A DNA stretch of 64,000 nucleotides, from NCBI GenBank assembly GCA_965116605.1, contig OZ220697.1, forward strand, positions 1,852,766 through 1,916,765, written 5' to 3'. Within the stretch, counting starts at the first letter, position 1. Each line of letters opens with the position of its first letter. The notes under the pieces are model-generated. The model saw only the letters and a list, made by a program, of their open reading frames with translations. It did not search any database and was not told the origin of the DNA. Source of the stretch: Dehalococcoidia bacterium (GTDB lineage Bacteria; Chloroflexota; Dehalococcoidia; Lucifugimonadales; UBA2962). Below, in pieces: positions 1-64,000 of this stretch. Both the position numbers and the translations under genes were made by a program.

Positions 1-5
1 ATCCA

Positions 6-1418
6 TTGGCACCGGCGAGCCGGTCTACATCCACATCGGAGGCTGTGCCCGGAGTGAGTTCCAATCTGCGAGGCCTGCCGAGCGTCGACAGGGTGCTGAT
101 GGACGAGCGGGTGCGGTCCCTCGCCGACGACCTGTCCCACGATGCCGTCGTCGCGCTGGTGCGCGACTGCCTGGGGCGTGCGCGGGCCAGGGTCGCCGGG
201 GGCGATCCCGCACCCGAGACCCACGCACTGGCGGCCGAGGTTATCGCCGACGCGGCCGCCTGGAGGTCGTGGCCGACGCGGATCATCAACGCGACGGGGG
301 TCGTGCTGCACACCAACCTCGGTCGTGCCCCGCTCAGCCAGTCCGCTTCGGCGGCGGCCTCCAGGGCCGCCGCGGGCTTTACCGACCTGGAGTACGAGTT
401 GGGAACCGGCAAGAGGGGCTCTCGCCAGGCCGTGGTGGAGGACCTGGTCCGACGGGTCACGGGGGCACAGGCCGCCCTGACCGTAAACAACAACGCATCG
501 GCCCTGCTGCTCGGCCTGATGGCCATTGCCCCGGGCAAGGAGGTCATCGTCTCGCGGGGAGAGGCGGTCGAGATCGGGGGGGGATTTCGCATACCCGACG
601 TACTTCGCAGCAGTGGCGCCAGGCTGGTGGAGGTCGGGACGACGAATCGAACCTACGTCGCGGACTACGAGTCCGCGATTTCGAGCGAGACGGGGGCGAT
701 CCTCGCGGTCCATGCGAGCAACTTTCGCACGGTGGGCTTCACGCACGCCCCGTCACTCCCCGAGCTCGTGGAATTGGGACGGCGCCACGGCCTGCCGGTG
801 CTCCACGATCTGGGCAGCGGCTGCCTGCTCGAAACGTCCGAATACGGCCTGGCACACGAGCCCATGCCCCAGGAGAGCCTCGCCGCCGAAGTCGACCTCG
901 CTTTCTTTTCCGGAGACAAGCTGCTGGGAGGACCCCAGAGCGGCCTGATAGCCGGAAGGAAACAGGCGGTAGATCGCCTGGCCAGGCACCCGGTGGCGCG
1001 GGCCGTCAGGGCAGACAAGATGAGCCTTGCCGCCCTGGCAGCCACACTTCTGCACTACCTGCGCGGGGAGGCGGCCGAGAAGATACCCGTCTGGAAGATG
1101 ATCTCCGCCTCGCCGGACGGGATCGCGAGGCGCGCGAGGCGATGGCAGGACACTGCCCCCGGCATCACCGATGTCGTCGAGAGCAGGTCGACCATAGGGG
1201 GAGGAAGCCTGCCTGGCGAGACGCTTCCGTCCTGGTCGCTCTCGATCGATCCGGGCGACGACGGTCCGGCCGCCCTTGCCTCCCGCCTGCGTGACATGCC
1301 CTTGCCGATCGTTGGCCGGATAGAGGACGGCCGGGTGCTCCTCGATCCCCGCACCGTGCTGCCCGAGGAGGATGCGGGGATGGTAGCGGGACTGAGGTCG
1401 CTCGTTGACGTCACGTGA
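6..1418 (+). CDS. selA: L-seryl-tRNA(Sec) selenium transferase (selenocysteine synthase); the start is near the window edge and may be 5'-incomplete
   Basis: N-terminus has LRGLPSVDRVL, like E. coli SelA LPAIDRLL. PLP-lysine motif FSGDKLLGGPQSGLIAGRK. Length of about 470 aa is typical for SelA. Confidence 0.88.
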   Translation: MAPASRSTSTSEAVPGVSSNLRGLPSVDRVLMDERVRSLADDLSHDAVVALVRDCLGRARARVAGGDPAPETHALAAEVIADAAAWRSWPTRIINATGVVLHTNLGRAPLSQSASAAASRAAAGFTDLEYELGTGKRGSRQAVVEDLVRRVTGAQAALTVNNNASALLLGLMAIAPGKEVIVSRGEAVEIGGGFRIPDVLRSSGARLVEVGTTNRTYVADYESAISSETGAILAVHASNFRTVGFTHAPSLPELVELGRRHGLPVLHDLGSGCLLETSEYGLAHEPMPQESLAAEVDLAFFSGDKLLGGPQSGLIAGRKQAVDRLARHPVARAVRADKMSLAALAATLLHYLRGEAAEKIPVWKMISASPDGIARRARRWQDTAPGITDVVESRSTIGGGSLPGETLPSWSLSIDPGDDGPAALASRLRDMPLPIVGRIEDGRVLLDPRTVLPEEDAGMVAGLRSLVDVT

Positions 1419-2778
1419 CCTGCGGCCTCCCCAGATGGACCTGTTTACGCAGCAGGGCGACAGGACGCTAGAGAGCAAGGCACCTCTCGCGGCGAGGATG
1501 CGGCCCAGGTCCTTCGAGGAGTTCTTCGGCCAGGAGCACCTTGTCGGACCCGGACACGTGCTCAGGAGCTCCATCGAGTCGGACCAGGTGCCGTCCATGA
1601 TCCTGTGGGGGCCTCCGGGATCCGGAAAGACCACTCTCGCCCTGCTCATCGCGGGTTTGACCGAGGCCCACTTCGAGCCGATAAGCGCGGTGGGAGCGGG
1701 CGTGGCGGACCTTCGCAGGGTCATCGGCCAGGCGCGCGAAAGACTCGGAATGGAACAGAGGCCCACGCTGCTGTTCGTCGACGAGATCCACCGCTTCAAC
1801 AAGTCCCAGCAGGACGTTGTGCTGCCGCACGTCGAGTCCGGAGTGGTCACACTCATCGGCGCCACGACCGAGAACCCTTCCTTCGAAGTGATCGGCCCCC
1901 TGTTATCCCGAACGCGGGTGTTCACGCTGAGGCCCCTGACCGACGAGCAGATCGGAACCATTCTCGCCAGGGCCGCGTCGGACCCGGAGCGCGGGATAGG
2001 GGCCCTTGCTCCACGCTTTGATGCCGACGCCAAAAGGGCTCTTGTGGCGTTTTCGGGCGGGGATGCGCGGGTGGCCCTGAACGCTCTGGAACTGTCGGTC
2101 ACCTCGGCCCCCGTGGACGAGGATGGGGTCAGGCACGTAACGCTCGAGATCGTCGAGCAGACGATGCAGCGCCGCTCGCCGCGCTACGACAAGGCGGGAG
2201 ATCAGCACTACGACACGATCTCGGCGTTCATAAAGTCCGTCAGGGGCTCGGACCCTGACGCGGCGGTCTACTGGCTGGCAAGGATGATAGAGGCGGGCGA
2301 GGACCCGATGTTCATCGCCAGGCGAATCGTCATCCTTGCGGCCGAAGATATCGGCCTCGCCGATCCGCAGGCTCTGTCCGTCGCGGTGGCGGCGCAGCAG
2401 GCCGTGCACTTCGTGGGCATGCCCGAGGGGAGAATCCCGCTCGCAGAGGCTACCGTCTACCTTGCCACCGCCCCCAAGTCCAACTCCGCCTACATGGCAA
2501 TCGACGAGGCGCTCAAGGATGCGGGAAAGACACCCAACGAGCCGGTACCACTGCACCTGCGCAACCCCGTCAGCAGCCTCATGAAGGCCGAAGGGTATGG
2601 CGAGGGCTACAGGTACTCACACGACTATGAGGACCACTTCAGCCCGATGGAGAACCTTCCCCCTAAACTGAGGGGGCGGAGCTACTACCATCCCTCAGAG
2701 CAGGGGGCCGAGAAGGAGGCCGGACGGCGGCACAGGTCCCGCTGGGAGGGGCCGGGAGACCGCGAACCTAGCGGTTGA
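1405..2778 (+). CDS. rarA: Replication-associated recombination protein A (AAA+ ATPase RarA/MgsA); the real start is possibly the ATG at 1435 (MDLFTQQ)
   Basis: Walker A motif WGPPGSGKTTLA, Walker B LFVDEIHRFNK, and the MgsA C-terminal region (YDxISAFIKSVRGSDPDAAxYWLARM). Confidence 0.9.
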   Translation: MTSRDLRPPQMDLFTQQGDRTLESKAPLAARMRPRSFEEFFGQEHLVGPGHVLRSSIESDQVPSMILWGPPGSGKTTLALLIAGLTEAHFEPISAVGAGVADLRRVIGQARERLGMEQRPTLLFVDEIHRFNKSQQDVVLPHVESGVVTLIGATTENPSFEVIGPLLSRTRVFTLRPLTDEQIGTILARAASDPERGIGALAPRFDADAKRALVAFSGGDARVALNALELSVTSAPVDEDGVRHVTLEIVEQTMQRRSPRYDKAGDQHYDTISAFIKSVRGSDPDAAVYWLARMIEAGEDPMFIARRIVILAAEDIGLADPQALSVAVAAQQAVHFVGMPEGRIPLAEATVYLATAPKSNSAYMAIDEALKDAGKTPNEPVPLHLRNPVSSLMKAEGYGEGYRYSHDYEDHFSPMENLPPKLRGRSYYHPSEQGAEKEAGRRHRSRWEGPGDREPSG

Positions 2779-3712
2779 CCACCCCTGACATGAAGCGCTC
2801 CATCGACTCGAGGAGCTGCGCCGGGCGCTCGCCGGGGAAGGTCCAGAAGACGTTGCTTACGCCCGCCTCCTCGAAGCGACTGATATCGTCCGCTATCTGC
2901 CCATCGGTGCCGGTGAATGCCTTTCGCTCACCGCCGGCTATCATCTCAGCCTCGCGCCGGTCGTAGACACCCGCGTGGTAGGTGATCTCAATATCGGATG
3001 GATTCCTGCCCGCCTCCAGCGCCAGGGCATGGAGCCGGTCAAGGGACGCCCTGAAGGCCTTAAGGGTGTGCATCGGGTACGCGGTGCGATAACTGATCGG
3101 GTACCAGCCGTCGCCGTGTCTCGCCGCCCGCCTGACCGCGGGTGGACTCTCTCCACCGATCCATATGGGCGGATGGGGCACCTGCACCGGCTTTGGCTCA
3201 AAGGCTATGTCCGAGAAGGCCACGTAGTCTCCCCGGAACTCGGGGTCCTCAGCCCTCCACAGTTCCCTGAAGACTGCCAGATACTCGTCGGTCACCCGCC
3301 CCCGCTCGGCGAACGGCGGCGCACCGAGGGCCTCGAACTCCTCCTTCATCCACCCGACGCCGACGCCGACCGTCAGGCGGCCGCCCGACAGCACGTCTAT
3401 GGTCGAGAGAACCTTGGCCGTGTGCACGGCGGCCCTGTAGGGCACCACCATTACCGAGGAGACCAGGCGAACCCTGGAGGTGACGCCGGCGAGAAAGCTG
3501 AGGGTCGTCAGTAGCTCAAGGAAGCTATCGCCGAACGGGGCAGAGCCATCGGGCGTGTAGGGATACGCCGAGGCAATGGAGGTGGGCACGACTATGTGAT
3601 CGGAGGTATAGGCGTGGGAAAATCCCATCTCTTCACCGCCCCGGGCTATGACGCCGATCGAGTCGGGATCGGCCATCGGTCCGGTGACGGGGACGTCGAA
3701 TCCGAAATTCAC
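2768..3712 (-). CDS. Luciferase-like monooxygenase (LLM) family oxidoreductase, probably F420-dependent
   Basis: 314-aa ORF with a typical LLM N-terminus (MNFGFDVP..., GFSHAYTSDHIV), a TIM-barrel-sized length, and LTVGVGVGW. Confidence 0.75.
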   Translation of the reverse strand: MNFGFDVPVTGPMADPDSIGVIARGGEEMGFSHAYTSDHIVVPTSIASAYPYTPDGSAPFGDSFLELLTTLSFLAGVTSRVRLVSSVMVVPYRAAVHTAKVLSTIDVLSGGRLTVGVGVGWMKEEFEALGAPPFAERGRVTDEYLAVFRELWRAEDPEFRGDYVAFSDIAFEPKPVQVPHPPIWIGGESPPAVRRAARHGDGWYPISYRTAYPMHTLKAFRASLDRLHALALEAGRNPSDIEITYHAGVYDRREAEMIAGGERKAFTGTDGQIADDISRFEEAGVSNVFWTFPGERPAQLLESMERFMSGVVNR

Positions 3713-3805
3713 TCGATCTGTCCTTCCCTCCTGACCCCCTCGGTCCCCGGTTCCTTCGCCCTGCTCCGACCCCGGATGTGCCGGTCAGTCGCTTCCGGCA
3801 AGGGG

Positions 3806-4903
3806 CTAAAAGGCGGCGAATTCCCTGAACGTGTCGTCGATAACGTCCAGGGCGTGGTCGATGTCGTCGGAGGTTATGCCGTAGTGGGTGACGAATCTCC
3901 AGCCCGCTGGCAGCGACAGGGCCCTTACTCCCCTCTCATCCAGCTTGTTCAGGATCTCGGTCGGGTTCTTGGCCGAGACGTGGCAGAAAACCAGGTTGGT
4001 GGGGTTGGCGTCAGGGTCACATTCGACGCCGTCTATCCCGCTGAGCCCCACGGCCAGCTTGCGCGCGTTGGCGTGGTCTTCGGCCATCCTTTCCACCATC
4101 GAATCGAGGGCGACCACCCCGGCGGCGGCGATCACTCCGACCTGCCTCATGCCGCCGCCAAGGGCCTTTCGCCACTTGCGTACCTTCTCTATGTCCTCGT
4201 GGCCGCCTACAACCACGGAACCTATCGGGCACGAGAGGCCCTTTGACAGGCAGAAGGATGTCGTGTCGGCTTCCCTGACCAGCTCTGCCACCGGCGTCTC
4301 CAGGGCGACGGCCGCGTTGAAGATGCGCGCACCGTCGACGTGGAACTTTATGCCGTGCTCCCTGGCGACCGCCGCAACGCTTCCGACCTCCTCGGGGGTG
4401 AGTGCGGTGCCGCCGGCCTGGTTGTGGGTGTTCTCCATGCCGATGAGCCTGGTCGGCGGGTAGTGGATGTTATCCGGCCTGATCTTCGCCCTCACCTCGT
4501 CGGGGTCGATCATCCCCCGCTCGTCGTTTCGCACGGTCTGAACGGCGATCCCCCCGAAGGCAGAGTGGGCGCCGGCCTCGGCGTTGAACATGTGGGACTT
4601 GTCGCCCACTATCATCTCGTCGCCGCGGGTGCAGTGAGCCATCCCCGCCGCGACGTTACCCATCGTCCCGCTGGCCACGAATGTGGCGTCCTCCTTGCCA
4701 AATATCTCGGCCGCCATGGCCTCAAGCCGGTTGACGGTGGGATCCTCCCCGAACACGTCGTCGCCCAGCTCGGCTTCGAACATGGCACGCTTCATTTCGG
4801 GGCTAGGATGCGTGACCGTATCGCTGCGTAGGTCGACGACCCTGGCGCCGTCGCCCGGACCTTCATTGGCCTGTCCGGTGCTCGAGGAGTATCCGCCGCG
4901 CAT
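3806..4903 (-). CDS. ltaE: Low-specificity L-threonine aldolase (PLP-dependent)
   Basis: DLRSDTVTHPSPEMKRAM...GDDVFGEDPTVNRLE...ASGTMGN matches the LtaE N-terminus. I chose the ATG at 4903 because AGGAGAGGA lies 7 nt upstream. The track ORF extends to 4969. Confidence 0.85.
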   Translation of the reverse strand: MRGGYSSSTGQANEGPGDGARVVDLRSDTVTHPSPEMKRAMFEAELGDDVFGEDPTVNRLEAMAAEIFGKEDATFVASGTMGNVAAGMAHCTRGDEMIVGDKSHMFNAEAGAHSAFGGIAVQTVRNDERGMIDPDEVRAKIRPDNIHYPPTRLIGMENTHNQAGGTALTPEEVGSVAAVAREHGIKFHVDGARIFNAAVALETPVAELVREADTTSFCLSKGLSCPIGSVVVGGHEDIEKVRKWRKALGGGMRQVGVIAAAGVVALDSMVERMAEDHANARKLAVGLSGIDGVECDPDANPTNLVFCHVSAKNPTEILNKLDERGVRALSLPAGWRFVTHYGITSDDIDHALDVIDDTFREFAAF

Positions 4904-4977
4904 GCCGTTCCTCTCCTGTATAGTGGGATAGATCGGAAGTCGGCCCATTCTAGCAACCCCCCCAATCAAATGCTATA

Positions 4978-5631
4978 GTGGCCGTTGCCATGCGGCAGAC
5001 GGCCATCCAGTTCTACAGCAAAGGGATGGCGGTCGAGGGCGTGCTTTCAATGCCCGAGCGGGGCACTTCGGACCCCGGAATCGTCGTGGCGTGCCACCCG
5101 CATCCGATGCTGGGCGGAGACATGGACAACCGGGTCGTGGTTGCGGTGTGTCGAGCCGTCGACGGGTACGGCCTTGCCTCACTGAGATTCAACTTCCGGG
5201 GCGTCAAGGGATCGGAGGGCAGGTTCAGCAACGGCCCGGGAGAGCGGGATGACCTGGTGGCGGCCGTTGGCGCCATGAGACGCTGGCCCGGAGTGAACGG
5301 TGGACGGATGGCGGTGGCGGGCTATTCCTTCGGGGCGGGGGTCGCGCTCGCGGCGATGGGCCAACTCAAGGCTGTCAAGGCCTTCGCGGCGATAGCTCCG
5401 CCCGTCTCATCCGTGCGCTCGATCGCCGGCTCGAAGATGAAAAGGTCCACCATGTTCGTTGCGGGCTCGCAGGATCGCATCGCGCCCCCCCTGGAACTGC
5501 AGCGCGAGCTCGACGGCGTCAGGGGACCGGTGAACTACGCAGAGCTATCGGGCGCCGACCACTCCCTCACCGGCCGGGAAGGTGAGGCCGCCGACCTGGT
5601 GGCGAGATTCCTGGCCGACACGCTCGCCTAG
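4978..5631 (+). CDS. Alpha/beta-hydrolase fold protein (dienelactone-hydrolase/KANL3-like)
   Basis: 217 aa. It has HPHPMLGGDMDNxVV and a GYSFGAG nucleophile-elbow-like motif. Confidence 0.6.
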   Translation: MAVAMRQTAIQFYSKGMAVEGVLSMPERGTSDPGIVVACHPHPMLGGDMDNRVVVAVCRAVDGYGLASLRFNFRGVKGSEGRFSNGPGERDDLVAAVGAMRRWPGVNGGRMAVAGYSFGAGVALAAMGQLKAVKAFAAIAPPVSSVRSIAGSKMKRSTMFVAGSQDRIAPPLELQRELDGVRGPVNYAELSGADHSLTGREGEAADLVARFLADTLA

Positions 5632-5667
5632 GACAGCAAAGCTGATCGCAAGCTCCAGGAGGAAGAT

Positions 5668-7065
5668 TTGAGCGCCGAGACCAGGACCGAGAGAGATTCG
5701 ATGGGTACCTTCGAGGTACCGGCCGACGCCTACTACGGCGCCAACACCATGAGGGCGGTCGTCAACTTCCCCATCAGCGACCTGCGCTTTCCCCGATCGT
5801 TCATACGGGCAATCGGAGAGATCAAGAGGGCGGCAGCCCGGGTCAACGTCGATCTGGGCCTGCTCGATCCCGCCCTGGCCGAGGCGATCATCGCGGCCGC
5901 CGACGATGTCATAGCCGGCGACCTGGACGACCAGTTCGTGGTCGACATCTTTCAGACGGGCTCGGGCACATCGACCAACATGAACGCGAACGAGGTCATC
6001 TCCAACCGGGCGATCGAGCGGCTCGGCGGAGTTCTCGGCTCGCGAGACCCGGTCCATCCAAATGACCACGTGAACCTTGGTCAATCCTCCAACGACGTCG
6101 TTCCCACTGCGATCCACGTCGCGGCCCTAAAGGCGGTTGCCGACGACCTGATCCCGGCGCTCGAGCACCTTCAGGCAGCCCTGCACGGCAAGTCGCTCCA
6201 ATTCATGGACGTGGTCAAGACCGGCCGCACTCACCTGCAGGACGCTACGCCCGTGCGCCTGGGACAGGAGTTTCTGGGCCATGCCGGAATGGTAGAGCGC
6301 GGCGTCCGTCGGGTGCGGGCGGCGACGGTGGGCCTGACGGAGGTGGCGCTGGGCGGCACCGCTGTGGGCACCGGGGTCAATACGCATCCCGAATTCGCCC
6401 GGAGGGTCTGTGCCCGGCTGTCGGAGTCGATGGGAATCGAGGTTGTCGAGTCCGACAATCACTTCCAGGCTCAGAGCACTCTCGACGGTGTGGTCGAGAT
6501 GAGCGGGGCCCTCAGGTCAGTCGCTGTGAGCCTGACGAAGATCGCCAACGATGTTCGGTGGCTGGGATCGGGTCCACGCGCAGGTATCGGGGAGATCGAG
6601 CTGCCGGAGGTGCAGCCCGGAAGCTCGATCATGCCGGGAAAGGTGAACCCCGTGATCGCAGAGTCGGTCTGCATGGCGGCCGCGCAGGTGATGGGCAACG
6701 ACGCCACCGTGATGATCGCCGGGCAGTCGGGCAACTTTCAGCTCAACGTCATGATGCCGGTGGCCGCCCACAACCTCCTTCAGTCCATCGAGCTCCTGGC
6801 CGCTTCGGCGCGCAACTTCAGCGCCCAGTGCGTGGAGGGATTGATCGCCACTAGGAAGGGTCCGGACATGGTCGAGCGTGGACTGGCCATCGTGACCACT
6901 CTGGTGCCCGTCATCGGCTACGACGCGGCGGCGGCGATCGCAAAGGAGGCGCAAAGAACCGGGAGGACGGTGCGAGAGGTCGCAAGGGAGCAGACCGACC
7001 TGGCGGAGGCCGACCTTGACAGGATCCTGGATCCGTCGCGCATGACCGAGCCCACTTCCGGCTAG
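5668..7065 (+). CDS. aspA: Class II fumarase/aspartase family lyase, closest by motifs to aspartate ammonia-lyase
   Basis: GSGTSTNMNANEV and the SS-loop GSSIMPGKVNPVIAE (PV as in aspartases, versus PT in FumC). N-terminal VPADAYYG...NFPIS is aspartase-like. Confidence 0.7.
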   Translation: MSAETRTERDSMGTFEVPADAYYGANTMRAVVNFPISDLRFPRSFIRAIGEIKRAAARVNVDLGLLDPALAEAIIAAADDVIAGDLDDQFVVDIFQTGSGTSTNMNANEVISNRAIERLGGVLGSRDPVHPNDHVNLGQSSNDVVPTAIHVAALKAVADDLIPALEHLQAALHGKSLQFMDVVKTGRTHLQDATPVRLGQEFLGHAGMVERGVRRVRAATVGLTEVALGGTAVGTGVNTHPEFARRVCARLSESMGIEVVESDNHFQAQSTLDGVVEMSGALRSVAVSLTKIANDVRWLGSGPRAGIGEIELPEVQPGSSIMPGKVNPVIAESVCMAAAQVMGNDATVMIAGQSGNFQLNVMMPVAAHNLLQSIELLAASARNFSAQCVEGLIATRKGPDMVERGLAIVTTLVPVIGYDAAAAIAKEAQRTGRTVREVAREQTDLAEADLDRILDPSRMTEPTSG

Positions 7066-7091
7066 CGGATCGACGGAAGAGGCGGGACGAA

Positions 7092-8369
7092 CTACGAGCG
7101 ACTAATTCTCGAGAGGACCAACCGTCTCTCTTCGTCCAGGCTTGTGACCTCTCCATCCAGCCGGGCGTAGAGTAGTTCCCTTAGCAATCGCCCGACGGCG
7201 GGCCCCTCGGGCACTCCCATCCCCAGAAGATCCTTGCCCGTAAGTTCCGGGGCCGTGTCCGCAAGAGACTCCAGATAGTTGGCCATGGTCTCCCGGTGCA
7301 CGCCGTCCGGCGTCACGGCGGCGCACGCCCTGATCGAGGCCCTGGACCTTGGGGAAAGGAGCGCGTAGACCTCGCTGGGTCTGGCAGGAGCCGTTCCGGC
7401 AGGCCAATCCATGCTCTTGATCGCCTCCACGTCCACAACGACCCTGGTTGCCCGGGAGCCCAGGTTCAGCCTCTCTGCCAGCGCCCGAGCCCGCCCCGGT
7501 GGCAACGAGCAGGCGATAAGTCCGATCCATTCGTCCCATCCCCAGGTTCCTTCAGGGAAGCGGGCCGAAGAGAAGATGCCGGGGTCGGCCCCCATGTCGG
7601 GGAACACCGCCTCCAACACGCCCAGACGACCCGCAAGTTCCAGTACGCGGCCGGCCTCCGCCTCGTCGAAGATGCGCTCGAGCTCGTGTCGGACCCTGTC
7701 GCCGGAAAGCCTGTCCACGTATACCAGCGCTTCCCCCATCAGGCTGGCCGTTCTCTCCTCGATCGCGAAACCCAGCCGAGTCGCATATCTAACGGCGCGG
7801 AAAATGCGTGTGGGATCGTCTATGAAGCTCCCGGGATGAAGGACCCGCACGAGCCCGCGCTCGATGTCGCCCCTGCCGCAGAACGGGTCTATCAGGTCGC
7901 CCCAGGACAGGGCGGATCCCGCAGGTGGCGCCATGACCATGCACATTGCCCCGATCGAAAAGTCCCGTCTCGCCAGGTCTTGATCGAGCGTCCCGGGCCT
8001 TGTCTGCGGCAGTGCGCCGGGTTCGCTGTAGGTCTCCGATCGGGAGGTGACCAGATCGATCTCCATTGCCGGCCCGCGGTCGGAGCCGGTGGCGGGCACA
8101 AGCAACTTGAAGGTTCCAAACAGAGAGCTGGCGACGAATCGACCGCCGAGCTCCCCTGCCAGCCGGGCGGCAAAGCGTCGGTCAACCCGTGGCCCGGCCA
8201 TGTCCAGGTCGGGATCGGGACCGAGTCGGCCCATTATCAGGTCCCGAACGGCCCCGCCGACCAGATACAGATCAACTCCCCCGCGGCACGCTACGTCCGC
8301 ACAGGTTCGAAGAACCCGCATCCGGTCTTGATGCAGCAGGGACTCAAGTCCGGACGCCAGGCTCGTCAT
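7092..8369 (-). CDS. cca: CCA tRNA nucleotidyltransferase / poly(A) polymerase family protein
   Basis: LYLVGGAVRDLIMGR motif, followed by RRDFSIGAM and IDDPTRIFRAVRYATRLGF. Confidence 0.8.
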   Translation of the reverse strand: MTSLASGLESLLHQDRMRVLRTCADVACRGGVDLYLVGGAVRDLIMGRLGPDPDLDMAGPRVDRRFAARLAGELGGRFVASSLFGTFKLLVPATGSDRGPAMEIDLVTSRSETYSEPGALPQTRPGTLDQDLARRDFSIGAMCMVMAPPAGSALSWGDLIDPFCGRGDIERGLVRVLHPGSFIDDPTRIFRAVRYATRLGFAIEERTASLMGEALVYVDRLSGDRVRHELERIFDEAEAGRVLELAGRLGVLEAVFPDMGADPGIFSSARFPEGTWGWDEWIGLIACSLPPGRARALAERLNLGSRATRVVVDVEAIKSMDWPAGTAPARPSEVYALLSPRSRASIRACAAVTPDGVHRETMANYLESLADTAPELTGKDLLGMGVPEGPAVGRLLRELLYARLDGEVTSLDEERRLVLSRISRS

Positions 8370-8432
8370 GGCAGGAGCGCTATTCGGGCCCGGAAATCAA
8401 AGAGAGCGCCGAGCCTGTGAAACGGCTGGACC

Positions 8433-9257
8433 CTAGGTCGAAGAGGCCGCCTTGACCCTGTCCAAGTATGCCTGCGCACCGGCCATTAGCCAGGGCGTCC
8501 AGGAGACGCTGAGGAATCTGGCGCCCAACCCTATGTAGTGATCCACCGTCGAGTCGCTCACCAGTGTCCCGGCGACCCGGCCCGCCTCGCTGATCTGCCT
8601 GAGTGAGTGCTCCACGGTGGCCACGACCTCGGGATGATCGTATTCCCCGGCGTATCCCATGCTCTGGGCCAGATCCCCGGGAGCCACGAAGAACACGTCG
8701 ATGTGATCGACCTCGAGTATCTCCGGCAGGTTTCGCACCGAGACAATGTCCTCGACGAGCACCACGACCATCGTCTCTTCATTGGCCTTCTTCACGTAGT
8801 CGGCAACGCCTATGCCCTGGCGACTGGTGAACATGCCGCGGTGCCCGATGGGACCGAACTTGGCGGCGTCGACCACCGCCCTTGCCTCCTCGGCGGTGTT
8901 TACATGCGGGACCGCCACTCCCATCGCCCCCGAGTCGAACGTCCTGTAGATGACGCCCGGGTTTATCTGATTCACCCGGACTATCGAGGTCCTGCCCCAG
9001 AGATCGCACGCCCGGGTCAGGTCGGGTATGTCGGCAAAGTCGACCGGCCCATGCTCGGCCTCGAGCCAGATGGCATCAAACTCCAGCTGGCAGAGGTGCT
9101 CTATCAGATCGGCATTGATCGGGCCGAGGGCCACCGAGACGATTCCGCCCTGCTCCAGCTTTCGCTTTGCCCGATTGGGCCTCAGTTCCGCCACTTTGAT
9201 CAGCCTCGCTGCCCGCAAAATCGCCCCAGCCGGTGCCGGGGCACTAGGGCGGCGCAA
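8433..9257 (-). CDS. HpcH/HpaI family aldolase (2-keto-3-deoxy-acid aldolase/citrate-lyase beta-like); start uncertain
   Basis: FDAIWLEAEHGPVDF, VRVN, and GVAVPHVNTAEEA are typical of the HpcH/HpaI family. Length is about 270 aa. Confidence 0.75.
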   Translation of the reverse strand: MRRPSAPAPAGAILRAARLIKVAELRPNRAKRKLEQGGIVSVALGPINADLIEHLCQLEFDAIWLEAEHGPVDFADIPDLTRACDLWGRTSIVRVNQINPGVIYRTFDSGAMGVAVPHVNTAEEARAVVDAAKFGPIGHRGMFTSRQGIGVADYVKKANEETMVVVLVEDIVSVRNLPEILEVDHIDVFFVAPGDLAQSMGYAGEYDHPEVVATVEHSLRQISEAGRVAGTLVSDSTVDHYIGLGARFLSVSWTPWLMAGAQAYLDRVKAASST

Positions 9258-9270
9258 TTATACTCAACGC

Positions 9271-9780
9271 ATGACCCACCCGCGAGCCGATGTGAACTAC
9301 TGCCAGACGTGTGGCGCGGAGTTGTCGAAAAGGCTTGTAGAGGGCATCGAGCGGCCCTTCTGCGAGCCGTGCGGTCGCACATACTTTCTGGACCCCAAGG
9401 TCGCCGTGGTGGTCGTCACCTCCGAGAAGGACATGGTGCTGATGGTCCGTCGCGGCGTCCAGCCGGCGCTCGGTGAATGGAGCTTTCCATCCGGCTACGT
9501 GGACCGCGGCGAGGCGGTGGAGGACGCGGCGAGGCGGGAGGTACTTGAGGAGACGGGCCTGGAGGTCCAGCTGACCAGGCTGGTCGGCGTCTACTCGCGC
9601 GCGGGGAGCCCGATCATCCTGGTCGTCTTCGACGGAGTCATCACCGGGGGTGTGCCAAGGCCCGGGCACGACGTCCAAGAGGTGCGTCGATTCCACAAGT
9701 ACGGGCTTCCAGGACTGCCCTTCCCGCACGATGTCAGCATACTGGCCGACTGGAGCGCGGGCCTGGGGCGCGACCTCTGA
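9271..9780 (+). CDS. NUDIX hydrolase with an N-terminal zinc-ribbon
   Basis: CQTCG...CEPCG zinc-ribbon, then the NUDIX box GEWSFPSGYVDRGEAVEDAARREVLEETG. The track ORF (from 9028) overlaps the divergent aldolase gene, so I use the internal ATG at 9271. Confidence 0.85.
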   Translation: MTHPRADVNYCQTCGAELSKRLVEGIERPFCEPCGRTYFLDPKVAVVVVTSEKDMVLMVRRGVQPALGEWSFPSGYVDRGEAVEDAARREVLEETGLEVQLTRLVGVYSRAGSPIILVVFDGVITGGVPRPGHDVQEVRRFHKYGLPGLPFPHDVSILADWSAGLGRDL

Positions 9781-9960
9781 CCTGTCCACCTTCCATGGAG
9801 CTGGACCAGGCGAATGAGGAGTTATGATATAAGGTATCGCTTGAGGCTCCCACATCTTGCATATCTCCCGTGGATGGATAGAAGCCAGACGCCCGGCCCC
9901 GGAGGGGAGCCGGGATGTTAAGACGTCGTCAGGACGGCCTGGCGGAGGAGGTGATCCCAA

Positions 9961-10551
9961 ATGACGGGGAGACGGGAGCTGGCTATATTCCTGGTGCCCG
10001 CAGCGGTTCTCATCCTCGTAGTAGTCGGCGTCGTCGCCTTACTGATCGTCCGATCGGGTGAAGCGGCCCAGCCCACGGTAGGTTTGACAGCCGCGGCCAC
10101 CCTGGAATCACCGGCCGGCGAGTACATGGGAACCGTCACGTTCCGGCAGGCCGCCTCCGGGGTCTTGATCATGGCCGACGTGAAGGGACTGGCCCCGGGC
10201 GGCCACGCATTCATAATCCACGAGACCGGCTCGTGCACGCCTCACTTCAGTGCCGCCGGCGACCACTTCAACCCGGGTGATACTGAGCATGGCTTTGTCC
10301 ATTCGAGCTGGAAGCGCGGCGAATCGGGTCAGGGACACAGCGGCGACCTGCCCAATATCTACGCCGCCTCTGACGGTTCTGCTCGAGCCGACTTTTTTAC
10401 CTCTGGTATCACCTTGGAGATGGGCCCGGGCCATTCCGTATTCGACGATGACGGGTCGGCCATCATCGTGCACGAGAATCCGGATGCATACGGTGAAGAG
10501 GAGTCGGATACCGGTATCCGCCTGGCCTGTGGGGTCATCAAGGGCACCTAG
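9961..10551 (+). CDS. sodC: Cu/Zn superoxide dismutase, membrane-anchored or secreted
   Basis: N-terminal TM segment. HAFIIHETGSC, GDHFNP, GHSGDLPN, IIVHENPD, and C-terminal RLACGVI. A strong SD (GGAGGAGG) precedes the ATG. Confidence 0.9.
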   Translation: MTGRRELAIFLVPAAVLILVVVGVVALLIVRSGEAAQPTVGLTAAATLESPAGEYMGTVTFRQAASGVLIMADVKGLAPGGHAFIIHETGSCTPHFSAAGDHFNPGDTEHGFVHSSWKRGESGQGHSGDLPNIYAASDGSARADFFTSGITLEMGPGHSVFDDDGSAIIVHENPDAYGEEESDTGIRLACGVIKGT

Positions 10552-10701
10552 AAGTTCCCGCGGCGTCGGACGGAGTGGGAAGCGATAGGGCCCCCGGATG
10601 GGGAAAGGGCAACGACAGGCGCTTTGAGGCCACGGGCTGCCCATCGCAGAGCACCCGCGGCGAATGGGCAGGGGTCAGCCGTGCCCGGCTACCGACGCAC
10701 C

Positions 10702-11133
10702 TCAGAGGCAACCGGTAGCCGCCCAGGCCGACACCCGCGCCGGCACAAGCCTGATCACGAGGGCGTCATCCCCGAGTAGGGTCCGGTACTGCTCGTATTT
10801 CGCGCGGAGGGCCCGCACTGCGCGCATTCGCTCGTCCTCACCCTCCACGACCGAGGCAGTAGCCCGTACCAGCAGGTAGGACAGGTTGTCCCACTCCTCC
10901 TCGTAGTGATCTATCAGCAGCGCAACCTGCGGGTTCTGAGATATGTTCCTTACCCGCCGGAGCCTGGCGGGGGACGCAGCCTTGGGCTTAAGGTCGATCG
11001 CCGTGTAGAAGCTGCCCTGCTCGTATGCGAAGCAGACCGGCACTATGTGCGGGCGCCCGCGTTCGTCAGCCGTGGCCAGCCGTGCCACCCTGGCACGTGC
11101 TAGGTATCGTTCCTGCTCGGGTGTGATAGTCAT
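10702..11133 (-). CDS. Pyridoxamine-5'-phosphate-oxidase-fold protein (F420/FMN-binding split-barrel family)
   Basis: 143 aa. ARVARLATADERGRPHIVPVCF...DxKPK is typical of the PPOX-class, probably F420-dependent, enzymes. Confidence 0.7.
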   Translation of the reverse strand: MTITPEQERYLARARVARLATADERGRPHIVPVCFAYEQGSFYTAIDLKPKAASPARLRRVRNISQNPQVALLIDHYEEEWDNLSYLLVRATASVVEGEDERMRAVRALRAKYEQYRTLLGDDALVIRLVPARVSAWAATGCL

Positions 11134-11344
11134 CTCGGTTTGCCATCGGGGCCCTGTGGCCGATCTATCCGCAGGGAATTAACAGTGAGGGCATGTCCGT
11201 CTCGGCGGTTGCCTCGGGGCGGCGCTCGGTGGACGGTCCTGGAAGGGCTGAACGGCGGCGTTCCAAGATGCGACTGCTGGGTTACACCCGCCCGCACCGG
11301 TAACACGGGCCTCCGAGCCAATGGGCGGGCCCGGGCTGTTAGCG

Positions 11345-12145
11345 CTAAGCCGGCTGCCAGATGCGCCGGCCGTCCGAGCGCACGAACGAGCCGTACCCCG
11401 GGGCCGGGAAGTGACCGGACTGCACGAGCACGGCTCCTTCCTCCAGCTCGTCGAGTACCTTGTGCCGGGTCGTGCGAGCCAGGTCGGGATCGACGTCGAA
11501 GGCGGGGCTCCAGTTCGCGTAGTGCGCCTGCGCGGGGCTGTGAGCCACATCTCCAAGCACAAAGCCTCGCTGTCCCTTCGAGGAGATCGAGACAGAGATG
11601 TGGCCCGGCGTGTGACCGGGCGTGGGGACGGTCTTGAGCTCCGGTGTCACATCGTATTCGCCATCGATAAGGTCGAGCACGCGCGCCTCGTCGAGCGGAA
11701 CGACGCTCTCGGTGACGTGGGGGGCATTCTCGATCACCCCGGGGCTGGTCCAGTATTCCCAGTCACTTCTGGGTACCAGATATCGAGCATTTGGAAACGT
11801 GGGGCTCCCGTTGGTGAGGTTCCAGCCCACGTGATCAGGGTGCAGGTGCGTGGTCACGACCAGATCGACGGCTTCCCGATCTATTCCCTTAGCCGCCATG
11901 TCGCCGAGCAGGGCTCCGTCGGGGCCGTTCATTCCCGTGTCGATGACCACCAGCCTGCCCGAGGAGCGAAGCGCCACCGAACCGAAGCGGGGATGTATAA
12001 GGTCGCCGTCGAGCAGTTCGGGGTACTCCGACCTCCAGATGTCGATCGCACTTGCCGGAAAGACGTCGGTGGCCACACCCTCCCCCTGACCGTCGGTCAG
12101 CGAGACCATCTCCACGTCTCCCACTTTGGCCCGGTAATCGCCCAT
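11345..12145 (-). CDS. MBL-fold metallo-hydrolase
   Basis: THLHPDHVGW (HxHxDH) metal motif, with downstream PTPGHTPGH. Confidence 0.8.
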   Translation of the reverse strand: MGDYRAKVGDVEMVSLTDGQGEGVATDVFPASAIDIWRSEYPELLDGDLIHPRFGSVALRSSGRLVVIDTGMNGPDGALLGDMAAKGIDREAVDLVVTTHLHPDHVGWNLTNGSPTFPNARYLVPRSDWEYWTSPGVIENAPHVTESVVPLDEARVLDLIDGEYDVTPELKTVPTPGHTPGHISVSISSKGQRGFVLGDVAHSPAQAHYANWSPAFDVDPDLARTTRHKVLDELEEGAVLVQSGHFPAPGYGSFVRSDGRRIWQPA

Positions 12146-12237
12146 TTGACCCCTCCGATGGGGCGTCCATTCTATACTGGTCTCCGATGTCCGTCGACGC
12201 GGACGGCGAACCCTAGCACAGGAGCAACAAGACTCGC

Positions 12238-13296
12238 ATGCATCCCTTCGGAGACGGCGCTGTCCGGCTCACAAGCCTGGCCTCATGCGCTGGTTGAGCG
12301 TCCAAGTTCAGTCCTGAAGACCTGGCGCAGGTGCTGCGCCAGCTGCCACCGGTAAGCGATCCCGACCTGCTTGTAGGCTTGTCGACGAGCGACGACGCCG
12401 CCGTCTATCGCCTGCGGCCGGACCTGGCCCTGGTCCAGACCATCGACTTTTTCCCGCCCATAGTCGACGATCCGTTTTCCTTCGGGGAGATAGCGGCGGC
12501 CAACGCCCTCAGCGACGTGTACGCGATGGGAGGCACTCCCCTCCTCGGACTTAACGTGGTCGCGTTCCCGGCCGACCATCCCAAGCAGGTGCTGTCCGAG
12601 ATACTCAGGGGCGGCGCATCCAAGGCCGGAGAGGCCGGGGTGCTGATCGTGGGCGGGCACACGGTAGACGACAAGGAACCCAAGTACGGCCTGGCGGTGA
12701 CGGGCACGGTGACGCCGGGCCGACAGATCACCAATGCCGGGGCCCGGCCGGGTGATGTCCTTATTCTCACAAAGCCCATCGGCACCGGCGTCATAACGAC
12801 CGCCGGCAAGGCCGAGGCAGTCGACGCCTCGGTACTTTCCGGTGCCGTGGACACCATGAGAGCGCTAAACGCCGGCGCCTCCCGGGCGATGGTCGCATCG
12901 CGCGCGCATGCATGCTCTGACGTGACCGGCTTCGGCCTCGTCGGACACCTTCGTGAGGTGGCGCAGGCCAGTGGCCTCACGGGATGCATCGAATCGGGGA
13001 ACGTGCCCCTGCTTGCCGGGGCCAGGGAGCTCGCTGAAGCCGGGTACGCGCCCGGCGGCTCGCGCCGCAACCTGGAGTCGGTCGACGCCTCGACCGCGTG
13101 GGCCGACGCGGTCGACCCCACGATGAGGCAGCTGCTCGCCGACGCGCAGACCTCCGGAGGACTGCTGATTGCGATCGCGCCGGCGGACCTGGACGAGCTG
13201 GCGGCCAACCTCGAGAGAGAAGGCGTGGCCGGGTGGGCGGCGATAGGTGAGTTAGTCGACCACGACGACGGGGACCCGTGGGTGATCGTGAATTGA
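12238..13296 (+). CDS. selD: Selenide, water dikinase (selenophosphate synthetase), selenocysteine-containing; in-frame UGA at 12295-12297
   Basis: My manual translation from the ATG at 12238 gives MHPFGDGAVRLTSLASCAGUASKFSPEDLAQVLRQLPP, which joins the track ORF at 12331. AGUASKFSP aligns with E. coli SelD AGCGCKISP, putting Sec in place of Cys17 with Lys20 conserved. The rest of the protein is typical SelD (DDAAVY, DFFxPIVDDPxxFGxIAAANAxSDVYAMGG). Confidence 0.9.
12322..12342 (+). promoter_or_regulatory. SECIS-like hairpin downstream of the selD UGA
   Basis: Perfect inverted repeat CTGGCGCAG-GTG-CTGCGCCAG (9 bp, or 8 bp with a GGUGC loop). It starts 27 nt after the U of UGA and has G/U in the apical loop. 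Confidence 0.55.
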
Positions 13297-13350
13297 CCCT
13301 CTCCCTTGCACCGGCAAGGTACGTCGCCCGGCCCCGGATCAAATGGCCCA

Positions 13351-15060
<1,710 letters not shown>

Positions 15061-15104
15061 CAGGGGCTATCGGAGCCTTTGCCCCTCCCCGGCAGAGGCA
15101 GGTC

Positions 15105-15629
15105 CTAGGTCGGCTGTGGTGTACCCAGGCCCTCGGCCCGGTACATGGCGGTATTGCGGACGTATATGTCTCGGTAGCCGCGTATGCGGGCCACATCGTC
15201 GTCCCGGACCTCGCGCCTGACGCGGGCGGGAAGACCGGTGACCACCGACCGCGGCGGTATGTCCATCCCATCGACAACCATTGCGCCGGAGGCCACCAGA
15301 CTGTCTTCGCCAACCAGCACGCCGTCGTTGACGATGCACCCGTTGCCAAGCAGCACGCGGTCTCCGATCACGCGCCCGTGGCAAAGGACCCGGTGGCCGA
15401 TCACGACATCGTCACCGATCTCAACGTCGGCGTCTCCATGGACCACCGAGTTGTCCTGGATGCAGGTATTCTTTCCGATCACGACCGTGCCCGAATCGCC
15501 CCTTATCACGGTGCCCGGCCACACGCTCGATCCCTCGCCTATCACCACGTCGCCAACCACGTAGGCGAATTCGCTGACGAAGGCCCCGGGGTGGATCCTG
15601 GGCGTCTTTCCGTTGATGCTACGAATCAT
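15105..15629 (-). CDS. Gamma-class carbonic anhydrase / hexapeptide-repeat (LbH) family protein
   Basis: FVSEFAYVVGDVVIGEGSSVWPGTVIRGD... left-handed beta-helix repeats. Length is about 174 aa. Confidence 0.85.
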   Translation of the reverse strand: MIRSINGKTPRIHPGAFVSEFAYVVGDVVIGEGSSVWPGTVIRGDSGTVVIGKNTCIQDNSVVHGDADVEIGDDVVIGHRVLCHGRVIGDRVLLGNGCIVNDGVLVGEDSLVASGAMVVDGMDIPPRSVVTGLPARVRREVRDDDVARIRGYRDIYVRNTAMYRAEGLGTPQPT

Positions 15630-15856
15630 CTGTCGTGTTCCTGCGCTCGCATTGCATTTCCCTGAGACCGCGCGGCAGATCCGGTGCCAACGGACGGACC
15701 GCGGAGGCAGCCGTCAGCGGCCTGAATTGAACGTCCGCAGCCCTTCATTGTCAATGCCCCGCCCACCTGTTCCGCACCCGGCGCGTCACCTGTATACATG
15801 CCGACAGTGACTAATCGGCTGCGCCGCTCGGGGGATCGGCCGTGCTATTCTGAATC

Positions 15857-16567
15857 ATGGGCCCGTGCCAGGTGCGAAAGCGGCCGCGTGCTGCGGGACC
15901 CTTGAGCATCGTGGTGACTACTTCGCCCTCCCATCCAAGGTCGACCCCGGCCCTTCGATTTTTCCTTGCAGCGCTTGTCGTCCTGGCGGCGCTGCTCGCC
16001 GCGCTTACCGCGGCATGCTCTGACGGGTCAACCGACGCCACCGTTGCGGAAACACCGACGGCGGCCCCCGTCGATGCGGACCCCTCACCAGTCGCGGCCG
16101 AGACGCCCGCGGACTCCGGAGAGGCGGACGTTGATGGCGGGCTCGAGGGCGAAGATGAGACGGCCGTCGTCGCCGAGGAGGACGAAGGGCCGGCTGTGGA
16201 CGTCCTATTCGACTACCTGCAGGCTGTGGGCCTGCTCAACGCAGGTATGTACAAGGAGGCGGTGGGTCGCTACAACGTCGTCCTGCGCATTCACCCGGAC
16301 CTGTACCTTGCCTACCGCGGCCGGGCGCTCGCCTACTACAACGAGGACCTGTTCGACCTAGCGCTCGAGGACTTTGACAGAGCGATCGAGATAAAGCCCG
16401 ACTACGCCGAGGCGCTGCGAGACCGGGGCGTGATGATGGCCAACCAGGGCCGCCACAGGGAGGCCCGCAGGGATCTCGAGAGGGCGGTGGAAATCTACCG
16501 CGAAAAGGGTGACCTGGTCGGGATGTCAGAGGCCCTGACACAGCTTCAGCGCCTGCCGGGCGGCTAA
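15857..16567 (+). CDS. TPR-repeat lipoprotein with an acidic linker; start uncertain
   Basis: Signal/lipobox-like LLAALTAAC, an acidic low-complexity region, and TPR repeats (AYRGRALAYYNEDLFDLALEDFDRAIEIKPDYAEA). Confidence 0.6.
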   Translation: MGPCQVRKRPRAAGPLSIVVTTSPSHPRSTPALRFFLAALVVLAALLAALTAACSDGSTDATVAETPTAAPVDADPSPVAAETPADSGEADVDGGLEGEDETAVVAEEDEGPAVDVLFDYLQAVGLLNAGMYKEAVGRYNVVLRIHPDLYLAYRGRALAYYNEDLFDLALEDFDRAIEIKPDYAEALRDRGVMMANQGRHREARRDLERAVEIYREKGDLVGMSEALTQLQRLPGG

Positions 16568-16633
16568 CTCTCGACAGCCTCTTTCTGGCTGTCGGCGTGG
16601 GGCAGGCAGGGCCGAGAGAATTCTCCCTATCGG

Positions 16634-17161
16634 TCAGGGCCCGCGGCGGCCGATCAACTGCGCGACGCGCTCGTAGTCCTGAGCCGCCCCCTCCCTGTCT
16701 CCCAGGGCCCACCTGGCCATCGCGCGGTGGTTGTACGCGAACCAGTATCCAGGGTCGATCTCGATTGCCCTTGTGAAATCGGCGACGGCGGCCTCGTAGT
16801 CGTAGGCATCGGACCGCGTCATCCCGCGGTTGTTAAAGGCCTCCCGGTAACCGGGGGACAGCTCGATGGCCCTGTCAAAGTCGGCAATGGCTTCCTCCGG
16901 CCGCTGGAGCCTGCGGTAGGCTACACCCCGGTTGTTGTAGGCCATGGCGTCGGACGGCTCCAGCTCGATCGCAATCGTCAGGTCCCGAACCGCCTCCTCG
17001 AAGTTGCCTCCGTCAAGATAGTGGCTTCCGCGCATCATGTAGGCCCGTCTATCCCTCGGGTCTCTTTCTATGGCGGCCGTCATCTCCAGGACCACGTTCG
17101 ATACGTAGTCGCGGTCACTGATGCGGCTCTTGTTGACGTCGTCGATCTCGTTCAAGGTCAC
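16634..17161 (-). CDS. TPR-repeat protein
   Basis: Four to five consecutive TPR units (AYNNRGVAYRRLQRPEEAIADFDRAIELSPGY...). Confidence 0.7.
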   Translation of the reverse strand: MTLNEIDDVNKSRISDRDYVSNVVLEMTAAIERDPRDRRAYMMRGSHYLDGGNFEEAVRDLTIAIELEPSDAMAYNNRGVAYRRLQRPEEAIADFDRAIELSPGYREAFNNRGMTRSDAYDYEAAVADFTRAIEIDPGYWFAYNHRAMARWALGDREGAAQDYERVAQLIGRRGP

Positions 17162-17201
17162 TCCTGTAAGATGTTACCGAATCAAGCAAGGGGGCTATCC
17201 G

Positions 17202-17783
17202 ATGGTCAACCCGGTCGATCCCAACAGGATTCTGCTGACTGGCGAGAATTCATTCATACGACTGAAGGAAGGGGAGGCGGGCCCCGATACGACGCGCGCC
17301 AGCCACTGGCGGATACTCAGGTCCCCCGGGGGTCCCGGCCACGTCCTGTTCCTGCAGAGCGATCTCATCGACGGCGAGGTGCGCATCTACACCGACAACA
17401 TCGCCATGACCCGCTGGCTGCAGTCGGAGATCGAGTCGGTGCTCTTCCCGGCCTTCGCGGACGAATCTATCCCGGTGGTCGACTCCGAGTTCGGCAAGTC
17501 GGGCGATGGAGTCAACTGGTGGACCGAATCTGTGGACTCCCTGGAGGAATCGCTGGTGCTGACCTGGTACGACATCGGCGAACCGTTCATGCTGAGCGTG
17601 GCCCCGGGAGGGATGGAAGGTAACCCCCACGGGGTCTACTCGTGCCTCATTCCCTGCTCGCGCGCGCAACTCACCCTCAACGGTGAGGCCGCGGCGGGCA
17701 GTCCATTCCCCGAGATGCTCGGCAGCCTCCAGACCAGCACAGCCTGCCTCGCCTGGTCCGAGACCTGGACCCACCCGCGCTGA
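17202..17783 (+). CDS. Hypothetical protein (193 aa), with no recognisable motif
   Basis: Long ORF with compositionally normal sequence. AAGGGGG lies upstream of the ATG at 17202. The track ORF (from 17121) overlaps the divergent TPR gene. Confidence 0.45.
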   Translation: MVNPVDPNRILLTGENSFIRLKEGEAGPDTTRASHWRILRSPGGPGHVLFLQSDLIDGEVRIYTDNIAMTRWLQSEIESVLFPAFADESIPVVDSEFGKSGDGVNWWTESVDSLEESLVLTWYDIGEPFMLSVAPGGMEGNPHGVYSCLIPCSRAQLTLNGEAAAGSPFPEMLGSLQTSTACLAWSETWTHPR

Positions 17784-17903
17784 TGCACTGAAGGAGGGGC
17801 GGCATCCCTCCGCCCCGCAAGGCCCGGGTTGCGGTAGTGCACTTCGCCCGGGGACGGCCGTCTCCCGTCGGGGGAGCCGCCGACAGGTCGGCTGCGCTCT
17901 GGA

Positions 17904-19649
17904 TCACTTCTGGAAGACGGCTATCTCCGCCTTGTAGCCAATGTCCAGCGAGCCCGCGCTCTCTGAGTCGGGCAGCGGCTCCAGAGAGGCGAGGGCAACG
18001 AAATAGGCCCCTCCGGGAGTTCCGATCGTGGGATCGACCTGGTCGCCCTGTAGTGTGAGGGACAGTTCCCCGACGTCCTGACCGAACCAGGCGATGTGGA
18101 CCTTGATGGTCGCCTGGCCGGCGGTCGGGCACTCCGCATCGAGCGGACAGCGCGAGTCCTCAACCACCTCAAGGAAGGTGACGGTCAATCCATCGCCCTT
18201 TGACGGGCTCGCCATGCGCTCGCCCACCTCCAGGCGCACAAGGGTGCCCAGGGATGCGACCGTGACCTCCTCGCCATCCACCGCGTCGATGACCTCTCCG
18301 GAGAATGCGAACTGCGATGCGTCCCTGCCGCTGGTTCGAGAGCCGCCGACAGGGGTTGGCGTGGCCTGCTCTTCGGCGACGGCCTCGGCCGGCTCTACTC
18401 CCACCAGGGTCGATTCGGAGCCGCGGACACCGGTTGCGCACGCGCCTTCAGACGCAAAGGCGCCGTGGGTAAAGACCTCCGCGTTGATGGTCACGCTGTC
18501 CGTGCTCTGACCACCCACGATCAGGACACTACCATCGGCAAGGACCGTTGCGGTATGCCTGTAGCGCGTCTCCTCCATCGAGCCGGCGTCGTACCAGGTG
18601 TCGGTGGCGGGATCGTAGATCTCCGCGGTGGCCTTGTTTCCCAGGCTACCGATCACCAGGACTCGCCCGTCGGCAAGCACCGTGGCCGTGTGCTCGGCCC
18701 TGCCCTCGGCCATCTCGCCGGCGGGCGACCACTCCCCGGTCTGGGGGTCATAGATCTCGGCCGTCTGGCGGAGCTGGGAGTCGACGTCCGGGACCGGCTC
18801 ACCCTTCCCGCCGACCACGAGTACCCGGCCATCGGACAGGAGCGTCGCCGTGTGAAGGATGCGGGGAAGGCGCATCGAGCCGACCTGCGTCCATGTGTCC
18901 GCCAAGGGGTCGTAGACCTCGGCGGTGGCCAGGAACGGTCCCTCGGGCTTGCCACCCCCTGCGACCAGCACCCTCCCGTCCTGGAGGAGAGTGGCTGTGT
19001 GAATCGAGCGGGCCTGGCTCATCGGCGCGGCCTCCGTCCACTCGCCGCTGGCCGGATCGAATATCTCCGTGGAGCTCTGCTCACGCAGGTTCTTGTTCTT
19101 GCCGCCCGTGTACAGAACGCGGCCGTCGCTCAGCAGCACCGCCGCACCGCGCTCCCTGCCGGTCGACATCTTGCCTGTCGCCGACCACTCGCCCGTCTCC
19201 GGGTCGCGTACCTCCGTCGCCTTGGGAGGCTCCAGCTGCACGTCCGTTCCACCTGCCGCCAGGATGCTGCCATCGCCGAGGCTGATAAGAGTGAAGAACT
19301 CTCGCTCCTGACCCATGTCCCCGGACGGGCTCCACTGGCCGGTCGACGGATCGTAGATCTCGGAATGCGGGAACAGCCGCGGCCAGCGGGCTCCTCCCTT
19401 ACCCCTTCCACCGACTACCAGCACCTTGCCATCCTCGAGCATCAGGGCCGAATGCGATGATCTCTCGTTCGCCATGATCGTCTCGAGCCGGGCAAATTCC
19501 CCGAATGTCTCGCAGTCCGTCTGCTCGACCACCTGCTCAATCTGGCCACCGGCATCACCGGGCGGCCGGTCCTCGGCGGCCGGCTGGTTGGAGCAAGCGG
19601 CGACCAGGGCCGCCGCCGCGGCAATGACAAGAGCTATGGTTCCCTTCAA
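17904..19649 (-). CDS. Kelch-repeat lipoprotein with a C-terminal Cys-containing beta-rich domain
   Basis: Lipobox AALVAAC. At least six DGRVLV(V/I)GG...YDP..(D/G)(T/E)W Kelch units. The C-terminal roughly 170 aa contain EDSRCPLDAECP. Confidence 0.75.
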   Translation of the reverse strand: MKGTIALVIAAAAALVAACSNQPAAEDRPPGDAGGQIEQVVEQTDCETFGEFARLETIMANERSSHSALMLEDGKVLVVGGRGKGGARWPRLFPHSEIYDPSTGQWSPSGDMGQEREFFTLISLGDGSILAAGGTDVQLEPPKATEVRDPETGEWSATGKMSTGRERGAAVLLSDGRVLYTGGKNKNLREQSSTEIFDPASGEWTEAAPMSQARSIHTATLLQDGRVLVAGGGKPEGPFLATAEVYDPLADTWTQVGSMRLPRILHTATLLSDGRVLVVGGKGEPVPDVDSQLRQTAEIYDPQTGEWSPAGEMAEGRAEHTATVLADGRVLVIGSLGNKATAEIYDPATDTWYDAGSMEETRYRHTATVLADGSVLIVGGQSTDSVTINAEVFTHGAFASEGACATGVRGSESTLVGVEPAEAVAEEQATPTPVGGSRTSGRDASQFAFSGEVIDAVDGEEVTVASLGTLVRLEVGERMASPSKGDGLTVTFLEVVEDSRCPLDAECPTAGQATIKVHIAWFGQDVGELSLTLQGDQVDPTIGTPGGAYFVALASLEPLPDSESAGSLDIGYKAEIAVFQK

Positions 19650-19760
19650 ATCTTCCCCCAGGTCTATCTCGAGTCGGTCGTCACGTTGAGAAGCGCCCTC
19701 AAGGTGTCGCCGGTTTCCGGCCGAGAAGGATATCAGCAGCCACGGTATGAACGCCCCCCA

Positions 19761-20375
19761 TCACGCGAAGGCCTCACCGACCACGTTGGGAAATGCCAGC
19801 GGGGTGCCAAATCGAATGCTGAAGCGCTCCACCGTGAGGGCGGTGAATCCGGCCTGTCTCACCGCCGCCTCAACGTCCCGGTCCAGGTGGCATCCGGCCA
19901 CGAGACGCTTCCACACCGGGTTGAGACCGGCCTGAAGGGCCCTTCCCGCACTTCCCCTGGCAACCACATGCTCGTAGAACACGAACCTGCCGCCGGGCCG
20001 CAGCACGCGCCTTATTTCGGCGGCGACCGCGTCCAGATCGGCGACCGAGCACAGCACCAGCGTTGTAAGCACCGTGTCGAAGCTCCCATCCGGGAACGGC
20101 ATCTGCTCCCCGGATTCCTCAACGACGTCGATTGGACGGCCCAGCTTGGTGGCACGGCGCCGCAGGCGACGCGCCATGTGGGGGTTCGGCTCCAGGAATG
20201 TCAGCCTCGCCTGCGGAGGGAAGAAGGGCAGATTCGAGCCCGTTCCGCCACCGACCTCGAGCACCTGACCACTGACAGTGCCCGCCGTGGCCCGCCTGTA
20301 GCGAGCTATCCGCCACTCCACCGACGCGTTTAAGAGATCGTAGCCTGCGGCAAACAGCCACTGCTGAAAGGACAT
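19761..20375 (-). CDS. Class I SAM-dependent methyltransferase
   Basis: Motif I VLEVGGGTGSN, and the post-I/II region PFPDGSFDTVL. Confidence 0.8.
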   Translation of the reverse strand: MSFQQWLFAAGYDLLNASVEWRIARYRRATAGTVSGQVLEVGGGTGSNLPFFPPQARLTFLEPNPHMARRLRRRATKLGRPIDVVEESGEQMPFPDGSFDTVLTTLVLCSVADLDAVAAEIRRVLRPGGRFVFYEHVVARGSAGRALQAGLNPVWKRLVAGCHLDRDVEAAVRQAGFTALTVERFSIRFGTPLAFPNVVGEAFA

Positions 20376-20491
20376 CGAACAAGTTTATCCGGTGCCGGCA
20401 GTCCCCGGCCCGGAGGCAGGCGGCGGCCGAACGTCGCAGGCGATACAATCAAGGTGTAGGGATCTCGGTCCTGCTCGGGAGACAAGATGGT

Positions 20492-21454
20492 ATGAGTGCC
20501 AATCAGGAAACGTTTGACGTAGTCATCGGGGGACAGGGTGCGGCGGCCTTCTCAGCCGGAATGTATGCGGCCCGTTACCAGATAAGGCCCCTGATAGTCG
20601 GATCTCAGTTCGGGGGGGAGACGGCCACCGGTGGCCTGATCGAAAACTACCCCGGGTACCCCGAGATAGACGGCTTCGAACTGATGCTCAAGTTCCGTGA
20701 GCATGTCGAAAAGTACGGGGTTCCCATCGTTGACGACAAGCTCGTCGAGGCGAGAAGGACCTCCGACGGCTTCGAGGTCCTGGGCGAATCGGGAGTTTCG
20801 TACAGGGGAAGGTCGCTGATCCTGGCGATCGGTCGCGAGCGGCGCTCCCTTTGGCTTGAGCACGAGGCGGAATGGACCGGGCGGGGCGTCTCCTACTGCT
20901 CGACCTGTGATGCGCCACTTCACCGGGGCAATACCGTCGCCGTCGTAGGGGGCGGGGATTCCGCCGTTAAGGGCGCGGTACTGATCAGCAAGTACGCCGA
21001 GAAGGTCTTCATCATCTACCGCCGCGACCGTTTCACCCGTCCGGAAGCAGTCAACCTCAGCCAGCTAGACGAGGCCGATAACGTAGAGCGGGTCTTTGAG
21101 ACCAATGTCGTGGAGCTGATCGGCAGCGACGAGACCGGCCTTCAGGCCATTCGGCTCGACCGGCCCCACCACGGAAGCGACGTCCTCGAGGTGGACGGCC
21201 TGTTCATCGAGATCGGCGCGGACCCCCGCAAGGACCTTGCGGTCCAGCTGGGCGCCAGCATCAATGACCTGGACGAGGTCATTGTCGACAAGTACATGCA
21301 GACCAACGTGCCCGGGCTGCTCGCGGCCGGCGACCTGACCGACGCTTCGGGCGACCTCAAGCAGACCATAACCGCCGCCGCACAGGGCTCGCTTGCGGCA
21401 ACGGCCGCTTACGAGTATGTCTCGCGGCTAAAGGCGGCCGCGCTAACCACCTAG
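20492..21454 (+). CDS. trxB: Thioredoxin-disulfide-reductase-like FAD/NAD(P) oxidoreductase
   Basis: FDVVIGGQGAAAFSAGMYAAR, redox motif CSTCD (canonical TrxB has CATCD), VVGGGDSAV, and C-terminal AAGD...Q..TAAAQG. Confidence 0.75.
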   Translation: MSANQETFDVVIGGQGAAAFSAGMYAARYQIRPLIVGSQFGGETATGGLIENYPGYPEIDGFELMLKFREHVEKYGVPIVDDKLVEARRTSDGFEVLGESGVSYRGRSLILAIGRERRSLWLEHEAEWTGRGVSYCSTCDAPLHRGNTVAVVGGGDSAVKGAVLISKYAEKVFIIYRRDRFTRPEAVNLSQLDEADNVERVFETNVVELIGSDETGLQAIRLDRPHHGSDVLEVDGLFIEIGADPRKDLAVQLGASINDLDEVIVDKYMQTNVPGLLAAGDLTDASGDLKQTITAAAQGSLAATAAYEYVSRLKAAALTT

Positions 21455-21516
21455 CCCAACCCGGTCGCTGTGGGAGCCCGGGTTCATCGGGCGGGCCGAC
21501 GGGCTCAGCCCGCCGA

Positions 21517-22629
21517 TCAGTTGTGGCAGCCCCGGCCCGGTATCGAGATAACCTGCTCTACGACGCCGTCTCGCACGGCGATGTAGTTGTCGTAACGGTT
21601 GACGGTCAGGTCCTGCTGGGGGCTTCTGAGCTGGAACTGGTCTCCTACACCGAGGGGCATTTCGCCGTCTGAAACGAGGGTGCAAAGCTCATCGTGCATC
21701 TCCCCGAACGTTACGCCCTGGGGACCGCCCTCGATGGCAGGGGCGCCCCGGCCGATCATGCATCCCATCGCCCGCATCCCGACATCCCCTATCGCAACTC
21801 CGGGCCTGGGGGTGCTAACCACCGTTCCCAGCACCTTGGCGGCGTAGCGGAAGTGGCCCTCCATGTAGGGCAGGATCGTGCTCATGAGGGCGTACATGCC
21901 TCCCTCAACGTCGGTGATGCCAGGCACCTCCGGGGCCATGTCGTACGAGTACGTCTCTCCCGATGAGACCATCTCCACATCTATGCCCTCCGCCCTGATG
22001 GCATCGGCCAGATCCATCGTCTGCCTGTAGTACTTGAGGGCCTCGGATCGGCGCTCATTCTCGTCCCTGGGAGGGGTTCGCATGGCCGAGTGGCTCATCA
22101 CGCCCCTGAATTGAACGCCGGGGAGACCGCTCGCCACCTTGGCCAGGTGGACTCCGGCCTCCACGCTGCGAACCCCGGCCCGGCCCATATTGGTGTCCAC
22201 CTCGATCGCCACTCCCACCGTGGCGTTCTCCCCGGCGGCCACCCGGGAGATGTCACGAAGGTTCTCCTCCGAGTCGATGCAGATCGTTACCTGCGCCCGC
22301 TTGCACAGCGCGGCGACCCGCCTGATCTTGTCGGCGGTCACGATCTGATTGGGTATCAGCACGTCGCCAATGCCGCCCTCCACCATCACCTCGGCCTCTG
22401 CGACTTTGGCGGAGCACACGCCCCCCATCGACCCGCCGATCCGCATCTGCATGTGTGCGACGAGCGGGCTCTTTACGTTCTTGGTGTGTTCCCTGAGCTT
22501 TACGTCCGTGTCACGGTAGACGTCGGCTATGCGCCGAAAGTTGTGCTCGAGGGCCTCCAGGTCCAGGAGCAGGCACGGCGTGTCGAGATCGTCTATGCGG
22601 GTGCCGATCGGTGGTCTGTAAAGGTCCAC
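21517..22629 (-). CDS. D-TA family / alanine-racemase-N-domain PLP enzyme (D-threonine aldolase or D-serine dehydratase-like), paralog 1
   Basis: DTPCLLLDLEALEHN, a PLP-Lys region (REHTKNVKSP), and a C-terminal beta-barrel with DHxC...GD. Confidence 0.7.
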   Translation of the reverse strand: MDLYRPPIGTRIDDLDTPCLLLDLEALEHNFRRIADVYRDTDVKLREHTKNVKSPLVAHMQMRIGGSMGGVCSAKVAEAEVMVEGGIGDVLIPNQIVTADKIRRVAALCKRAQVTICIDSEENLRDISRVAAGENATVGVAIEVDTNMGRAGVRSVEAGVHLAKVASGLPGVQFRGVMSHSAMRTPPRDENERRSEALKYYRQTMDLADAIRAEGIDVEMVSSGETYSYDMAPEVPGITDVEGGMYALMSTILPYMEGHFRYAAKVLGTVVSTPRPGVAIGDVGMRAMGCMIGRGAPAIEGGPQGVTFGEMHDELCTLVSDGEMPLGVGDQFQLRSPQQDLTVNRYDNYIAVRDGVVEQVISIPGRGCHN

Positions 22630-22646
22630 GTTGCCTCCTGTTGCCC

Positions 22647-23735
22647 CTAGCGGTACCTGCCGCGGGCGGCGACCTCGAAAATCCCCTCGAGGCGGCCGTT
22701 CCTCGCGGCCATGATGTAGTCGAAGTGGTTGGCGGTCACCCCTATCTCGTATGGCACGAACCAGACCTTGTCGCCGATCCCGACCTCCGCGGTCGAGTCG
22801 GTCAGGTCAAGGTTAAAGTGCTCGGCGCTCAGGTAGGTCACCGTGGCCCCAGGCACGTTAGCGGGCCTGGGCAGCCCCGTGTCGTTGCCATTGGTCTTCA
22901 TGCCGGCGTCACCCACCGCCACACCCTCCACCGGGGTACTGACAACCGTCCCCAGCACCATCGCCGCCGGCTCGATGTCCCCCCGGATCCCCTCGTACTT
23001 AACGTCGCCCAGCGCATATGTCCCGGCAACGACCTCGGTGACGCCTTCCGCCCGCCCCGCGGCCTCGTAGTCCGCCGTCGATCCGACGGCAACCGTTGCG
23101 GTCGAAAGACCCGCAACCGCCAACGCCTCGCGCGCCTCGTGGACCCGCTCAAGGGCGGCTGCGCCGTCTTTGCCCGCCGGGCTCGGACCCCCGTAGGACG
23201 TTAGTCCCTTCAGCTGCACTCCGGGCAGCTCGGATATCCCCTTGGCCAGGCCGACGGCGGCGTCACTCGACGCCACACCGGTCAAGCCCAGCCCGGTATC
23301 GAGTTCTACCAGGAGGCCGACCTCGACGCCCCTCGCGGCGGCGGCCGTGGAGATTTCGGCAACGTTGTCCTCGCTGTCGACCGCGATCGATACGGTCGCG
23401 CGGCCGGCCAGCGCACACAGCGCTGCGATCTTTGCTGCAGTCACCGCCTTGCCGGTGATCATCACATCCCATACGCCGGCATCCACGAAGGCCTCGGCCT
23501 GACCCACCGTGCCCACGGCCACTCCACCGGCATGTCCTTCTACCGCGAGCTGGTGGTGGGCCAGGGTGGGACACCTGTGGGTGCCGACGAACGGGCGGAC
23601 CTTGGCCCTGCGGCCCTCGAAAAAGGAGTGCACCGCCTCGACATTGGCCTGGAACCTGTCCAGATCGACGACGAGAGCGGGCGTGTCGAGTTCTTCCACT
23701 GGGGTGCCGATGGGCTTGAGTATGGGACGTTCCAT
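22647..23735 (-). CDS. D-TA family / alanine-racemase-N-domain PLP enzyme, paralog 2
   Basis: DTPALVVDLDRFQAN and the same architecture and length as the adjacent gene. Confidence 0.7.
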   Translation of the reverse strand: MERPILKPIGTPVEELDTPALVVDLDRFQANVEAVHSFFEGRRAKVRPFVGTHRCPTLAHHQLAVEGHAGGVAVGTVGQAEAFVDAGVWDVMITGKAVTAAKIAALCALAGRATVSIAVDSEDNVAEISTAAAARGVEVGLLVELDTGLGLTGVASSDAAVGLAKGISELPGVQLKGLTSYGGPSPAGKDGAAALERVHEAREALAVAGLSTATVAVGSTADYEAAGRAEGVTEVVAGTYALGDVKYEGIRGDIEPAAMVLGTVVSTPVEGVAVGDAGMKTNGNDTGLPRPANVPGATVTYLSAEHFNLDLTDSTAEVGIGDKVWFVPYEIGVTANHFDYIMAARNGRLEGIFEVAARGRYR

Positions 23736-23779
23736 GCCTGTCTCCGTCGGGTTTCACGGAGATTAACATACGGGCCACC

Positions 23780-24448
23780 GTGGTACCATCGTGCCCTATG
23801 GGACGCGAAGGACGGTCCATCTTTCCAGGCAGGCAGGCCCCCGGAAAGGGAGACCTTTCGGAAGGCGATTACGTTGCTGCCGTAGAGGCCGGTCTTGTCG
23901 ACCGCAAGCGGGTCCTGGCGTCCCTGGATTTGCGCCGGGGGATCCAGAGCAACGGGAGCGTGGGCCCGGAATCCCTGGTGCTGACCGAGTCCCACATAAT
24001 CCACGTCTCGGTGGACACCCGGCAGAGGAGTGCCTCGATGGTGTCCGTGAGGGACGTGTCGGTGGCAAGGGTCGAGTCGGAGCGGCGCGGGCCCGGCGAG
24101 TACGTATGGGGGGCGCTGGCGGTCGTCCTGGGGTTCCTGCTCTGGCGCGTGATCGAGCACCCCGTCGCCTCCATCGCGGTCGGCATCGCAGTCGCCGCCA
24201 TGGGGGTTTACCTGATTGCGGACAAGATGTTTAGGCCCGCCACCGGCGTAGTGGTCCTGCTATCGGAAGACAGCCAGCAGCTTCGATATGACCTGCGAGG
24301 CGGCAGGGCAACGGCGGACGTTTACGAGTTCATATCCCGAATCTACGAACGCAAGGCCGAGATCACCAGCTCCGGCCAGTTCCCCGCCGGGTCCAGGCGC
24401 AGGGGCGAGGGCCGGGGCAGGTACTCCAACAGGGTCACACGCTCCTGA
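23780..24448 (+). CDS. Hypothetical membrane protein: a PH-like beta region interrupted by two TM helices; start uncertain
   Basis: LVLTESHIIHVSV...VSVRDVSVARVE, then two hydrophobic helices (WGALAVVLGFLLW, ASIAVGIAVAAMGVYLI), then VVVLLSEDSQQLRYDL...VYEFISRIYERK. Confidence 0.45.
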   Translation: MVPSCPMGREGRSIFPGRQAPGKGDLSEGDYVAAVEAGLVDRKRVLASLDLRRGIQSNGSVGPESLVLTESHIIHVSVDTRQRSASMVSVRDVSVARVESERRGPGEYVWGALAVVLGFLLWRVIEHPVASIAVGIAVAAMGVYLIADKMFRPATGVVVLLSEDSQQLRYDLRGGRATADVYEFISRIYERKAEITSSGQFPAGSRRRGEGRGRYSNRVTRS

Positions 24449-25502
24449 CGCGCGAGGCTCCCACGGCGAGACCGGGGATGACGTCCATGTCCCATTCCTG
24501 GATTTTGGCCCCATCCTGCCTCTCGCCTTCCGTGGAGTAGAAGGCCGCCGCCGCGATCATCGCCCCGTTGTCCGTGCAAAGTGACGGTCGCGGCATCAGC
24601 ACGGGCAGGCTTGCTCGCGAGGTCATTTCCTTCCTCAGCGCCGCGTTAGCGGCAACCCCTCCGCACACTATGATCCCCCTTGCTCCGAACTCGTCGGCGG
24701 CGGCGATGGTGCGATCTACCAGCGAGTCGACCACAGCCTCCTGAAAGGCGGCCGCGATCTCCCGCACGATGCTCTCGCGCTCCGATGTGATGCTCTCGGG
24801 GTCTCCGTCGACGACGCCGCGCTTTCTGGCGCGGTGCAGGACCGCCGTCTTGAGCCCGCTGTAGCTAAAGTCGCGGGAGCCCTTCAGCCTCGGACGCGTA
24901 AAGGGCTCTTCGGTGCCCTGAGCCTGAGCAGCAACCGCCTGTATGGCCGGTCCCCCCGGATATCCCAGTCCCAGCAGCCTCGCCGCCTTGTCGAAGGCCT
25001 CTCCGGCCGCATCGTCACGTGTTCGCCCGACCAGCTCAAAGCGCCCGTGGCCGGACATCAGAGCCAGATCCGTGTGGCCTCCGGAGACGATCAGGCACAT
25101 CAGGGGAAATCCGGGATCGGCGGCGGGATCGCGTTCCTCCAGCCAGGTGGCATAGACGTGCCCCTCCAGGTGGTTCATTCCCCACAGGGGGAGGTCGGCA
25201 GCGAGGGCCAGCCCCTTTGCCGCGTTGACCCCGACCAGCAGGGATCCCGCAAGCCCGGGCCCGCATGTCACCCCGATTCCGTCGACGTTCCCCAGCTCCA
25301 CCCCCGCATCCTCGAGCGCCTTTCTCACGACCCCCGTGATGGCGATTATGTGCTGACGGGAGGCGACCTCCGGGACGATTCCACCGAAACGGGCATGCAG
25401 TTCGACCTGGGAGGCAACCACGTTGGAGCGGACAATCCTCCCGGATTCCACGACGGCCACCGCCGTCTCGTCACACGAAGTCTCTATACCCAGGATCTTC
25501 AT
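24435..25502 (-). CDS. tsaD: tRNA N6-adenosine threonylcarbamoyltransferase
   Basis: MKILGIETSCDETAVAVV, HLEGH, and GVAAN. The ATG at 25502 is preceded by GGGGAAGGA. Confidence 0.9.
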   Translation of the reverse strand: MKILGIETSCDETAVAVVESGRIVRSNVVASQVELHARFGGIVPEVASRQHIIAITGVVRKALEDAGVELGNVDGIGVTCGPGLAGSLLVGVNAAKGLALAADLPLWGMNHLEGHVYATWLEERDPAADPGFPLMCLIVSGGHTDLALMSGHGRFELVGRTRDDAAGEAFDKAARLLGLGYPGGPAIQAVAAQAQGTEEPFTRPRLKGSRDFSYSGLKTAVLHRARKRGVVDGDPESITSERESIVREIAAAFQEAVVDSLVDRTIAAADEFGARGIIVCGGVAANAALRKEMTSRASLPVLMPRPSLCTDNGAMIAAAAFYSTEGERQDGAKIQEWDMDVIPGLAVGASRVRSV

Positions 25503-25636
25503 CGGTCCTTCCCCGTGCCTTCTCCGGCTTCGCATCCCTGCCCGGCCGCTCCTAGCCTTGCACTACCCAATCCTATATCCTCCGCCCGGCTCGCCATGCG
25601 CCCGCCGGCGGATAACATACCCGAAGGGACTGAAGA

Positions 25637-26563
25637 TTGAAGATCTCCATATTCATCGGATCGGGTTCCCCGACACCGGGCCTCGAGGGACTCATCGAGA
25701 CCTCGGTGCGAGCCGAATCGGACGGTTTCGACGGGGCGTGGTACGCACAGCTTTTCATGGAAGACGCCCTGACCGCCATAAGTGTTGTGGGCGGAAGGAC
25801 CAACCGAATCGAACTGGGGACAGCGGTTGTGCCGAGCTTTACCAGGCATCCGTGGACCATGGCCCAGCAGGCCCTGACGACCCAGGTTGCAACGGGCGGG
25901 CGGCTTGCCCTCGGTATCGGCCCGTCCCACAGGGTGACGATCGAGGGTAATTTCGGGCTGCGGTTTGAACGAATCGCCGAGCACACCGAGGAGTACGTCT
26001 CGGTCGTGCGACAGCTCGTCGACAACGGTTCGGCGGAATTTGTCGGCAAGCACTATCGGGTGCGTGGCGAGCTGGAGGTTGCCGGAGCAGCCCGTTTTCC
26101 GATCCTGATCTCGGCGCTGGGTCCCAGGATGCTCGACGTGGCCGGCAGGCTGGCGGACGGCACCGTGACCTGGATGGTCGGCAGGAGGGCCCTGGAGCGC
26201 CACATAGTCGCGCGAATCCACTCCGCGGCCGAGGGATACGGAAGGCCGGCTCCCAGGATCTGCGTCGGCGTTCCGATAGCCGTCACCGACGACAGGGAAA
26301 AGGCGATCGAGCAGGCCGGCAGGCGGTTCGCCGGATTTTCGCGGCTGCCGAGTTACCGAAAAATGCTCGACATCGAGGGGGCAGACGGCCCCGCCGACGT
26401 GGCGGTGGTCGGCAACGAGGCCGAGGTGGAGCGCCAGCTGCGCGAGTACGCCGAGGCCGGAGCCACCGACATTCTCGCAATGATCTTCCCCGTAGGGCGC
26501 AGCCACGAGGCGTCCCGTGAGCGTACATGGTCCCTGCTCAGGTCCCTCATCGGACGCATCTAG
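25637..26563 (+). CDS. Luciferase-like monooxygenase (LLM) family oxidoreductase, probably F420-dependent
   Basis: MKISIF...ESDGFDGAWYAQ...IELGTAVVPSFTRHP...LALGIGPSH. Confidence 0.75.
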   Translation: MKISIFIGSGSPTPGLEGLIETSVRAESDGFDGAWYAQLFMEDALTAISVVGGRTNRIELGTAVVPSFTRHPWTMAQQALTTQVATGGRLALGIGPSHRVTIEGNFGLRFERIAEHTEEYVSVVRQLVDNGSAEFVGKHYRVRGELEVAGAARFPILISALGPRMLDVAGRLADGTVTWMVGRRALERHIVARIHSAAEGYGRPAPRICVGVPIAVTDDREKAIEQAGRRFAGFSRLPSYRKMLDIEGADGPADVAVVGNEAEVERQLREYAEAGATDILAMIFPVGRSHEASRERTWSLLRSLIGRI

Positions 26564-26658
26564 CCGGCTGGTCTCCGGGCCGATTTCACAAGGGTTAGGC
26601 GGTGCGATTTCCGGAGCAGGCGCCTAGCCGAGCCGGAGTCCGCTTGACGGGGCCCGGG

Positions 26659-27321
26659 CTATCGGACAGCCGACCTGATGGCGCCGATCCCTGCCGCTAC
26701 GCCCGACGGGTGATTGAACACGGCAGATCCTGCAACCATCACAGTTGCGCCGGCCCTGCAGATATCAGGCGCGTTCGACGCCGATATCCCTCCGTCCACC
26801 TCCAGCTCGGCCCGTGATCCAGCCTCGTCCAGTTCACGCCTTGCACGCCTTATCTTGTCGAGCGAACCGGCTATGAACTCCTGGCCCCCGAAGCCGGGGT
26901 TGACGCTCATGACGAGCAGCAGATCGACGTCGGAAACCAGCTCCGCCACGGCCGAGAACGGCGTGGCTGGATTGAGCGCAACACCCGCCCTGGCACCGAG
27001 ATCCTTTATCTGGGCGACCGTTCGGTGAAGGTGCACCACCGCCTCGGCATGGACAGTGACGTAGTCCGCTCCCGCGTCGACGAGAGCGGGAACGAGCGAT
27101 CCTGGATCCTGCGCCATCACGTGGACGTCGAACGGGATGTCGGTAAAGGACCTGAGGGCCTCTATCACAGGCGGTCCGAACGTCAGGTTGGGAACGAAAC
27201 GTCCATCCATCACGTCAAGGTGGATCCAGTCGGCCCCTCCACGGGCCGCCTCGGCGACCTGCTCTCCCAGCCGGCCGAAGTCGGCCGACAGGACCGAAGG
27301 GGCGACCTTGACCGCCGTCAC
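26659..27321 (-). CDS. rpe: Ribulose-phosphate 3-epimerase
   Basis: APSVLSADF, HLDVMDGRFVPN, MSVNPGFGGQEF, and VDGGI. Confidence 0.92.
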   Translation of the reverse strand: MTAVKVAPSVLSADFGRLGEQVAEAARGGADWIHLDVMDGRFVPNLTFGPPVIEALRSFTDIPFDVHVMAQDPGSLVPALVDAGADYVTVHAEAVVHLHRTVAQIKDLGARAGVALNPATPFSAVAELVSDVDLLLVMSVNPGFGGQEFIAGSLDKIRRARRELDEAGSRAELEVDGGISASNAPDICRAGATVMVAGSAVFNHPSGVAAGIGAIRSAVR

Positions 27322-28757
27322 GAATCTCGACCCGCAGGGCCCATCGACCTGAACCTGCGAAGGTAGGCATCAATCTCCCCGGAAAGCCTGCCGCCAACGG
27401 CTGAGGTTGACTCCTCCACTCCTGCTTCAATGGACGTGCGTGCGGCCACTATGGCCCCCTCCACCTGGGGCCGAGCGGTGCCCCCCTCGACCCTGCGGTC
27501 ATTTATGGACGAGTCGGCATCGAGACCGAGCACATCCTCTTCGAACAGGTCGGAGTAGCCCTTGAGTTCCTCGAGGGTCAGATCCTTGATGGACCGGCCA
27601 GAAGAGGCGGCGTCGCTGGCCATTGCGGCCATTATTCCGTGCGCCTGCCTGAAAGGCATCCGCTTTCCTACCAGGTAATCTGCAAAGTCCGTCGCGAGCA
27701 GACTCCCCGTCTCCGCCGCGGCCCTCATGGCTCCGCGGTCGACCGTCATCGTTGCGACCATCTCGGCGGACACCTCGAGACAGGCCAGCAGCGTGTCGAC
27801 GCTGTCGAACAGTCCCTCCTTGTCCTCCTGGAGATCGCGGTTGTAGGTCAGGGGTAGCCCCTTGAGGGTGGTGAGTAGCGCCATCAAATTGCCGTATACC
27901 CTGCCCGTCCGCCCGCGGGTCAGCTCGGCATAGTCGGGGTTGCGTTTCTGCGGCATCATGCTGCTGCCCGTAGTGTGGGCATCGGCCAGCCGCACGAAGC
28001 CGAACTCCTCCGATGACCAGAGGATTAGCTCCTCGCTGAGGCGTGACAGGTGCATCATGCAGGTTGCGGATGCGGCCAGAACGTCGACGACAAAGTCCCT
28101 GTCCGACACGGCGTCCATGCTGTTGGCGGAGATCCGGCTGAAGCCGAGCTCGCTCGCCACCGAGCGCCGATCGAGCGGGTAAGGGGACCCCCCTATCGCA
28201 CCGCTGCCCAGCGGCATCGAGTCCGCCATTTCGGCCGCCTGCCCAAACCGCTGGACATCCCTGCCCAGCATCTCAAAGTAGGCGAGCAGGTGGTGGGCGA
28301 GGAGTACGGGCTGGCCTCGCTGAAGGTGCGTGTAACCCGGGAGAACCACGTCGACATTCGCCTCTGCCGCGTCCACGATGATCTCCCTGAACCCGTGAAG
28401 GCCGCCGAGTATTCTGGCGATCGCCTGCCGAGCGTACATCCGCATGTCCAGGGCGATCTGGTCGTTGCGAGATCTGGCGGTGTGCAGCTTGCCGGCGGCC
28501 GACCCGATCTTCTCTGCCAGCCGGCTCTCGATATTCATGTGAAGATCCTCGAGCCCGGGCTTCCAGGGGAATTCGCCCGACGAGATCTCCTCCCTTATCT
28601 GCATCAACCCGTCCACGATCTGCCCCATTTCCTCCTCATCGATGATGCCCTGCCGGGCCAGCATTCGGACGTGCGCCATCGACCCGGCGATATCGTGCTC
28701 GTAGAGCCGCCGGTCGTAGTGGATCGACACCGTAAAGTCGGACGGTCCCTCTACCAT
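27318..28757 (-). CDS. argH: Argininosuccinate lyase (short N-terminus)
   Basis: DIAGSMAHVRMLARQGII, TARSRNDQ, GYTHLQRGQP, and GSSMMPQKRNP. The track ORF extension to 28952 overlaps the MaoC gene, so I use the ATG at 28757. Confidence 0.85.
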   Translation of the reverse strand: MVEGPSDFTVSIHYDRRLYEHDIAGSMAHVRMLARQGIIDEEEMGQIVDGLMQIREEISSGEFPWKPGLEDLHMNIESRLAEKIGSAAGKLHTARSRNDQIALDMRMYARQAIARILGGLHGFREIIVDAAEANVDVVLPGYTHLQRGQPVLLAHHLLAYFEMLGRDVQRFGQAAEMADSMPLGSGAIGGSPYPLDRRSVASELGFSRISANSMDAVSDRDFVVDVLAASATCMMHLSRLSEELILWSSEEFGFVRLADAHTTGSSMMPQKRNPDYAELTRGRTGRVYGNLMALLTTLKGLPLTYNRDLQEDKEGLFDSVDTLLACLEVSAEMVATMTVDRGAMRAAAETGSLLATDFADYLVGKRMPFRQAHGIMAAMASDAASSGRSIKDLTLEELKGYSDLFEEDVLGLDADSSINDRRVEGGTARPQVEGAIVAARTSIEAGVEESTSAVGGRLSGEIDAYLRRFRSMGPAGRDS

Positions 28758-28770
28758 GGCTGGCCGGACC

Positions 28771-29256
28771 TCACCCCGCGTCCTGCCTGGCGGGTACCAG
28801 GAACTTGCGCCTGAGGGTGAGCACGGTCTCGCCCCGCTGGTTAATCCCGCGCGACTCCATGTAGACGATGCCCCTGTCCGCCCGGCTTGTGAGCGTCGTC
28901 TCAAGGATCCTGCTCTCGGCGTATATCGTGTCCCCGATGAACACGGGGGCATCGTGCCTGACCGACTCGTACTCGAGGTTTGCCACGGCCCTTCCCGACG
29001 TATCGGGCACGCTCATGCCGACAACCAGGCTCATCACCAGTGGTCCGACGACCAGGATTCGCCCGTGCTGGTGCTCCGACATGTAGTTCTCATCGATGTG
29101 CAGCGGGTTGGTGTTCATCGTCAGCAGCGAGAACATGTGGTTGTCGGCCTCGGTAATGGTCTTGCCGGGCCAATGGCGGTAGACGTCGCCCGGGGAGAAA
29201 TCCTCGAAGTACCCGCCGAACGAGTCCCTCCCGTCCATGATCTTTCCCGCGCTCAC
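28771..29256 (-). CDS. MaoC-like (R)-specific enoyl-CoA hydratase / hot-dog fold dehydratase
   Basis: 161 aa. It has ITEADNHMFSLLTMNTNPLHID and a hot-dog fold pattern. Confidence 0.75.
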   Translation of the reverse strand: MSAGKIMDGRDSFGGYFEDFSPGDVYRHWPGKTITEADNHMFSLLTMNTNPLHIDENYMSEHQHGRILVVGPLVMSLVVGMSVPDTSGRAVANLEYESVRHDAPVFIGDTIYAESRILETTLTSRADRGIVYMESRGINQRGETVLTLRRKFLVPARQDAG

Positions 29257-29317
29257 GGCTCCGGCCTCGCTTCCGGCGGCCGAACGGGGACCCGGCTGAG
29301 GCCAATTCGAAGGGAAT

Positions 29318-30478
29318 TCATAACTTATACCTGTCCAGTAAACGTCGGGCGATGAGCAGCCTGAGCACCTCGTTGGTGCCCTCTCCCAGGATCATGAGGG
29401 GGGCGTCCCGGTAGTACCTTTCGATCGGCAGGTCCTTGATGTAGCCGTAGCCGCCATGGATCCGCATAGCGTCCATGGTCACCTGCGAGCAGATCTCGCT
29501 GGAATAGTACTTGGCCATCCCGGACTCAAGGTCCGCCCGCTCGCCGCGGTCCTTCTTCTCCGCCGCGCTGTGGGTGAGGAGTCTGGCGGCCTGTATCTTC
29601 GTTCCCATGTCCGCGAGCGCAAGCTGGATGGCCTGATGCTCGGATATCGGCTTTCCAAATGTCTCGCGCTGTCGGCTGTAGCGGGCGGCGGCGTCAAACG
29701 CCGCCTGTGCAACCCCCACGGCGCGGGCCGCCACGTTGATCCTTCCACTCTCGAGGGCCGACATGACCTGCCCGAAGCCCTTGCCTTCTGTGCCTCCTAC
29801 CAAATTGGCGGCGGGCACCCGGGCTCGGTCGAAAATGAGCTCGCAGGTGTCGACGCCCCTGTAACCGAGCTTGTCGAGCTTGCGACCGACCGAAAAGCCC
29901 CGGGTCGGCTTTTCCACGATCAGGCAGCTCATGCCCCGGTACGGGGGATCGGCGGAAGGGTCGGTTTTGGCCAGTACCGCAAATCCACCTCCGTGTTGAC
30001 CGTTCGTGATGAACATCTTGGAGCCGGTGACGATATAGTCATCGCCGTCGCGCTTCGCTATCGTCTGCAGCGCCTGCACGTCTGAGCCGCCGCCCGGCTC
30101 GGTCAGCGCCAACCCGCCCCGCAGCTCGCCGGCGGCCATCGCGGGCAGCCACCGAGCCTTCTGCTCGCCGGTGCCGTAATCGGCGATGACCTGAGCCATT
30201 ACGTGGTGCGTGCCAATGGGGCCGGTCAGACTCATCCAGGCCTTGGCCAACTCCTCGAATATGATGGCGAAGGTCGTGTGATCCAGGCCCATGCCGCCGT
30301 AGCGCTCGGGAATGGTGATGCCGAACAGTCCGAGCGCCGCCATGCGGTCGACCAGCTCGGCGGGATACTCGTCGTCGGGCTCAAGCCGTGCCGCCACCTG
30401 CTCGACCTCGCGCCTGGCGAAGTCACGCACAAGCGCAACGATCTGGGCCCTGGTATCCACCGATGCGGCCGCCTTCAC
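29318..30478 (-). CDS. Acyl-CoA dehydrogenase
   Basis: ALTEPGGGSD, FITNG, C-terminal IHGGYGY..D.PIERYYRDA....ILGEGTNE. The GTG at 30478 is preceded by AAGGAGG. The track ORF extension overlaps argG. Confidence 0.85.
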   Translation of the reverse strand: MKAAASVDTRAQIVALVRDFARREVEQVAARLEPDDEYPAELVDRMAALGLFGITIPERYGGMGLDHTTFAIIFEELAKAWMSLTGPIGTHHVMAQVIADYGTGEQKARWLPAMAAGELRGGLALTEPGGGSDVQALQTIAKRDGDDYIVTGSKMFITNGQHGGGFAVLAKTDPSADPPYRGMSCLIVEKPTRGFSVGRKLDKLGYRGVDTCELIFDRARVPAANLVGGTEGKGFGQVMSALESGRINVAARAVGVAQAAFDAAARYSRQRETFGKPISEHQAIQLALADMGTKIQAARLLTHSAAEKKDRGERADLESGMAKYYSSEICSQVTMDAMRIHGGYGYIKDLPIERYYRDAPLMILGEGTNEVLRLLIARRLLDRYKL

Positions 30479-30485
30479 CGGATTG

Positions 30486-31739
30486 CTACCTCCTTCCGGC
30501 GAGGGGGAACTGCCTGCTGCCGTAGTTCTTGGCAGCGACGCCATGCACCCTCAGGAATCCCTCGGCATCCAGGTGGTCGTAGTCCCCCTCCGCCTCCATG
30601 GACGAGTCATCGGTGTAAAGGGAGTGGGCCACGTCGCCGGCAGACTCGAATGAGACGGCTCCCTTGTACAGCCCCACCGTGATCTCTCCCGTGGCCAGTC
30701 GCGTCATCGGCTCCAGGGCGGCGAGCGCAGAGGTCGTCGCCACGTCGAACCAGTACCCTTCGTATATCTGGGTCGAGATCGTGGCCGACAGATGCTCGTA
30801 CAGAAGGCGCGCCCGCCGGTCCAGGACCATCTGGAGAAGATACTCGTAGCAGCGGCCCAGAAGCTCCATCCCCGGCGATTCGTAGATGCCCCTGGACTTG
30901 ACTCCGACGAACCGGTTCTCCACGGTGTGAATTCCGATGCCCACCCCGTGCCGGCCACCCAGGTTGTTGGCCTGGGCGATTATCTCGGCAAGGCCCATCC
31001 TCCTGCCGCCTATGGCCACCGGCCTGCCTTCCTCCCAGCGGACGCGGACCGACTCGGCGACATCCGGCGCGCTCGAGGCGAACACGCCCATGCCCGGCTC
31101 GACAAAGGTCGGGGGAATGGACACGTCCTCCAGGTCCCCCGCCTCGTGGGTGAGCCCCAGGAAGTTGGCGTCCGTCGAGTACCGCGACTCGCTCCTCGGC
31201 CTTATCGGCAGGGCGTTCTCCTCGCAGTAGTCGAGCATCTGCCGCCTACCCGGGAAGGCCTCGACGAACTCGGGATCGCGCCATGGAGCGTAGACCTGCA
31301 AACCTGGCGCCAGCATGTTTGCGCCGATCTGAAAGCGCACCTGGTCGTTGCCCCGGCCGGTCGCCCCGTGGAACAGGACGCCGATGTCCCTTTCCCTGAG
31401 CTCCGGCACGATGGCGGCGACGGTGACCGGTCGGGCAATCCCCGTGGTGTTCCAGTACCCCCCTTCATACCGCGCCTGGGCCTGCAACACCTTGAGCCCG
31501 GCCTCCGCCAGGGCCTCCCTACCGTCGATCACGTCGGCCCTGGACGCCCCGCAGGCCAGCATTCGATCCGCCACGGCGGATAGATGCTCCTCGTCCGGCT
31601 GTCCCAGATCGACCGTAAAGGCCTGCACGTCAACGCCACGCTCGCTCAGCCAGTGGGTTACGGTGCAGCTGTCCAGACCGCCAGAGACCGCTCCTCCAAA
31701 GACCGTGATCCCGCGGTCGGCCAGTTCCCTCCAGTTCAT
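30486..31739 (-). CDS. argG: Argininosuccinate synthase
   Basis: FGGAVSGGLDS (PP-loop), HGATGRGNDQVRF, and length of about 417 aa. Confidence 0.9.
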   Translation of the reverse strand: MNWRELADRGITVFGGAVSGGLDSCTVTHWLSERGVDVQAFTVDLGQPDEEHLSAVADRMLACGASRADVIDGREALAEAGLKVLQAQARYEGGYWNTTGIARPVTVAAIVPELRERDIGVLFHGATGRGNDQVRFQIGANMLAPGLQVYAPWRDPEFVEAFPGRRQMLDYCEENALPIRPRSESRYSTDANFLGLTHEAGDLEDVSIPPTFVEPGMGVFASSAPDVAESVRVRWEEGRPVAIGGRRMGLAEIIAQANNLGGRHGVGIGIHTVENRFVGVKSRGIYESPGMELLGRCYEYLLQMVLDRRARLLYEHLSATISTQIYEGYWFDVATTSALAALEPMTRLATGEITVGLYKGAVSFESAGDVAHSLYTDDSSMEAEGDYDHLDAEGFLRVHGVAAKNYGSRQFPLAGRR

Positions 31740-31745
31740 TGCATC

Positions 31746-32933
31746 TCAGGCCTTCGACGCGTCGAGCGCCCGCTCGAACCTGTCGACCGCCTCGTCGACC
31801 TCCTCCCTGGTCACGGTCAGGGGAGGAAGCCACCGGACCAGGTTGGGCCGGGTCACGTTCAGCAGCAGGCCCTCCTCGTTGCAGGACGGCAGCAGGGCGG
31901 CTGCGATGTCGGCCGAGAACTCTACGCCGACCAGGCAGCCCATGCCCCTGACATTGGAGATTATCTCGTGCTTGGAACGCAGCCCATCGAGCCTGGACAT
32001 CAGGTAGCTGCCCACCTCAGCCGCGTTCTCTGAAACGTTGTTGTCGATCAGGTAGCGGGTCGAGGCGTTGGCGGCGGCGCATGTAAGGGCGTTGCCTCCA
32101 AATGTCGAACCGTGATCGCCCGGCTCGAGAACATCGGCCCGCTCGTTGCAAAGAAATGCGCCGATGGGCACACCGCCACCCAGCCCCTTGGCCAGCGTTA
32201 CGACGTCGGGCGCTACATCGAAGGCCTCGTATCCAAACAGCTTGCCCAGCCTGCCCAGCCCGGTTGTTACCTCGTCCAGGATCAGCAAAAGGTCCTTCTC
32301 ATCGCACCAGGCCCGCACCCCGCTGAGGTAGTCCTGCTCGGGTATATTGACGCCTCCCTCACTCTGGACGGGCTCCAGCATCACGGCGACCGTGTCTTCG
32401 CCTGTGGCCGCCTTGATCTGGTCAAGGTCCCCAAAATCCACGTGCACGAATCCAACCGGCACCGGCGCCCACGCCTCCTGGTACTTTGGCTGAGCGGTCG
32501 CCGCCACCATGTTCATCGTTCGCCCGTGGAAAGAGTTATATGCCGTGATTATCTCTCCCGGGCCGTTCTTGTTTACACGACCCCACTTTCGCGCCAGCTT
32601 GACCGCGCCCTCGTTCGCCTCGGCCCCGCTGTTGCAGAAAAAGACCTTGTCCAGGACGCTGTTCTCTATCAGCACCTCGGCCAGCTCAAGCTGCGGAACG
32701 GTGAAGAACTGGTTCGAGGTCTGAAGCAGGGTACGCGCCTGGGAGGCAATCGCCTCAGCCATGGCACTGTTGGCGTGGCCGACGTTGTTGACCGCCCAGC
32801 CTGCAGTAAAGTCAAGATATTCCTTGCCCTGATCGTCCCACACGCGTGTCCCCTCCCCGCGCACGATCACCACGGGCTGCCTGTTGACGACATGCATGTA
32901 GTACCTGGACTCCATGGCCCTGTAGTCGGTCAT
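31746..32933 (-). CDS. argD: Acetylornithine aminotransferase (class III PLP aminotransferase)
   Basis: GEGTRVWDDQGKEYLDFTAGWAVNNVGH, DEVTTGLGRLG, and TLAKGLGGG. The ATG at 32933 has GGAG upstream. Confidence 0.85.
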   Translation of the reverse strand: MTDYRAMESRYYMHVVNRQPVVIVRGEGTRVWDDQGKEYLDFTAGWAVNNVGHANSAMAEAIASQARTLLQTSNQFFTVPQLELAEVLIENSVLDKVFFCNSGAEANEGAVKLARKWGRVNKNGPGEIITAYNSFHGRTMNMVAATAQPKYQEAWAPVPVGFVHVDFGDLDQIKAATGEDTVAVMLEPVQSEGGVNIPEQDYLSGVRAWCDEKDLLLILDEVTTGLGRLGKLFGYEAFDVAPDVVTLAKGLGGGVPIGAFLCNERADVLEPGDHGSTFGGNALTCAAANASTRYLIDNNVSENAAEVGSYLMSRLDGLRSKHEIISNVRGMGCLVGVEFSADIAAALLPSCNEEGLLLNVTRPNLVRWLPPLTVTREEVDEAVDRFERALDASKA

Positions 32934-33035
32934 TTGTTCACACTCCAGATCGCAATTTGAACGCAAGTATATTCCCGCACGGTTACGTGGGTGTCGATTC
33001 CCCGCCGCGCGGTTCGCACCGGCAGGGGGGCGGAC

Positions 33036-33932
33036 CTAGCCTACACGGGTGCCGATTGAGCGTCGGCCCTGTCGATCGCCTTCGGTCCAGGCGCTGTCGA
33101 GCAGCACGTGCGGTATCCGGCCGTCGACGATGTGGGCCGTGGACACGGTCCTGAGGGCCGCAAGGCAGGCCTCGAGCTTGGGGATCATGCCCCCGGCTAC
33201 GATGCGCGAGTCCATCAGTCCCCTGGCCTGCCTCTCCGTCAGCCTGGGTATCAGCCGCCTGGAGGAATCGAGTACGCCCGGCACGTCGGTCAGCATGATG
33301 AGCCGGTCGGCCCCGAGCGCGGCGGCGATCGCTCCGGCCGCAAGGTCCGCGTTGACGTTCAGCATGCCTGGCCCGGAATCACCCGCGTTGAGCGCAACTG
33401 GAGCTACGACCGGGATGAGGCCGGCCGAGGCGAGATCGACGACGGTAGATGGGTCGACGGCGATCACCCTGCCTACGTGCCCCAGCTCGGGCGCGTCGTT
33501 TTCGGCACGCAGGATGCCACCGTCGACACCCGAAAGGCCGACGGCCCTTCCCCCGAGCGAGAGGATGTCTCCCACAATGGACTTATTGACCAGGCCCGTC
33601 AGGACCGCCACCACGACGTCCAGAGTCCGTTCGTCGGTAACCCTGAGCCCACGTATGAACCTGGGCCTGATCCCCTGCCGCTCAAGCCACTCGGTGATTA
33701 CCTTGCCGCCGCCGTGCACGATCACCGTCCTGACCCCCCGCCGCTGAAGGTCCACTATGTCGGCAAGGGTGGTGTCATTGGTCCCCAGCGTACTTCCGCC
33801 AATCTTAACGACCACCATGGGGCCGGACCCCGATCCAGCCTTCGGACCTGACCTGACGGGATCGGCGCCGGCGTGCACGTGCGCGTCGTCGGAGGCTCCG
33901 GAGGAGAGAGAAAGTGACAACCTGTGCTGCAT
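33036..33932 (-). CDS. argB: Acetylglutamate kinase (alternative start at the ATG at 33818, MVVVKIGGS)
   Basis: VVKIGGSTLG, VIVHGGG, and NVNAD. The ATG at 33932 sits in TGAGATG, directly after the argJ stop. Confidence 0.85.
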   Translation of the reverse strand: MQHRLSLSLSSGASDDAHVHAGADPVRSGPKAGSGSGPMVVVKIGGSTLGTNDTTLADIVDLQRRGVRTVIVHGGGKVITEWLERQGIRPRFIRGLRVTDERTLDVVVAVLTGLVNKSIVGDILSLGGRAVGLSGVDGGILRAENDAPELGHVGRVIAVDPSTVVDLASAGLIPVVAPVALNAGDSGPGMLNVNADLAAGAIAAALGADRLIMLTDVPGVLDSSRRLIPRLTERQARGLMDSRIVAGGMIPKLEACLAALRTVSTAHIVDGRIPHVLLDSAWTEGDRQGRRSIGTRVG

Positions 33933-33933
33933 C

Positions 33934-35160
33934 TCAGGTCGTGTACGCCGAGTTGAAGATCACGTACTCCTCGGTCAGGTCGCAGCCCCAGGCCCTCGCG
34001 GTCTCATCACCCAGGTTGAGGTCAATGCCCAGCTGCACTTCCGGGGCGCCCATCGCGCTGACCACCGCATCCTTGAAGAACGAGATAGCCATGCCCTGAT
34101 GCACGATCTGTATCTCGTTTATGAACATGTCGATCCTGGACTCGTCTATGGCTGCGCCGCTCTTTCCCAGGGCCATCATCATCCTGCCCCAGTTGGGATC
34201 CCTGCCGTGAAGCATCGCCTTTACGAGCATCGAGCCGGCGATCTCCCTGGCCGCCAGGCGCGCATCCTTCAGGGAGCCCGCCCCCCGCACTACTACCTCC
34301 ATCAGCCGCTGCGCCCCCTCGGCATCCCGGACCAGCTCCTTGGCCAGCTCCGTGCAAACGTGACCCAGCGCGGCCCTGAAGTCATCTGCATCCGCAGTCC
34401 CTTCCGCGATCTCCGGGCCCCCCGCCACCCCGTTGGCCATGAGCAGCACCGTGTCGTTGGTGCTCTGGTCGCCGTCAACGTCGATCATGTTGAAGGAGGC
34501 ATCCACCGCGGCCCCGAGCGACTCCTGCAGGAACGCCTGCTGCACCGGGGCATCCGTGGACACAAAGCAGAGCATGGTCGCCATGTTGGGGTGGATCATA
34601 CCGACGCCCTTGGCCGCGCCCCCCACGGTTATCCTCCGCCCGCCGGAACCGCCCGACTCAAATGACACGGCGATCTCCTTGGATCGCGTGTCCGTCGTCA
34701 TTATTGCCCGCGCAAAATCCCCGCCGCCGCCCGCGCCAAGTTCAATGTTGCCGATGTTCTGGCGGATCAGCGCCATTGGCAATTCGACGCCGATCACGCC
34801 GGTGCTGCACACCATCACCTGACCGGCATCGACGCCGACGTGACCGGCGGCCAGGGCGGCCATCTCGGTCGCGTCGGCCAACCCCTGCTCTCCAACGCAG
34901 CAGTTTGCACAGCCGCTGTTAGCAACCACCGCTCGGGCCCTCCCGGACTTCGCCCGCGACCTGCTCAGGGTCACCGACGGAGAAACGACGGAATTGGTGG
35001 TGAAGGTCGCAGCAAGGGCGGCGGGCCGCTCCGAAAAGAGTATGCCGAGATCGAGCACCCCCTCTTCCGGCGTCTTGAGGCCGGCATAGGTTCCGCCCGC
35101 AAGAAAGCCCATTGCGGAGGTCACTCCACCTCCCGGTATCAACTTAATTGTCGCCGTCAC
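33934..35160 (-). CDS. argJ: Bifunctional glutamate N-acetyltransferase / amino-acid acetyltransferase
   Basis: GFLAGG..AGLK, autoproteolytic site region ATMLCFVSTDA, and C-terminal NSAYTT. Confidence 0.9.
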   Translation of the reverse strand: MTATIKLIPGGGVTSAMGFLAGGTYAGLKTPEEGVLDLGILFSERPAALAATFTTNSVVSPSVTLSRSRAKSGRARAVVANSGCANCCVGEQGLADATEMAALAAGHVGVDAGQVMVCSTGVIGVELPMALIRQNIGNIELGAGGGGDFARAIMTTDTRSKEIAVSFESGGSGGRRITVGGAAKGVGMIHPNMATMLCFVSTDAPVQQAFLQESLGAAVDASFNMIDVDGDQSTNDTVLLMANGVAGGPEIAEGTADADDFRAALGHVCTELAKELVRDAEGAQRLMEVVVRGAGSLKDARLAAREIAGSMLVKAMLHGRDPNWGRMMMALGKSGAAIDESRIDMFINEIQIVHQGMAISFFKDAVVSAMGAPEVQLGIDLNLGDETARAWGCDLTEEYVIFNSAYTT

Positions 35161-35323
35161 ACAAGGGTCTCCAATTTGGCCTAAAGCAGTCTACATCCAC
35201 ACGGACGCAAAGACCGAGTATAGCATAGCGGGTCGCAGATCGAATACTCTGAGGCCGAGCCTGTTGGCGCGAAATCAGGACGGTGGCATGGCGAGCGGCT
35301 CGAGCGAGCGCACCCCGGTCTGC

Positions 35324-36469
35324 TCAGGGCAGGTCGACTTCGTAGAGCGCGGCGGCGTTGCGATAGGACACGTTGCGTGCCACCGACTCGGCCTGGACAG
35401 TCGACAGGCCGTCGGCCAACCACCCGTCTAGCACCCTGCCCAGGGCACGCCGATGCACGACGCCGGCCAGCCAGAAAAAGTCCGGGAGGCCCGGCGCATC
35501 TGATCCGTACAGGACCTTCGTTGAGGGGGCTATGCTCAGAGCGTCCTCGTAGACCCTGTAAGCGTAGTGACCCGACACGGGCACGGTGTAGGAAAGATCG
35601 AAATAGGCGTTGCCGTAGACGTGTGCCAGGTAGGCCGCCTCCCGGATGAAGGGAAAGCAGTGCAGCATCACGATGGGGGCGCCGCCAAAGGCGGCATCCT
35701 CGAGCACCGGACGCAGCTGAAGCGGATTCGCGGCGATCATGTCGGCGTCGGTGTCTCCGAACGCGGTGTGGAACTGCACCGGTATTCCCTGCTCCGACGC
35801 CATCTTGAGCGCGATGAGCGTCAGGTAGTCCTCCAGCGGCTTGTTCTCGATCCGGTAGCTCCCTCCCTTTGCCTCGTGGGCCCTCTTGTCCTCCTCGAAC
35901 GCCGCGGCGGCCCGGTGGCGGGAGGTGGGCTGGATTGCAAGCCCGCTTCTATATGCCGATACGCTCTTCAGGCCGTACACCCTCTTCGAACGCAGATCGG
36001 AGAGCTCGCCGGTCAGGCTGTCGACGACCTGACCGAGACTGTCCGAACTGGTAACGAGGCGCTCGAAGATCAGTTCAAGGCGCCAGACCCGCCGCATCTG
36101 GCAGCCGGTGCCGGACAGCACGGCCTCCGTCTCGTCATAGCTCAGGGCCGCATCCACCGGGAAGCCGTGGTCCATGATCACGGCACCGGTGTTGCTGCGG
36201 TCGAGCGCCAGGCGGGTTATCCCCTCGAGCCCGAGTTCTGAACGCGCCGACAGAATCTCGTCCTCCGGGCTTTCGGATGGGATGCCCAGTAGCTCGGTCA
36301 TCAGGCGAAGCGACGCCATGTAGCCGGCTGCGTGCTGGACGTGTCCGGCCATCATCGCCGGATCAGAGCTCTCGCTGTAGTAGCTGCGGTATGCCTCCGG
36401 CCCCAGGTCCTGCTCCCTGTGCATGGGATGGCAGTGGTTGTCGATCAGGGGTAATTCGTCGAGTCTCAT
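35324..36469 (-). CDS. Amidohydrolase-2 (ACMSD/metal-dependent hydrolase) family protein
   Basis: The N-terminus PLIDNHCHP is an HxH metal motif. The TIM-barrel length fits. Its ATG overlaps the upstream stop (ATGA). Confidence 0.7.
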   Translation of the reverse strand: MRLDELPLIDNHCHPMHREQDLGPEAYRSYYSESSDPAMMAGHVQHAAGYMASLRLMTELLGIPSESPEDEILSARSELGLEGITRLALDRSNTGAVIMDHGFPVDAALSYDETEAVLSGTGCQMRRVWRLELIFERLVTSSDSLGQVVDSLTGELSDLRSKRVYGLKSVSAYRSGLAIQPTSRHRAAAAFEEDKRAHEAKGGSYRIENKPLEDYLTLIALKMASEQGIPVQFHTAFGDTDADMIAANPLQLRPVLEDAAFGGAPIVMLHCFPFIREAAYLAHVYGNAYFDLSYTVPVSGHYAYRVYEDALSIAPSTKVLYGSDAPGLPDFFWLAGVVHRRALGRVLDGWLADGLSTVQAESVARNVSYRNAAALYEVDLP

Positions 36470-37500
36470 GTTCCTTTCGCCTTGTCTCCAGCATCGCCCG
36501 GCCCCGATGGCGTGGGAGCAGAGTCCGGGATGAGGCCCTCCGACTTCAGCTCCGACCACAGATCCGCCGGTATGGGAAGATCCACCATCTCTGCGTTCTC
36601 GATCGCCTCCCGGCGGCTGCGCGCGCCGGGCACCGTCGCCGCGACAGCCGGATGGGCCGTGCCGAACTGGAGCGCTGCCGCCTTGAGGGGCACCCCATGC
36701 CGGTCACACACGGCCTTTATCCTCCGCGCACGCCCGAGGACGTCCGCCGGTGCGTCTTCGTAGCCGTACTTGGCGCCGGGGGCCAGCTCATCGCCCAGCC
36801 CGGCGGCCAGGATTCCGCTGTTGTAGGGACCGGCAAGGGTGAGGAAGACGCCTGCTTCCTGGCACATTGGGAGCAGGTCGTCGAGGGCGGAGGTTTCAAG
36901 GAGCGTGTACCTGCCGGCGAGCATGAACAGGTCGAACTCGGCGCCAATCCGGAGGAACTCGACCAGCGGGCCGACGAAGTCGATCCCCACGCCGACGGCC
37001 CTGACGGCGCCCTCGTCCTTCAGCTCGCGCACGACCGGGTACGCGGTGGTCAGCACTTCGTCGTATGACTCGGGGAACATGTGGATGTAGAGAACATCCA
37101 CCCGGTCCAGCTTGAGCCTTTCCAGGCTGTCTTCCAGAGAACGGAGGACTCCGTCTCGGCTGAAGTCCCAGTGGAAGGTGTTGGGCGCGGGATTGAGGAA
37201 GAACTTGTCCTCCCTGGCCACGGCCGGATCGATCGGGTCCAGAACCCGACCTATCTTGGTGGAGACCACGTAGCGGTCCGGGGGCACATCGGAAAGGGCG
37301 GTGGAAAGGTACATCTCCGCCCGGCCGTATCCGTACAGAGGGGCGGTATCAATGTAGTTGCACCCCGCCTCCAGCGCCGCGTGCACCGCGCCGACGGCCA
37401 TCTCCTCGGTGACCACGGAATACAGACCGCCATGCGGCGCGGTCCCTATCCCCAGCTCGGTCAGCTCCACGCCCGTATCGCCTATCGCGGTGGTCCGCAT
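36466..37500 (-). CDS. Aldo/keto reductase
   Basis: LGIGTAP...ALEAGCNYIDTAPLYGYG..E, VSTK, and IHMFP. Confidence 0.85.
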   Translation of the reverse strand: MRTTAIGDTGVELTELGIGTAPHGGLYSVVTEEMAVGAVHAALEAGCNYIDTAPLYGYGRAEMYLSTALSDVPPDRYVVSTKIGRVLDPIDPAVAREDKFFLNPAPNTFHWDFSRDGVLRSLEDSLERLKLDRVDVLYIHMFPESYDEVLTTAYPVVRELKDEGAVRAVGVGIDFVGPLVEFLRIGAEFDLFMLAGRYTLLETSALDDLLPMCQEAGVFLTLAGPYNSGILAAGLGDELAPGAKYGYEDAPADVLGRARRIKAVCDRHGVPLKAAALQFGTAHPAVAATVPGARSRREAIENAEMVDLPIPADLWSELKSEGLIPDSAPTPSGPGDAGDKAKGT

Positions 37501-38897
37501 CAGTCCGCGTCCATCCCGGGTGGATGCAAGAGATGCCAGTCAGTCGCCTTCTGATAGGCATCGGCCAGAGCTATTATCGAGTGCTCGTCAAAGTGGCGTC
37601 CTATGAGCTGCAGGCTGATCGGAAGTCCATCGGTCGACAGGCCACAGGGCACTGAAACTGTGGGGTTCTTCGAGAAGTTAAATGGAATGGAAAAGCGGTA
37701 CCACGGACCCATTCCTTCCCAGAGACCGAACCCATCTTCTCCTACGGGGACAGGGAGGACGGCCAGCGAGGGACATGCGATAACGTCCACTCGCTCGTAG
37801 ACGCGGCGAAGCAGACCGGAAAATCTCCTCCCGCGCTCCCTTGCCATCGCGTAGTCTTCCGGTCTCGTCGCCCTTGCGCGCTCAAGCAGTTCAGCGAACG
37901 GTCCGTAGTCCTCGGTCCGGTCGGCATAAAGGTCCCGGTGCGCGTGGAGGGCGTCCACGGACGTTATGGTGGTCCAGGTCTCCTCTTCACCCTCCAGGAT
38001 CGGCATCTCGACCTCCACGAGTTCGGCACCGAGCTCGCCGAGGGTATCTATGGCGGCCAGCACCGCTCGGCTCACCTCTGGATCGGAATCGCATTGGATG
38101 TAACACGCGTCCACGCCGATCCTTATCCCACGCACATCACCGCCGACGGCGGCCCGGTAGTTTCCGGCCAGGCCGGGCACCGAGTCCGCGTCGGCATCGT
38201 CGAACCCCGCCATCGCATCGAGCATGATGGCAGCGTCTTCCACGCTTCTGGCCATCGGACCGACGGTGTCGAACGAAGAGGCAAGCGGGAATACCCCGTG
38301 CCTGCTTACGACCCCGAAGGTTGGCTTAATCCCGGTGACCCCGCAGCAGGCGGAAGGAAGGCGAATCGATCCGCCCGTATCGGACCCTATCCCCGCCATC
38401 GCCAGACCGGCCGCCACCGCCACCCCGGTGCCCGAGGAGGACGCCCCCGCCCACCTGTCTTCGGCCCAGGGGTTCTTCGGTATGGGCATCTTCGGGTGAT
38501 ACCAGCCCATCGCGAACTCGGTCATGTTTAGCTTGCCGAGGATCACCGCACCAGCCTCTTCCAGGCGGCGCACCACGGTGGCGTCTCGACCGGGCGTCCA
38601 TTCGTACAGCGCCCTGGACCCGACGGTCGTGCGGGTGCCGGCCATCTCAAGGAGATCCTTTACGGCGATGGGCATTCCGTGGAGCCGCCCCCTGTAGTCG
38701 CCCGATGCGATCTCCCGTTCCGCCCGTCTCGCCCTCTCCAGGGCCCGGTCGCCCTGGACCGAGATGTAGCTGTTCAGCCGCAGGTCGAGCGTATCGATGC
38801 GGGAAAGCAATTCGCGGGTGGCCTCGACTGGCGAGAGCCGGCCGCCCTCGATCAGGGCCGCAGCCTCAGCAAGCGTCTTCATATTGTCGCGGAGCAT
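37500..38897 (-). CDS. Amidase-signature (AS) family amidase
   Basis: HGMPIAVKDL and the AS sequence GASSSGTGVAVAAGLAMAGIGSDTGGSIRLPSACCGVTGIKPT. Confidence 0.85.
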   Translation of the reverse strand: MLRDNMKTLAEAAALIEGGRLSPVEATRELLSRIDTLDLRLNSYISVQGDRALERARRAEREIASGDYRGRLHGMPIAVKDLLEMAGTRTTVGSRALYEWTPGRDATVVRRLEEAGAVILGKLNMTEFAMGWYHPKMPIPKNPWAEDRWAGASSSGTGVAVAAGLAMAGIGSDTGGSIRLPSACCGVTGIKPTFGVVSRHGVFPLASSFDTVGPMARSVEDAAIMLDAMAGFDDADADSVPGLAGNYRAAVGGDVRGIRIGVDACYIQCDSDPEVSRAVLAAIDTLGELGAELVEVEMPILEGEEETWTTITSVDALHAHRDLYADRTEDYGPFAELLERARATRPEDYAMARERGRRFSGLLRRVYERVDVIACPSLAVLPVPVGEDGFGLWEGMGPWYRFSIPFNFSKNPTVSVPCGLSTDGLPISLQLIGRHFDEHSIIALADAYQKATDWHLLHPPGMDAD

Positions 38898-38975
38898 ACG
38901 GCAACCTGCCGAGCGGCGCCACCTCGTCGGAATTGAGCGATGCCCCGCAGCATGTCCCCGGCCAGGGGCAATAGC

Positions 38976-39008
38976 AAAAGGCCCCGGGACTGTATCCCGG
39001 GGCCTTTT
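38976..39008. terminator. Bidirectional intrinsic terminator hairpin downstream of tRNA-fMet
   Basis: AAAAGGCCCCGGGA-CTGTA-TCCCGGGGCCTTTT: a 14-bp perfect stem flanked by A4 and T4, so either strand sees hairpin plus U4. Confidence 0.7.
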
Positions 39009-39018
39009 GACCTTCGAT

Positions 39019-39093
<75 letters not shown>

Positions 39094-39206
39094 CCGCTTA
39101 ACCGAATCCCGTCAACCGCCGCCTCCCGTCCCGACGTCCGGAAGACGCTCCTCCGGGAATGAGCTTCGCCCAGACCCGGAGTCAATTTGCCAAACCAATA
39201 GATGCG

Positions 39207-42343
<3,137 letters not shown>

Positions 42344-42404
42344 CCCATCTATCAGTTAGCAGCATATTAATGCTCGGTTTGACAGGATTCGGTTGTTAAG
42401 GTGC

Positions 42405-42435
42405 AAAAAAAGACGGCTGGGTGCTCCCAGCCGTC
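42405..42435 (-). terminator. Strong intrinsic terminator between the consensus promoter and the 23S 5' end
   Basis: The minus strand reads GACGGCTGGG-AGCA-CCCAGCCGTC followed by TTTTTTT: a 10-bp perfect GC-rich stem, a 4-nt loop and U7. Confidence 0.7.
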
Positions 42436-42499
42436 GTGCTGAGAAGACAGGTTCGTATGTTACGTTCGCGTATCTCGCACCGGTCTCTCCAATCAGGGA

Positions 42500-42528
42500 A
42501 TTATATTTTCAGGCTGCGGGCCAGTCAA
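42500..42528 (-). promoter_or_regulatory. Near-perfect sigma70-type promoter upstream of the 23S rRNA
   Basis: The minus strand reads TTGACT-(17 nt: GGCCCGCAGCCTGAAAA)-TATAAT. The predicted TSS is near 42493. Confidence 0.65.
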
Positions 42529-42578
42529 GGAACATTTGTCCATCCGGCACGGTGCGTATCGGGCCCGCAGCCGGGCAG

Positions 42579-43475
42579 CTAGGCGCCGACGATGGCGCGT
42601 GCGATCTCCGCGGCCAGCTCCCTGGTGCAGGCGGCGATCAGCCACGGCACCCTCTCCGATGAGCGTTCCGGCTCAAAGCGGTAATCGGTCAGCTCTCCCG
42701 TATCGGACGCGGAGAAGACACCCAACGCGCAGGCACTGGCGAATCCCAGGCCCGGATCGATCTCGGTGCGGGGTTCGTCGTACATGACATATGCGTGAGT
42801 CAGACCCCTGGCCAGCCAGGGATAGCTGCAGGCCCCGCCGTCGGTCCACAGCCTGGCCCGAGGGCTTTCCTCCTCCAGGATCGTCAGCAGTCCTGCCGAG
42901 CGGCCCGTCCAGTACCTGACGTAACTCGGGCTCATCAGGTAGGCCGCAATGATCGACTCGTCGGATAGCGTCCTTGCAGTTGAGGGACGAACATCCCTGA
43001 CCTCGCCGCTGTACAGGGACTCGACGGTCACGGCCGAATCGGTGGCCATGTACAGCTCCCTGCGGTTTATGTCAACCGCCCCTGCCATCACCGGAGAGGG
43101 GGACCCCTCGGCCGCGCTCCATACCGTAAGCACACTCCACCACTCGGCGGGCAGCCCGCGCATGAAGTGACCGGAACCGTCGAACGGGTCGCAGGTGATA
43201 AGGAAGGGGGCGGGACCACGGCCTCCGATCCTCCGCCGACTGTGCTCGGAGTACAGCTCTACATCTACACCGCATTCCTCAAGCCAACGCTGCAGAAGGT
43301 CCTCCGAATAGCGGTCCAGCCCGATCTCCACATCCTCTACCTCGGTCCGTCCCGCCACCGGTCCGAGCACGGCGCGCCCCTCGCCTCCGCTGAGGCGGGG
43401 CACTTCCTGCGCCAGCTGTCTGAGGTAGCCGTCAATCGCCCTGCGGAACCCACCCAGCTCGCCAGCACTCATCAC
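42579..43475 (-). CDS. Divergent FBPase/IMPase (FIG) superfamily-like phosphatase
   Basis: The only recognisable element is CDPFDGSGHF, resembling the DP(I/L)DG(S/T) metal-binding motif. The second family motif (WDxAAG) was not found. Confidence 0.4.
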   Translation of the reverse strand: MMSAGELGGFRRAIDGYLRQLAQEVPRLSGGEGRAVLGPVAGRTEVEDVEIGLDRYSEDLLQRWLEECGVDVELYSEHSRRRIGGRGPAPFLITCDPFDGSGHFMRGLPAEWWSVLTVWSAAEGSPSPVMAGAVDINRRELYMATDSAVTVESLYSGEVRDVRPSTARTLSDESIIAAYLMSPSYVRYWTGRSAGLLTILEEESPRARLWTDGGACSYPWLARGLTHAYVMYDEPRTEIDPGLGFASACALGVFSASDTGELTDYRFEPERSSERVPWLIAACTRELAAEIARAIVGA

Positions 43476-43604
43476 CGGGCCGACCTATCGGTTTCGGGCT
43501 CACATGCCATACTGACCGCAGGTGCGCTGCGGGAAGCTCCCCTCCATCCAGCCACTCCGTAGCCGGCGACATCGGCCAGACGGCTCAAGCTGATCGATCC
43601 CCCT

Positions 43605-44216
43605 TCACTGGCTGATGGCAGGTCCGGCGTAGCGCATTCGCTCGGGCAGGTCCTCGATTACGCCCAGTGCCACGGCCGTGCGATGAGCAACAAAGTCGAC
43701 AACCTCCTCGGTCGTCTGCTGTCGCAGGTAGAAGGCTGGCTCAGGCGGAATTATCGTGGCGCCTGCGGCCGCGAGGTCAGCAAGATTCCTGAGGTGAATC
43801 ACGCTTAGGGGCGTCTCCCTTGGCACCACCACCAGCGGCCTGCCCTCCTTGATCGTAACGTCGGCCGCCCGGCGCAGAAGGTTGTCCGCATGCCCGTGCG
43901 CGATCGCGGCGGCCGTTGCCATGCTACACGGCACAACCGCCATACCGGCCGTGGGAAAGGTTCCCGAAGCGATCGAGGCGCGCATGTCTCCTATTGCGCA
44001 GTGGGTGAAGTCTCCCATGCCGGCCCATCGCTCGATCGCCTCGCCGAAAGACTCGTCCATCTCCTCAGTCCAGACCATGCGAGCCGCCGGAGAGGCCGTT
44101 GACACCACGGGCACGCCCCGAGACAGCAGCAGCTCGACGGTCGCCCTTGCCAGTACCGACCCGCTGGCGCCACTCATGCCGACAACCACGGGCCTCGAAT
44201 CGATTCGCGGAGACAT
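43605..44216 (-). CDS. ubiX: Flavin prenyltransferase UbiX (prenyl-FMN synthase)
   Basis: VVGMSGASGSVLA, VVPCSMATAAAIAHGHADNLLRRAADVTIKEGRPLVVVPRETPL. Its ATG at 44216 overlaps the ubiA stop (TGATG). The upstream part of the long track ORF is an out-of-frame shadow of ubiA. Confidence 0.9.
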   Translation of the reverse strand: MSPRIDSRPVVVGMSGASGSVLARATVELLLSRGVPVVSTASPAARMVWTEEMDESFGEAIERWAGMGDFTHCAIGDMRASIASGTFPTAGMAVVPCSMATAAAIAHGHADNLLRRAADVTIKEGRPLVVVPRETPLSVIHLRNLADLAAAGATIIPPEPAFYLRQQTTEEVVDFVAHRTAVALGVIEDLPERMRYAGPAISQ

Positions 44217-45127
44217 CAGACGAACACCGCCGCGGCGGTGCCTGCCAGGACCGTGGAAGCAACGAGGGCGTTGATTCGGAAGAAGGCCATCCCCATTCGC
44301 GACATGTCGCCAGGAGACACCAGTAGGTACTTGTATGACAGGCCGGCCACCGCGGCCGTCCAGCCCAGATAGAAGGGCCATGAAAGCCCCATGGCCAGAC
44401 CCAGGGCCAACAGGGAACCGGAGGCCGCAACGTCCATCGCCCTTGCGACAGTGAACGCACGGCGGACACCGAACCGTCCTGCCACCGAGTGCAGACCACT
44501 GGCCCTGTGAAACTCTTCGTCCTGTGCGTGATAGATGATGTCGAAGCTGCCCGCCCACATGGCGACTGCCACCGACAGCACCACAGGTTCCCAGCTCAGA
44601 GAACCGCGCACACCTATCCATGCCGCTGCGGGAGCGATCGCCAACGCCCAACCCAGCAGCGGGTTTGCCAGATACGTGAAGCGCTTGGTCAAAGGGTAGA
44701 GGGTGAGATATGCGGCGGCGGCGGGAACCAACGCGAGAGCCAGCGTGTTGAGACGCCAGGCCGCCACGGTCAGCACCGCCAGCCCGATCAGGGCCAGTGC
44801 CGCCATGTCGGAGGCGCGAAGGCGGCCGGTGGGAAGGTGCCGGCCGGCGGCGCGGGGGTTGCGCGCATCTATATGCCGGTCTATCAGCCGGTTTGCCGCC
44901 ATTCCCAGGGTTCTGGCGCCAACCATAGCGACGGTGATCCACAGGAACTGGGCCAACGTGGGCAGACCGTCAGCCGCAAGAAACATGCCTGTGTAGGCAA
45001 ACGGCAGTGCGAACAAGCTCTCATGGATCTTGATCGCGTCCGGGAGGTGCCGAAGTCGTCTTGACAGTGGTTCGGGACTGCCTACCACCCGGGGCGAGAG
45101 CGCGGTCAAAGCCCGTACTCCTCCCAT
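44216..45127 (-). CDS. ubiA: UbiA-family aromatic polyprenyltransferase (4-hydroxybenzoate/MqnP-like)
   Basis: Asp-rich motif NRLIDRHIDARNPR(T/A)AGR, multiple TM helices and a second motif region YHAQDEEFD-like. The ATG at 45127 overlaps the ubiD 3' end by 22 nt. Confidence 0.8.
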   Translation of the reverse strand: MGGVRALTALSPRVVGSPEPLSRRLRHLPDAIKIHESLFALPFAYTGMFLAADGLPTLAQFLWITVAMVGARTLGMAANRLIDRHIDARNPRAAGRHLPTGRLRASDMAALALIGLAVLTVAAWRLNTLALALVPAAAAYLTLYPLTKRFTYLANPLLGWALAIAPAAAWIGVRGSLSWEPVVLSVAVAMWAGSFDIIYHAQDEEFHRASGLHSVAGRFGVRRAFTVARAMDVAASGSLLALGLAMGLSWPFYLGWTAAVAGLSYKYLLVSPGDMSRMGMAFFRINALVASTVLAGTAAAVFV

Positions 45128-46560
45128 CGCCTGTCGACCATGCGACGAACCTCTGCGGTCATCACCACATCGTCCGGCCACTGTCTGGGGAACCCGTCCA
45201 TCGCACCCTTGGCCGTGGCATCAATGCCCATCTTGCTCCCATGCCGGTAGGTCGGCGTGGACACGTCCAGATCATCCAGGGGGCCCTCCACGAGCAGTAG
45301 GTCCGTCTCCGGATTGATGTTGGCCGTTACCCTCCAGGCGACCTCCGAAAGGTCGTGAACGTCTACGTCATGGTCGACCACGATGATGGTCTTTGCGAGC
45401 GCCAGAAGGCCAAGGCCCCACAGTGCATGCATGACCTTGCGTGCGTGTCCACGATACTCCTTCCTGATGGACACGATGACCAGATTGTGAAACACGCCCT
45501 CTGCCGGCATGTTGACGTCGACCACCTCGGGCAGCGTTAGCCGCAGGGCGGGCAGGAGGATGCGCTCGGCCGCCTTTCCCATGTAGAAGTCTTCCATCGG
45601 CGGTCTTCCAACCACCGTGGCGGGGTAGATGGGGTCTTTTCTGTGAGTCACTGCGGTCACATGGAAGACGGGGTACTTCTCGGGCAGGGAGTAGTAGCCG
45701 GTATGGTCTCCAAACGGCCCTTCCGTCCTGTACTCACCCGGTACGACGTAGCCCTCAAGTACGATCTCCGCCTCCGCCGGCACCTCCAGCGAGACCGTCT
45801 TGCAGCGCACCAGTTCTACAGGCAAGCCCCGGATGAACCCGGATACCGCGAATTCGTCGACGTCCGGTGGCAGGGGCAGAGAGCCCGTCCATATGGTCGC
45901 GGGGTCTCCCCCCAGCGCCACCGCTACCTCCAGTCGCTCGTCGTTTCGCCTCTCCCCGGAGCGAAAGTGCCTGGCGCCCACCTTGTGGCTTTGCCAGTGC
46001 ATGCCGGCGGTATTGCGGTCGTAGACCTGCATCCGGTAGGTTCCGACGTTCCGGCGCCCGGACTCAGGATCCAGGCTGATCACCAGCGGCAGCGTGATGA
46101 AGCGGCCCGCATCTCCGGGCCAGCACTTCAGAACCGGCAGGGCGCCCAGATCGACCTGTTGTCCCGTGACAACGACCTCCTGGCATGGACCTGAGGCGAC
46201 GATCTTGGGCTGTGATCTGGCCAGACCCAGCAGCCGCCCGGCTGCCGCGACCTTGTCCATCAGCCCGGCCGGAGGGTTCTGGGCCATTTGAAGCAGGTCG
46301 CGGACCCGGTCGGCGATCTCCTCGACATCGTCTACCCCCAGGCCCCAGGCCATCCTCTGGTGGGTGCCGAAGAGGTTGATGGCCACCGGCATGTCATGAC
46401 CGCTCACGTTCTCGAACATGACGGCCGGTCCACCAGCACGCACCGTGCGGTCGACGATCTCCGTGATCTCCAGGTCGGCACTTACCGCGGCGGTCACACG
46501 CCGCAGTTCCCCCCTCTCCTCAAGGAATGAGAGAAAGTCACGAAGATTCCGAAAGCTCAC
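45106..46560 (-). CDS. ubiD: UbiD-family (prenyl-FMN-dependent) decarboxylase
   Basis: FRNLRDFLSFLEERGELRRV, GTYRMQV, and FGDHTGYY. The GTG at 46560 overlaps the upstream stop (GTGA). Confidence 0.85.
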   Translation of the reverse strand: MSFRNLRDFLSFLEERGELRRVTAAVSADLEITEIVDRTVRAGGPAVMFENVSGHDMPVAINLFGTHQRMAWGLGVDDVEEIADRVRDLLQMAQNPPAGLMDKVAAAGRLLGLARSQPKIVASGPCQEVVVTGQQVDLGALPVLKCWPGDAGRFITLPLVISLDPESGRRNVGTYRMQVYDRNTAGMHWQSHKVGARHFRSGERRNDERLEVAVALGGDPATIWTGSLPLPPDVDEFAVSGFIRGLPVELVRCKTVSLEVPAEAEIVLEGYVVPGEYRTEGPFGDHTGYYSLPEKYPVFHVTAVTHRKDPIYPATVVGRPPMEDFYMGKAAERILLPALRLTLPEVVDVNMPAEGVFHNLVIVSIRKEYRGHARKVMHALWGLGLLALAKTIIVVDHDVDVHDLSEVAWRVTANINPETDLLLVEGPLDDLDVSTPTYRHGSKMGIDATAKGAMDGFPRQWPDDVVMTAEVRRMVDRRWEEYGL

Positions 46561-47741
46561 CTGGCCTCTCGCTCCAAGCCCGCGCGAATGACCGAGGACG
46601 ACATGTCCCATCGGAAAACGGATTCAGGCATCTGTTCGAACAGTTCCCCAACGTCGCCGGGCACATCCAGGTCATCGAGGGATCGAAACTCGCCGTCGAC
46701 TTCCCTGCCGGCAACCAGGAACCGGCATCCAGCCGCCCGCACTCTGTCGAGCGCCCGTGAGAGTTCTTCCCCGTCTCCGCCGTAATACGAGGCGTCTACA
46801 ATCCGGGCGGCCGTGTCGTAACCGACCACGAAGGTTTTCCCCGGGAAGAGCCTGGCCTTTTGACTGAATCTGCTCGCCCTTGTGAGGACCACCGCAGATC
46901 CTCCCCGGAGAGTTTCCAGCCTGGCTTCGACCTCTCCCCTGGCCAGCGTGGGCTTATCCACATTTGAGATGGACAGCTCAAAGGTGACATTCATACCCAG
47001 CACGCTCTGGGCCGCTCCCCTCAGCTCGATGTGCCCGCGATGAAGCGGATTGAATGAGCCCGGCATGAGAGCGCCCTCGATCCCGCGCTCGCAGACCATA
47101 GCGCCGTCTTCAGACACGTGCACCCAGTCTACTGCACCGGACAACAGCAGATCGATCGGATGATCGGCGACCTGGGGCCGGCGTTCCACCACAAGCTGCT
47201 CGGCGGGTGAGAGCCGCAAGTCGACGCGCCTGTCTAGGCCAGCGGCGAGCGCGACAGCACGGAGCAGCATGAGGCTGGCGAGCCCTTCCTCGCCTGCGCG
47301 GTCCCTGAGCCCCTTCTCCATTACCACCCCCAGCGATGTCCGACCATCCTCGGTGCGGACCGCCACATGCGCGCGGTGGGAACCACGCCTGGGACGATCT
47401 GAGAGTATCGCGCCCGCACATGACAGGCCGGCCACCGGGTATTCTCCGTCGCGCAAGGCCAGCGCCCTAGCGTAGGCTGCATCCGCCATCTGAGCAGCCG
47501 CGTCGGGCGAAGCCAGTCTCGCCGGCAGGCGCCCCAGCAGGTCCGCGAGAGCGGACCTCGAGTAGGGAACGATAGCCTCAAGCAAGGTGCGCGATGCTCC
47601 CGGCGCGCCCAGCAGGCTCGACAGCGCCTCCGAGCCCGCCCCGGCCACTATGACCACGCATCGAAGTGGCGATCCGTGTATTTCACCGACTAGGTCACGG
47701 ACTTCTGCGTCAATCGCAGAGCGATCCGAGGTGAGCTGCAT
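46557..47741 (-). CDS. Fusion protein: a divergent CinA-C/PncC-like domain (N-terminal) plus an HxGH nucleotidyltransferase (NadD/NMNAT-like) domain (C-terminal)
   Basis: The N-terminal half aligns by eye to PncC (GAPGASRTLLEAIVPYSRSALADLLG versus GSSxxFxGGxVxYSNxxKxxxLGV), but ESCTGG and the YSN..K lysine are not conserved. The C-terminal half has PGSFNPLHRGH (HxGH) and a terminal SSSVIR (ISSTxIR-like). Confidence 0.6.
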   Translation of the reverse strand: MQLTSDRSAIDAEVRDLVGEIHGSPLRCVVIVAGAGSEALSSLLGAPGASRTLLEAIVPYSRSALADLLGRLPARLASPDAAAQMADAAYARALALRDGEYPVAGLSCAGAILSDRPRRGSHRAHVAVRTEDGRTSLGVVMEKGLRDRAGEEGLASLMLLRAVALAAGLDRRVDLRLSPAEQLVVERRPQVADHPIDLLLSGAVDWVHVSEDGAMVCERGIEGALMPGSFNPLHRGHIELRGAAQSVLGMNVTFELSISNVDKPTLARGEVEARLETLRGGSAVVLTRASRFSQKARLFPGKTFVVGYDTAARIVDASYYGGDGEELSRALDRVRAAGCRFLVAGREVDGEFRSLDDLDVPGDVGELFEQMPESVFRWDMSSSVIRAGLEREAR

Positions 47742-48060
47742 CGGAAAAGACTATCATCGCCCGACGTAGACTCTGCAACCGTGGCCTAGCCCCTGTCGCC
47801 CGACGCACGGCCTCCGGCGGACGGGCGAACGACCCCCGAAAGGAGGCGCAAACAGTCACCTTGCTCCCTTTCCGCAGGGATGACGCCGCACAGCACGCAC
47901 GCCCAGCATCTTCGTCGGTCCAGGGTGCCGGACAGGCGCGGTGGAGAAACCGGCCCTGACCACCGATGGGGGGATGCAGCGTTGATTTCTTCCTTGGCGC
48001 TGAGGCTGCAACGTGCGTCTGACCTACGATCTAAACTGACCGGCAAAGGGTTCGCACGCG

Positions 48061-48090
48061 TTGACATGGGTGGATTTGACGACCTAGAAT
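48061..48090 (+). promoter_or_regulatory. Sigma70-type promoter for the ktrB leader
   Basis: TTGACA-(18 nt)-TAGAAT. The predicted TSS near 48097 coincides with the first base of the leader's closing helix. Confidence 0.5.
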
Positions 48091-48096
48091 CCGGGA

Positions 48097-48281
48097 GCCG
48101 AGGACGCCGTGTTACAGGCGCGTATCGGCCGTTACACAGCCCGCAACCATTCTCAGGCATACCCGCCATAAAAGACCGTTCCGAAGACGAAAGGGAGGCT
48201 CGCCCTACAGGCGAATATCGCCGGCGGGGATGGTCACCTAGACGAAAGGGTCGGGACGACCGGCATCCTCGGTCTGAGGAG
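48097..48281 (+). ncRNA. Structured 5' leader of ktrB (candidate riboswitch, class unassigned)
   Basis: Closing helix 48097-48109 / 48261-48273 (12 of 13 positions paired). Duplicated 11-nt core AGACGAAAGGG at 48185-48195 and 48240-48250. CCCGCC 48162-48167 is complementary to GGCGGG 48223-48228. UUCUCAGG 48150-48157 is complementary to the SD region 48273-48280. Confidence 0.4.
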
Positions 48282-48290
48282 ATAGGTCCG

Positions 48291-49658
48291 GTCAGGGTCA
48301 CCGTTGCCAAGGCCAGGGTCCAGTCCCGGCTGTTCGGCTCCCCCCTTGTTCTCCTCTACATCTTTGCCGCCCTGATCGCGCTGGGGACGGCGCTGCTCAT
48401 ACCCCCCTTCGCCCACCACGGGAAGGGCACGACTCCGTTCATGACCGCTCTGTTTACGTCGACCTCGGCCGTGACCGTAACTGGCCTGGTTGTCCAGGAA
48501 ACCAGCACCTACTGGACCCTCTACGGCAAGGCGATCATAACCGCCCTGATGTTCATCGGAGGCCTCGGGATAATGACCCTGGCGGCCTTCCTGATCGTGT
48601 TTTTCGGGCGGAGAGTCTCGCTGTTTCAGAGGCTGTTGATGAAGGAAAGCCTGGGAATACTTCCCGTTAACGAACTCGGGGGACTGGTTGGATTGGCCAT
48701 TCGAATAGTTGCCGTCGCCGTCGCCATTCAGCTGCTCGGATTCATCGTATTGACGCTCCGATTCCTCGCAATTATGGAACCCCTCGATGCGGTCGGGCAC
48801 GGGCTGTTCACGGCCGTTTCCGGCTTCAACGGAGCGGGATTTACCGCCCTGCCCGGCAGTTCGAGTCTATCGGCGTACCAGACCGACGTTATCGTGATCA
48901 TAGCCGTAGGCTCGCTGATCTTTCTTGGCGCCATCAGCCTGTGGGTAATGGCCGACATCGTCGCGCTGCGAAGATTCTCCCTGCTTAGCCTGAATACCAA
49001 GATGGTGCTCGTCGGTACCGCCGCTCTGATACTGCTCGGGGCGGTGACCTTCTTTGCATTCGAATACAGCAGACCGCCCACCCTTCAGGCCCTGTCGGTT
49101 CCTCACAAGGTGCTGGTTTCCGTGTTCGAGTCGATCAGCGGGCGGACGGCGGGCTTTACGACCGTGGACTACGGCAACACCGCCCAGCACACGAATTTCC
49201 TGTTCATCGGACTCATGTTCATCGGAGGGGCATCGGCATCTGTCGCCGGCGGCATAAAGATCAACACCTTCCTGGTAGTGCTGGTGGCCGTGGTCTCAAC
49301 CTTGGAAGGACGCAGGCACGCCAGTGTGTTCGGCCGGGAGATCCCGGCAACCATCGTCCAGCAAGCGATGGTGATCGGCGCGGTGGGATCGGCCGTTGTC
49401 TTCTTCTTTGCGTTTCTGCTCACAGCCGTCGAGAGCGGCTTCGACTTCATAGCTCTTCTGTTCGAAAGCGTGTCGGCCTTCGGCACTGTCGGGCTATCGA
49501 CCGGTGTGACAGGTGACCTGTCGACGTGGGGGCAGTTGATACTGGTGGTTGCGATGATCGTGGGTCGGATCGGTCCGCTCGCGCTGGGTCTCGCCATGAC
49601 CCGATACGCGAAGGGGGAGAACTACAGGTACCCTCGGGAGCAGGTTACAATAGGCTAG
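48291..49658 (+). CDS. ktrB: KtrB/TrkH-family K+ transporter membrane subunit; start codon unresolved (somewhere in 48282-48332)
   Basis: Multiple M1-P-M2 repeats with selectivity-filter-like TSAVTVTGL, SGFNGAGF, SGRTAGF, and SAFGTVGLSTG. The first roughly 137 codons of the track ORF (from 47880) are Arg-rich noise overlying the promoter and leader. Confidence 0.85.
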   Translation, partial: VRVTVAKARVQSRLFGSPLVLLYIFAALIALGTALLIPPFAHHGKGTTPFMTALFTSTSAVTVTGLVVQETSTYWTLYGKAIITALMFIGGLGIMTLAAFLIVFFGRRVSLFQRLLMKESLGILPVNELGGLVGLAIRIVAVAVAIQLLGFIVLTLRFLAIMEPLDAVGHGLFTAVSGFNGAGFTALPGSSSLSAYQTDVIVIIAVGSLIFLGAISLWVMADIVALRRFSLLSLNTKMVLVGTAALILLGAVTFFAFEYSRPPTLQALSVPHKVLVSVFESISGRTAGFTTVDYGNTAQHTNFLFIGLMFIGGASASVAGGIKINTFLVVLVAVVSTLEGRRHASVFGREIPATIVQQAMVIGAVGSAVVFFFAFLLTAVESGFDFIALLFESVSAFGTVGLSTGVTGDLSTWGQLILVVAMIVGRIGPLALGLAMTRYAKGENYRYPREQVTIG

Positions 49659-49713
49659 GCTATTCGCCCCCGGGAGCCGCACACAAGCCAAGGGCGGCCC
49701 GGGCGGGACGGGC

Positions 49714-50370
49714 ATGAAAAAGCAGGTAGTCGTCATAGGTTTGGGCAGGTTCGGCACGCACCTGGCGACATCCCTATACAACATCGGCCATGACGTGCTG
49801 GCCATGGACACCAACGAGGAGAGGGTCCAGCGCATGATGGGCCGGGTCACATATCCGGTAGCCGGAAACGCCACGAACGAGGTGGTCCTCAAGGAGTTGG
49901 GTATCGCCGACTACGATGCCGCAGTGGTGGCCATAGGCACGGATATCGTCTCCAGCATCATGACTTCCGTCCTTCTCAAGACCCTGGGCATCCCTTACAT
50001 CGTATCGAGGGCGCGTAACGAGATTCACGGGAACACGCTGGAGCGCATCGGGGTGGACAAGGTCATCCACGCCGAGGCGGAGATGGGTACGCGGATGGCA
50101 CACAACCTGTTCAATCCCAACGTTCAGGAATACCTTGAGGTGGCGCCGAGCTTCGGGCTCAGCCGACTGAAGATCCCCAACCACTTTGACAACATGACCC
50201 TCCACGACCTGGGCTTTTCAGGGGCCCGGGATGGCAATGGCCTGGTAGTTCTGGCCATTCGACGGGGAGACGACGTCACCCTCAACCCCGACGGAGAGGA
50301 CCGACTGCAGGCGGGCGATCAGGTTGTTATCGCCGGCCGCGACGAACTACTGGACGAGCTGGAATCCTAG
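49714..50370 (+). CDS. ktrA: KtrA/TrkA-type K+ transport regulatory subunit (RCK: TrkA-N plus TrkA-C)
   Basis: VVVIGLGRFGTHLA Rossmann motif and a C-terminal TrkA-C region (L.AGD.VVIAG). Confidence 0.9.
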   Translation: MKKQVVVIGLGRFGTHLATSLYNIGHDVLAMDTNEERVQRMMGRVTYPVAGNATNEVVLKELGIADYDAAVVAIGTDIVSSIMTSVLLKTLGIPYIVSRARNEIHGNTLERIGVDKVIHAEAEMGTRMAHNLFNPNVQEYLEVAPSFGLSRLKIPNHFDNMTLHDLGFSGARDGNGLVVLAIRRGDDVTLNPDGEDRLQAGDQVVIAGRDELLDELES

Positions 50371-50564
50371 GTTCGGATGCAGCCCGGTCGTCGGCCTTGG
50401 CCACGCATGCGGGCAAATGCTCGGATGAAGATGCCGCATGGCAGGCGCCCTCGTCCCCCGATCAATGGGCCCCGCTTACCGAATTTGCGAGCCGACGTTG
50501 TCCCTGAAGGACAAACCCGTCGGGTTGAAGGAGACGCCCAGCTGATGGCCGGAAGAGTGTCGGA

Positions 50565-51419
50565 TTGGTAACGGGTTCCTCAGACCCCAGGATCGACCTT
50601 TCAAAGGTCGGATACCTGGGACCGGCGGGCTCGTTCACCGAGGAGGCAACAATCGCCTTCAAACCTCGGGCCGAACACGTGCCGTTTCCCTCGATAACCG
50701 CGGTGGCGCAGGCGGTGGAAGCGGGTGAAGTGGAGGGCGGAATAGTCCCCATCGAAAACAGCCTCGAAGGGGCGGTGACCAACACCCTGGACCTTCTGAT
50801 CCATGGCTCGTGCCTTTACATCCACGACGAACTGGTGCTGCCAATACACCACAACCTGCTGACCTCTCCGGGCACCTCGATCGAGCAGATAAGGGTGATC
50901 TACTCCCATCCCCAGGCGCTGGCGCAGTGCCGCAGATACCTGGAGGAGCGGCTGCCCGGCGCCGAGCCAGTCGCCGCCCTGAGCACTTCCGCGGCCGTCG
51001 CCCACCTTTCTGAGGAACCGGGCTCAGGCGCCGTCGGGACACTCAGGGCAGCGCAGATCTACGGAGCCGAAATCCTGGATCGGGCCATCGAGGACAGCCC
51101 GAACAATGCGACCAGGTTCGTATTGCTGGCCAATCGTGACCACGCCCCGATAGGGCGGGACAAGACCTCGGTGTGCTTTACGTTCGATCAGGACGCTCCC
51201 GGCCTCCTGCACTCGGTGCTTGAGTGCGTGCTGGCAGAGGGGATAAACATGGCCAAGATCGAGTCGCGGCCAAACAAGCTGCAACTGGGGCGCTACTTCT
51301 TCCTTCTCGACCTGGACGGACACCGTCTGGATGCGAACGTGGCGCGCGCGCTGGAGTGCATACGCGCGCGGGTGACCAGCCTAAAGGTGCTCGGCTCGTA
51401 CCCACGCCACCGACCTTAG
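50565..51419 (+). CDS. pheA: Prephenate dehydratase
   Basis: VGYLGPAGSFTEEA, ENS.EG.V, TRF, and the ACT domain ESRP (IESRPNK). TTG start at 50565. Confidence 0.85.
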   Translation: MVTGSSDPRIDLSKVGYLGPAGSFTEEATIAFKPRAEHVPFPSITAVAQAVEAGEVEGGIVPIENSLEGAVTNTLDLLIHGSCLYIHDELVLPIHHNLLTSPGTSIEQIRVIYSHPQALAQCRRYLEERLPGAEPVAALSTSAAVAHLSEEPGSGAVGTLRAAQIYGAEILDRAIEDSPNNATRFVLLANRDHAPIGRDKTSVCFTFDQDAPGLLHSVLECVLAEGINMAKIESRPNKLQLGRYFFLLDLDGHRLDANVARALECIRARVTSLKVLGSYPRHRP

Positions 51420-51479
51420 GGCTCGGAGGCGCCGACGGCCGCAGGGGCTAAATCTTGTCGCTTGAACCCTTGGGCGCGC

Positions 51480-51743
51480 CTAGGAGCGGGGATCGTCCTT
51501 GGTCCCGGCACCGGCCATCTGCTCGATGACCGGCGCCACGGCCTCTCGGATGGATTCCACCGACGGCCCCATCCGCTCCCTAACGCGGGCCGCGGCCTCC
51601 TCGGCTCGCTCACGCACGACCTCTCCGTAGTCCGCCAGGTCGGCTCTGGTCTCAGCACCCGGCTTTGGTGCCAACAACAAGCCGACTACGGCCCCTACGA
51701 CGAAGCCGACCAAAAAGGATCCGGCGTTTCCTTTACCAGCCAT
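51480..51743 (-). CDS. YtxH-domain protein
   Basis: GSFLVGFVVGAVVGLLLAPKPGAETR is the YtxH signature. Confidence 0.7.
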   Translation of the reverse strand: MAGKGNAGSFLVGFVVGAVVGLLLAPKPGAETRADLADYGEVVRERAEEAAARVRERMGPSVESIREAVAPVIEQMAGAGTKDDPRS

Positions 51744-51776
51744 GTCACTTTCTCCGATGGGACAGGCTCAGCCGAA

Positions 51777-52040
51777 TTACCGATCTCTGCGGTCCGACTC
51801 CCCCAAGAACGCCGTTGCCGCCCTCGATATACCGGCCAGAAAACCCGCTCCGGCCCCGGCCGGACCGACGGTAGATGCGATGGTGGAGGTGACGTCCTCG
51901 ACTCCCCTGACGATGCGCTTGATGGAATCGACCAGCGAGGTGACCTTGGCGAACACGACGAGCACCGCAAATGTGGCGACCAACGTGAGCACGATGATCG
52001 CTATGTCCCTGACTACTGCTACGGTCTCAGTCCACGCCAT
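51777..52040 (-). CDS. Small membrane protein, DUF948-like
   Basis: A single N-terminal TM helix followed by a coiled region. It is paired with a YtxH gene, as is common in Gram-positive-type genomes. Confidence 0.5.
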   Translation of the reverse strand: MAWTETVAVVRDIAIIVLTLVATFAVLVVFAKVTSLVDSIKRIVRGVEDVTSTIASTVGPAGAGAGFLAGISRAATAFLGESDRRDR

Positions 52041-52116
52041 GTAACGCGATTCCGTAATCCAGATGTGGACCCGACCGGCTTCGGGCCCTGACGCTCATGT
52101 TAGCACCACCGGCGCC

Positions 52117-53100
52117 TCAGGGGCGGATGAGCATGCGCAGGGAGCCGTTCTCATCCCGGCGCTGAGTCAAGACCGTGTGGTTTCCCCTCTCGGTCCACAC
52201 GATGACGTCGTAGGTGTTCAGCACGTCGGGTATGATCACCTCCACGAACGACTGCGGAGCGGTGGTAACGTGCTCCTGAAGGGCCGCCAGGATCCCGGCG
52301 CAGGTCTTTCCCGTCCCGTCGATGACGACCCATCCATCCGAACCGTTGGTTCCCTGAATGCCGACCGCGCCGTCGTGGACGATCACCTGGCCAGACTTTC
52401 GAAGATCCACCTGCCGCTTGAATTCGGCCACGGACTCCCAGTGGACTCCCTCCACCCGGTCTCCCTTGGCACAGACTGCGCCACGCACGCCCACGATGTC
52501 GGGATTCACCCTCGCCAGTTCATCCAGATCTGACATCTTCAGGTGTCCTGACAGGGCGGTACTCATCCCGTCGCGCTTGCCCTCATACACCATCTCCGTA
52601 AGCTCATCCTCTGGAAGAAAATCGAACAGGTTACGCCCATCCTTGGTCAGGGTGTCTATGAGCCAGCCATCGCAGTCCCCGTCCCTGGCCAGGCGTGGCA
52701 TAAGATGAGGATCGAGACCTGCCTCATAGAGGACGTTGTCGGCGAAAAGTGAGCCGATCAATTTGGTCTCAGTTCCCTCAAGAGCCTCCTTGGAGGCGAG
52801 CAGCACCTCGACCGCCTTGTCGTAGTCGGCCTGCATGAAGCCCACCTTCACCGAGGTGGCATTCATCTGTCCGGCGGCCCAAGTTGCCATCGCCACGGTT
52901 CCCTCCTGATTGGGAACAACTCCGAGAGTCAGGCTCGCATGGATCTCATTCGGGACAGCTTCACGCACCGCCTTAAAGACGCCCGGCTTGGCGGAACCGA
53001 CCAACGCCTCCTGCAGATTCTTGACATCGATAATGTCCGCACCGCCCCGCATCGCCTCGTGGGCCTCGGGCAGATTCTGGACGCTAACCATCAACATCAT
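52117..53100 (-). CDS. MfnB-like (4-HFC-P synthase / DUF556 class I aldolase) domain fused to a C-terminal TusA-like domain
   Basis: aa 1-235: GGADIIDVKN (D25, K27), SVKVGF (K85), GWLIDTLTKDG, PDIVGVRGAVCAKGDRVEG. These align to M. jannaschii MfnB motifs GGADIIDVKN / YIKVGL / MLDTAVKDG / CDIVGVRGAACTKGDRNEG. aa 255-327: VIDGTGKTCAGILAALQEHV...VEVIIPD...LRMLIRP aligns to TusA LDALGLRCPEPVMMVRKTV...LLIIADD...YRYLIRK. Confidence 0.7.
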   Translation of the reverse strand: MMLMVSVQNLPEAHEAMRGGADIIDVKNLQEALVGSAKPGVFKAVREAVPNEIHASLTLGVVPNQEGTVAMATWAAGQMNATSVKVGFMQADYDKAVEVLLASKEALEGTETKLIGSLFADNVLYEAGLDPHLMPRLARDGDCDGWLIDTLTKDGRNLFDFLPEDELTEMVYEGKRDGMSTALSGHLKMSDLDELARVNPDIVGVRGAVCAKGDRVEGVHWESVAEFKRQVDLRKSGQVIVHDGAVGIQGTNGSDGWVVIDGTGKTCAGILAALQEHVTTAPQSFVEVIIPDVLNTYDVIVWTERGNHTVLTQRRDENGSLRMLIRP

Positions 53101-53162
53101 CGGCTCAGGTCTCCTGCTGCTGCATTTCGGGCTCTATCCCACAGGCACGCCGGCCATTTCGC

Positions 53163-54176
53163 CTAGCCGGCACGCACCCTGGCGACATCTTCGGAGAGTT
53201 CGGACTTCTCGTCCCCGGTCAGATCGGACAGGGGAGCCCTGACGTGTCCTCCGGCCATGCCCATGACCTCGCCCCAGTGCTTGACCATCGGCACCGGCAG
53301 CGCTCCCTTCTGCTTTTCGACGGTACGCTGCCACCACCTGTCGGACAGTTCCTTGACGGGCCGGATGTGGGTGTCATAGTAGTCGCCATCCACGTTCCCG
53401 GCCATTGCCCTCTCGATGAAAGTCACGTAATGGTTGGCCTCGGCCGTGTCGAATCGCCAGTCCGACGTGTTGGCAAACATGACCCGCTGCTCAAACCCCA
53501 ACTCCGGCCCCTTGAACAGGACCCATTCGTCCGGGGTGGAGATAATCGCCGTCTCGCCCAGGGTCCGATGGGCGGCGATGGAGATCTCCGGATTGAAGCT
53601 TGCCTCCTTGACGCCGACTACATTGGATATCCCGCATATCCGTCCCAGACCGTCGGCGCTCATCACGATGCCGAACTGCGGGGAGTTGTAAAACATGATC
53701 GCAAGATCCGTGGCATCGGCGACCGCGCGGACGAACTCGACCACCTGATCCTCAGTCTTTGTGACGAAGTAGGGAGCCGCGAGCACCAGGAGATCGAATC
53801 CCGCGCCCTCCGCGTGATCGGCCAGGGCCAGCACCTCCTTGACCGAGGTGTGACTCACGTGGGCCGCTATCGGCCATTGCCCTCCGGCCTCGTCGGCGAC
53901 GACGTCGTAGACGGTGAGTCTCTCTTCCCGGGTCAGGGACCAGAATTCTCCCATGCCCCAGGTGCAGCCGGCGCCGCGCGTTCCCAGGGCCCGGATATGT
54001 CGGACGTTCGACCGCAGGCCCTCTTCGTCTAGCTCATCGCCTTCAGTGAATGGAGTAACGAGGGTGGACCACTGACCCCGCAGGTTTTCCCGCGCCCAGT
54101 CCGCCGCCTCGTGCTTGGTGTAGTCGGCCATCGGAATCCGATGATATCGGGACGCGAAATAGGGTGTCAATTCCAT
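53163..54176 (-). CDS. Dihydrodipicolinate synthase / N-acetylneuraminate lyase family (class I aldolase) protein; alternative start at the ATG at 54131
   Basis: Schiff-base lysine context VVGVKEAS, and FYNSP (YNxP). The family-typical GxTGE position reads GMGEF. Confidence 0.75.
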   Translation of the reverse strand: MELTPYFASRYHRIPMADYTKHEAADWARENLRGQWSTLVTPFTEGDELDEEGLRSNVRHIRALGTRGAGCTWGMGEFWSLTREERLTVYDVVADEAGGQWPIAAHVSHTSVKEVLALADHAEGAGFDLLVLAAPYFVTKTEDQVVEFVRAVADATDLAIMFYNSPQFGIVMSADGLGRICGISNVVGVKEASFNPEISIAAHRTLGETAIISTPDEWVLFKGPELGFEQRVMFANTSDWRFDTAEANHYVTFIERAMAGNVDGDYYDTHIRPVKELSDRWWQRTVEKQKGALPVPMVKHWGEVMGMAGGHVRAPLSDLTGDEKSELSEDVARVRAG

Positions 54177-54229
54177 GACACCCGCGTAAACGAGCCCGTG
54201 ACGTGTGCCCTCTCGACCGTCCGATCACC

Positions 54230-56671
54230 TCAGCCTCCGCCGGTCACAGAGGCGCTCAGAAGCTCCCTGAGCCGCCTTCCCAGCGCGGCATGCTCCGGCT
54301 CGTCCATGCCGGGATCGGATTCGAGCATGCGATCAGCTTCACGCCGCGCCTTCGAGGCAGTTGCAGTGTCAATGATGCTGGCCACCCGCAGGTCGGGCAG
54401 GCCGCTCTGGCGCGTGCCCAGAAAGTCCCCCGGGCCCCGGATGCGCAGGTCCTCCTCTGCCAGCCGAAAGCCATCGGTAACCGCCTCCAACACCTTGAGC
54501 CTCTCCACCGCATCTGGCGTCTCGGAGTCGGACAGCAGCAGGCAATAGCTCTGCTCGCTCCCACGACCTACCCTGCCTCGAAACTGATGCAGCTGGGCCA
54601 GCCCAAAGCGGTCCGCACCGTCGATTACCATGACCGTGGCGTTCGGGAAGTCGATCCCCACTTCGATCACGGACGTCGCGACCAAGACCTCGATCTCGCG
54701 TTCTGAGAAGCGTTGCAAGACCGCCTCCCTGTCACGAGGCTTCATGCGGCCGTGAAGCAGCCCCAGGCGGTAGGAGGCGAATACGTCCCGCGACAGCCTT
54801 TCGTGCTCCTCGGTGGCGGCGCGAGCCTGCACCGCCTCCGACCCCTCGACCAGGGGAAAGACGATGAACGCCTGGTGGCCCTTGTCCAGTTCGGTCTTGA
54901 CGAACTCGTATGCCGCGGACCTCTGGGCGGCGGCGACGCGACGGGTCTTGACAGGTTTCCTGCCGGGAGGGAGCTCGTCCAAGAGGGAAACATCCAGATC
55001 GCCGAACACGGTCATCGACAGTGACCGTGGTATCGGGGTCGCCGACATGGCCAGCAGATGAGGCCTGGACCCACCGGAGCCAAGGGCCGCTCGTTGCATG
55101 ACCCCGAAGCGATGCTGCTCGTCGACGACGCCCACGGCCAGGTTGGGCACATCAACCGAGTCCTGGATGAGGACGTGGGTGCCTATGACAATGTCGATCT
55201 CGCCCTCGGCGATGTCTTGAAGCAGGCGATCGCGGACCGCCTTGCGCGTGCTGCCGGTGAGGAGGGCGACCGTTACCTGTCTGCCTGCCGACAGTTCAAT
55301 CCGCGCACGGGCACCGTCTTGGTCGAGATCCGGTGCGCCCCGTGCAAGGAGGCGGCACACTGTCAGGTAGTGCTGCTCTGCAAGGATCTCCGTCGGTGCC
55401 ATGAAGGCACCCTGTCGGCCAGAATCGACAGCGAACAGTAGAGCAGCCACAGCCACGACGGTCTTGCCGCTGCCGACATCACCCTGGAGGAGCCTGACCA
55501 TGGGCCGGACCTGGACAAGATCCTGGGTTATCTCTTCGATGGCCCGCTGCTGGGCCCCCGTAAGTTCGAACGGAAGCGACGCCAGGAACGAGTCGGTGTA
55601 GCCGCCACCCCTGCGACGGGACACCAGGGGAACGCCGTCCTCCACCTCCCTCCACGCCCTGCGCCGCGACAGCACGGCCAGCTGAAGCAGGAGCATCTCC
55701 TCGAATGCCAGACGCCTCCGGGACGCTTCAAGGTCAGCCCGACTATCCGGGTAGTGGATCTGGGATATGGCGTCGGGCAGGCTCACCAGACCCTCCCTCT
55801 GCCGCAGGCCGGCGGGAAGGGTTTCCGCCACGTCCTTGAGCCCGGCCTTGAGTGCGGCGCGAACGATCCGGCGGATGGTTCGCTGGGGCAGGCCCTCGGT
55901 AGTCGGATAGACGGGCACCAGCCTGCCCGTGTGAACAAGTTCCTCCTGGCCGGTCAGCAGCTCGTACTCAGGGGACTCGAAGACATGTCGGCCCTTGAAG
56001 GTCTTGACAGGCCCACTTATGACCACCGATGTTCCCGTCTTGAGGGTCCTTGCCAGGAAGCCCTGGCCAAACCATATGGCACGCACATTCCCGGTTTCGT
56101 CACCGAGCACGGCCTGTGTGGAGGCGCGGCGCGCACCGCGCTTGGTCTCGGTCGCTTCCCAGACGGTTGCCACAATGGTCTGCTCTTTGCCGTGCTCGAG
56201 TTCGCGGACCTTGCTTATGCGGGAGAAATCGTTATGGCGATGTGGGAAGTGATGGATCGCATCACCGATCTTCCGGATGCCCAGCCGATGCAGGCGGGCA
56301 ACGTGTCGACCGACTCCGCCGGCGATCTTCAGGCTGGCAATCGAATCGGCATCCCCTTGCTTGGACCTTGTCCGGGGAGATCGGTCAGGGATAGTCGTCG
56401 ACTCCACACCCAGCGCACTGATGCGATCCAGAATCTCCGAGGCCCAGCCGCGGCGCTCGGCGGGGGTTAGGACCGAGTAGGGCCTGATCTCACCGAGGGA
56501 GGATCGCAGTTGGTCGGCATGTCTGTTGAGGAAGCGGTCCAGGCCCCCAATGACCGCGCGATCCTCGTATCCGCCCTCGTCCTCCTTCGCCAGGATCTTG
56601 CGAAGTACCGTCAGGCCAACATACTGGTCTCCACTGCGCGCAGCTGTCCGGCTCGAAGGGTCGCGGGTCAT
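54230..56671 (-). CDS. recG: ATP-dependent DNA helicase RecG
   Basis: Wedge domain, LLQGDVGSGKT (Walker A), VVDEQHRFG (DEQH), TATPIPR-like SATPIPRS, and TSVIEVGIDFPNAT. Confidence 0.95.
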   Translation of the reverse strand: MTRDPSSRTAARSGDQYVGLTVLRKILAKEDEGGYEDRAVIGGLDRFLNRHADQLRSSLGEIRPYSVLTPAERRGWASEILDRISALGVESTTIPDRSPRTRSKQGDADSIASLKIAGGVGRHVARLHRLGIRKIGDAIHHFPHRHNDFSRISKVRELEHGKEQTIVATVWEATETKRGARRASTQAVLGDETGNVRAIWFGQGFLARTLKTGTSVVISGPVKTFKGRHVFESPEYELLTGQEELVHTGRLVPVYPTTEGLPQRTIRRIVRAALKAGLKDVAETLPAGLRQREGLVSLPDAISQIHYPDSRADLEASRRRLAFEEMLLLQLAVLSRRRAWREVEDGVPLVSRRRGGGYTDSFLASLPFELTGAQQRAIEEITQDLVQVRPMVRLLQGDVGSGKTVVAVAALLFAVDSGRQGAFMAPTEILAEQHYLTVCRLLARGAPDLDQDGARARIELSAGRQVTVALLTGSTRKAVRDRLLQDIAEGEIDIVIGTHVLIQDSVDVPNLAVGVVDEQHRFGVMQRAALGSGGSRPHLLAMSATPIPRSLSMTVFGDLDVSLLDELPPGRKPVKTRRVAAAQRSAAYEFVKTELDKGHQAFIVFPLVEGSEAVQARAATEEHERLSRDVFASYRLGLLHGRMKPRDREAVLQRFSEREIEVLVATSVIEVGIDFPNATVMVIDGADRFGLAQLHQFRGRVGRGSEQSYCLLLSDSETPDAVERLKVLEAVTDGFRLAEEDLRIRGPGDFLGTRQSGLPDLRVASIIDTATASKARREADRMLESDPGMDEPEHAALGRRLRELLSASVTGGG

Positions 56672-56675
56672 CCGG

Positions 56676-57518
56676 TCAGGGTCTGTTCGAACTGAGCACC
56701 CCTATTCCCAGGGCTCCCGGTCCTACATACGTCCCAAGACCCGGGCCGTAGCGACAGATCATGGGATCGACCCCAAGCAGGACACCCAATCGTTCGGCGA
56801 GCTCGGCCGCCTCATCCGGGGTTGTCGAATACAGGACGGCCACCTGATCGACGGGAGCCAACGCCTGGGCGCGGTCCATCAGCCGGGCGATTCCCTTCTT
56901 CCTGCTGCGCGGGCGGGCGTATGGATGTACAACTCCATCGACGACCTCGATCATCGGCTTGAAGTTGAGCAGCGTACCCACCAGCGCCTGCGCCTTGCCG
57001 ATGCGGCCTCCCTTTTGCAGGTACTCCAGCGTGTCGAGCAGGGTATTGCACGTAACGCGGGAAAGCGTCTCCTGTACCCGCTCAAGGACGGCTGGCAGGT
57101 CCTGACCCTCCTGAGCAGCCGCGGCTGCCGCCAGCGCGGGAATGCCGATGCCCATGGAGGCCTGAAGCGTGTCCACAACCTCTATGGGGCAATCCAGACT
57201 CGCTGACTTGGAGGCCTGGACAGCGGCGTTGTAGGTGCCGCTGACCTTCGACGACACGTGGATGGATATTATTCCGTCGGCACCAACCCCCACGCTCTCG
57301 TATATCTCCACGAACTCGCCCACGGCGGGGACGGCGGTCGAGGGAAATTCGTCCCCGGCCTGCAGGCGCAGATAGAATTCCTCCGGCGTAAGGTCTACCC
57401 CATCCTTGAACTCGGCGGCGCCGAACCGGACGGTCAGGGGCACTACTTCAATTCCATGGCGCGCAACAGTCTCGACCGGCAGATCGGCGAGGCTGTCTAC
57501 TACGACTCTAACGGCCAT
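56676..57518 (-). CDS. DegV family fatty-acid-binding protein (FakB-like)
   Basis: VRVVVDSLADLP, TAVPAVGEF, and length of 280 aa. Confidence 0.88.
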   Translation of the reverse strand: MAVRVVVDSLADLPVETVARHGIEVVPLTVRFGAAEFKDGVDLTPEEFYLRLQAGDEFPSTAVPAVGEFVEIYESVGVGADGIISIHVSSKVSGTYNAAVQASKSASLDCPIEVVDTLQASMGIGIPALAAAAAAQEGQDLPAVLERVQETLSRVTCNTLLDTLEYLQKGGRIGKAQALVGTLLNFKPMIEVVDGVVHPYARPRSRKKGIARLMDRAQALAPVDQVAVLYSTTPDEAAELAERLGVLLGVDPMICRYGPGLGTYVGPGALGIGVLSSNRP

Positions 57519-57545
57519 CAGGGGTTCCTCCTACCGACGCGGGGT

Positions 57546-59270
57546 TCATTCGATCGAGATCAGGTAGTGGTAGTGCGGCTGGCCACCTTCCACCAGTTCG
57601 AACTCCGCGTCCTCAAATCGAGACTGCAGCCTGCTGATCTCGGCCCCCGACTCAGACTCGGAGACCTGTTCGCCTGGGAACAGGGTCACGAGGTCGTCGC
57701 CACTAACCCCGGCGGCGATCATCAGAGCATCGAGGACCCCGGAAAGAGAATCTCCGGACGCTGCGAGCTCTCCGTCCAGCATGCCGATGTAGCCGCCCTC
57801 CTCTGCCCTGACACCGTGCAGGGTTACGTCGCGGGTAGCGATGGTCACCCCCCCGCTCCTCACCTCTCCGGGCGCCTCACCCATCGCCGCCGAATTCGCC
57901 GCCAGGTCTGCCGAGGCGTCGAAGGCCAGGGCGGCCGCAACTCCCTGTTGAACGCTGGTTGTAGGTACGACAAGCACGTCCTTGGAGGATACCTCCGCCG
58001 CCTGATCGGCCGTCGCTATGACGTTTCCCTCGTTCGGCAACACGACCACGGCATCCGCCGGAGCCCTATCAATTGCCTCGGCGATGTCCTTGACGCTCGG
58101 GTTCATCGTGGGTCCGCCGGACACGACCTCGGTGCAGCCAAGTTCGGCAAACACCTGGGCAAAGCCGGCTCCCAGGGCAACAACGACCAACGAAACGTTC
58201 TCCTGCTGCGCAGAGCCGACCCGATGTGCCGTCGCAAACTCTGACCGCTGCTCGTCCATGTCCTGAACGTTGCGTTCTATGACCTCCCCAACGGTCTGGG
58301 CAAAGGCGACCATCGAGTCGGGCTCCTCGGTATGGACATGTATCTTCACCAGATCGGCATCGCCGACCACAACGACCGAGGAAGCCATTTCCCCGGCCCT
58401 GCGCCTGATCTCGTCCAGATCGGGCTCGACTCCTTCCTCGCAGTCGGCGCGCACCAGAAGCTGGGTGCAATAGCCGAAGCCGATATGCTCGGTCCGATCG
58501 AGAAAGGCCTGATTGAGCGCGATCGAAGAACCCAGAGTCCCGCCTCCGGGCACCGGCACCTCCACCCCGCTCACCGAACCACCGCCCAGCCGAATCGCCA
58601 TTCCTCGCAGTATCAGCTGAATTCCGAAGCCGCCGGAGTCGACCACGCCCGCCTCGGTAAGGACAGGGAGCATGCCTTCCGTGGCCTCGACGGTCTCCTC
58701 GACCACATCGCATACACGGTCCATGGTTTCGAGGATCGGCAGTCCCGCATCGACGGATCGACGCGCCTCGCGGCCTGCAGCGGAGATCACCGTGAGCATG
58801 GTGCCTTCCACCGGTTCCCCAACCGCTCCATACGAGCGATCGGTGGCGGCCTCCAGCGCTCCGGCCAGGTGGCCGGCGTCAAAGCGGTCTCTGCCTGAAA
58901 GACCCTCGGAAAGGCCGCGGAAAAACTGCGAGAGGATCACCCCGCTATTTCCCCTGGCCTCCATAAGCGCCCGTCTGGCCATCGCCCTGGCAACCGATTC
59001 GGCCTGTGGCTCTGTCTCGGCCTGCTCGCGAGCAGACTCGGCCACCGCTCTCATGGTAAGAGACATGTTGGTACCGGTGTCGCCATCCGGCACAGGGAAC
59101 ACGTTCAGGGCATTAACGATGTGGCTGTGGGACTCCAGCAGCTCAAGTCCCCCAACGACCATGTCCGCCAGATCGCGCCCGTCCACCCAGCGGGAAGGAG
59201 AGTGAGAAGAACCCGCTGCCGTGGTCTGATTACAGGTGTCCAAGGGTCCCATCCCGCGGACAACACCCAT
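57546..59270 (-). CDS. DAK2-domain protein (YloV/FakA-like kinase subunit); start uncertain
   Basis: LNVFPVPDGDTGTNM and RGNSGVILSQ. It sits in the conserved rpmB <-> yloV ... recG neighbourhood. Confidence 0.85.
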   Translation of the reverse strand: MGVVRGMGPLDTCNQTTAAGSSHSPSRWVDGRDLADMVVGGLELLESHSHIVNALNVFPVPDGDTGTNMSLTMRAVAESAREQAETEPQAESVARAMARRALMEARGNSGVILSQFFRGLSEGLSGRDRFDAGHLAGALEAATDRSYGAVGEPVEGTMLTVISAAGREARRSVDAGLPILETMDRVCDVVEETVEATEGMLPVLTEAGVVDSGGFGIQLILRGMAIRLGGGSVSGVEVPVPGGGTLGSSIALNQAFLDRTEHIGFGYCTQLLVRADCEEGVEPDLDEIRRRAGEMASSVVVVGDADLVKIHVHTEEPDSMVAFAQTVGEVIERNVQDMDEQRSEFATAHRVGSAQQENVSLVVVALGAGFAQVFAELGCTEVVSGGPTMNPSVKDIAEAIDRAPADAVVVLPNEGNVIATADQAAEVSSKDVLVVPTTSVQQGVAAALAFDASADLAANSAAMGEAPGEVRSGGVTIATRDVTLHGVRAEEGGYIGMLDGELAASGDSLSGVLDALMIAAGVSGDDLVTLFPGEQVSESESGAEISRLQSRFEDAEFELVEGGQPHYHYLISIE

Positions 59271-59394
59271 TGCCGACCATCGCCCCCTATGGTATCTTCG
59301 TTAAAGATTTCACGGATGCCCGTCCCCCGGTACGATGCGGGAAACGGGCTTCCGGACGCGCCCATATTACCCATCTGACAGCATAAGGCAAACC

Positions 59395-59586
59395 ATGGCT
59401 CGTTGTGATATCTGCAGCAGGACCCGGATGTCTGGCAACAACGTCAGCCATTCCAAGAGGCGGACCAGGCGCCGCTGGGGTACCAACGTTCACAAGGCGA
59501 CCATTGGCGTGGACGGCCGACGCAAGCAGGTCAAGATGTGCACGCGTTGCCTGCGGACCCACTACAAGACCCGGGCTCGCGCCTGA
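59395..59586 (+). CDS. rpmB: 50S ribosomal protein L28
   Basis: MARCDICSRTRMSGNNVSHSKRRTRRRW.NV. The 63-aa size fits L28. The track ORF starts upstream, at 59335. Confidence 0.95.
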   Translation: MARCDICSRTRMSGNNVSHSKRRTRRRWGTNVHKATIGVDGRRKQVKMCTRCLRTHYKTRARA

Positions 59587-59642
59587 GCGGCAGCCCGGCG
59601 GGGCCGGCCCGATACCGGTTGCCGAGCCGGGTTTCCTTCGGC

Positions 59643-61916
59643 CTAGCCTGCGAGTAGATTCAGGGCGGAGCCGGACCTAAACCATTCGATCTGGGCCTCG
59701 CCGAAAGAGTGCCCCAGTTGAATCTCATCGCTTGTTCCATCGTCGTGGTGAACGACACAGCGGACCGGCTCGCCGGGCCGCAGGTCGGCCAGGCCGAGCA
59801 GGCTGATGCGGTCCGACTCACGCACCAACTCGTAATCTGAAGAATGAGCGAAGGTAAGGGCCAGCAGCCCCTGCTTTTTCAGGTTCGACTCGTGGATCCT
59901 GGCGAAGCTGCGGGCGATTACCGCCGCACCCCCCAGCAACCTCGGTGAGAGGGCAGCGTGCTCGCGGCTGCTTCCCTCGCCATAGTTGTGATCGCCGACG
60001 ACGATCCAGCGCAGGCCGGCGGCCTTGTAGGAGCGGGCGACCTGTGCGACTGAGCGGCCGGATTCCCCGGTGAGTTGGTCCAGGGTGGTCCCGGCCTCGC
60101 CACTGTACGCGTTGACCGCACCCATGAACATGTTGTCGCTGAACTTCTCCAGGTGGCCCCTGTACCTAAGCCACGGGCCCGCCGGTGAGATGTGATCGGT
60201 GGTGGTCTTGCCACGGGTCTTCAGCAAGACCGGGAGCTCCACATAATCCTGGCCATCCCAGGGCTCCCAAGGCGTGAGCACCTGAAGGCGCTCGCTGTCT
60301 TCGTCAACGGTGATCTCGACGTCAGCTCCGTCCTCGAGGGGAGCGGAGTAGTACTGCCTACCCCGCGCGAAGTCGGCCGAAGGAACCTCAGGGGCGGGCT
60401 TGGGGGGCTCGAGGGAGAACCGGTCGCCGTCCTCACCGACAAGGGTGTCGGTAAGAGGGTTGAAGCTGAGACGACCGCCCAGCGAGAGGGCGACGACGAT
60501 CTCAGGACTTGCAATGAAGTTCATGGTCTCAGAGCGGCCGTCGTTTCGCCTTGGGAAGTTGCGGTTATAGGAGGTCACGATGGTGTTGGACACCCCGTCG
60601 AGTAGCCTTTCCCGTCGCCACTGTCCAATGCACGGACCGCATGCGTTGGCAAGGGTTGTGACACCGATCTTGGACAGTGACTCGAGCTGTCCGTCCCTTT
60701 CGATGGTGGCCCTGACCTGCTCGGAGCCCGGGGTGACCATCAACTCGATGTCGCACCTGGCGCCGCGGGCGCTGGCCTGCTCGGCCACGTCCGCGACCCG
60801 GCTCATGTCCTCATAGGACGAGTTGGTACAGCTGCCGATGAGAGCGGTGTCGATCTCGTCGACAAAGCCGTTGGCCGGATCGGCCACCTCGGCCGCCAGC
60901 TTCGAGATAGGCCTTGCGCGGTCCGGCGAGTGGGGCCCCGACACGTGTGGCTCGAGCCTGGCGAGGTCGATCTCGATCACCTGGTCGAAGAACTCTTCGG
61001 GGCGGTCCTCCACCTCCCTGTCCGCCCTGAGGATCTCGCGGTTTTCGTGAGCCAGGCTGGCGAGTTCGCCCCTGCCAGTCGCCGAAAGGTAGGTCGCCAT
61101 GCGCTCGTCGTAGGGAAATATCGAGGTGGTGGCACCAAGCTCGGCTCCCATGTTGGTGATGGTGGCCTTGCCCGTGCAACTGATCGATCGGGCGCCCGGA
61201 CCAAAGTACTCGATAATCGAGTTCGTCCCGCCTGCGACTGTCAACTCCCCGGCGAGATAGAGAATCACGTCCTTGGGAGCAGTCCACCCATTCATGGAGC
61301 CGGTAAGTCTGACCCCTATATGTTTTGGATACAGCAACTCCCAGGGCAGCCCGGCCATCACCTCCACGGCATCGGCACCGCCCACTCCCACCGCGCACGA
61401 GCCGAGCCCGCCGGCGTTGGGTGTGTGCGAGTCGGTCCCGATCATCAAAGCCCCCGGGAAAGCGTAATTCTCCAGGACCACCTGGTGGATAATCCCTGCG
61501 CCCGGTGCCCAGAAGCCGACCCCGAACTTGGCCGAGGCGTCACGCAGGAAATCGTAGACTTCGCCGTTTTCCTCCCTGGACTGGAGAAGGTCAGACGCTC
61601 CCTCAACGCGCGCCTGTATCAGATGGTCGCAATGCACCGTGGTCGGCACGGCAACTCTGTCCCTGCGCGTCTGCATGAAGTTGAGCATGACCGTCTGGCC
61701 CAGCACGTCTTGCAGCGCAACCCGGTCCGGCCGAAGCAGGAGGTAGCTTTCCCCGGGTACGAGGTCGGCCGCCTCCGGGTCGTCAAGGTGCGAGAACAGG
61801 ACCTTGTCAGACAAGGTAAGGGGCCTTGCCACCCTTCGACGCACAGTCGAAAGGCGGTCCCTCATCCTGCCGTATGTTTCGCTTACGAACTCTGGTGTGG
61901 ACTCGATCTGAACCAT
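59643..61916 (-). CDS. acn: Aconitate hydratase (about 757 aa, monomeric Fe-S aconitase)
   Basis: HCDHLI, GTDSHTPNAGGLG, IGSCTNSSYEDM, NACGPCIGQW (the three cluster Cys contexts), and the swivel domain. Confidence 0.9.
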   Translation of the reverse strand: MVQIESTPEFVSETYGRMRDRLSTVRRRVARPLTLSDKVLFSHLDDPEAADLVPGESYLLLRPDRVALQDVLGQTVMLNFMQTRRDRVAVPTTVHCDHLIQARVEGASDLLQSREENGEVYDFLRDASAKFGVGFWAPGAGIIHQVVLENYAFPGALMIGTDSHTPNAGGLGSCAVGVGGADAVEVMAGLPWELLYPKHIGVRLTGSMNGWTAPKDVILYLAGELTVAGGTNSIIEYFGPGARSISCTGKATITNMGAELGATTSIFPYDERMATYLSATGRGELASLAHENREILRADREVEDRPEEFFDQVIEIDLARLEPHVSGPHSPDRARPISKLAAEVADPANGFVDEIDTALIGSCTNSSYEDMSRVADVAEQASARGARCDIELMVTPGSEQVRATIERDGQLESLSKIGVTTLANACGPCIGQWRRERLLDGVSNTIVTSYNRNFPRRNDGRSETMNFIASPEIVVALSLGGRLSFNPLTDTLVGEDGDRFSLEPPKPAPEVPSADFARGRQYYSAPLEDGADVEITVDEDSERLQVLTPWEPWDGQDYVELPVLLKTRGKTTTDHISPAGPWLRYRGHLEKFSDNMFMGAVNAYSGEAGTTLDQLTGESGRSVAQVARSYKAAGLRWIVVGDHNYGEGSSREHAALSPRLLGGAAVIARSFARIHESNLKKQGLLALTFAHSSDYELVRESDRISLLGLADLRPGEPVRCVVHHDDGTSDEIQLGHSFGEAQIEWFRSGSALNLLAG

Positions 61917-62036
61917 CTTTGACCTCGAATCGCCCTTTGGGACGGGCGTGCTGCGACCCGCAAGGCGGGCAGCGAAGTGGTGGGAAAGCCACCGGCGCCA
62001 TGGCCAAATTCGGCCATAGCCGGAAGGCTGGCTTTA

Positions 62037-62285
62037 CTAGCGTGACTGACCGAAATACTCGTAGTTGAGGTCGGTGTACTTGTCCTGGTCCTCAGGTACG
62101 TCCTCTTCGGCAAAGATAGCCACCACTGGACATACCGGCTCGCAGGCAGCGCAGTCTATGCACTCTTCGGGACTTATCAGCAGCATCCTGTGCTCCGGAG
62201 CCTCATAAATGCAGTCCACCGGGCAAACATCGACGCACGCCCGGTCGAGAACGTCCACGCAAGGCTCGGTGATGATGTATGTCAT
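62037..62285 (-). CDS. fdxA: 7Fe-type ferredoxin ([3Fe-4S][4Fe-4S])
   Basis: MTYIITEPCVDVLDRACVDVCPVDCIYE...CIDCAACEPVCP. Confidence 0.9.
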   Translation of the reverse strand: MTYIITEPCVDVLDRACVDVCPVDCIYEAPEHRMLLISPEECIDCAACEPVCPVVAIFAEEDVPEDQDKYTDLNYEYFGQSR

Positions 62286-62434
62286 TCTGACCCTAAACTC
62301 CTAATCTGGTCCGCTCATCGCCGGAATCGTGTTGGTGAAGTTCCCAGCCTCGCGGCAGAGACATTCCCCTCTGCGATTATATCGCTCCGGCTCCGTCCTC
62401 CCTCAATAGCGAGGAAAGCTGCCTTGGGCCCGAG

Positions 62435-62463
62435 TTGACTTTTGCCCGGGTGGACTTTTAACT
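62435..62463 (+). promoter_or_regulatory. Putative promoter of the SDR gene
   Basis: TTGACT-(17 nt)-TTAACT, 58 nt upstream of the ATG at 62521. Confidence 0.35.
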
Positions 62464-62520
62464 GTCGCTCGGCAGGAGCCATGGGCCCAGCCGGAATCGG
62501 AGAAAGCCGAGGATAAGCCA

Positions 62521-63243
62521 ATGGGTCAGCTCGACGGCAAGGTCGCCCTTATCACCGGAGGGGGGACGGGCATCGGAAAGGGCATCGGGAGGGCGTTCTC
62601 CAGAGAGGGTGCGCACCTGGTGATCGCTTCGAGACGTGAGGAGCATCTCACCACCGCCGCCGCCGAGTTCAGGGAGTTGGGCGCGGAGGTCGAGGCCGTG
62701 CCCACCGACGTTACCGTCGAGGCGCAGGTCGAGGCGCTTTTCGAAGCGGTGACCGGCCGTTTCGGGAGGCTCGACATCCTCGTTAACAACTCGGGTATCG
62801 CTGAAAGCGGACCGCTGGAGGAGTTGTCCCTTGATGCCTGGCGAAAGGTGATCGACGTCAACCTCACCGGGGTTTTCCTCTGCACGAGGGCGGCAATGGC
62901 GATCATGAAGCGCCAGGGCGGCGGCAGGATCATCAATATAGGCAGCATCTCGGCCCAGATGCCGCGGATGAACTCTGCCCCCTACACCACCTCCAAGCAC
63001 GGACTGGTCGGGCTCACCAAGTCAACGGCGCTCGAAGGGCGGGCTTTCGGCATCTCGGCTGGCTGCCTTCACCCTGGCAACACGCTGACCGAGATGGGAC
63101 GATCACTCCCTGATCAGGAGCCGTTGATGTCTGTTGACGACCTGGCGGGCATCGCCCTGGCGATGGCCGCCCTGCCCGCCAACGCCACTGCTCTTGAGGC
63201 CATAGTGCTGCCTTACCAGCAAGACTATCTGGGGAGAGGCTAG
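62521..63243 (+). CDS. Short-chain dehydrogenase/reductase (SDR)
   Basis: TGGGTGIGKG cofactor motif, NNSG, and YTTSK (YxxxK). Confidence 0.85.
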   Translation: MGQLDGKVALITGGGTGIGKGIGRAFSREGAHLVIASRREEHLTTAAAEFRELGAEVEAVPTDVTVEAQVEALFEAVTGRFGRLDILVNNSGIAESGPLEELSLDAWRKVIDVNLTGVFLCTRAAMAIMKRQGGGRIINIGSISAQMPRMNSAPYTTSKHGLVGLTKSTALEGRAFGISAGCLHPGNTLTEMGRSLPDQEPLMSVDDLAGIALAMAALPANATALEAIVLPYQQDYLGRG

Positions 63244-63289
63244 CAGCCTCTGAGGAGTGGAGACTCCCTGGGTTCCTTGGAAGGCTGCC

Positions 63290-63832
63290 TCAGAAGGGCG
63301 TGGAGCGTTTCTGGCGCTCGAAGGCGGCCCTCAGTTCCTCGGCGTCCCTACTGCCGCGGCCCGCGAAGGACACGCGCACGTCCTTGCCCCTGAAGCGGAC
63401 GAATAGCAGCGATGTGTGAGGTTTAACGCGGATAAGGCTAGTGAGTATGAGGTAGCCGGCGGCACCGATGCCGACCGCCCAGGCAACGAACAAGAGGGTG
63501 TTGACTATATTGACCGCTTTGGGGACGCTTGCTGGATCTATGAGGAACGTGTCTATCGGCACCTGTATAGCTGCCAGTGTCGCTCCGATGGCCAAGGCCT
63601 TTAGACCCGCTTCTAGCCGGCTCTCCTGCCCGCCCTCAAGCTTGCGAACCCCGTCAACGTCCTTGACCGTAACCACGTCCCTGGCTCGGCCGCCCGACCA
63701 GTTCGCCATTAGCCGAAGGTTTGTGAGGACGACGTCTTCGCGCTCGAAGACGACCTCTTCGTCGTCAAGCAGGTCTATGCATCGATCGGCGGTCCCAATT
63801 TGTGTACGCTCCATGCCTATACAGCCCCGCAT
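63290..63832 (-). CDS. Hypothetical membrane protein: a PH-like beta region interrupted by TM helices
   Basis: EEVVFEREDVVLTNLRLM...VVTVKDVDGVRKLE, then hydrophobic helices, then SLLFVRFRGKDVRVSF...AEELRAAFERQK. This is the same layout as the protein at 23780-24448. Confidence 0.45.
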   Translation of the reverse strand: MRGCIGMERTQIGTADRCIDLLDDEEVVFEREDVVLTNLRLMANWSGGRARDVVTVKDVDGVRKLEGGQESRLEAGLKALAIGATLAAIQVPIDTFLIDPASVPKAVNIVNTLLFVAWAVGIGAAGYLILTSLIRVKPHTSLLFVRFRGKDVRVSFAGRGSRDAEELRAAFERQKRSTPF

Positions 63833-63904
63833 CCGAGTCTACATCAACGCAAGATCCTCCAAGCGGTGTCGCAGCCACTGCGGTCCCACGCTGCACCCGT
63901 GCCA

Positions 63905-64000
63905 GTGAACATAGCCATAGACGGCCCCGTCGCATCCGGCAAGACGGTTGTCGGCCGTGCCTTGGCGCGCCGCCTGGGTCTGCGCTTTCTGGACACGGGC
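63905..64000 (+). CDS. cmk: Cytidylate kinase, 5' fragment truncated by the window end
   Basis: A GTG start, then NIAIDGPVASGKTVVGRALARRLGLRFLDTG (Cmk P-loop and the YLDTG motif). Confidence 0.7.
   Translation, partial: MNIAIDGPVASGKTVVGRALARRLGLRFLDTG

Follow-up and report, generated by a model that had tools for sequence, protein, structure and literature searches.

The window, by which we mean the whole 64-kb stretch of DNA that was analysed, carries on its plus strand a selD reading frame at 12238-13296, which comprises 352 codons and a TGA stop and includes at codon 20 an in-frame TGA (12295-12297) that is predicted to specify selenocysteine (Sec). The frame is closed on its 5' side by TAG 12214-12216; ATG 12238-12240 is the only start codon between this TAG and the conserved motif of the catalytic loop, and no stop other than the TGA at 12295-12297 interrupts the frame from 12238 to its terminal TGA (13294-13296). 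A Shine-Dalgarno-like AGGAG, presumably functional, lies upstream on the same strand (12220-12224) at a rather long distance of 13 nt from the ATG, and the initiating Met is kept in the closest relatives (L001-L004). Translation through the TGA yields a product of 352 residues that starts MHPFGDGAVRLTSLASCAG-U-ASKFSPEDLAQVL. The ORF list places the start of selD at GTG 12331-12333 (+), giving 321 aa, and read-through adds 31 codons to this model; the GTG is actually the internal Val32 codon and, at the same time, the apical loop of a hairpin. The preliminary description had placed the ATG, the TGA, the TAG and the AGGAG at these positions and had held that the ORF track misses the UGA and the first 31 codons; direct reading of the DNA bears out every coordinate and the 352-codon read-through frame.

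The window opens with an ORF (3-1415, +), some 11 kb 5' of selD, which encodes the L-seryl-tRNA(Sec) selenium transferase SelA (PF03841, 428.4 bits; PF12390, Se-cys_synth_N, 37.3 bits) and is followed by a gene for a rarA/mgsA-type ATPase. The start of selA lies at or beyond the window edge, and there is no ATG ahead of its LRGLPSVD motif in the window. On the plus strand, a simple scan found no promoter-like site for selD. Downstream, argS starts within approximately 10-50 nt, and selD and argS may be co-transcribed, since no terminator-like site was found in the gap between them. The argS gene of the window is one intact ORF of 584 aa (13306-15060); in L081 (11021-12731), a 98%-identical metagenome contig, it appears as two overlapping genes of 234 and 349 aa, probably because of a frameshift error in that assembly. 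Elsewhere in the window, an arginine cluster on the minus strand (27321-35190) has the order argJ-argB-argD-argG ... argH, with acyl-CoA dehydrogenase and MaoC-type hydratase genes inserted between argG and argH. A 23S rRNA gene (39215-42333, -) has tRNA-Met(CAT) (39019-39093, -) 121 nt downstream; the gap between the two contains no 5S rRNA and the entire 64 kb no 16S rRNA, and the rRNA genes thus appear to be unlinked. A 1.3-kb gap beside the rRNA gene (43808-45106) has no long ORF, and three high-GC3 ORFs, at 42582-43484 (-), 46560-47750 (-) and 23720-24445 (+), match no Pfam family at E <= 1e-5.

The read-through product, with Cys substituted for Sec, scores 378.7 bits against the SelD equivalog TIGR00476 (cut-off 125) and 350.4 bits against NF002098 (cut-off 299). 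Residues 10-316 match TIGR00476 profile positions 1-309; the match thus begins at profile position 1 within the recovered N-terminus, which means that the family model itself needs the N-terminal extension. The best structure match is E. coli SelD (3U0O; 244 bits, query residues 6-345 against chain residues 3-340), and the two proteins align end to end, sharing the register of the catalytic loop and the motifs of the ATP site. In this alignment, residue 20, encoded by the UGA, falls on Cys17, and Lys23 (codon AAG, 12304-12306) falls on the catalytic Lys20. The first two bases of the Lys23 codon (columns 16-17 of A1, in which 72 sequences are aligned without gaps and with the UGA as anchor) are AA in 72/72, so that each sequence has AAA or AAG here. 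The cysteine of SSGCAAK in Aquifex aeolicus SelD (2YYE) also aligns to residue 20; 2YYE and 2ZOD are crystal structures of the A. aeolicus protein in which Cys replaces Sec. The motifs DDAAVY, T.DFF, SD.(Y/F)AMGG and DVTGFGL are all conserved relative to both 3U0O and 2YYE, and AIRS and AIRS_C domains (PF00586 and PF02769) are on record for SelD homologues. Judged from its sequence, the frame at 12238-13296 is predicted to encode full-length SelD, selenide, water dikinase. The earlier proposals that the recovered peptide is the SelD N-terminal loop, and that it places Sec at the Cys17 position with the catalytic Lys three residues later, agree with both the profile match and the 3U0O alignment.

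At this catalytic position the E. coli enzyme has Cys17 (G-A-G-C-G-C-K), which needs neither recoding nor a SECIS element, whereas the selD of the window has a UGA; Cys19 of E. coli SelD is replaced by Ser. Sec-containing SelD is not new. Haemophilus influenzae SelD is presumably one such bacterial protein. As in other Sec-type bacterial SelD proteins, the protein of the window belongs to the TIGR00476 family, has the catalytic Lys three residues after the predicted Sec of its N-terminal loop, has a SECIS-type hairpin within the coding sequence just after the UGA and suffers the same truncation by gene callers. It is set apart from them by its occurrence in Dehalococcoidia/Chloroflexota, where related clades have two alternative hairpin registers. 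It also differs from Aquifex SelD (S-S-G-U) in having a Cys three residues before Sec (C-A-G-U, 12286-12297; Cys17 codon TGC, 12286-12288), and this Cys is present in 64/70 distinct relatives. Speculatively, Cys17 of the window protein could serve as a selenenylsulfide partner of Sec in this CxxU motif. Among prokaryotic selenoprotein families SelD is described as the second most widespread, its Sec being located in the flexible N-terminal loop (PMC1794560; PMC13188914), and the view taken in the preliminary description that Sec-type SelD is a known class accords with both papers.

A homologue search returned thousands of proteins, and the best 120, which we inspected, are all truncated models, nearly all of 320-324 aa, that cover 88-91% of the query. 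We also scanned genomes, one per species, and obtained 80 loci, nearly all from metagenome-assembled genomes (MAGs) of Dehalococcoidia/Chloroflexota with a few from Deferrimicrobiaceae or Firmicutes; the closest is on chromosome OZ242262.1, with a SelD 94% identical to that of the window. The SelD of a second complete chromosome, OZ244723.1, shows 93% identity. At each locus the DNA was read 5' of the tblastn-anchored match, and 79 loci were informative, L078 being excluded because it lies at a contig end. In 79/79, the frame runs on through a single TGA at the identical site of RLT.LA.CAG*A.K. Across the 11 codons 5' of the UGA, comparison of 70 distinct relatives with the window gives 384 synonymous and 122 non-synonymous differences; this mostly synonymous change indicates purifying selection on a translated sequence and, as we read it, excludes an untranslated leader, a pseudogene and sequencing error. 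Close homologues that begin at the equivalent of 12331 and lack the loop had been named as one observation that would count against a recoded selD. What we found is the loop and the UGA in the DNA of all 79 loci, and the short database models of the homologues reflect the same truncation as the ORF track rather than loss of the loop.

These data bear directly on the model in the ORF track, according to which UGA 12295 is a stop or part of an untranslated leader, SelD is a 321-aa protein starting at GTG 12331, and the upstream likeness to SelD is a leftover. The ORF list and every public gene call do agree on a product of 320-324 aa, and no selB or tRNA-Sec turned up in the window or in the flanks of Dehalococcoidia relatives. 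However, a SelD truncated in this way would be without the Sec/Cys17-Lys20 loop that is present in the profile and in the solved structures, the upstream peptide is conserved in 79/79 loci with mostly synonymous change, unlike untranslated sequence, and GTG 12331 has no Shine-Dalgarno sequence and lies inside the loop of a hairpin of -16 kcal/mol. We therefore give this model a very remote chance of being right and regard the 321-aa product, of which the contig index holds no record, as a gene-caller artefact without the catalytic Sec/Lys loop. The same data address the idea that a nonsense mutation or a fault in the assembly produced the TGA, in which case selD would be a pseudogene or a mis-sequenced Cys-type gene. 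A single base suffices to turn TGC or TGT into TGA, and the split argS of L081 suggests that sequencing errors do happen, but the identical TGA is found in 79 independent assemblies whose proteins are 48-94% identical, a covarying hairpin lies downstream of it, and the remaining gene is intact and scores far above the family cut-offs. The comparative data effectively refute mutation or error, and we consider its probability almost nil.

Downstream of the UGA, a SECIS-type hairpin, here called hairpin B, spans 12322-12342 (+), with a stem of 12322-12330 paired to 12334-12342 and an apical loop GUG at 12331-12333. Its sequence, CTGGCGCAG-GTG-CTGCGCCAG, forms nine perfect pairs closed by a 3-nt loop (dG -16.2 kcal/mol, z = -3.5 against shuffles); the stem sets in 24 nt and the loop 33 nt after the UGA. 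The perfect 9-bp inverted repeat noted earlier at these coordinates is therefore confirmed. Approximately eight distinct perfect 9-bp hairpins occur in the window, whereas simulated sequences average 2.5; taken alone, hairpin B is rare and not unique, and it counts as evidence because it lies after the UGA and covaries in relatives. The published bSECIS model calls for an apical loop of 3-9 nt, an upper stem of 4-16 bp, a G in the first two loop positions, a UGA-to-loop distance of 16-37 nt and a minimum free energy of -7.5 kcal/mol or lower (PMC13188914). Hairpin B agrees with the model on every point: its stem has 9 bp, its 3-nt loop opens with G and U, its spacing is 33 nt, close to the upper limit, and its energy is -16.2 kcal/mol. 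The preliminary description had called the spacing compatible with a bacterial SECIS; agreement with all the published parameters, together with covariation, strengthens that view of what is a predicted element.

In the covariation test on alignment A1, hairpin B (12322-12330/12334-12342) showed changes on both sides at 7/9 pairs and 75.6% of cells paired, against 44% for the best slid control. A second hairpin, A (12317-12324/12328-12335), located 6 nt upstream of B, showed changes on both sides at 5/8 pairs and 84.8% of cells paired, against 53% for its best slid control. None of 500 shuffles for B, and none of 500 for A, matched the observed paired fraction or covariation score. Some compensations in hairpin B couple a silent change at an Ala third position with Arg-to-Gly, or a change at a Leu third position with Gln-to-Lys; such coupling suggests that the RNA, and not the peptide, is what selection acts on. 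The two hairpins are mutually exclusive by clade: 37 loci use B, 28 use A and 7 further loci are left unassigned by a simple rule. The window itself can form only 5 of the pairs of A. Sequences in the A register read AGGACCUC-GGC-GAGGUCCU or AAGACCUG-GUN-CAGGUCUU (for example, L032:9965-10030 and L021:189-254). In L011 (9965-10030) both hairpins can form perfectly, and this locus looks like an intermediate of a 'sliding' SECIS. Hairpin B is also present in the distant Clostridia locus L065, and for this reason B is probably the older register.

Generic RNA searches were less informative. RNAalifold, applied to the mixed 72-sequence alignment, yielded nothing but a stem of 6 pairs around the UGA without compensatory change, and missed A and B because the two conflict between clades. 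This small UGA-containing stem can often be formed, but its 5' side is invariant and it too shows no compensatory change. At the gathering threshold, Rfam found no SECIS or tRNA-Sec family in the window, and a permissive scan of 12200-12420 gave sub-threshold chance matches on the minus strand only; since no Rfam scan gave any match to a SECIS family, the silence of Rfam on the hairpin means little.

The reference among bacterial SECIS elements is that of E. coli fdhF, whose sequence we confirmed in 5,419 E. coli genomes and folded; its GGUC loop begins 18 nt after the UGA. Like the hairpin of the window, it is a stem-loop that lies in the coding frame downstream of the UGA and whose small apical loop contains G followed by U, and the apical sequences are alike: GCA-GGUC-UGC in fdhF, GCAG-GUG-CUGC in the window and GCAG-GUC-CUGC in many relatives. 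The two differ in spacing, the loop lying 33 nt after the UGA in the window and 18 nt in fdhF, and in the stem, which in the window has 9 uninterrupted base pairs and lacks the bulged U of the fdhF element. The hairpin of the window is predicted to bind SelB. What is mildly unusual about this selD is that hairpin registers differ between clades, that the loop lies so far from the UGA and that a Cys is conserved before Sec.

With respect to the remaining Sec machinery, we searched the window, the 80 selD loci and 3 more selD/selA loci of close relatives for selB and tRNA-Sec. Neither tRNA-Sec nor a SelB-like GTPase was found in the 64-kb window, nor at distances of up to 10 kb from selD or selA in any of the Dehalococcoidia relatives. 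A SelB-like GTPase ORF stands beside selD only in the Firmicutes-type loci L065, L069 and L079, and tRNA-Sec was detected only in L079 (76 bits to RF01852). Two 93-nt ARAGORN calls, 'tRNA-Gln(CUG)' at L056:14124-14216 (-) and 'tRNA-His(GUG)' at L057:14124-14216 (-), were considered as relatives of tRNA-Sec and are most likely false; they lie approximately 3 kb downstream of selD in SAR202-type MAGs, have no Rfam tRNA match and look coding-like by eye. In relatives, selA shares contigs with Sec-type selD, including the syntenic loci L081-L083. SelA uses the selenophosphate made by SelD to convert Ser-tRNA(Sec) into Sec-tRNA(Sec), and to our knowledge it has no role besides making Sec-tRNA(Sec).

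That selB and selC were not found in the window or in the Dehalococcoidia flanks could be taken to favor translation of the UGA by near-cognate suppression or under a reassigned code, with Cys, Trp or Gly inserted, or insertion of Cys from a tRNA(Sec) mis-charged with it; such low-level read-through might also help to launch a SelD that depends on its own product. However, UGA terminates 23/46 annotated genes of the window, which indicates the standard code, excludes codes 4 and 25 and led us to reject genome-wide reassignment. In addition, residue 20 is the known Sec/Cys catalytic site, the SECIS-type hairpin is conserved and the window encodes SelA. We accordingly regard a residue other than Sec at this UGA as highly unlikely and hold it very probable, on the comparative sequence evidence, that the gene is a genuine Sec-type selD in which UGA 12295 would be read as Sec under direction of the hairpin to give 352 residues.

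A corollary drawn in the preliminary description, that further TGA-split genes should be expected, received no support within the 64 kb, where neither a search for long TGA-joined pairs nor two finer scans found another UGA-interrupted gene. The TGA-joined pairs at 17904-20384 (-), a methyltransferase beside a Kelch-repeat protein, and at 30486-33035 (-), argD beside argG, were rejected as adjacent genes. All that came out of the finer scans, one of them SECIS-aware, was the argD/argG junction, antisense shadows of genes already recognized and a single intergenic site. Since the GC3 thresholds used are so coarse that selD itself can be missed, this negative carries little weight. More TGA-split genes elsewhere in the genome are still plausible, and SelD is the only selenoprotein in some bacteria (PMC1794560).

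If the gene is indeed a Sec-type selD, its expression may be envisaged as follows. Translation would start at AUG 12238, the sole available start codon and one conserved in close relatives. As its structure, position and covariation suggest, the hairpin at 12322-12342 would recruit SelB-GTP-Sec-tRNA(Sec) at the UGA, so that Sec would be put in at 12295 in place of termination. By homology and alignment, the frame at 12238-13296 (+) would then yield a selenophosphate synthetase of 352 residues with Sec20 in its catalytic N-terminal loop. Following the established pathway, this SelD would make selenophosphate from selenide and ATP, after which SelA (3-1415) would make Sec-tRNA(Sec); synthesis of SelD would consequently depend on its own product in a self-dependent loop.

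For annotation, the 352-residue selenoprotein replaces a 321-aa model that would seem inactive or be mis-scored. Gene calling that is naive to stop-codon recoding has a known weakness at Sec UGA codons, and the same truncation affects essentially all close relatives of this SelD in public metagenome protein sets. The selD of the window is a correct yet ordinary case: it shows all the defining features that could be tested, and it leaves selenoprotein biology unchanged. A wider reading can be put forward tentatively. The SelD SECIS could be evolutionarily mobile, given two exclusive and separately covarying hairpins that lie 6 nt apart and are distributed by clade; it could act from farther than in the E. 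coli paradigm, with a UGA-to-loop distance of 27-33 nt versus 18 nt; the conserved C-x-x-U could form a protective selenenylsulfide; and SelD by itself might maintain the Sec-decoding trait in these Dehalococcoidia lineages. A Sec trait maintained by SelD has reportedly been proposed for marine communities poor in FdhA. That all four of these propositions hold together seems to us rather doubtful. The presence of selA in the same window as selD indicates that this Dehalococcoidia lineage has the Sec-decoding trait, and if making SelD requires Sec, then its selenium metabolism would be self-dependent.

Follow-up and report, generated by a model that had tools for sequence, protein, structure and literature searches.

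Ribosomal RNA operons are the textbook case of termination-protected transcription, and their output is held to be controlled at initiation (ppGpp, NTPs) and through antitermination that depends on boxA. In the stretch of Dehalococcoidia DNA analyzed here (64,000 nucleotides, hereafter the window), a near-consensus promoter is followed, on the minus strand, by a canonical terminator hairpin, by a boxA and then by the 23S rRNA gene. This raises the question of how 23S rRNA is produced from such a leader and of the function of the hairpin. An earlier, sequence-only reading of the locus had put forward two answers: either 23S synthesis requires read-through of the terminator, or the promoter makes a discrete RNA of ~90 nt and the 23S gene has a non-canonical promoter. 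The locus was compared here with those of about 70 Dehalococcoidia genomes (SAR202-type and others). SAR202 and other Dehalococcoidia are globally abundant and uncultured.

Organization of the 23S-tRNA-fMet Operon

The window sequence and the comparison with Dehalococcoidia show that positions 42528-42326 of the minus strand are the leader of a stand-alone operon, comprising:

39215-42333, minus strand: 23S rRNA gene (Rfam LSU_rRNA_bacteria, 2744 bits)
39019-39093, minus strand: initiator tRNA-Met gene (CAU anticodon, C1:A72 mismatch, GGG/CCC anticodon stem)
38976-39008, minus strand: operon-end terminator (AAAAGGCCCCGGG...CCCGGGGCCUUUU)

The tRNA-fMet gene follows the 23S gene in all relatives. 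No 5S gene is hidden between the 23S and tRNA genes, and the operon contains neither 5S nor 16S; the 16S and 23S genes are unlinked in these bacteria. Across the comparison set, a single operon plan is found: a near-consensus promoter and 63-136 nt of structured leader precede boxA, which is followed in turn by two leader-trailer helices, 23S, tRNA-fMet and a terminator. Synteny and the conserved leader are maintained while the identity of the upstream protein falls from 100% to 56% and GC from 65% to about 39%. One further candidate leader (L217, P0018) was dropped, as it is not syntenic with a 23S gene.

The gene upstream of the operon (42579-43472) is co-directional and FBPase/IMPase-like. 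Its product was rejected as a SuhB orthologue, the similarity to the FBPase/IMPase superfamily being faint and far under family cut-offs. Comparison of the leader with Rfam, which the sequence-only reading had recommended, gave no family match on the minus strand of 42300-42620 at E-values up to 10. The only match in this region, PtaRNA1, is on the plus strand and, with 22.4 bits, stays below its gathering score of 47.

A Probable Single Promoter for 23S rRNA

The promoter elements are the following:

42523-42528, minus strand: -35 hexamer TTGACT of the operon promoter (11/12 consensus positions together with the -10)
42500-42505, minus strand: -10 hexamer TATAAT, after a 17-nt spacer (same 11/12 match)
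42493, minus strand: predicted transcription start (+/-2 nt), the 7th nucleotide after the -10, as deduced from promoter geometry

TTGACT-17-TATAAT is present at 42528-42500 as described by the sequence-only reading, and is the sole promoter-like site in 41500-44500, where shuffled sequences give 0.5. Its designation as the best promoter of the window has to be qualified, since sites at 48061 (plus strand) and 54170 (minus strand) tie with it at 11/12; it is nevertheless the only one with both a perfect -10 and a 17-nt spacing. As also noted earlier, no promoter-like site is detected between the U-run and the 23S gene, and the relatives leave no room for one. Moreover, among the ~70 Dehalococcoidia 23S leaders, each unique leader has a 10-11/12 promoter located 63-136 nt upstream of boxA. 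Because relatives share one operon plan that leaves no room for another promoter, TTGACT-17-TATAAT is taken as the 23S promoter. Very probably, it is the only promoter of the operon, so that all 23S transcripts would pass through the hairpin and U-tract described below.

boxA and Two Leader-Trailer Helices

Downstream of the U-tract, the leader contains a boxA and the 5' strands of two helices formed with the trailer:

42392-42405, minus strand: boxA, UGCACCUUAACAAC (11/13 positions identical to E. coli boxA)
42375-42400, minus strand: 5' strand of LT2, the distal leader-trailer helix, overlapping the 3' half of boxA (cofold; covaries with the trailer across lineages)
42359-42375, minus strand: small, variable hairpin that separates the leader-trailer strands
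42326-42353, minus strand: 5' strand of LT1, the proximal, processing helix
39197-39224, minus strand: 3' strand of LT1, pairing with 42353-42326
39097-39118, minus strand: 3' strand of LT2 (CGGUUGACGGGAUUCGGUUAAG), 3 nt before the tRNA

The boxA-like element that had been proposed to follow the U-tract is indeed found at 42405-42392, in the transcribed region ahead of the rRNA gene. Read from the sequence, TGCACCTTAACAA matches E. coli boxA TGCTCTTTAACAA at 11 of 13 positions; the same score is obtained when UGCACCUUAACAA is set against a consensus of about GCUCUUUAACAA. A module made of boxA and AATCCTG occurs 43-176 nt before 23S in about 72 Dehalococcoidia genomes, and the same boxA 12-mer occurs 42-102 nt before 16S in 120 metagenome loci. 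Leader-trailer helix strands take up the stretch of 43-70 nt that separates boxA from 23S. No GU-rich boxC was found 3' of boxA, where CGAAUCCUGUCAAACCG forms the 5' strand of a leader-trailer helix that covaries. Covariation in these helices is illustrated by the series CGAAUCC/GGAUUCG, UGAAUCC/GGAUUCA and UUAAUCC/GGAUUAG. The 23S processing stem placed at 42343 by the sequence-only reading does exist, but its 5' strand spans 42353-42326. The second helix, overlapping boxA, had escaped that reading, as had the mini-ORF and the alternative pairing described below. Apart from the two leader-trailer helices, a search for pairing of the leader with the 23S body, or for mimicry of 23S helices, returned only chance-level 9-mers.

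A Conserved Terminator-Like Hairpin Immediately Upstream of boxA

Two elements precede boxA:

42412-42435, minus strand: hairpin 2 (GACGGCUGGG-AGCA-CCCAGCCGUC), terminator stem-loop in the boxB position; segment beta is 42431-42425
42405-42411, minus strand: U7 tract directly adjoining hairpin 2 (U-rich in all class A leaders)

Leaders with a U-run are designated class A and the other leaders class B. In agreement with the sequence-only reading, 42435-42405 corresponds to a 10-bp GC-rich stem followed by T7. Hairpin 2 (GACGGCTGGG-AGCA-CCCAGCCGTC, 42435-42412) has 10 pairs, of which 8 are G-C, a 4-nt loop and a predicted energy of -20.0 kcal/mol. A GC-rich stem-loop followed at once by a U-tract is the anatomy of an intrinsic terminator, and this one is the strongest terminator-like site of the 64 kb, stronger than the operon-end terminator. 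The stem covaries: 94.3% of the positions are paired, both sides change in 6 of the 9 pairs, and none of 500 shuffles scores as high. A covariance model of the module (R1) retrieves 40 loci that score at least 43.6 bits, and every one of them is a 23S leader; the module was found neither outside 23S leaders in the 1.35 Mb of sequence searched nor in the 16S leaders from the metagenome scan (taxa unknown). The sequence-only reading had named conservation of the promoter/terminator pair in relatives as a check. The promoter/hairpin/U-run/boxA arrangement is kept in 40 related loci and is therefore far beyond chance.

The hairpin could simply terminate the FBPase/IMPase-like gene, the rRNA promoter lying upstream of it by happenstance, and the sequence-only reading had mentioned such a role. 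That gene points in the same direction, it ends 144 nt ahead of hairpin 2, and no other canonical terminator is found in between. However, both hairpin and U-run are retained where the upstream gene is divergent (the L016/17/19/22/62/75/77/81 clade and L032), which refutes this idea as a general explanation; the position of the hairpin is fixed relative to boxA and not to the upstream gene. The chance that it accounts for the hairpin is very slight.

The promoter-to-terminator unit might also be an independent gene for a trans-acting sRNA or mini-mRNA of ~88 nt, with 23S arising by leaky read-through or from a different promoter. A strong promoter and a strong terminator delimit the unit, its predicted transcript folds well (-36.7 kcal/mol, z -4.2), and sRNAs derived from 5'-UTRs by premature termination are known, such as Rli51 of Listeria (PMC11394854). 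Against this possibility, the module was never found apart from a 23S gene (40/40 R1 matches), all 23S genes of the class have a promoter at this position whether or not they have a U-run, no alternative promoter is found, the encoded peptide is not conserved and Rfam gives no match. It is thus quite improbable that the unit is a gene in its own right. Of the earlier proposal of a discrete ~90-nt RNA, the non-canonical 23S promoter finds no support, whereas an ~88-nt by-product of premature termination is still expected.

The absence of the U-run in part of the class suggests another possibility. A hairpin is present at this place, immediately 5' of boxA and ending 7 nt before it in the window, in all Dehalococcoidia 23S leaders; it is directly followed by a U-run in about half of the lineages (40 loci) and lacks the U-run in the others. 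Since these sister lineages produce 23S from leaders without any U-run, the device is dispensable. Hairpin 2 could then be a boxB-like structural or processing hairpin without appreciable termination in vivo, the U-run being a linker or a protein-binding tract, and the reading frame and alternative pairing described below being incidental. The need to make abundant 23S rRNA from this single promoter is in line with such a role. In rrn leaders, boxB regularly precedes boxA, and no function is known for boxB there (PMC10250234). The rRNA operons of E. coli have boxB-boxA-boxC sites in the leader and in the 16S-23S spacer. However, the 40 loci, whose genome GC contents range from ~39% to 67%, keep a perfect GC-rich stem with a U6-8 tract directly against it, the site outranks the operon-end terminator, and the mini-ORF is restricted to the U-run class. 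No A-tract able to pair with the U-run is present in the trailer. A purely structural hairpin is therefore considered unlikely, and we lean slightly toward the view that termination at hairpin 2-U7 is real and conditional.

A Mini-ORF and a Conserved Motif

Between the predicted transcription start and hairpin 2, the leader carries a short reading frame whose stop codon is part of a conserved motif:

42460-42480, minus strand: mini-ORF GTG CGA GAT ACG CGA ACG TAA (MRDTRT, stop); most U-run lineages have a start codon in frame with the conserved stop, 15, 18 or 21 nt ahead of it
42455-42463, minus strand: motif G-UAA-CAUAC (consensus YURACAUA), in which URA is the mini-ORF stop

In the window, the frame reads GGAGAG-N4-GTG, then five codons, then TAA; GGAG-type ribosome-binding sites and GTG starts are used by other genes of the window. 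The ATGs upstream of the conserved stop are distributed over the three frames as 17:1:0, and the only start-to-stop spacings are 15, 18 and 21 nt. As a conserved reading frame with a UAA or UGA stop, the mini-ORF is found in 12-13 of about 17 U-run clades; it is kept with different codons in L215 and L216, and in the window clade its immediate flanks, but not the frame itself, contain single-nucleotide indels. It is confined to the U-run class; leaders lacking a U-run showed no ORF with a consistent length. The mini-ORF is lost or altered in L061, L059, L010, L063 and L030, and shifted in the L016 clade, where it has 8 codons beginning at the motif. A Shine-Dalgarno sequence is missing in most lineages outside the window clade. 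The encoded peptides (MRDTRT, MREMTS, MTGVRE, MQVLTV, MMKFIC, MKTAK and others) display no conservation beyond a weak M-R-D/E recurrence, and neither regulatory codons nor an arrest peptide were recognized in them.

The YURACAUA motif is conserved and mostly unpaired. Nearly all U-run lineages have UAA or UGA as its URA triplet, L062 having UAG and L063 UGG. By inspection, the motif fits neither the boxA consensus nor that of a -35 or -10 element, and was rejected as a second boxA and as a promoter element. Conservation of the AUG could come in part from pairing with the CAU that follows the stop. As the only reason for its maintenance, such pairing fails in L007, L042 and L082, which keep the ORF even though the triplet following the stop cannot pair with AUG.

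These observations bear on the nature of the signal to which a terminator in the leader could respond. Intrinsic termination efficiency varies with elongation rate, and hairpin 2-U7 might be a real attenuator whose input is not the ribosome: either NTP (UTP) supply and elongation rate, or a ribosomal protein, NusA or NusG bound to hairpin 1 (see below) or to YURACAUA. The mini-ORF pattern would then be a consequence of RNA structure or of recognition by a protein. This explanation is compatible with the anatomy and conservation of the terminator, with the conserved and mostly unpaired motif, with the scarcity of Shine-Dalgarno sequences and with the loss of the ORF in some lineages. It is harder to reconcile with the 17:1:0 frame bias, with spacings that are multiples of three, with the ORF of L007, L042 and L082, and with indels that flank the frame in the window clade and never enter it. 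A non-ribosomal input is accordingly regarded as rather improbable.

Hairpin 1 and a Possible Alternative Pairing

The mini-ORF is enclosed by a predicted hairpin 1 (P1), whose 3' strand overlaps a segment, alpha, able to pair with the terminator 5' arm:

42480-42490, minus strand: GGAGAGACCGG, purine-rich 5' strand of P1, also Shine-Dalgarno-like, 4 nt before the GTG (predicted folds)
42441-42451, minus strand: CCTGTCTTCTC, 3' strand of P1 (predicted folds, covariation)
42438-42444, minus strand: alpha, UCUCAGC, candidate antiterminator strand, able to pair with the P1 5' strand or with beta (42431-42425)

Base pairs of P1 covary, with changes from G-C to A-U in 4 of 11 sequences. The base of P1 shares the UCUC of alpha, an overlap that is demonstrated for the window clade. 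In the alignment, 94.4% of the alpha-beta cells are paired, vs 53% or less in slid controls, and the column pair 29-66 is U-A in 10 sequences and C-G in 8, column 66 being a loop nucleotide of hairpin 2. Taken sequence by sequence, alpha-beta surpasses shuffles of matched composition by a modest margin only (mean z -1.0), so that its support is moderate. In the predicted fold of the nascent RNA, alpha-beta is the minimum-energy structure (-21.1 vs -15.3 kcal/mol); in that of the full-length RNA, the terminator is preferred (-36.7 vs -25.3 kcal/mol). The alpha-beta helix has only 7 bp (-9.1 kcal/mol vs -20 for the terminator), and its displacement by the terminator 3' arm could be fast. In L032, L068 and L035, the predicted full-length fold keeps alpha-beta, and the 3' arm pairs with the leader 5' end; therefore, the sign of control may vary between lineages.

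A Leader Attenuator as the Preferred Interpretation

The conserved six-codon frame together with the leader terminator suggests that premature termination restrains 23S synthesis, and that this termination may be coupled to translation. Our preferred interpretation is that the leader is a cis-acting attenuator, possibly ribosome-coupled, rather than an independent sRNA gene; we give it a probability of roughly 0.45. Some RNA polymerases would stop at about 42408-42405, releasing an RNA of ~88 nt. The others would go on through boxA, presumably loading NusB/NusE-type factors, and produce pre-23S, which LT1 (42353-42326 with 39224-39197) and LT2 (42400-42375 with 39118-39097) would close for processing. 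The architecture, with a promoter ahead of hairpin and boxA in the ~70 leaders, agrees with the first answer of the sequence-only reading, that 23S synthesis needs read-through of a terminator upstream of boxA. Antitermination by boxA can be dismissed as the means, because boxA is transcribed later than hairpin 2 and cannot act there.

The choice between stop and read-through may lie in a three-way competition, in which the P1 5' strand (42490-42480) and the terminator 5' arm (42431-42425) would be alternative partners of alpha (42444-42438). Hairpin 1 would enclose the six-codon ORF, with the Shine-Dalgarno-like sequence and the GTG within the P1 5' strand. A 30S subunit or ribosome loaded there would hold hairpin 1 open and leave alpha free for the terminator 5' arm, thereby favoring read-through. 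If no ribosome is present, hairpin 1 and then the terminator would form. That the ribosome is the input of the attenuator is proposed tentatively, the sign of its effect being itself an inference. As for the complete scheme, in which a 30S or ribosome on the six-codon ORF decides whether polymerase stops or continues into the 23S-initiator tRNA operon, it must be considered doubtful.

What stands out is a canonical terminator ahead of boxA, conserved over dozens of species together with a reading frame and an alternative pairing. If the attenuator is real, attenuation also can control rRNA synthesis. If the ribosome is its input, the leader would provide a direct mechanism for feedback of translation capacity onto rRNA synthesis, coupling the output of 23S, hence of the 50S subunit, to translation-initiation capacity or to the free 30S pool. 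A "ribosome feedback" has long been postulated for rRNA control, and the leader would give it a physical form. Since 16S and 23S are unlinked, it would also allow subunit balance without co-transcription. Model R1 defines an RNA motif absent from Rfam, and the signals of the 23S-tRNA-fMet operon are now clearly annotated for this class.

Comparison With Known Systems

In E. coli, the nut-like site of rrn operons assembles the rrnTAC complex, and boxB abuts boxA without a U-tract. The leader described here resembles this antitermination site in that a stem-loop and then a boxA (11/13) lie just upstream of the rRNA gene. It differs in that the stem-loop is a perfect intrinsic-terminator hairpin with U7, in that a leader-trailer strand overlapping boxA replaces the GU-rich boxC, and in that the operon consists only of 23S and tRNA-fMet, with its own promoter. 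In E. coli rrnB, pausing in the leader and a "turnstile" attenuation were reportedly described by Kingston and Chamberlin in 1981, the pause being observed in vitro without a canonical terminator. As in the turnstile, polymerase flux into the rRNA operon would here be limited about 90 nt into the leader; a canonical hairpin-U7 and an ORF distinguish the present case.

As in the E. coli spacer, a boxA copy directly precedes the 23S leader-trailer helix, and the 28-bp LT1 is the classical pre-23S stem, like those processed by RNase III (PMC10250234). Unlike the classical pre-23S, a second covarying helix of ~22 bp joins the boxA-proximal leader to the trailer immediately 5' of tRNA-fMet; this helix (LT2) encloses 23S and the 3' spacer, and overlaps boxA. 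The ~88-nt RNA would resemble Rli51-type RNAs, being a short leader RNA with a 5' end set by the promoter and a 3' end set by a terminator, as predicted here. Unlike these, the module is confined to 23S leaders in the sequence searched, and a role in trans is improbable.

Ribosome-mediated attenuators include the trp, his and pyrBI leaders, and antibiotic-sensing leaders such as that of B. subtilis bmrCD (PMC4191407). Unlike in these systems, the genes that would be regulated here are for rRNA and tRNA and not mRNAs, and the ORF has 5-7 codons without conserved regulatory codons. Moreover, region 1 is here the ribosome-binding site and start, and not the 3' part of the ORF; the stop codon lies 18 nt before alpha, and therefore a terminating ribosome would not cover alpha. 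Nevertheless, the leader resembles these attenuators in its short ORF and in the intrinsic-type terminator that lies ahead of the genes; if alpha-beta forms as predicted, the overlap of three pairing segments (1:2, 2:3, 3:4) would be a further likeness, and the scheme appears to have the logic of trp-type attenuation, here on an rRNA operon.

Organization of the 23S-tRNA-fMet operon

Comparison of related leaders shows one strong predicted promoter ahead of the 23S gene and, behind it, parts that are conserved, covary and have a fixed order: a ribosome-binding-site-like strand, a putative six-codon frame, a switchable pyrimidine segment, a candidate terminator, boxA and two leader-trailer strands.

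Features of the operon and its leader (window positions)
43472-42579, minus: upstream gene (very divergent FBPase/IMPase-superfamily member)
42528-42500, minus: promoter TTGACT-17-TATAAT, 11/12 consensus positions
42490-42485, minus: GGAGAG of the mini-ORF, then 4 nt, GTG (42480-42478), five more codons and the TAA of the next motif
42463-42455, minus: YURACAUA motif, G-UAA-CAUAC
42444-42438, minus: alpha, UCUCAGC, conserved pyrimidine-rich segment just 5' of hairpin 2
42435-42412, minus: terminator-like hairpin 2 (10 pairs, 8 of them G-C, 4-nt loop), then T7
42431-42425, minus: beta, GCUGGGA, apical part of the terminator 5' arm plus first loop nucleotide, complementary to alpha
42405-42393, minus: boxA TGCACCTTAACAA, matching E. 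coli boxA TGCTCTTTAACAA at 11/13 positions
42400-42375 with 39118-39097, minus: distal leader-trailer helix (leader strand CUUAACAACCGAAUCCUGUCAAACCG)
42353-42326 with 39224-39197, minus: proximal leader-trailer helix, 28 bp, 23S flanks
42333-39215, minus: complete 23S rRNA (Rfam)
39093-39022, minus: tRNA (Rfam), Met(CAU) according to ARAGORN
39008-38976, minus: operon-end terminator after the tRNA, hairpin-U4

The operon comprises the 23S rRNA and an initiator tRNA-Met (42333-39019, minus strand), without 5S or 16S. The Rfam scan found no 16S throughout the 64 kb, and a sensitive scan found no 5S in the 121 nt separating the 23S from the tRNA. The latter carries a C1:A72 mismatch and a GGG/CCC anticodon stem, hallmarks of initiators. 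Every related locus whose sequence reaches far enough (L003-L094) has this unit, its tRNA being nearly identical. Unlinked rRNA genes are already known in Chloroflexi (bioRxiv 10.1101/705046). Judged against the relatives L018, L021 and L027 (23S about 2995 nt), the 23S of the window has a GC-rich insertion of ~112 nt at 41598-41485 (23S positions about 736-849), possibly an expansion segment or else an intervening sequence.

The upstream protein has no Pfam match at 1e-3, and its best NCBIfam match has an E-value of 7.6e-4; its homologues are from Dehalococcoidia/SAR202. The rrn antitermination complex of E. coli contains a subunit, SuhB, from the FBPase/IMPase superfamily. The upstream protein would have this superfamily in common with SuhB, and no orthology is claimed. 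On contigs encoding homologues at 96-56% identity, the order gene, intergenic region, 23S is kept, so that synteny persists down to 56%. The promoter, a first hairpin, a second hairpin with T6-8, boxA and then AATCCTG recur in the intergenic regions of these contigs, including those of marine relatives with flanking DNA of only about 39% GC. A scan with GCACNTTAACAAYNNAATCCTG (one genome per species) matched at least 80 loci. Among the 80 matches listed, ~72 are Dehalococcoidia/SAR202/Chloroflexota MAGs; in every one of these ~72, 43-176 nt separate the match from the downstream 23S 5' end, and none is a 16S leader.

A single promoter ahead of the 23S

TTGACT-17-TATAAT is the sole promoter-like site found by a consensus scan of 41500-44500, where shuffles give 0.5. 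Its score is shared with two other sites of the window, TTGACA-18-TAGAAT at 48061 (plus strand) and TTGACA-18-TATCAT at 54170 (minus strand, overlapping a terminator-like hairpin at 54183-54162); a perfect -10 with 17-nt spacing occurs only at 42528-42500. A promoter with 10-11/12 matches stands 63-136 nt upstream of boxA in all ~70 unique leaders, and is thus the promoter of the 23S-tRNA-fMet operon. This settles a dilemma raised by the sequence-only reading, that the promoter either drives the 23S through a terminator or makes a discrete ~90-nt RNA while the 23S uses a non-canonical promoter: the promoter is that of the 23S, and a separate 23S promoter is not supported. As that reading had stated, no second promoter is found between the U-run and the 23S by consensus scan; the leader-trailer strands fill the boxA-to-23S space, so that there is no room for one.

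The -35 hexamer is bracketed by an 11-nt inverted repeat (GGCTGCGGGCC / GGCCCGCAGCC, 42572-42562 and 42522-42512, minus strand), which, in RNA reading through from the upstream gene, would fold into a long hairpin spanning the promoter region. The repeat is not conserved in the same form in the related locus L003.

The terminator-like hairpin and the two classes of leaders

The promoter, the terminator-like hairpin with its T7 and the boxA-like element are all present on the minus strand, as had been read from the sequence. At -20.0 kcal/mol, hairpin 2 is the strongest terminator-like site of the whole window and, judged by its sequence, has the anatomy of an intrinsic terminator. In class A, about half of the unique leaders including that of the window, an xCGGCUGG...CCAGCCGx hairpin stands by boxA and is directly followed by a U-rich run of 5-8 nt. 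The remainder (class B) have a different hairpin at that place, with an A-rich or mixed linker, e.g. CGACCGGUAUGAAACGGUCGGAAAC-GCAC. R1, a covariance model trained on 26 class A sequences, matched 40 loci at 43.6-77 bits, all 40 being 23S leaders. R1 gave at most 30 bits on class B leaders and at most 29 bits on 100 metagenome 16S-leader loci, and separates class A from class B cleanly. In the class A alignment, hairpin 2 is 94.3% paired, with both-side changes in 6/9 pairs; none of 500 shuffles reaches these values, and slid controls remain at or below 51%. The U-run ends 73-107 nt, in most cases 85-100 nt, from the predicted transcription start.

The same hairpin had been suggested to terminate the upstream gene. 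As a general role this is rejected, since hairpin 2 and its U-run persist in lineages with a divergent upstream gene (the L016 clade and L032); termination of the neighbour is not its general purpose.

Unrelated metagenome 16S leaders (L145, L160, L179, also L182) have a consensus promoter (11-12/12), then AUGAGYGAnURR at about +4, a hairpin with U7-8, ~20 nt, boxA and the 16S; AUGAGYGAnURR is a three-codon frame, MSD or MSE. A hairpin with a U-run shortly before boxA is also seen in the 16S leaders L110, L126, L131, L141, L166 and L173. Thus, terminator-like hairpins in rRNA leaders recur outside this lineage.

An alternative pairing within the leader

Over the 26 class A sequences, the alpha-beta helix is 94.4% paired. 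Its outermost pair is U-A in 10 sequences and C-G in 8, the 3' partner being the terminator loop nucleotide. Values this high occur in only 6-8 of 500 shuffles, and slid controls do not exceed 53%. The helix is short (-9.1 kcal/mol), and its gain per sequence over composition-matched shuffles is modest (mean z -1.0). When the nascent RNA runs from its start only as far as the hairpin 2 loop, its minimum-energy fold (RNAfold) is the alpha-beta hairpin in most lineages; in the window, alpha-beta lowers the energy from -15.3 to -21.1 kcal/mol. Addition of the 3' arm shifts the preference to the terminator fold (-36.7 versus -25.3 kcal/mol).

In the window clade, the UCUC of alpha doubles as 3' strand at the base of the promoter-proximal hairpin 1 (GGAGAG/UUCUC), and this base helix covaries, G-C becoming A-U in 4/11 sequences. 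Because alpha is shared by the hairpin 1 base and beta, the modelled leader has the topology of an attenuator, with the hairpin 1 5' strand, alpha, beta and the 3' arm as predicted regions 1 to 4.

A short reading frame ahead of the terminator

In class A leaders, a YURACAUA motif precedes hairpin 2 by 22-32 nt. Nearly all lineages have UAA or UGA as the URA triplet of this motif, and L062 has UAG; the only UGG is that of L063, where an in-frame TGA occurs earlier. In 21 clade representatives, ATGs upstream of the motif are distributed over the three frames as 17:1:0 (in frame first), or 15:1:0 when the anchors L042 and L082, picked with the ORF known, are excluded. A rough binomial estimate puts the chance of this bias at about 1e-7 raw and about 5e-5 after collapse to ~12 clades. 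Start-to-stop spacing is a multiple of three in every case; it is most often 18 nt (13 representatives), with 15 nt seen in three independent clades and 21 nt in a single one. In L215 (MREMTS) and L216 (MRELHT), of the window clade, the codons differ but the arrangement GGAGA-N4-GTG, five codons, TAA is retained; within this clade, a single-nucleotide indel falls just after the motif and none inside the frame. The peptides show no conservation beyond a weak M-R-D/E recurrence. Window genes have GGAG-type ribosome-binding sites with GTG starts, e.g. CAAATTGGAGACCCT-GTG.

Several observations count against the mini-ORF. The Shine-Dalgarno sequence is missing from most lineages outside the window clade, and L061, L059, L010, L063 and L030 have lost the frame or carry it in altered form. 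Instead of an ORF ending at the motif, the L016 clade has one of 8 codons that begins there and has a Shine-Dalgarno sequence. Pairing of the AUG with the CAU that follows the stop is possible in several lineages; it is not possible in L007, L042 and L082, where the frame is nevertheless kept.

Class B leaders have no ORF of consistent length. One class B clade (L018, L020, L023, L028, L036, L051, L093) has a common 5' leader, UUACUGCUGAGUCGGAUGGUUG, with an AUG after GAG. Its frame varies from 5 to >25 codons, that of L018 entering boxA, whereas the U-run class has a fixed 5-7 codons.

BoxA and leader-trailer helices

In the distal helix, the 3' half of boxA, overlapped by the leader strand, and the following AAUCCUGUCAAACCG pair with the trailer just 5' of tRNA-fMet, the trailer strand stopping 3 nt before the tRNA. 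The helix covaries across Dehalococcoidia lineages (leader/trailer CGAAUCC/GGAUUCG, UGAAUCC/GGAUUCA, UUAAUCC/GGAUUAG, AAUUGAAUCCUGUCAA/UUGACAGGAUUCAAUU). Thus, the conserved AAUCCUG after boxA is a leader-trailer strand and not boxC. In this model, boxA would lose its single-stranded state once the trailer is transcribed.

Proposed mechanism

It can be proposed that a polymerase reaching U7 with hairpin 2 formed would terminate and release an ~88-nt RNA. A 30S subunit or ribosome on the nascent leader would block hairpin 1 and let alpha take beta, thereby delaying the terminator, so that RNA polymerase may read on. It would then transcribe boxA, recruit Nus factors and make pre-23S-tRNA-fMet, which the leader-trailer helices would present for processing. 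Transcription reaches boxA only after the hairpin 2 terminator, so boxA itself cannot suppress it. The sign of the modelled ribosome effect is uncertain, since in L032, L068 and L035 the predicted full-length fold retains alpha-beta, the terminator 3' arm pairing with the leader 5' end.

Comparison with known systems

In Rfam, by which the sequence-only reading proposed to identify it, the leader matches no family, and the full-text literature search returned no report of a terminator or leader ORF inside an rRNA operon leader. The closest arrangement is the rrn boxB-boxA(-boxC) site, along with the pre-23S leader-trailer helices; the window leader shares with it boxA and the boxB position, but not boxC. 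The role of boxB in rrn operons has been described as puzzling (PMC10250234). The closest switch logic is that of ribosome-mediated attenuators (trp, pyrBI, bmrCD), and the window leader has in part the features of a leader-peptide attenuator.
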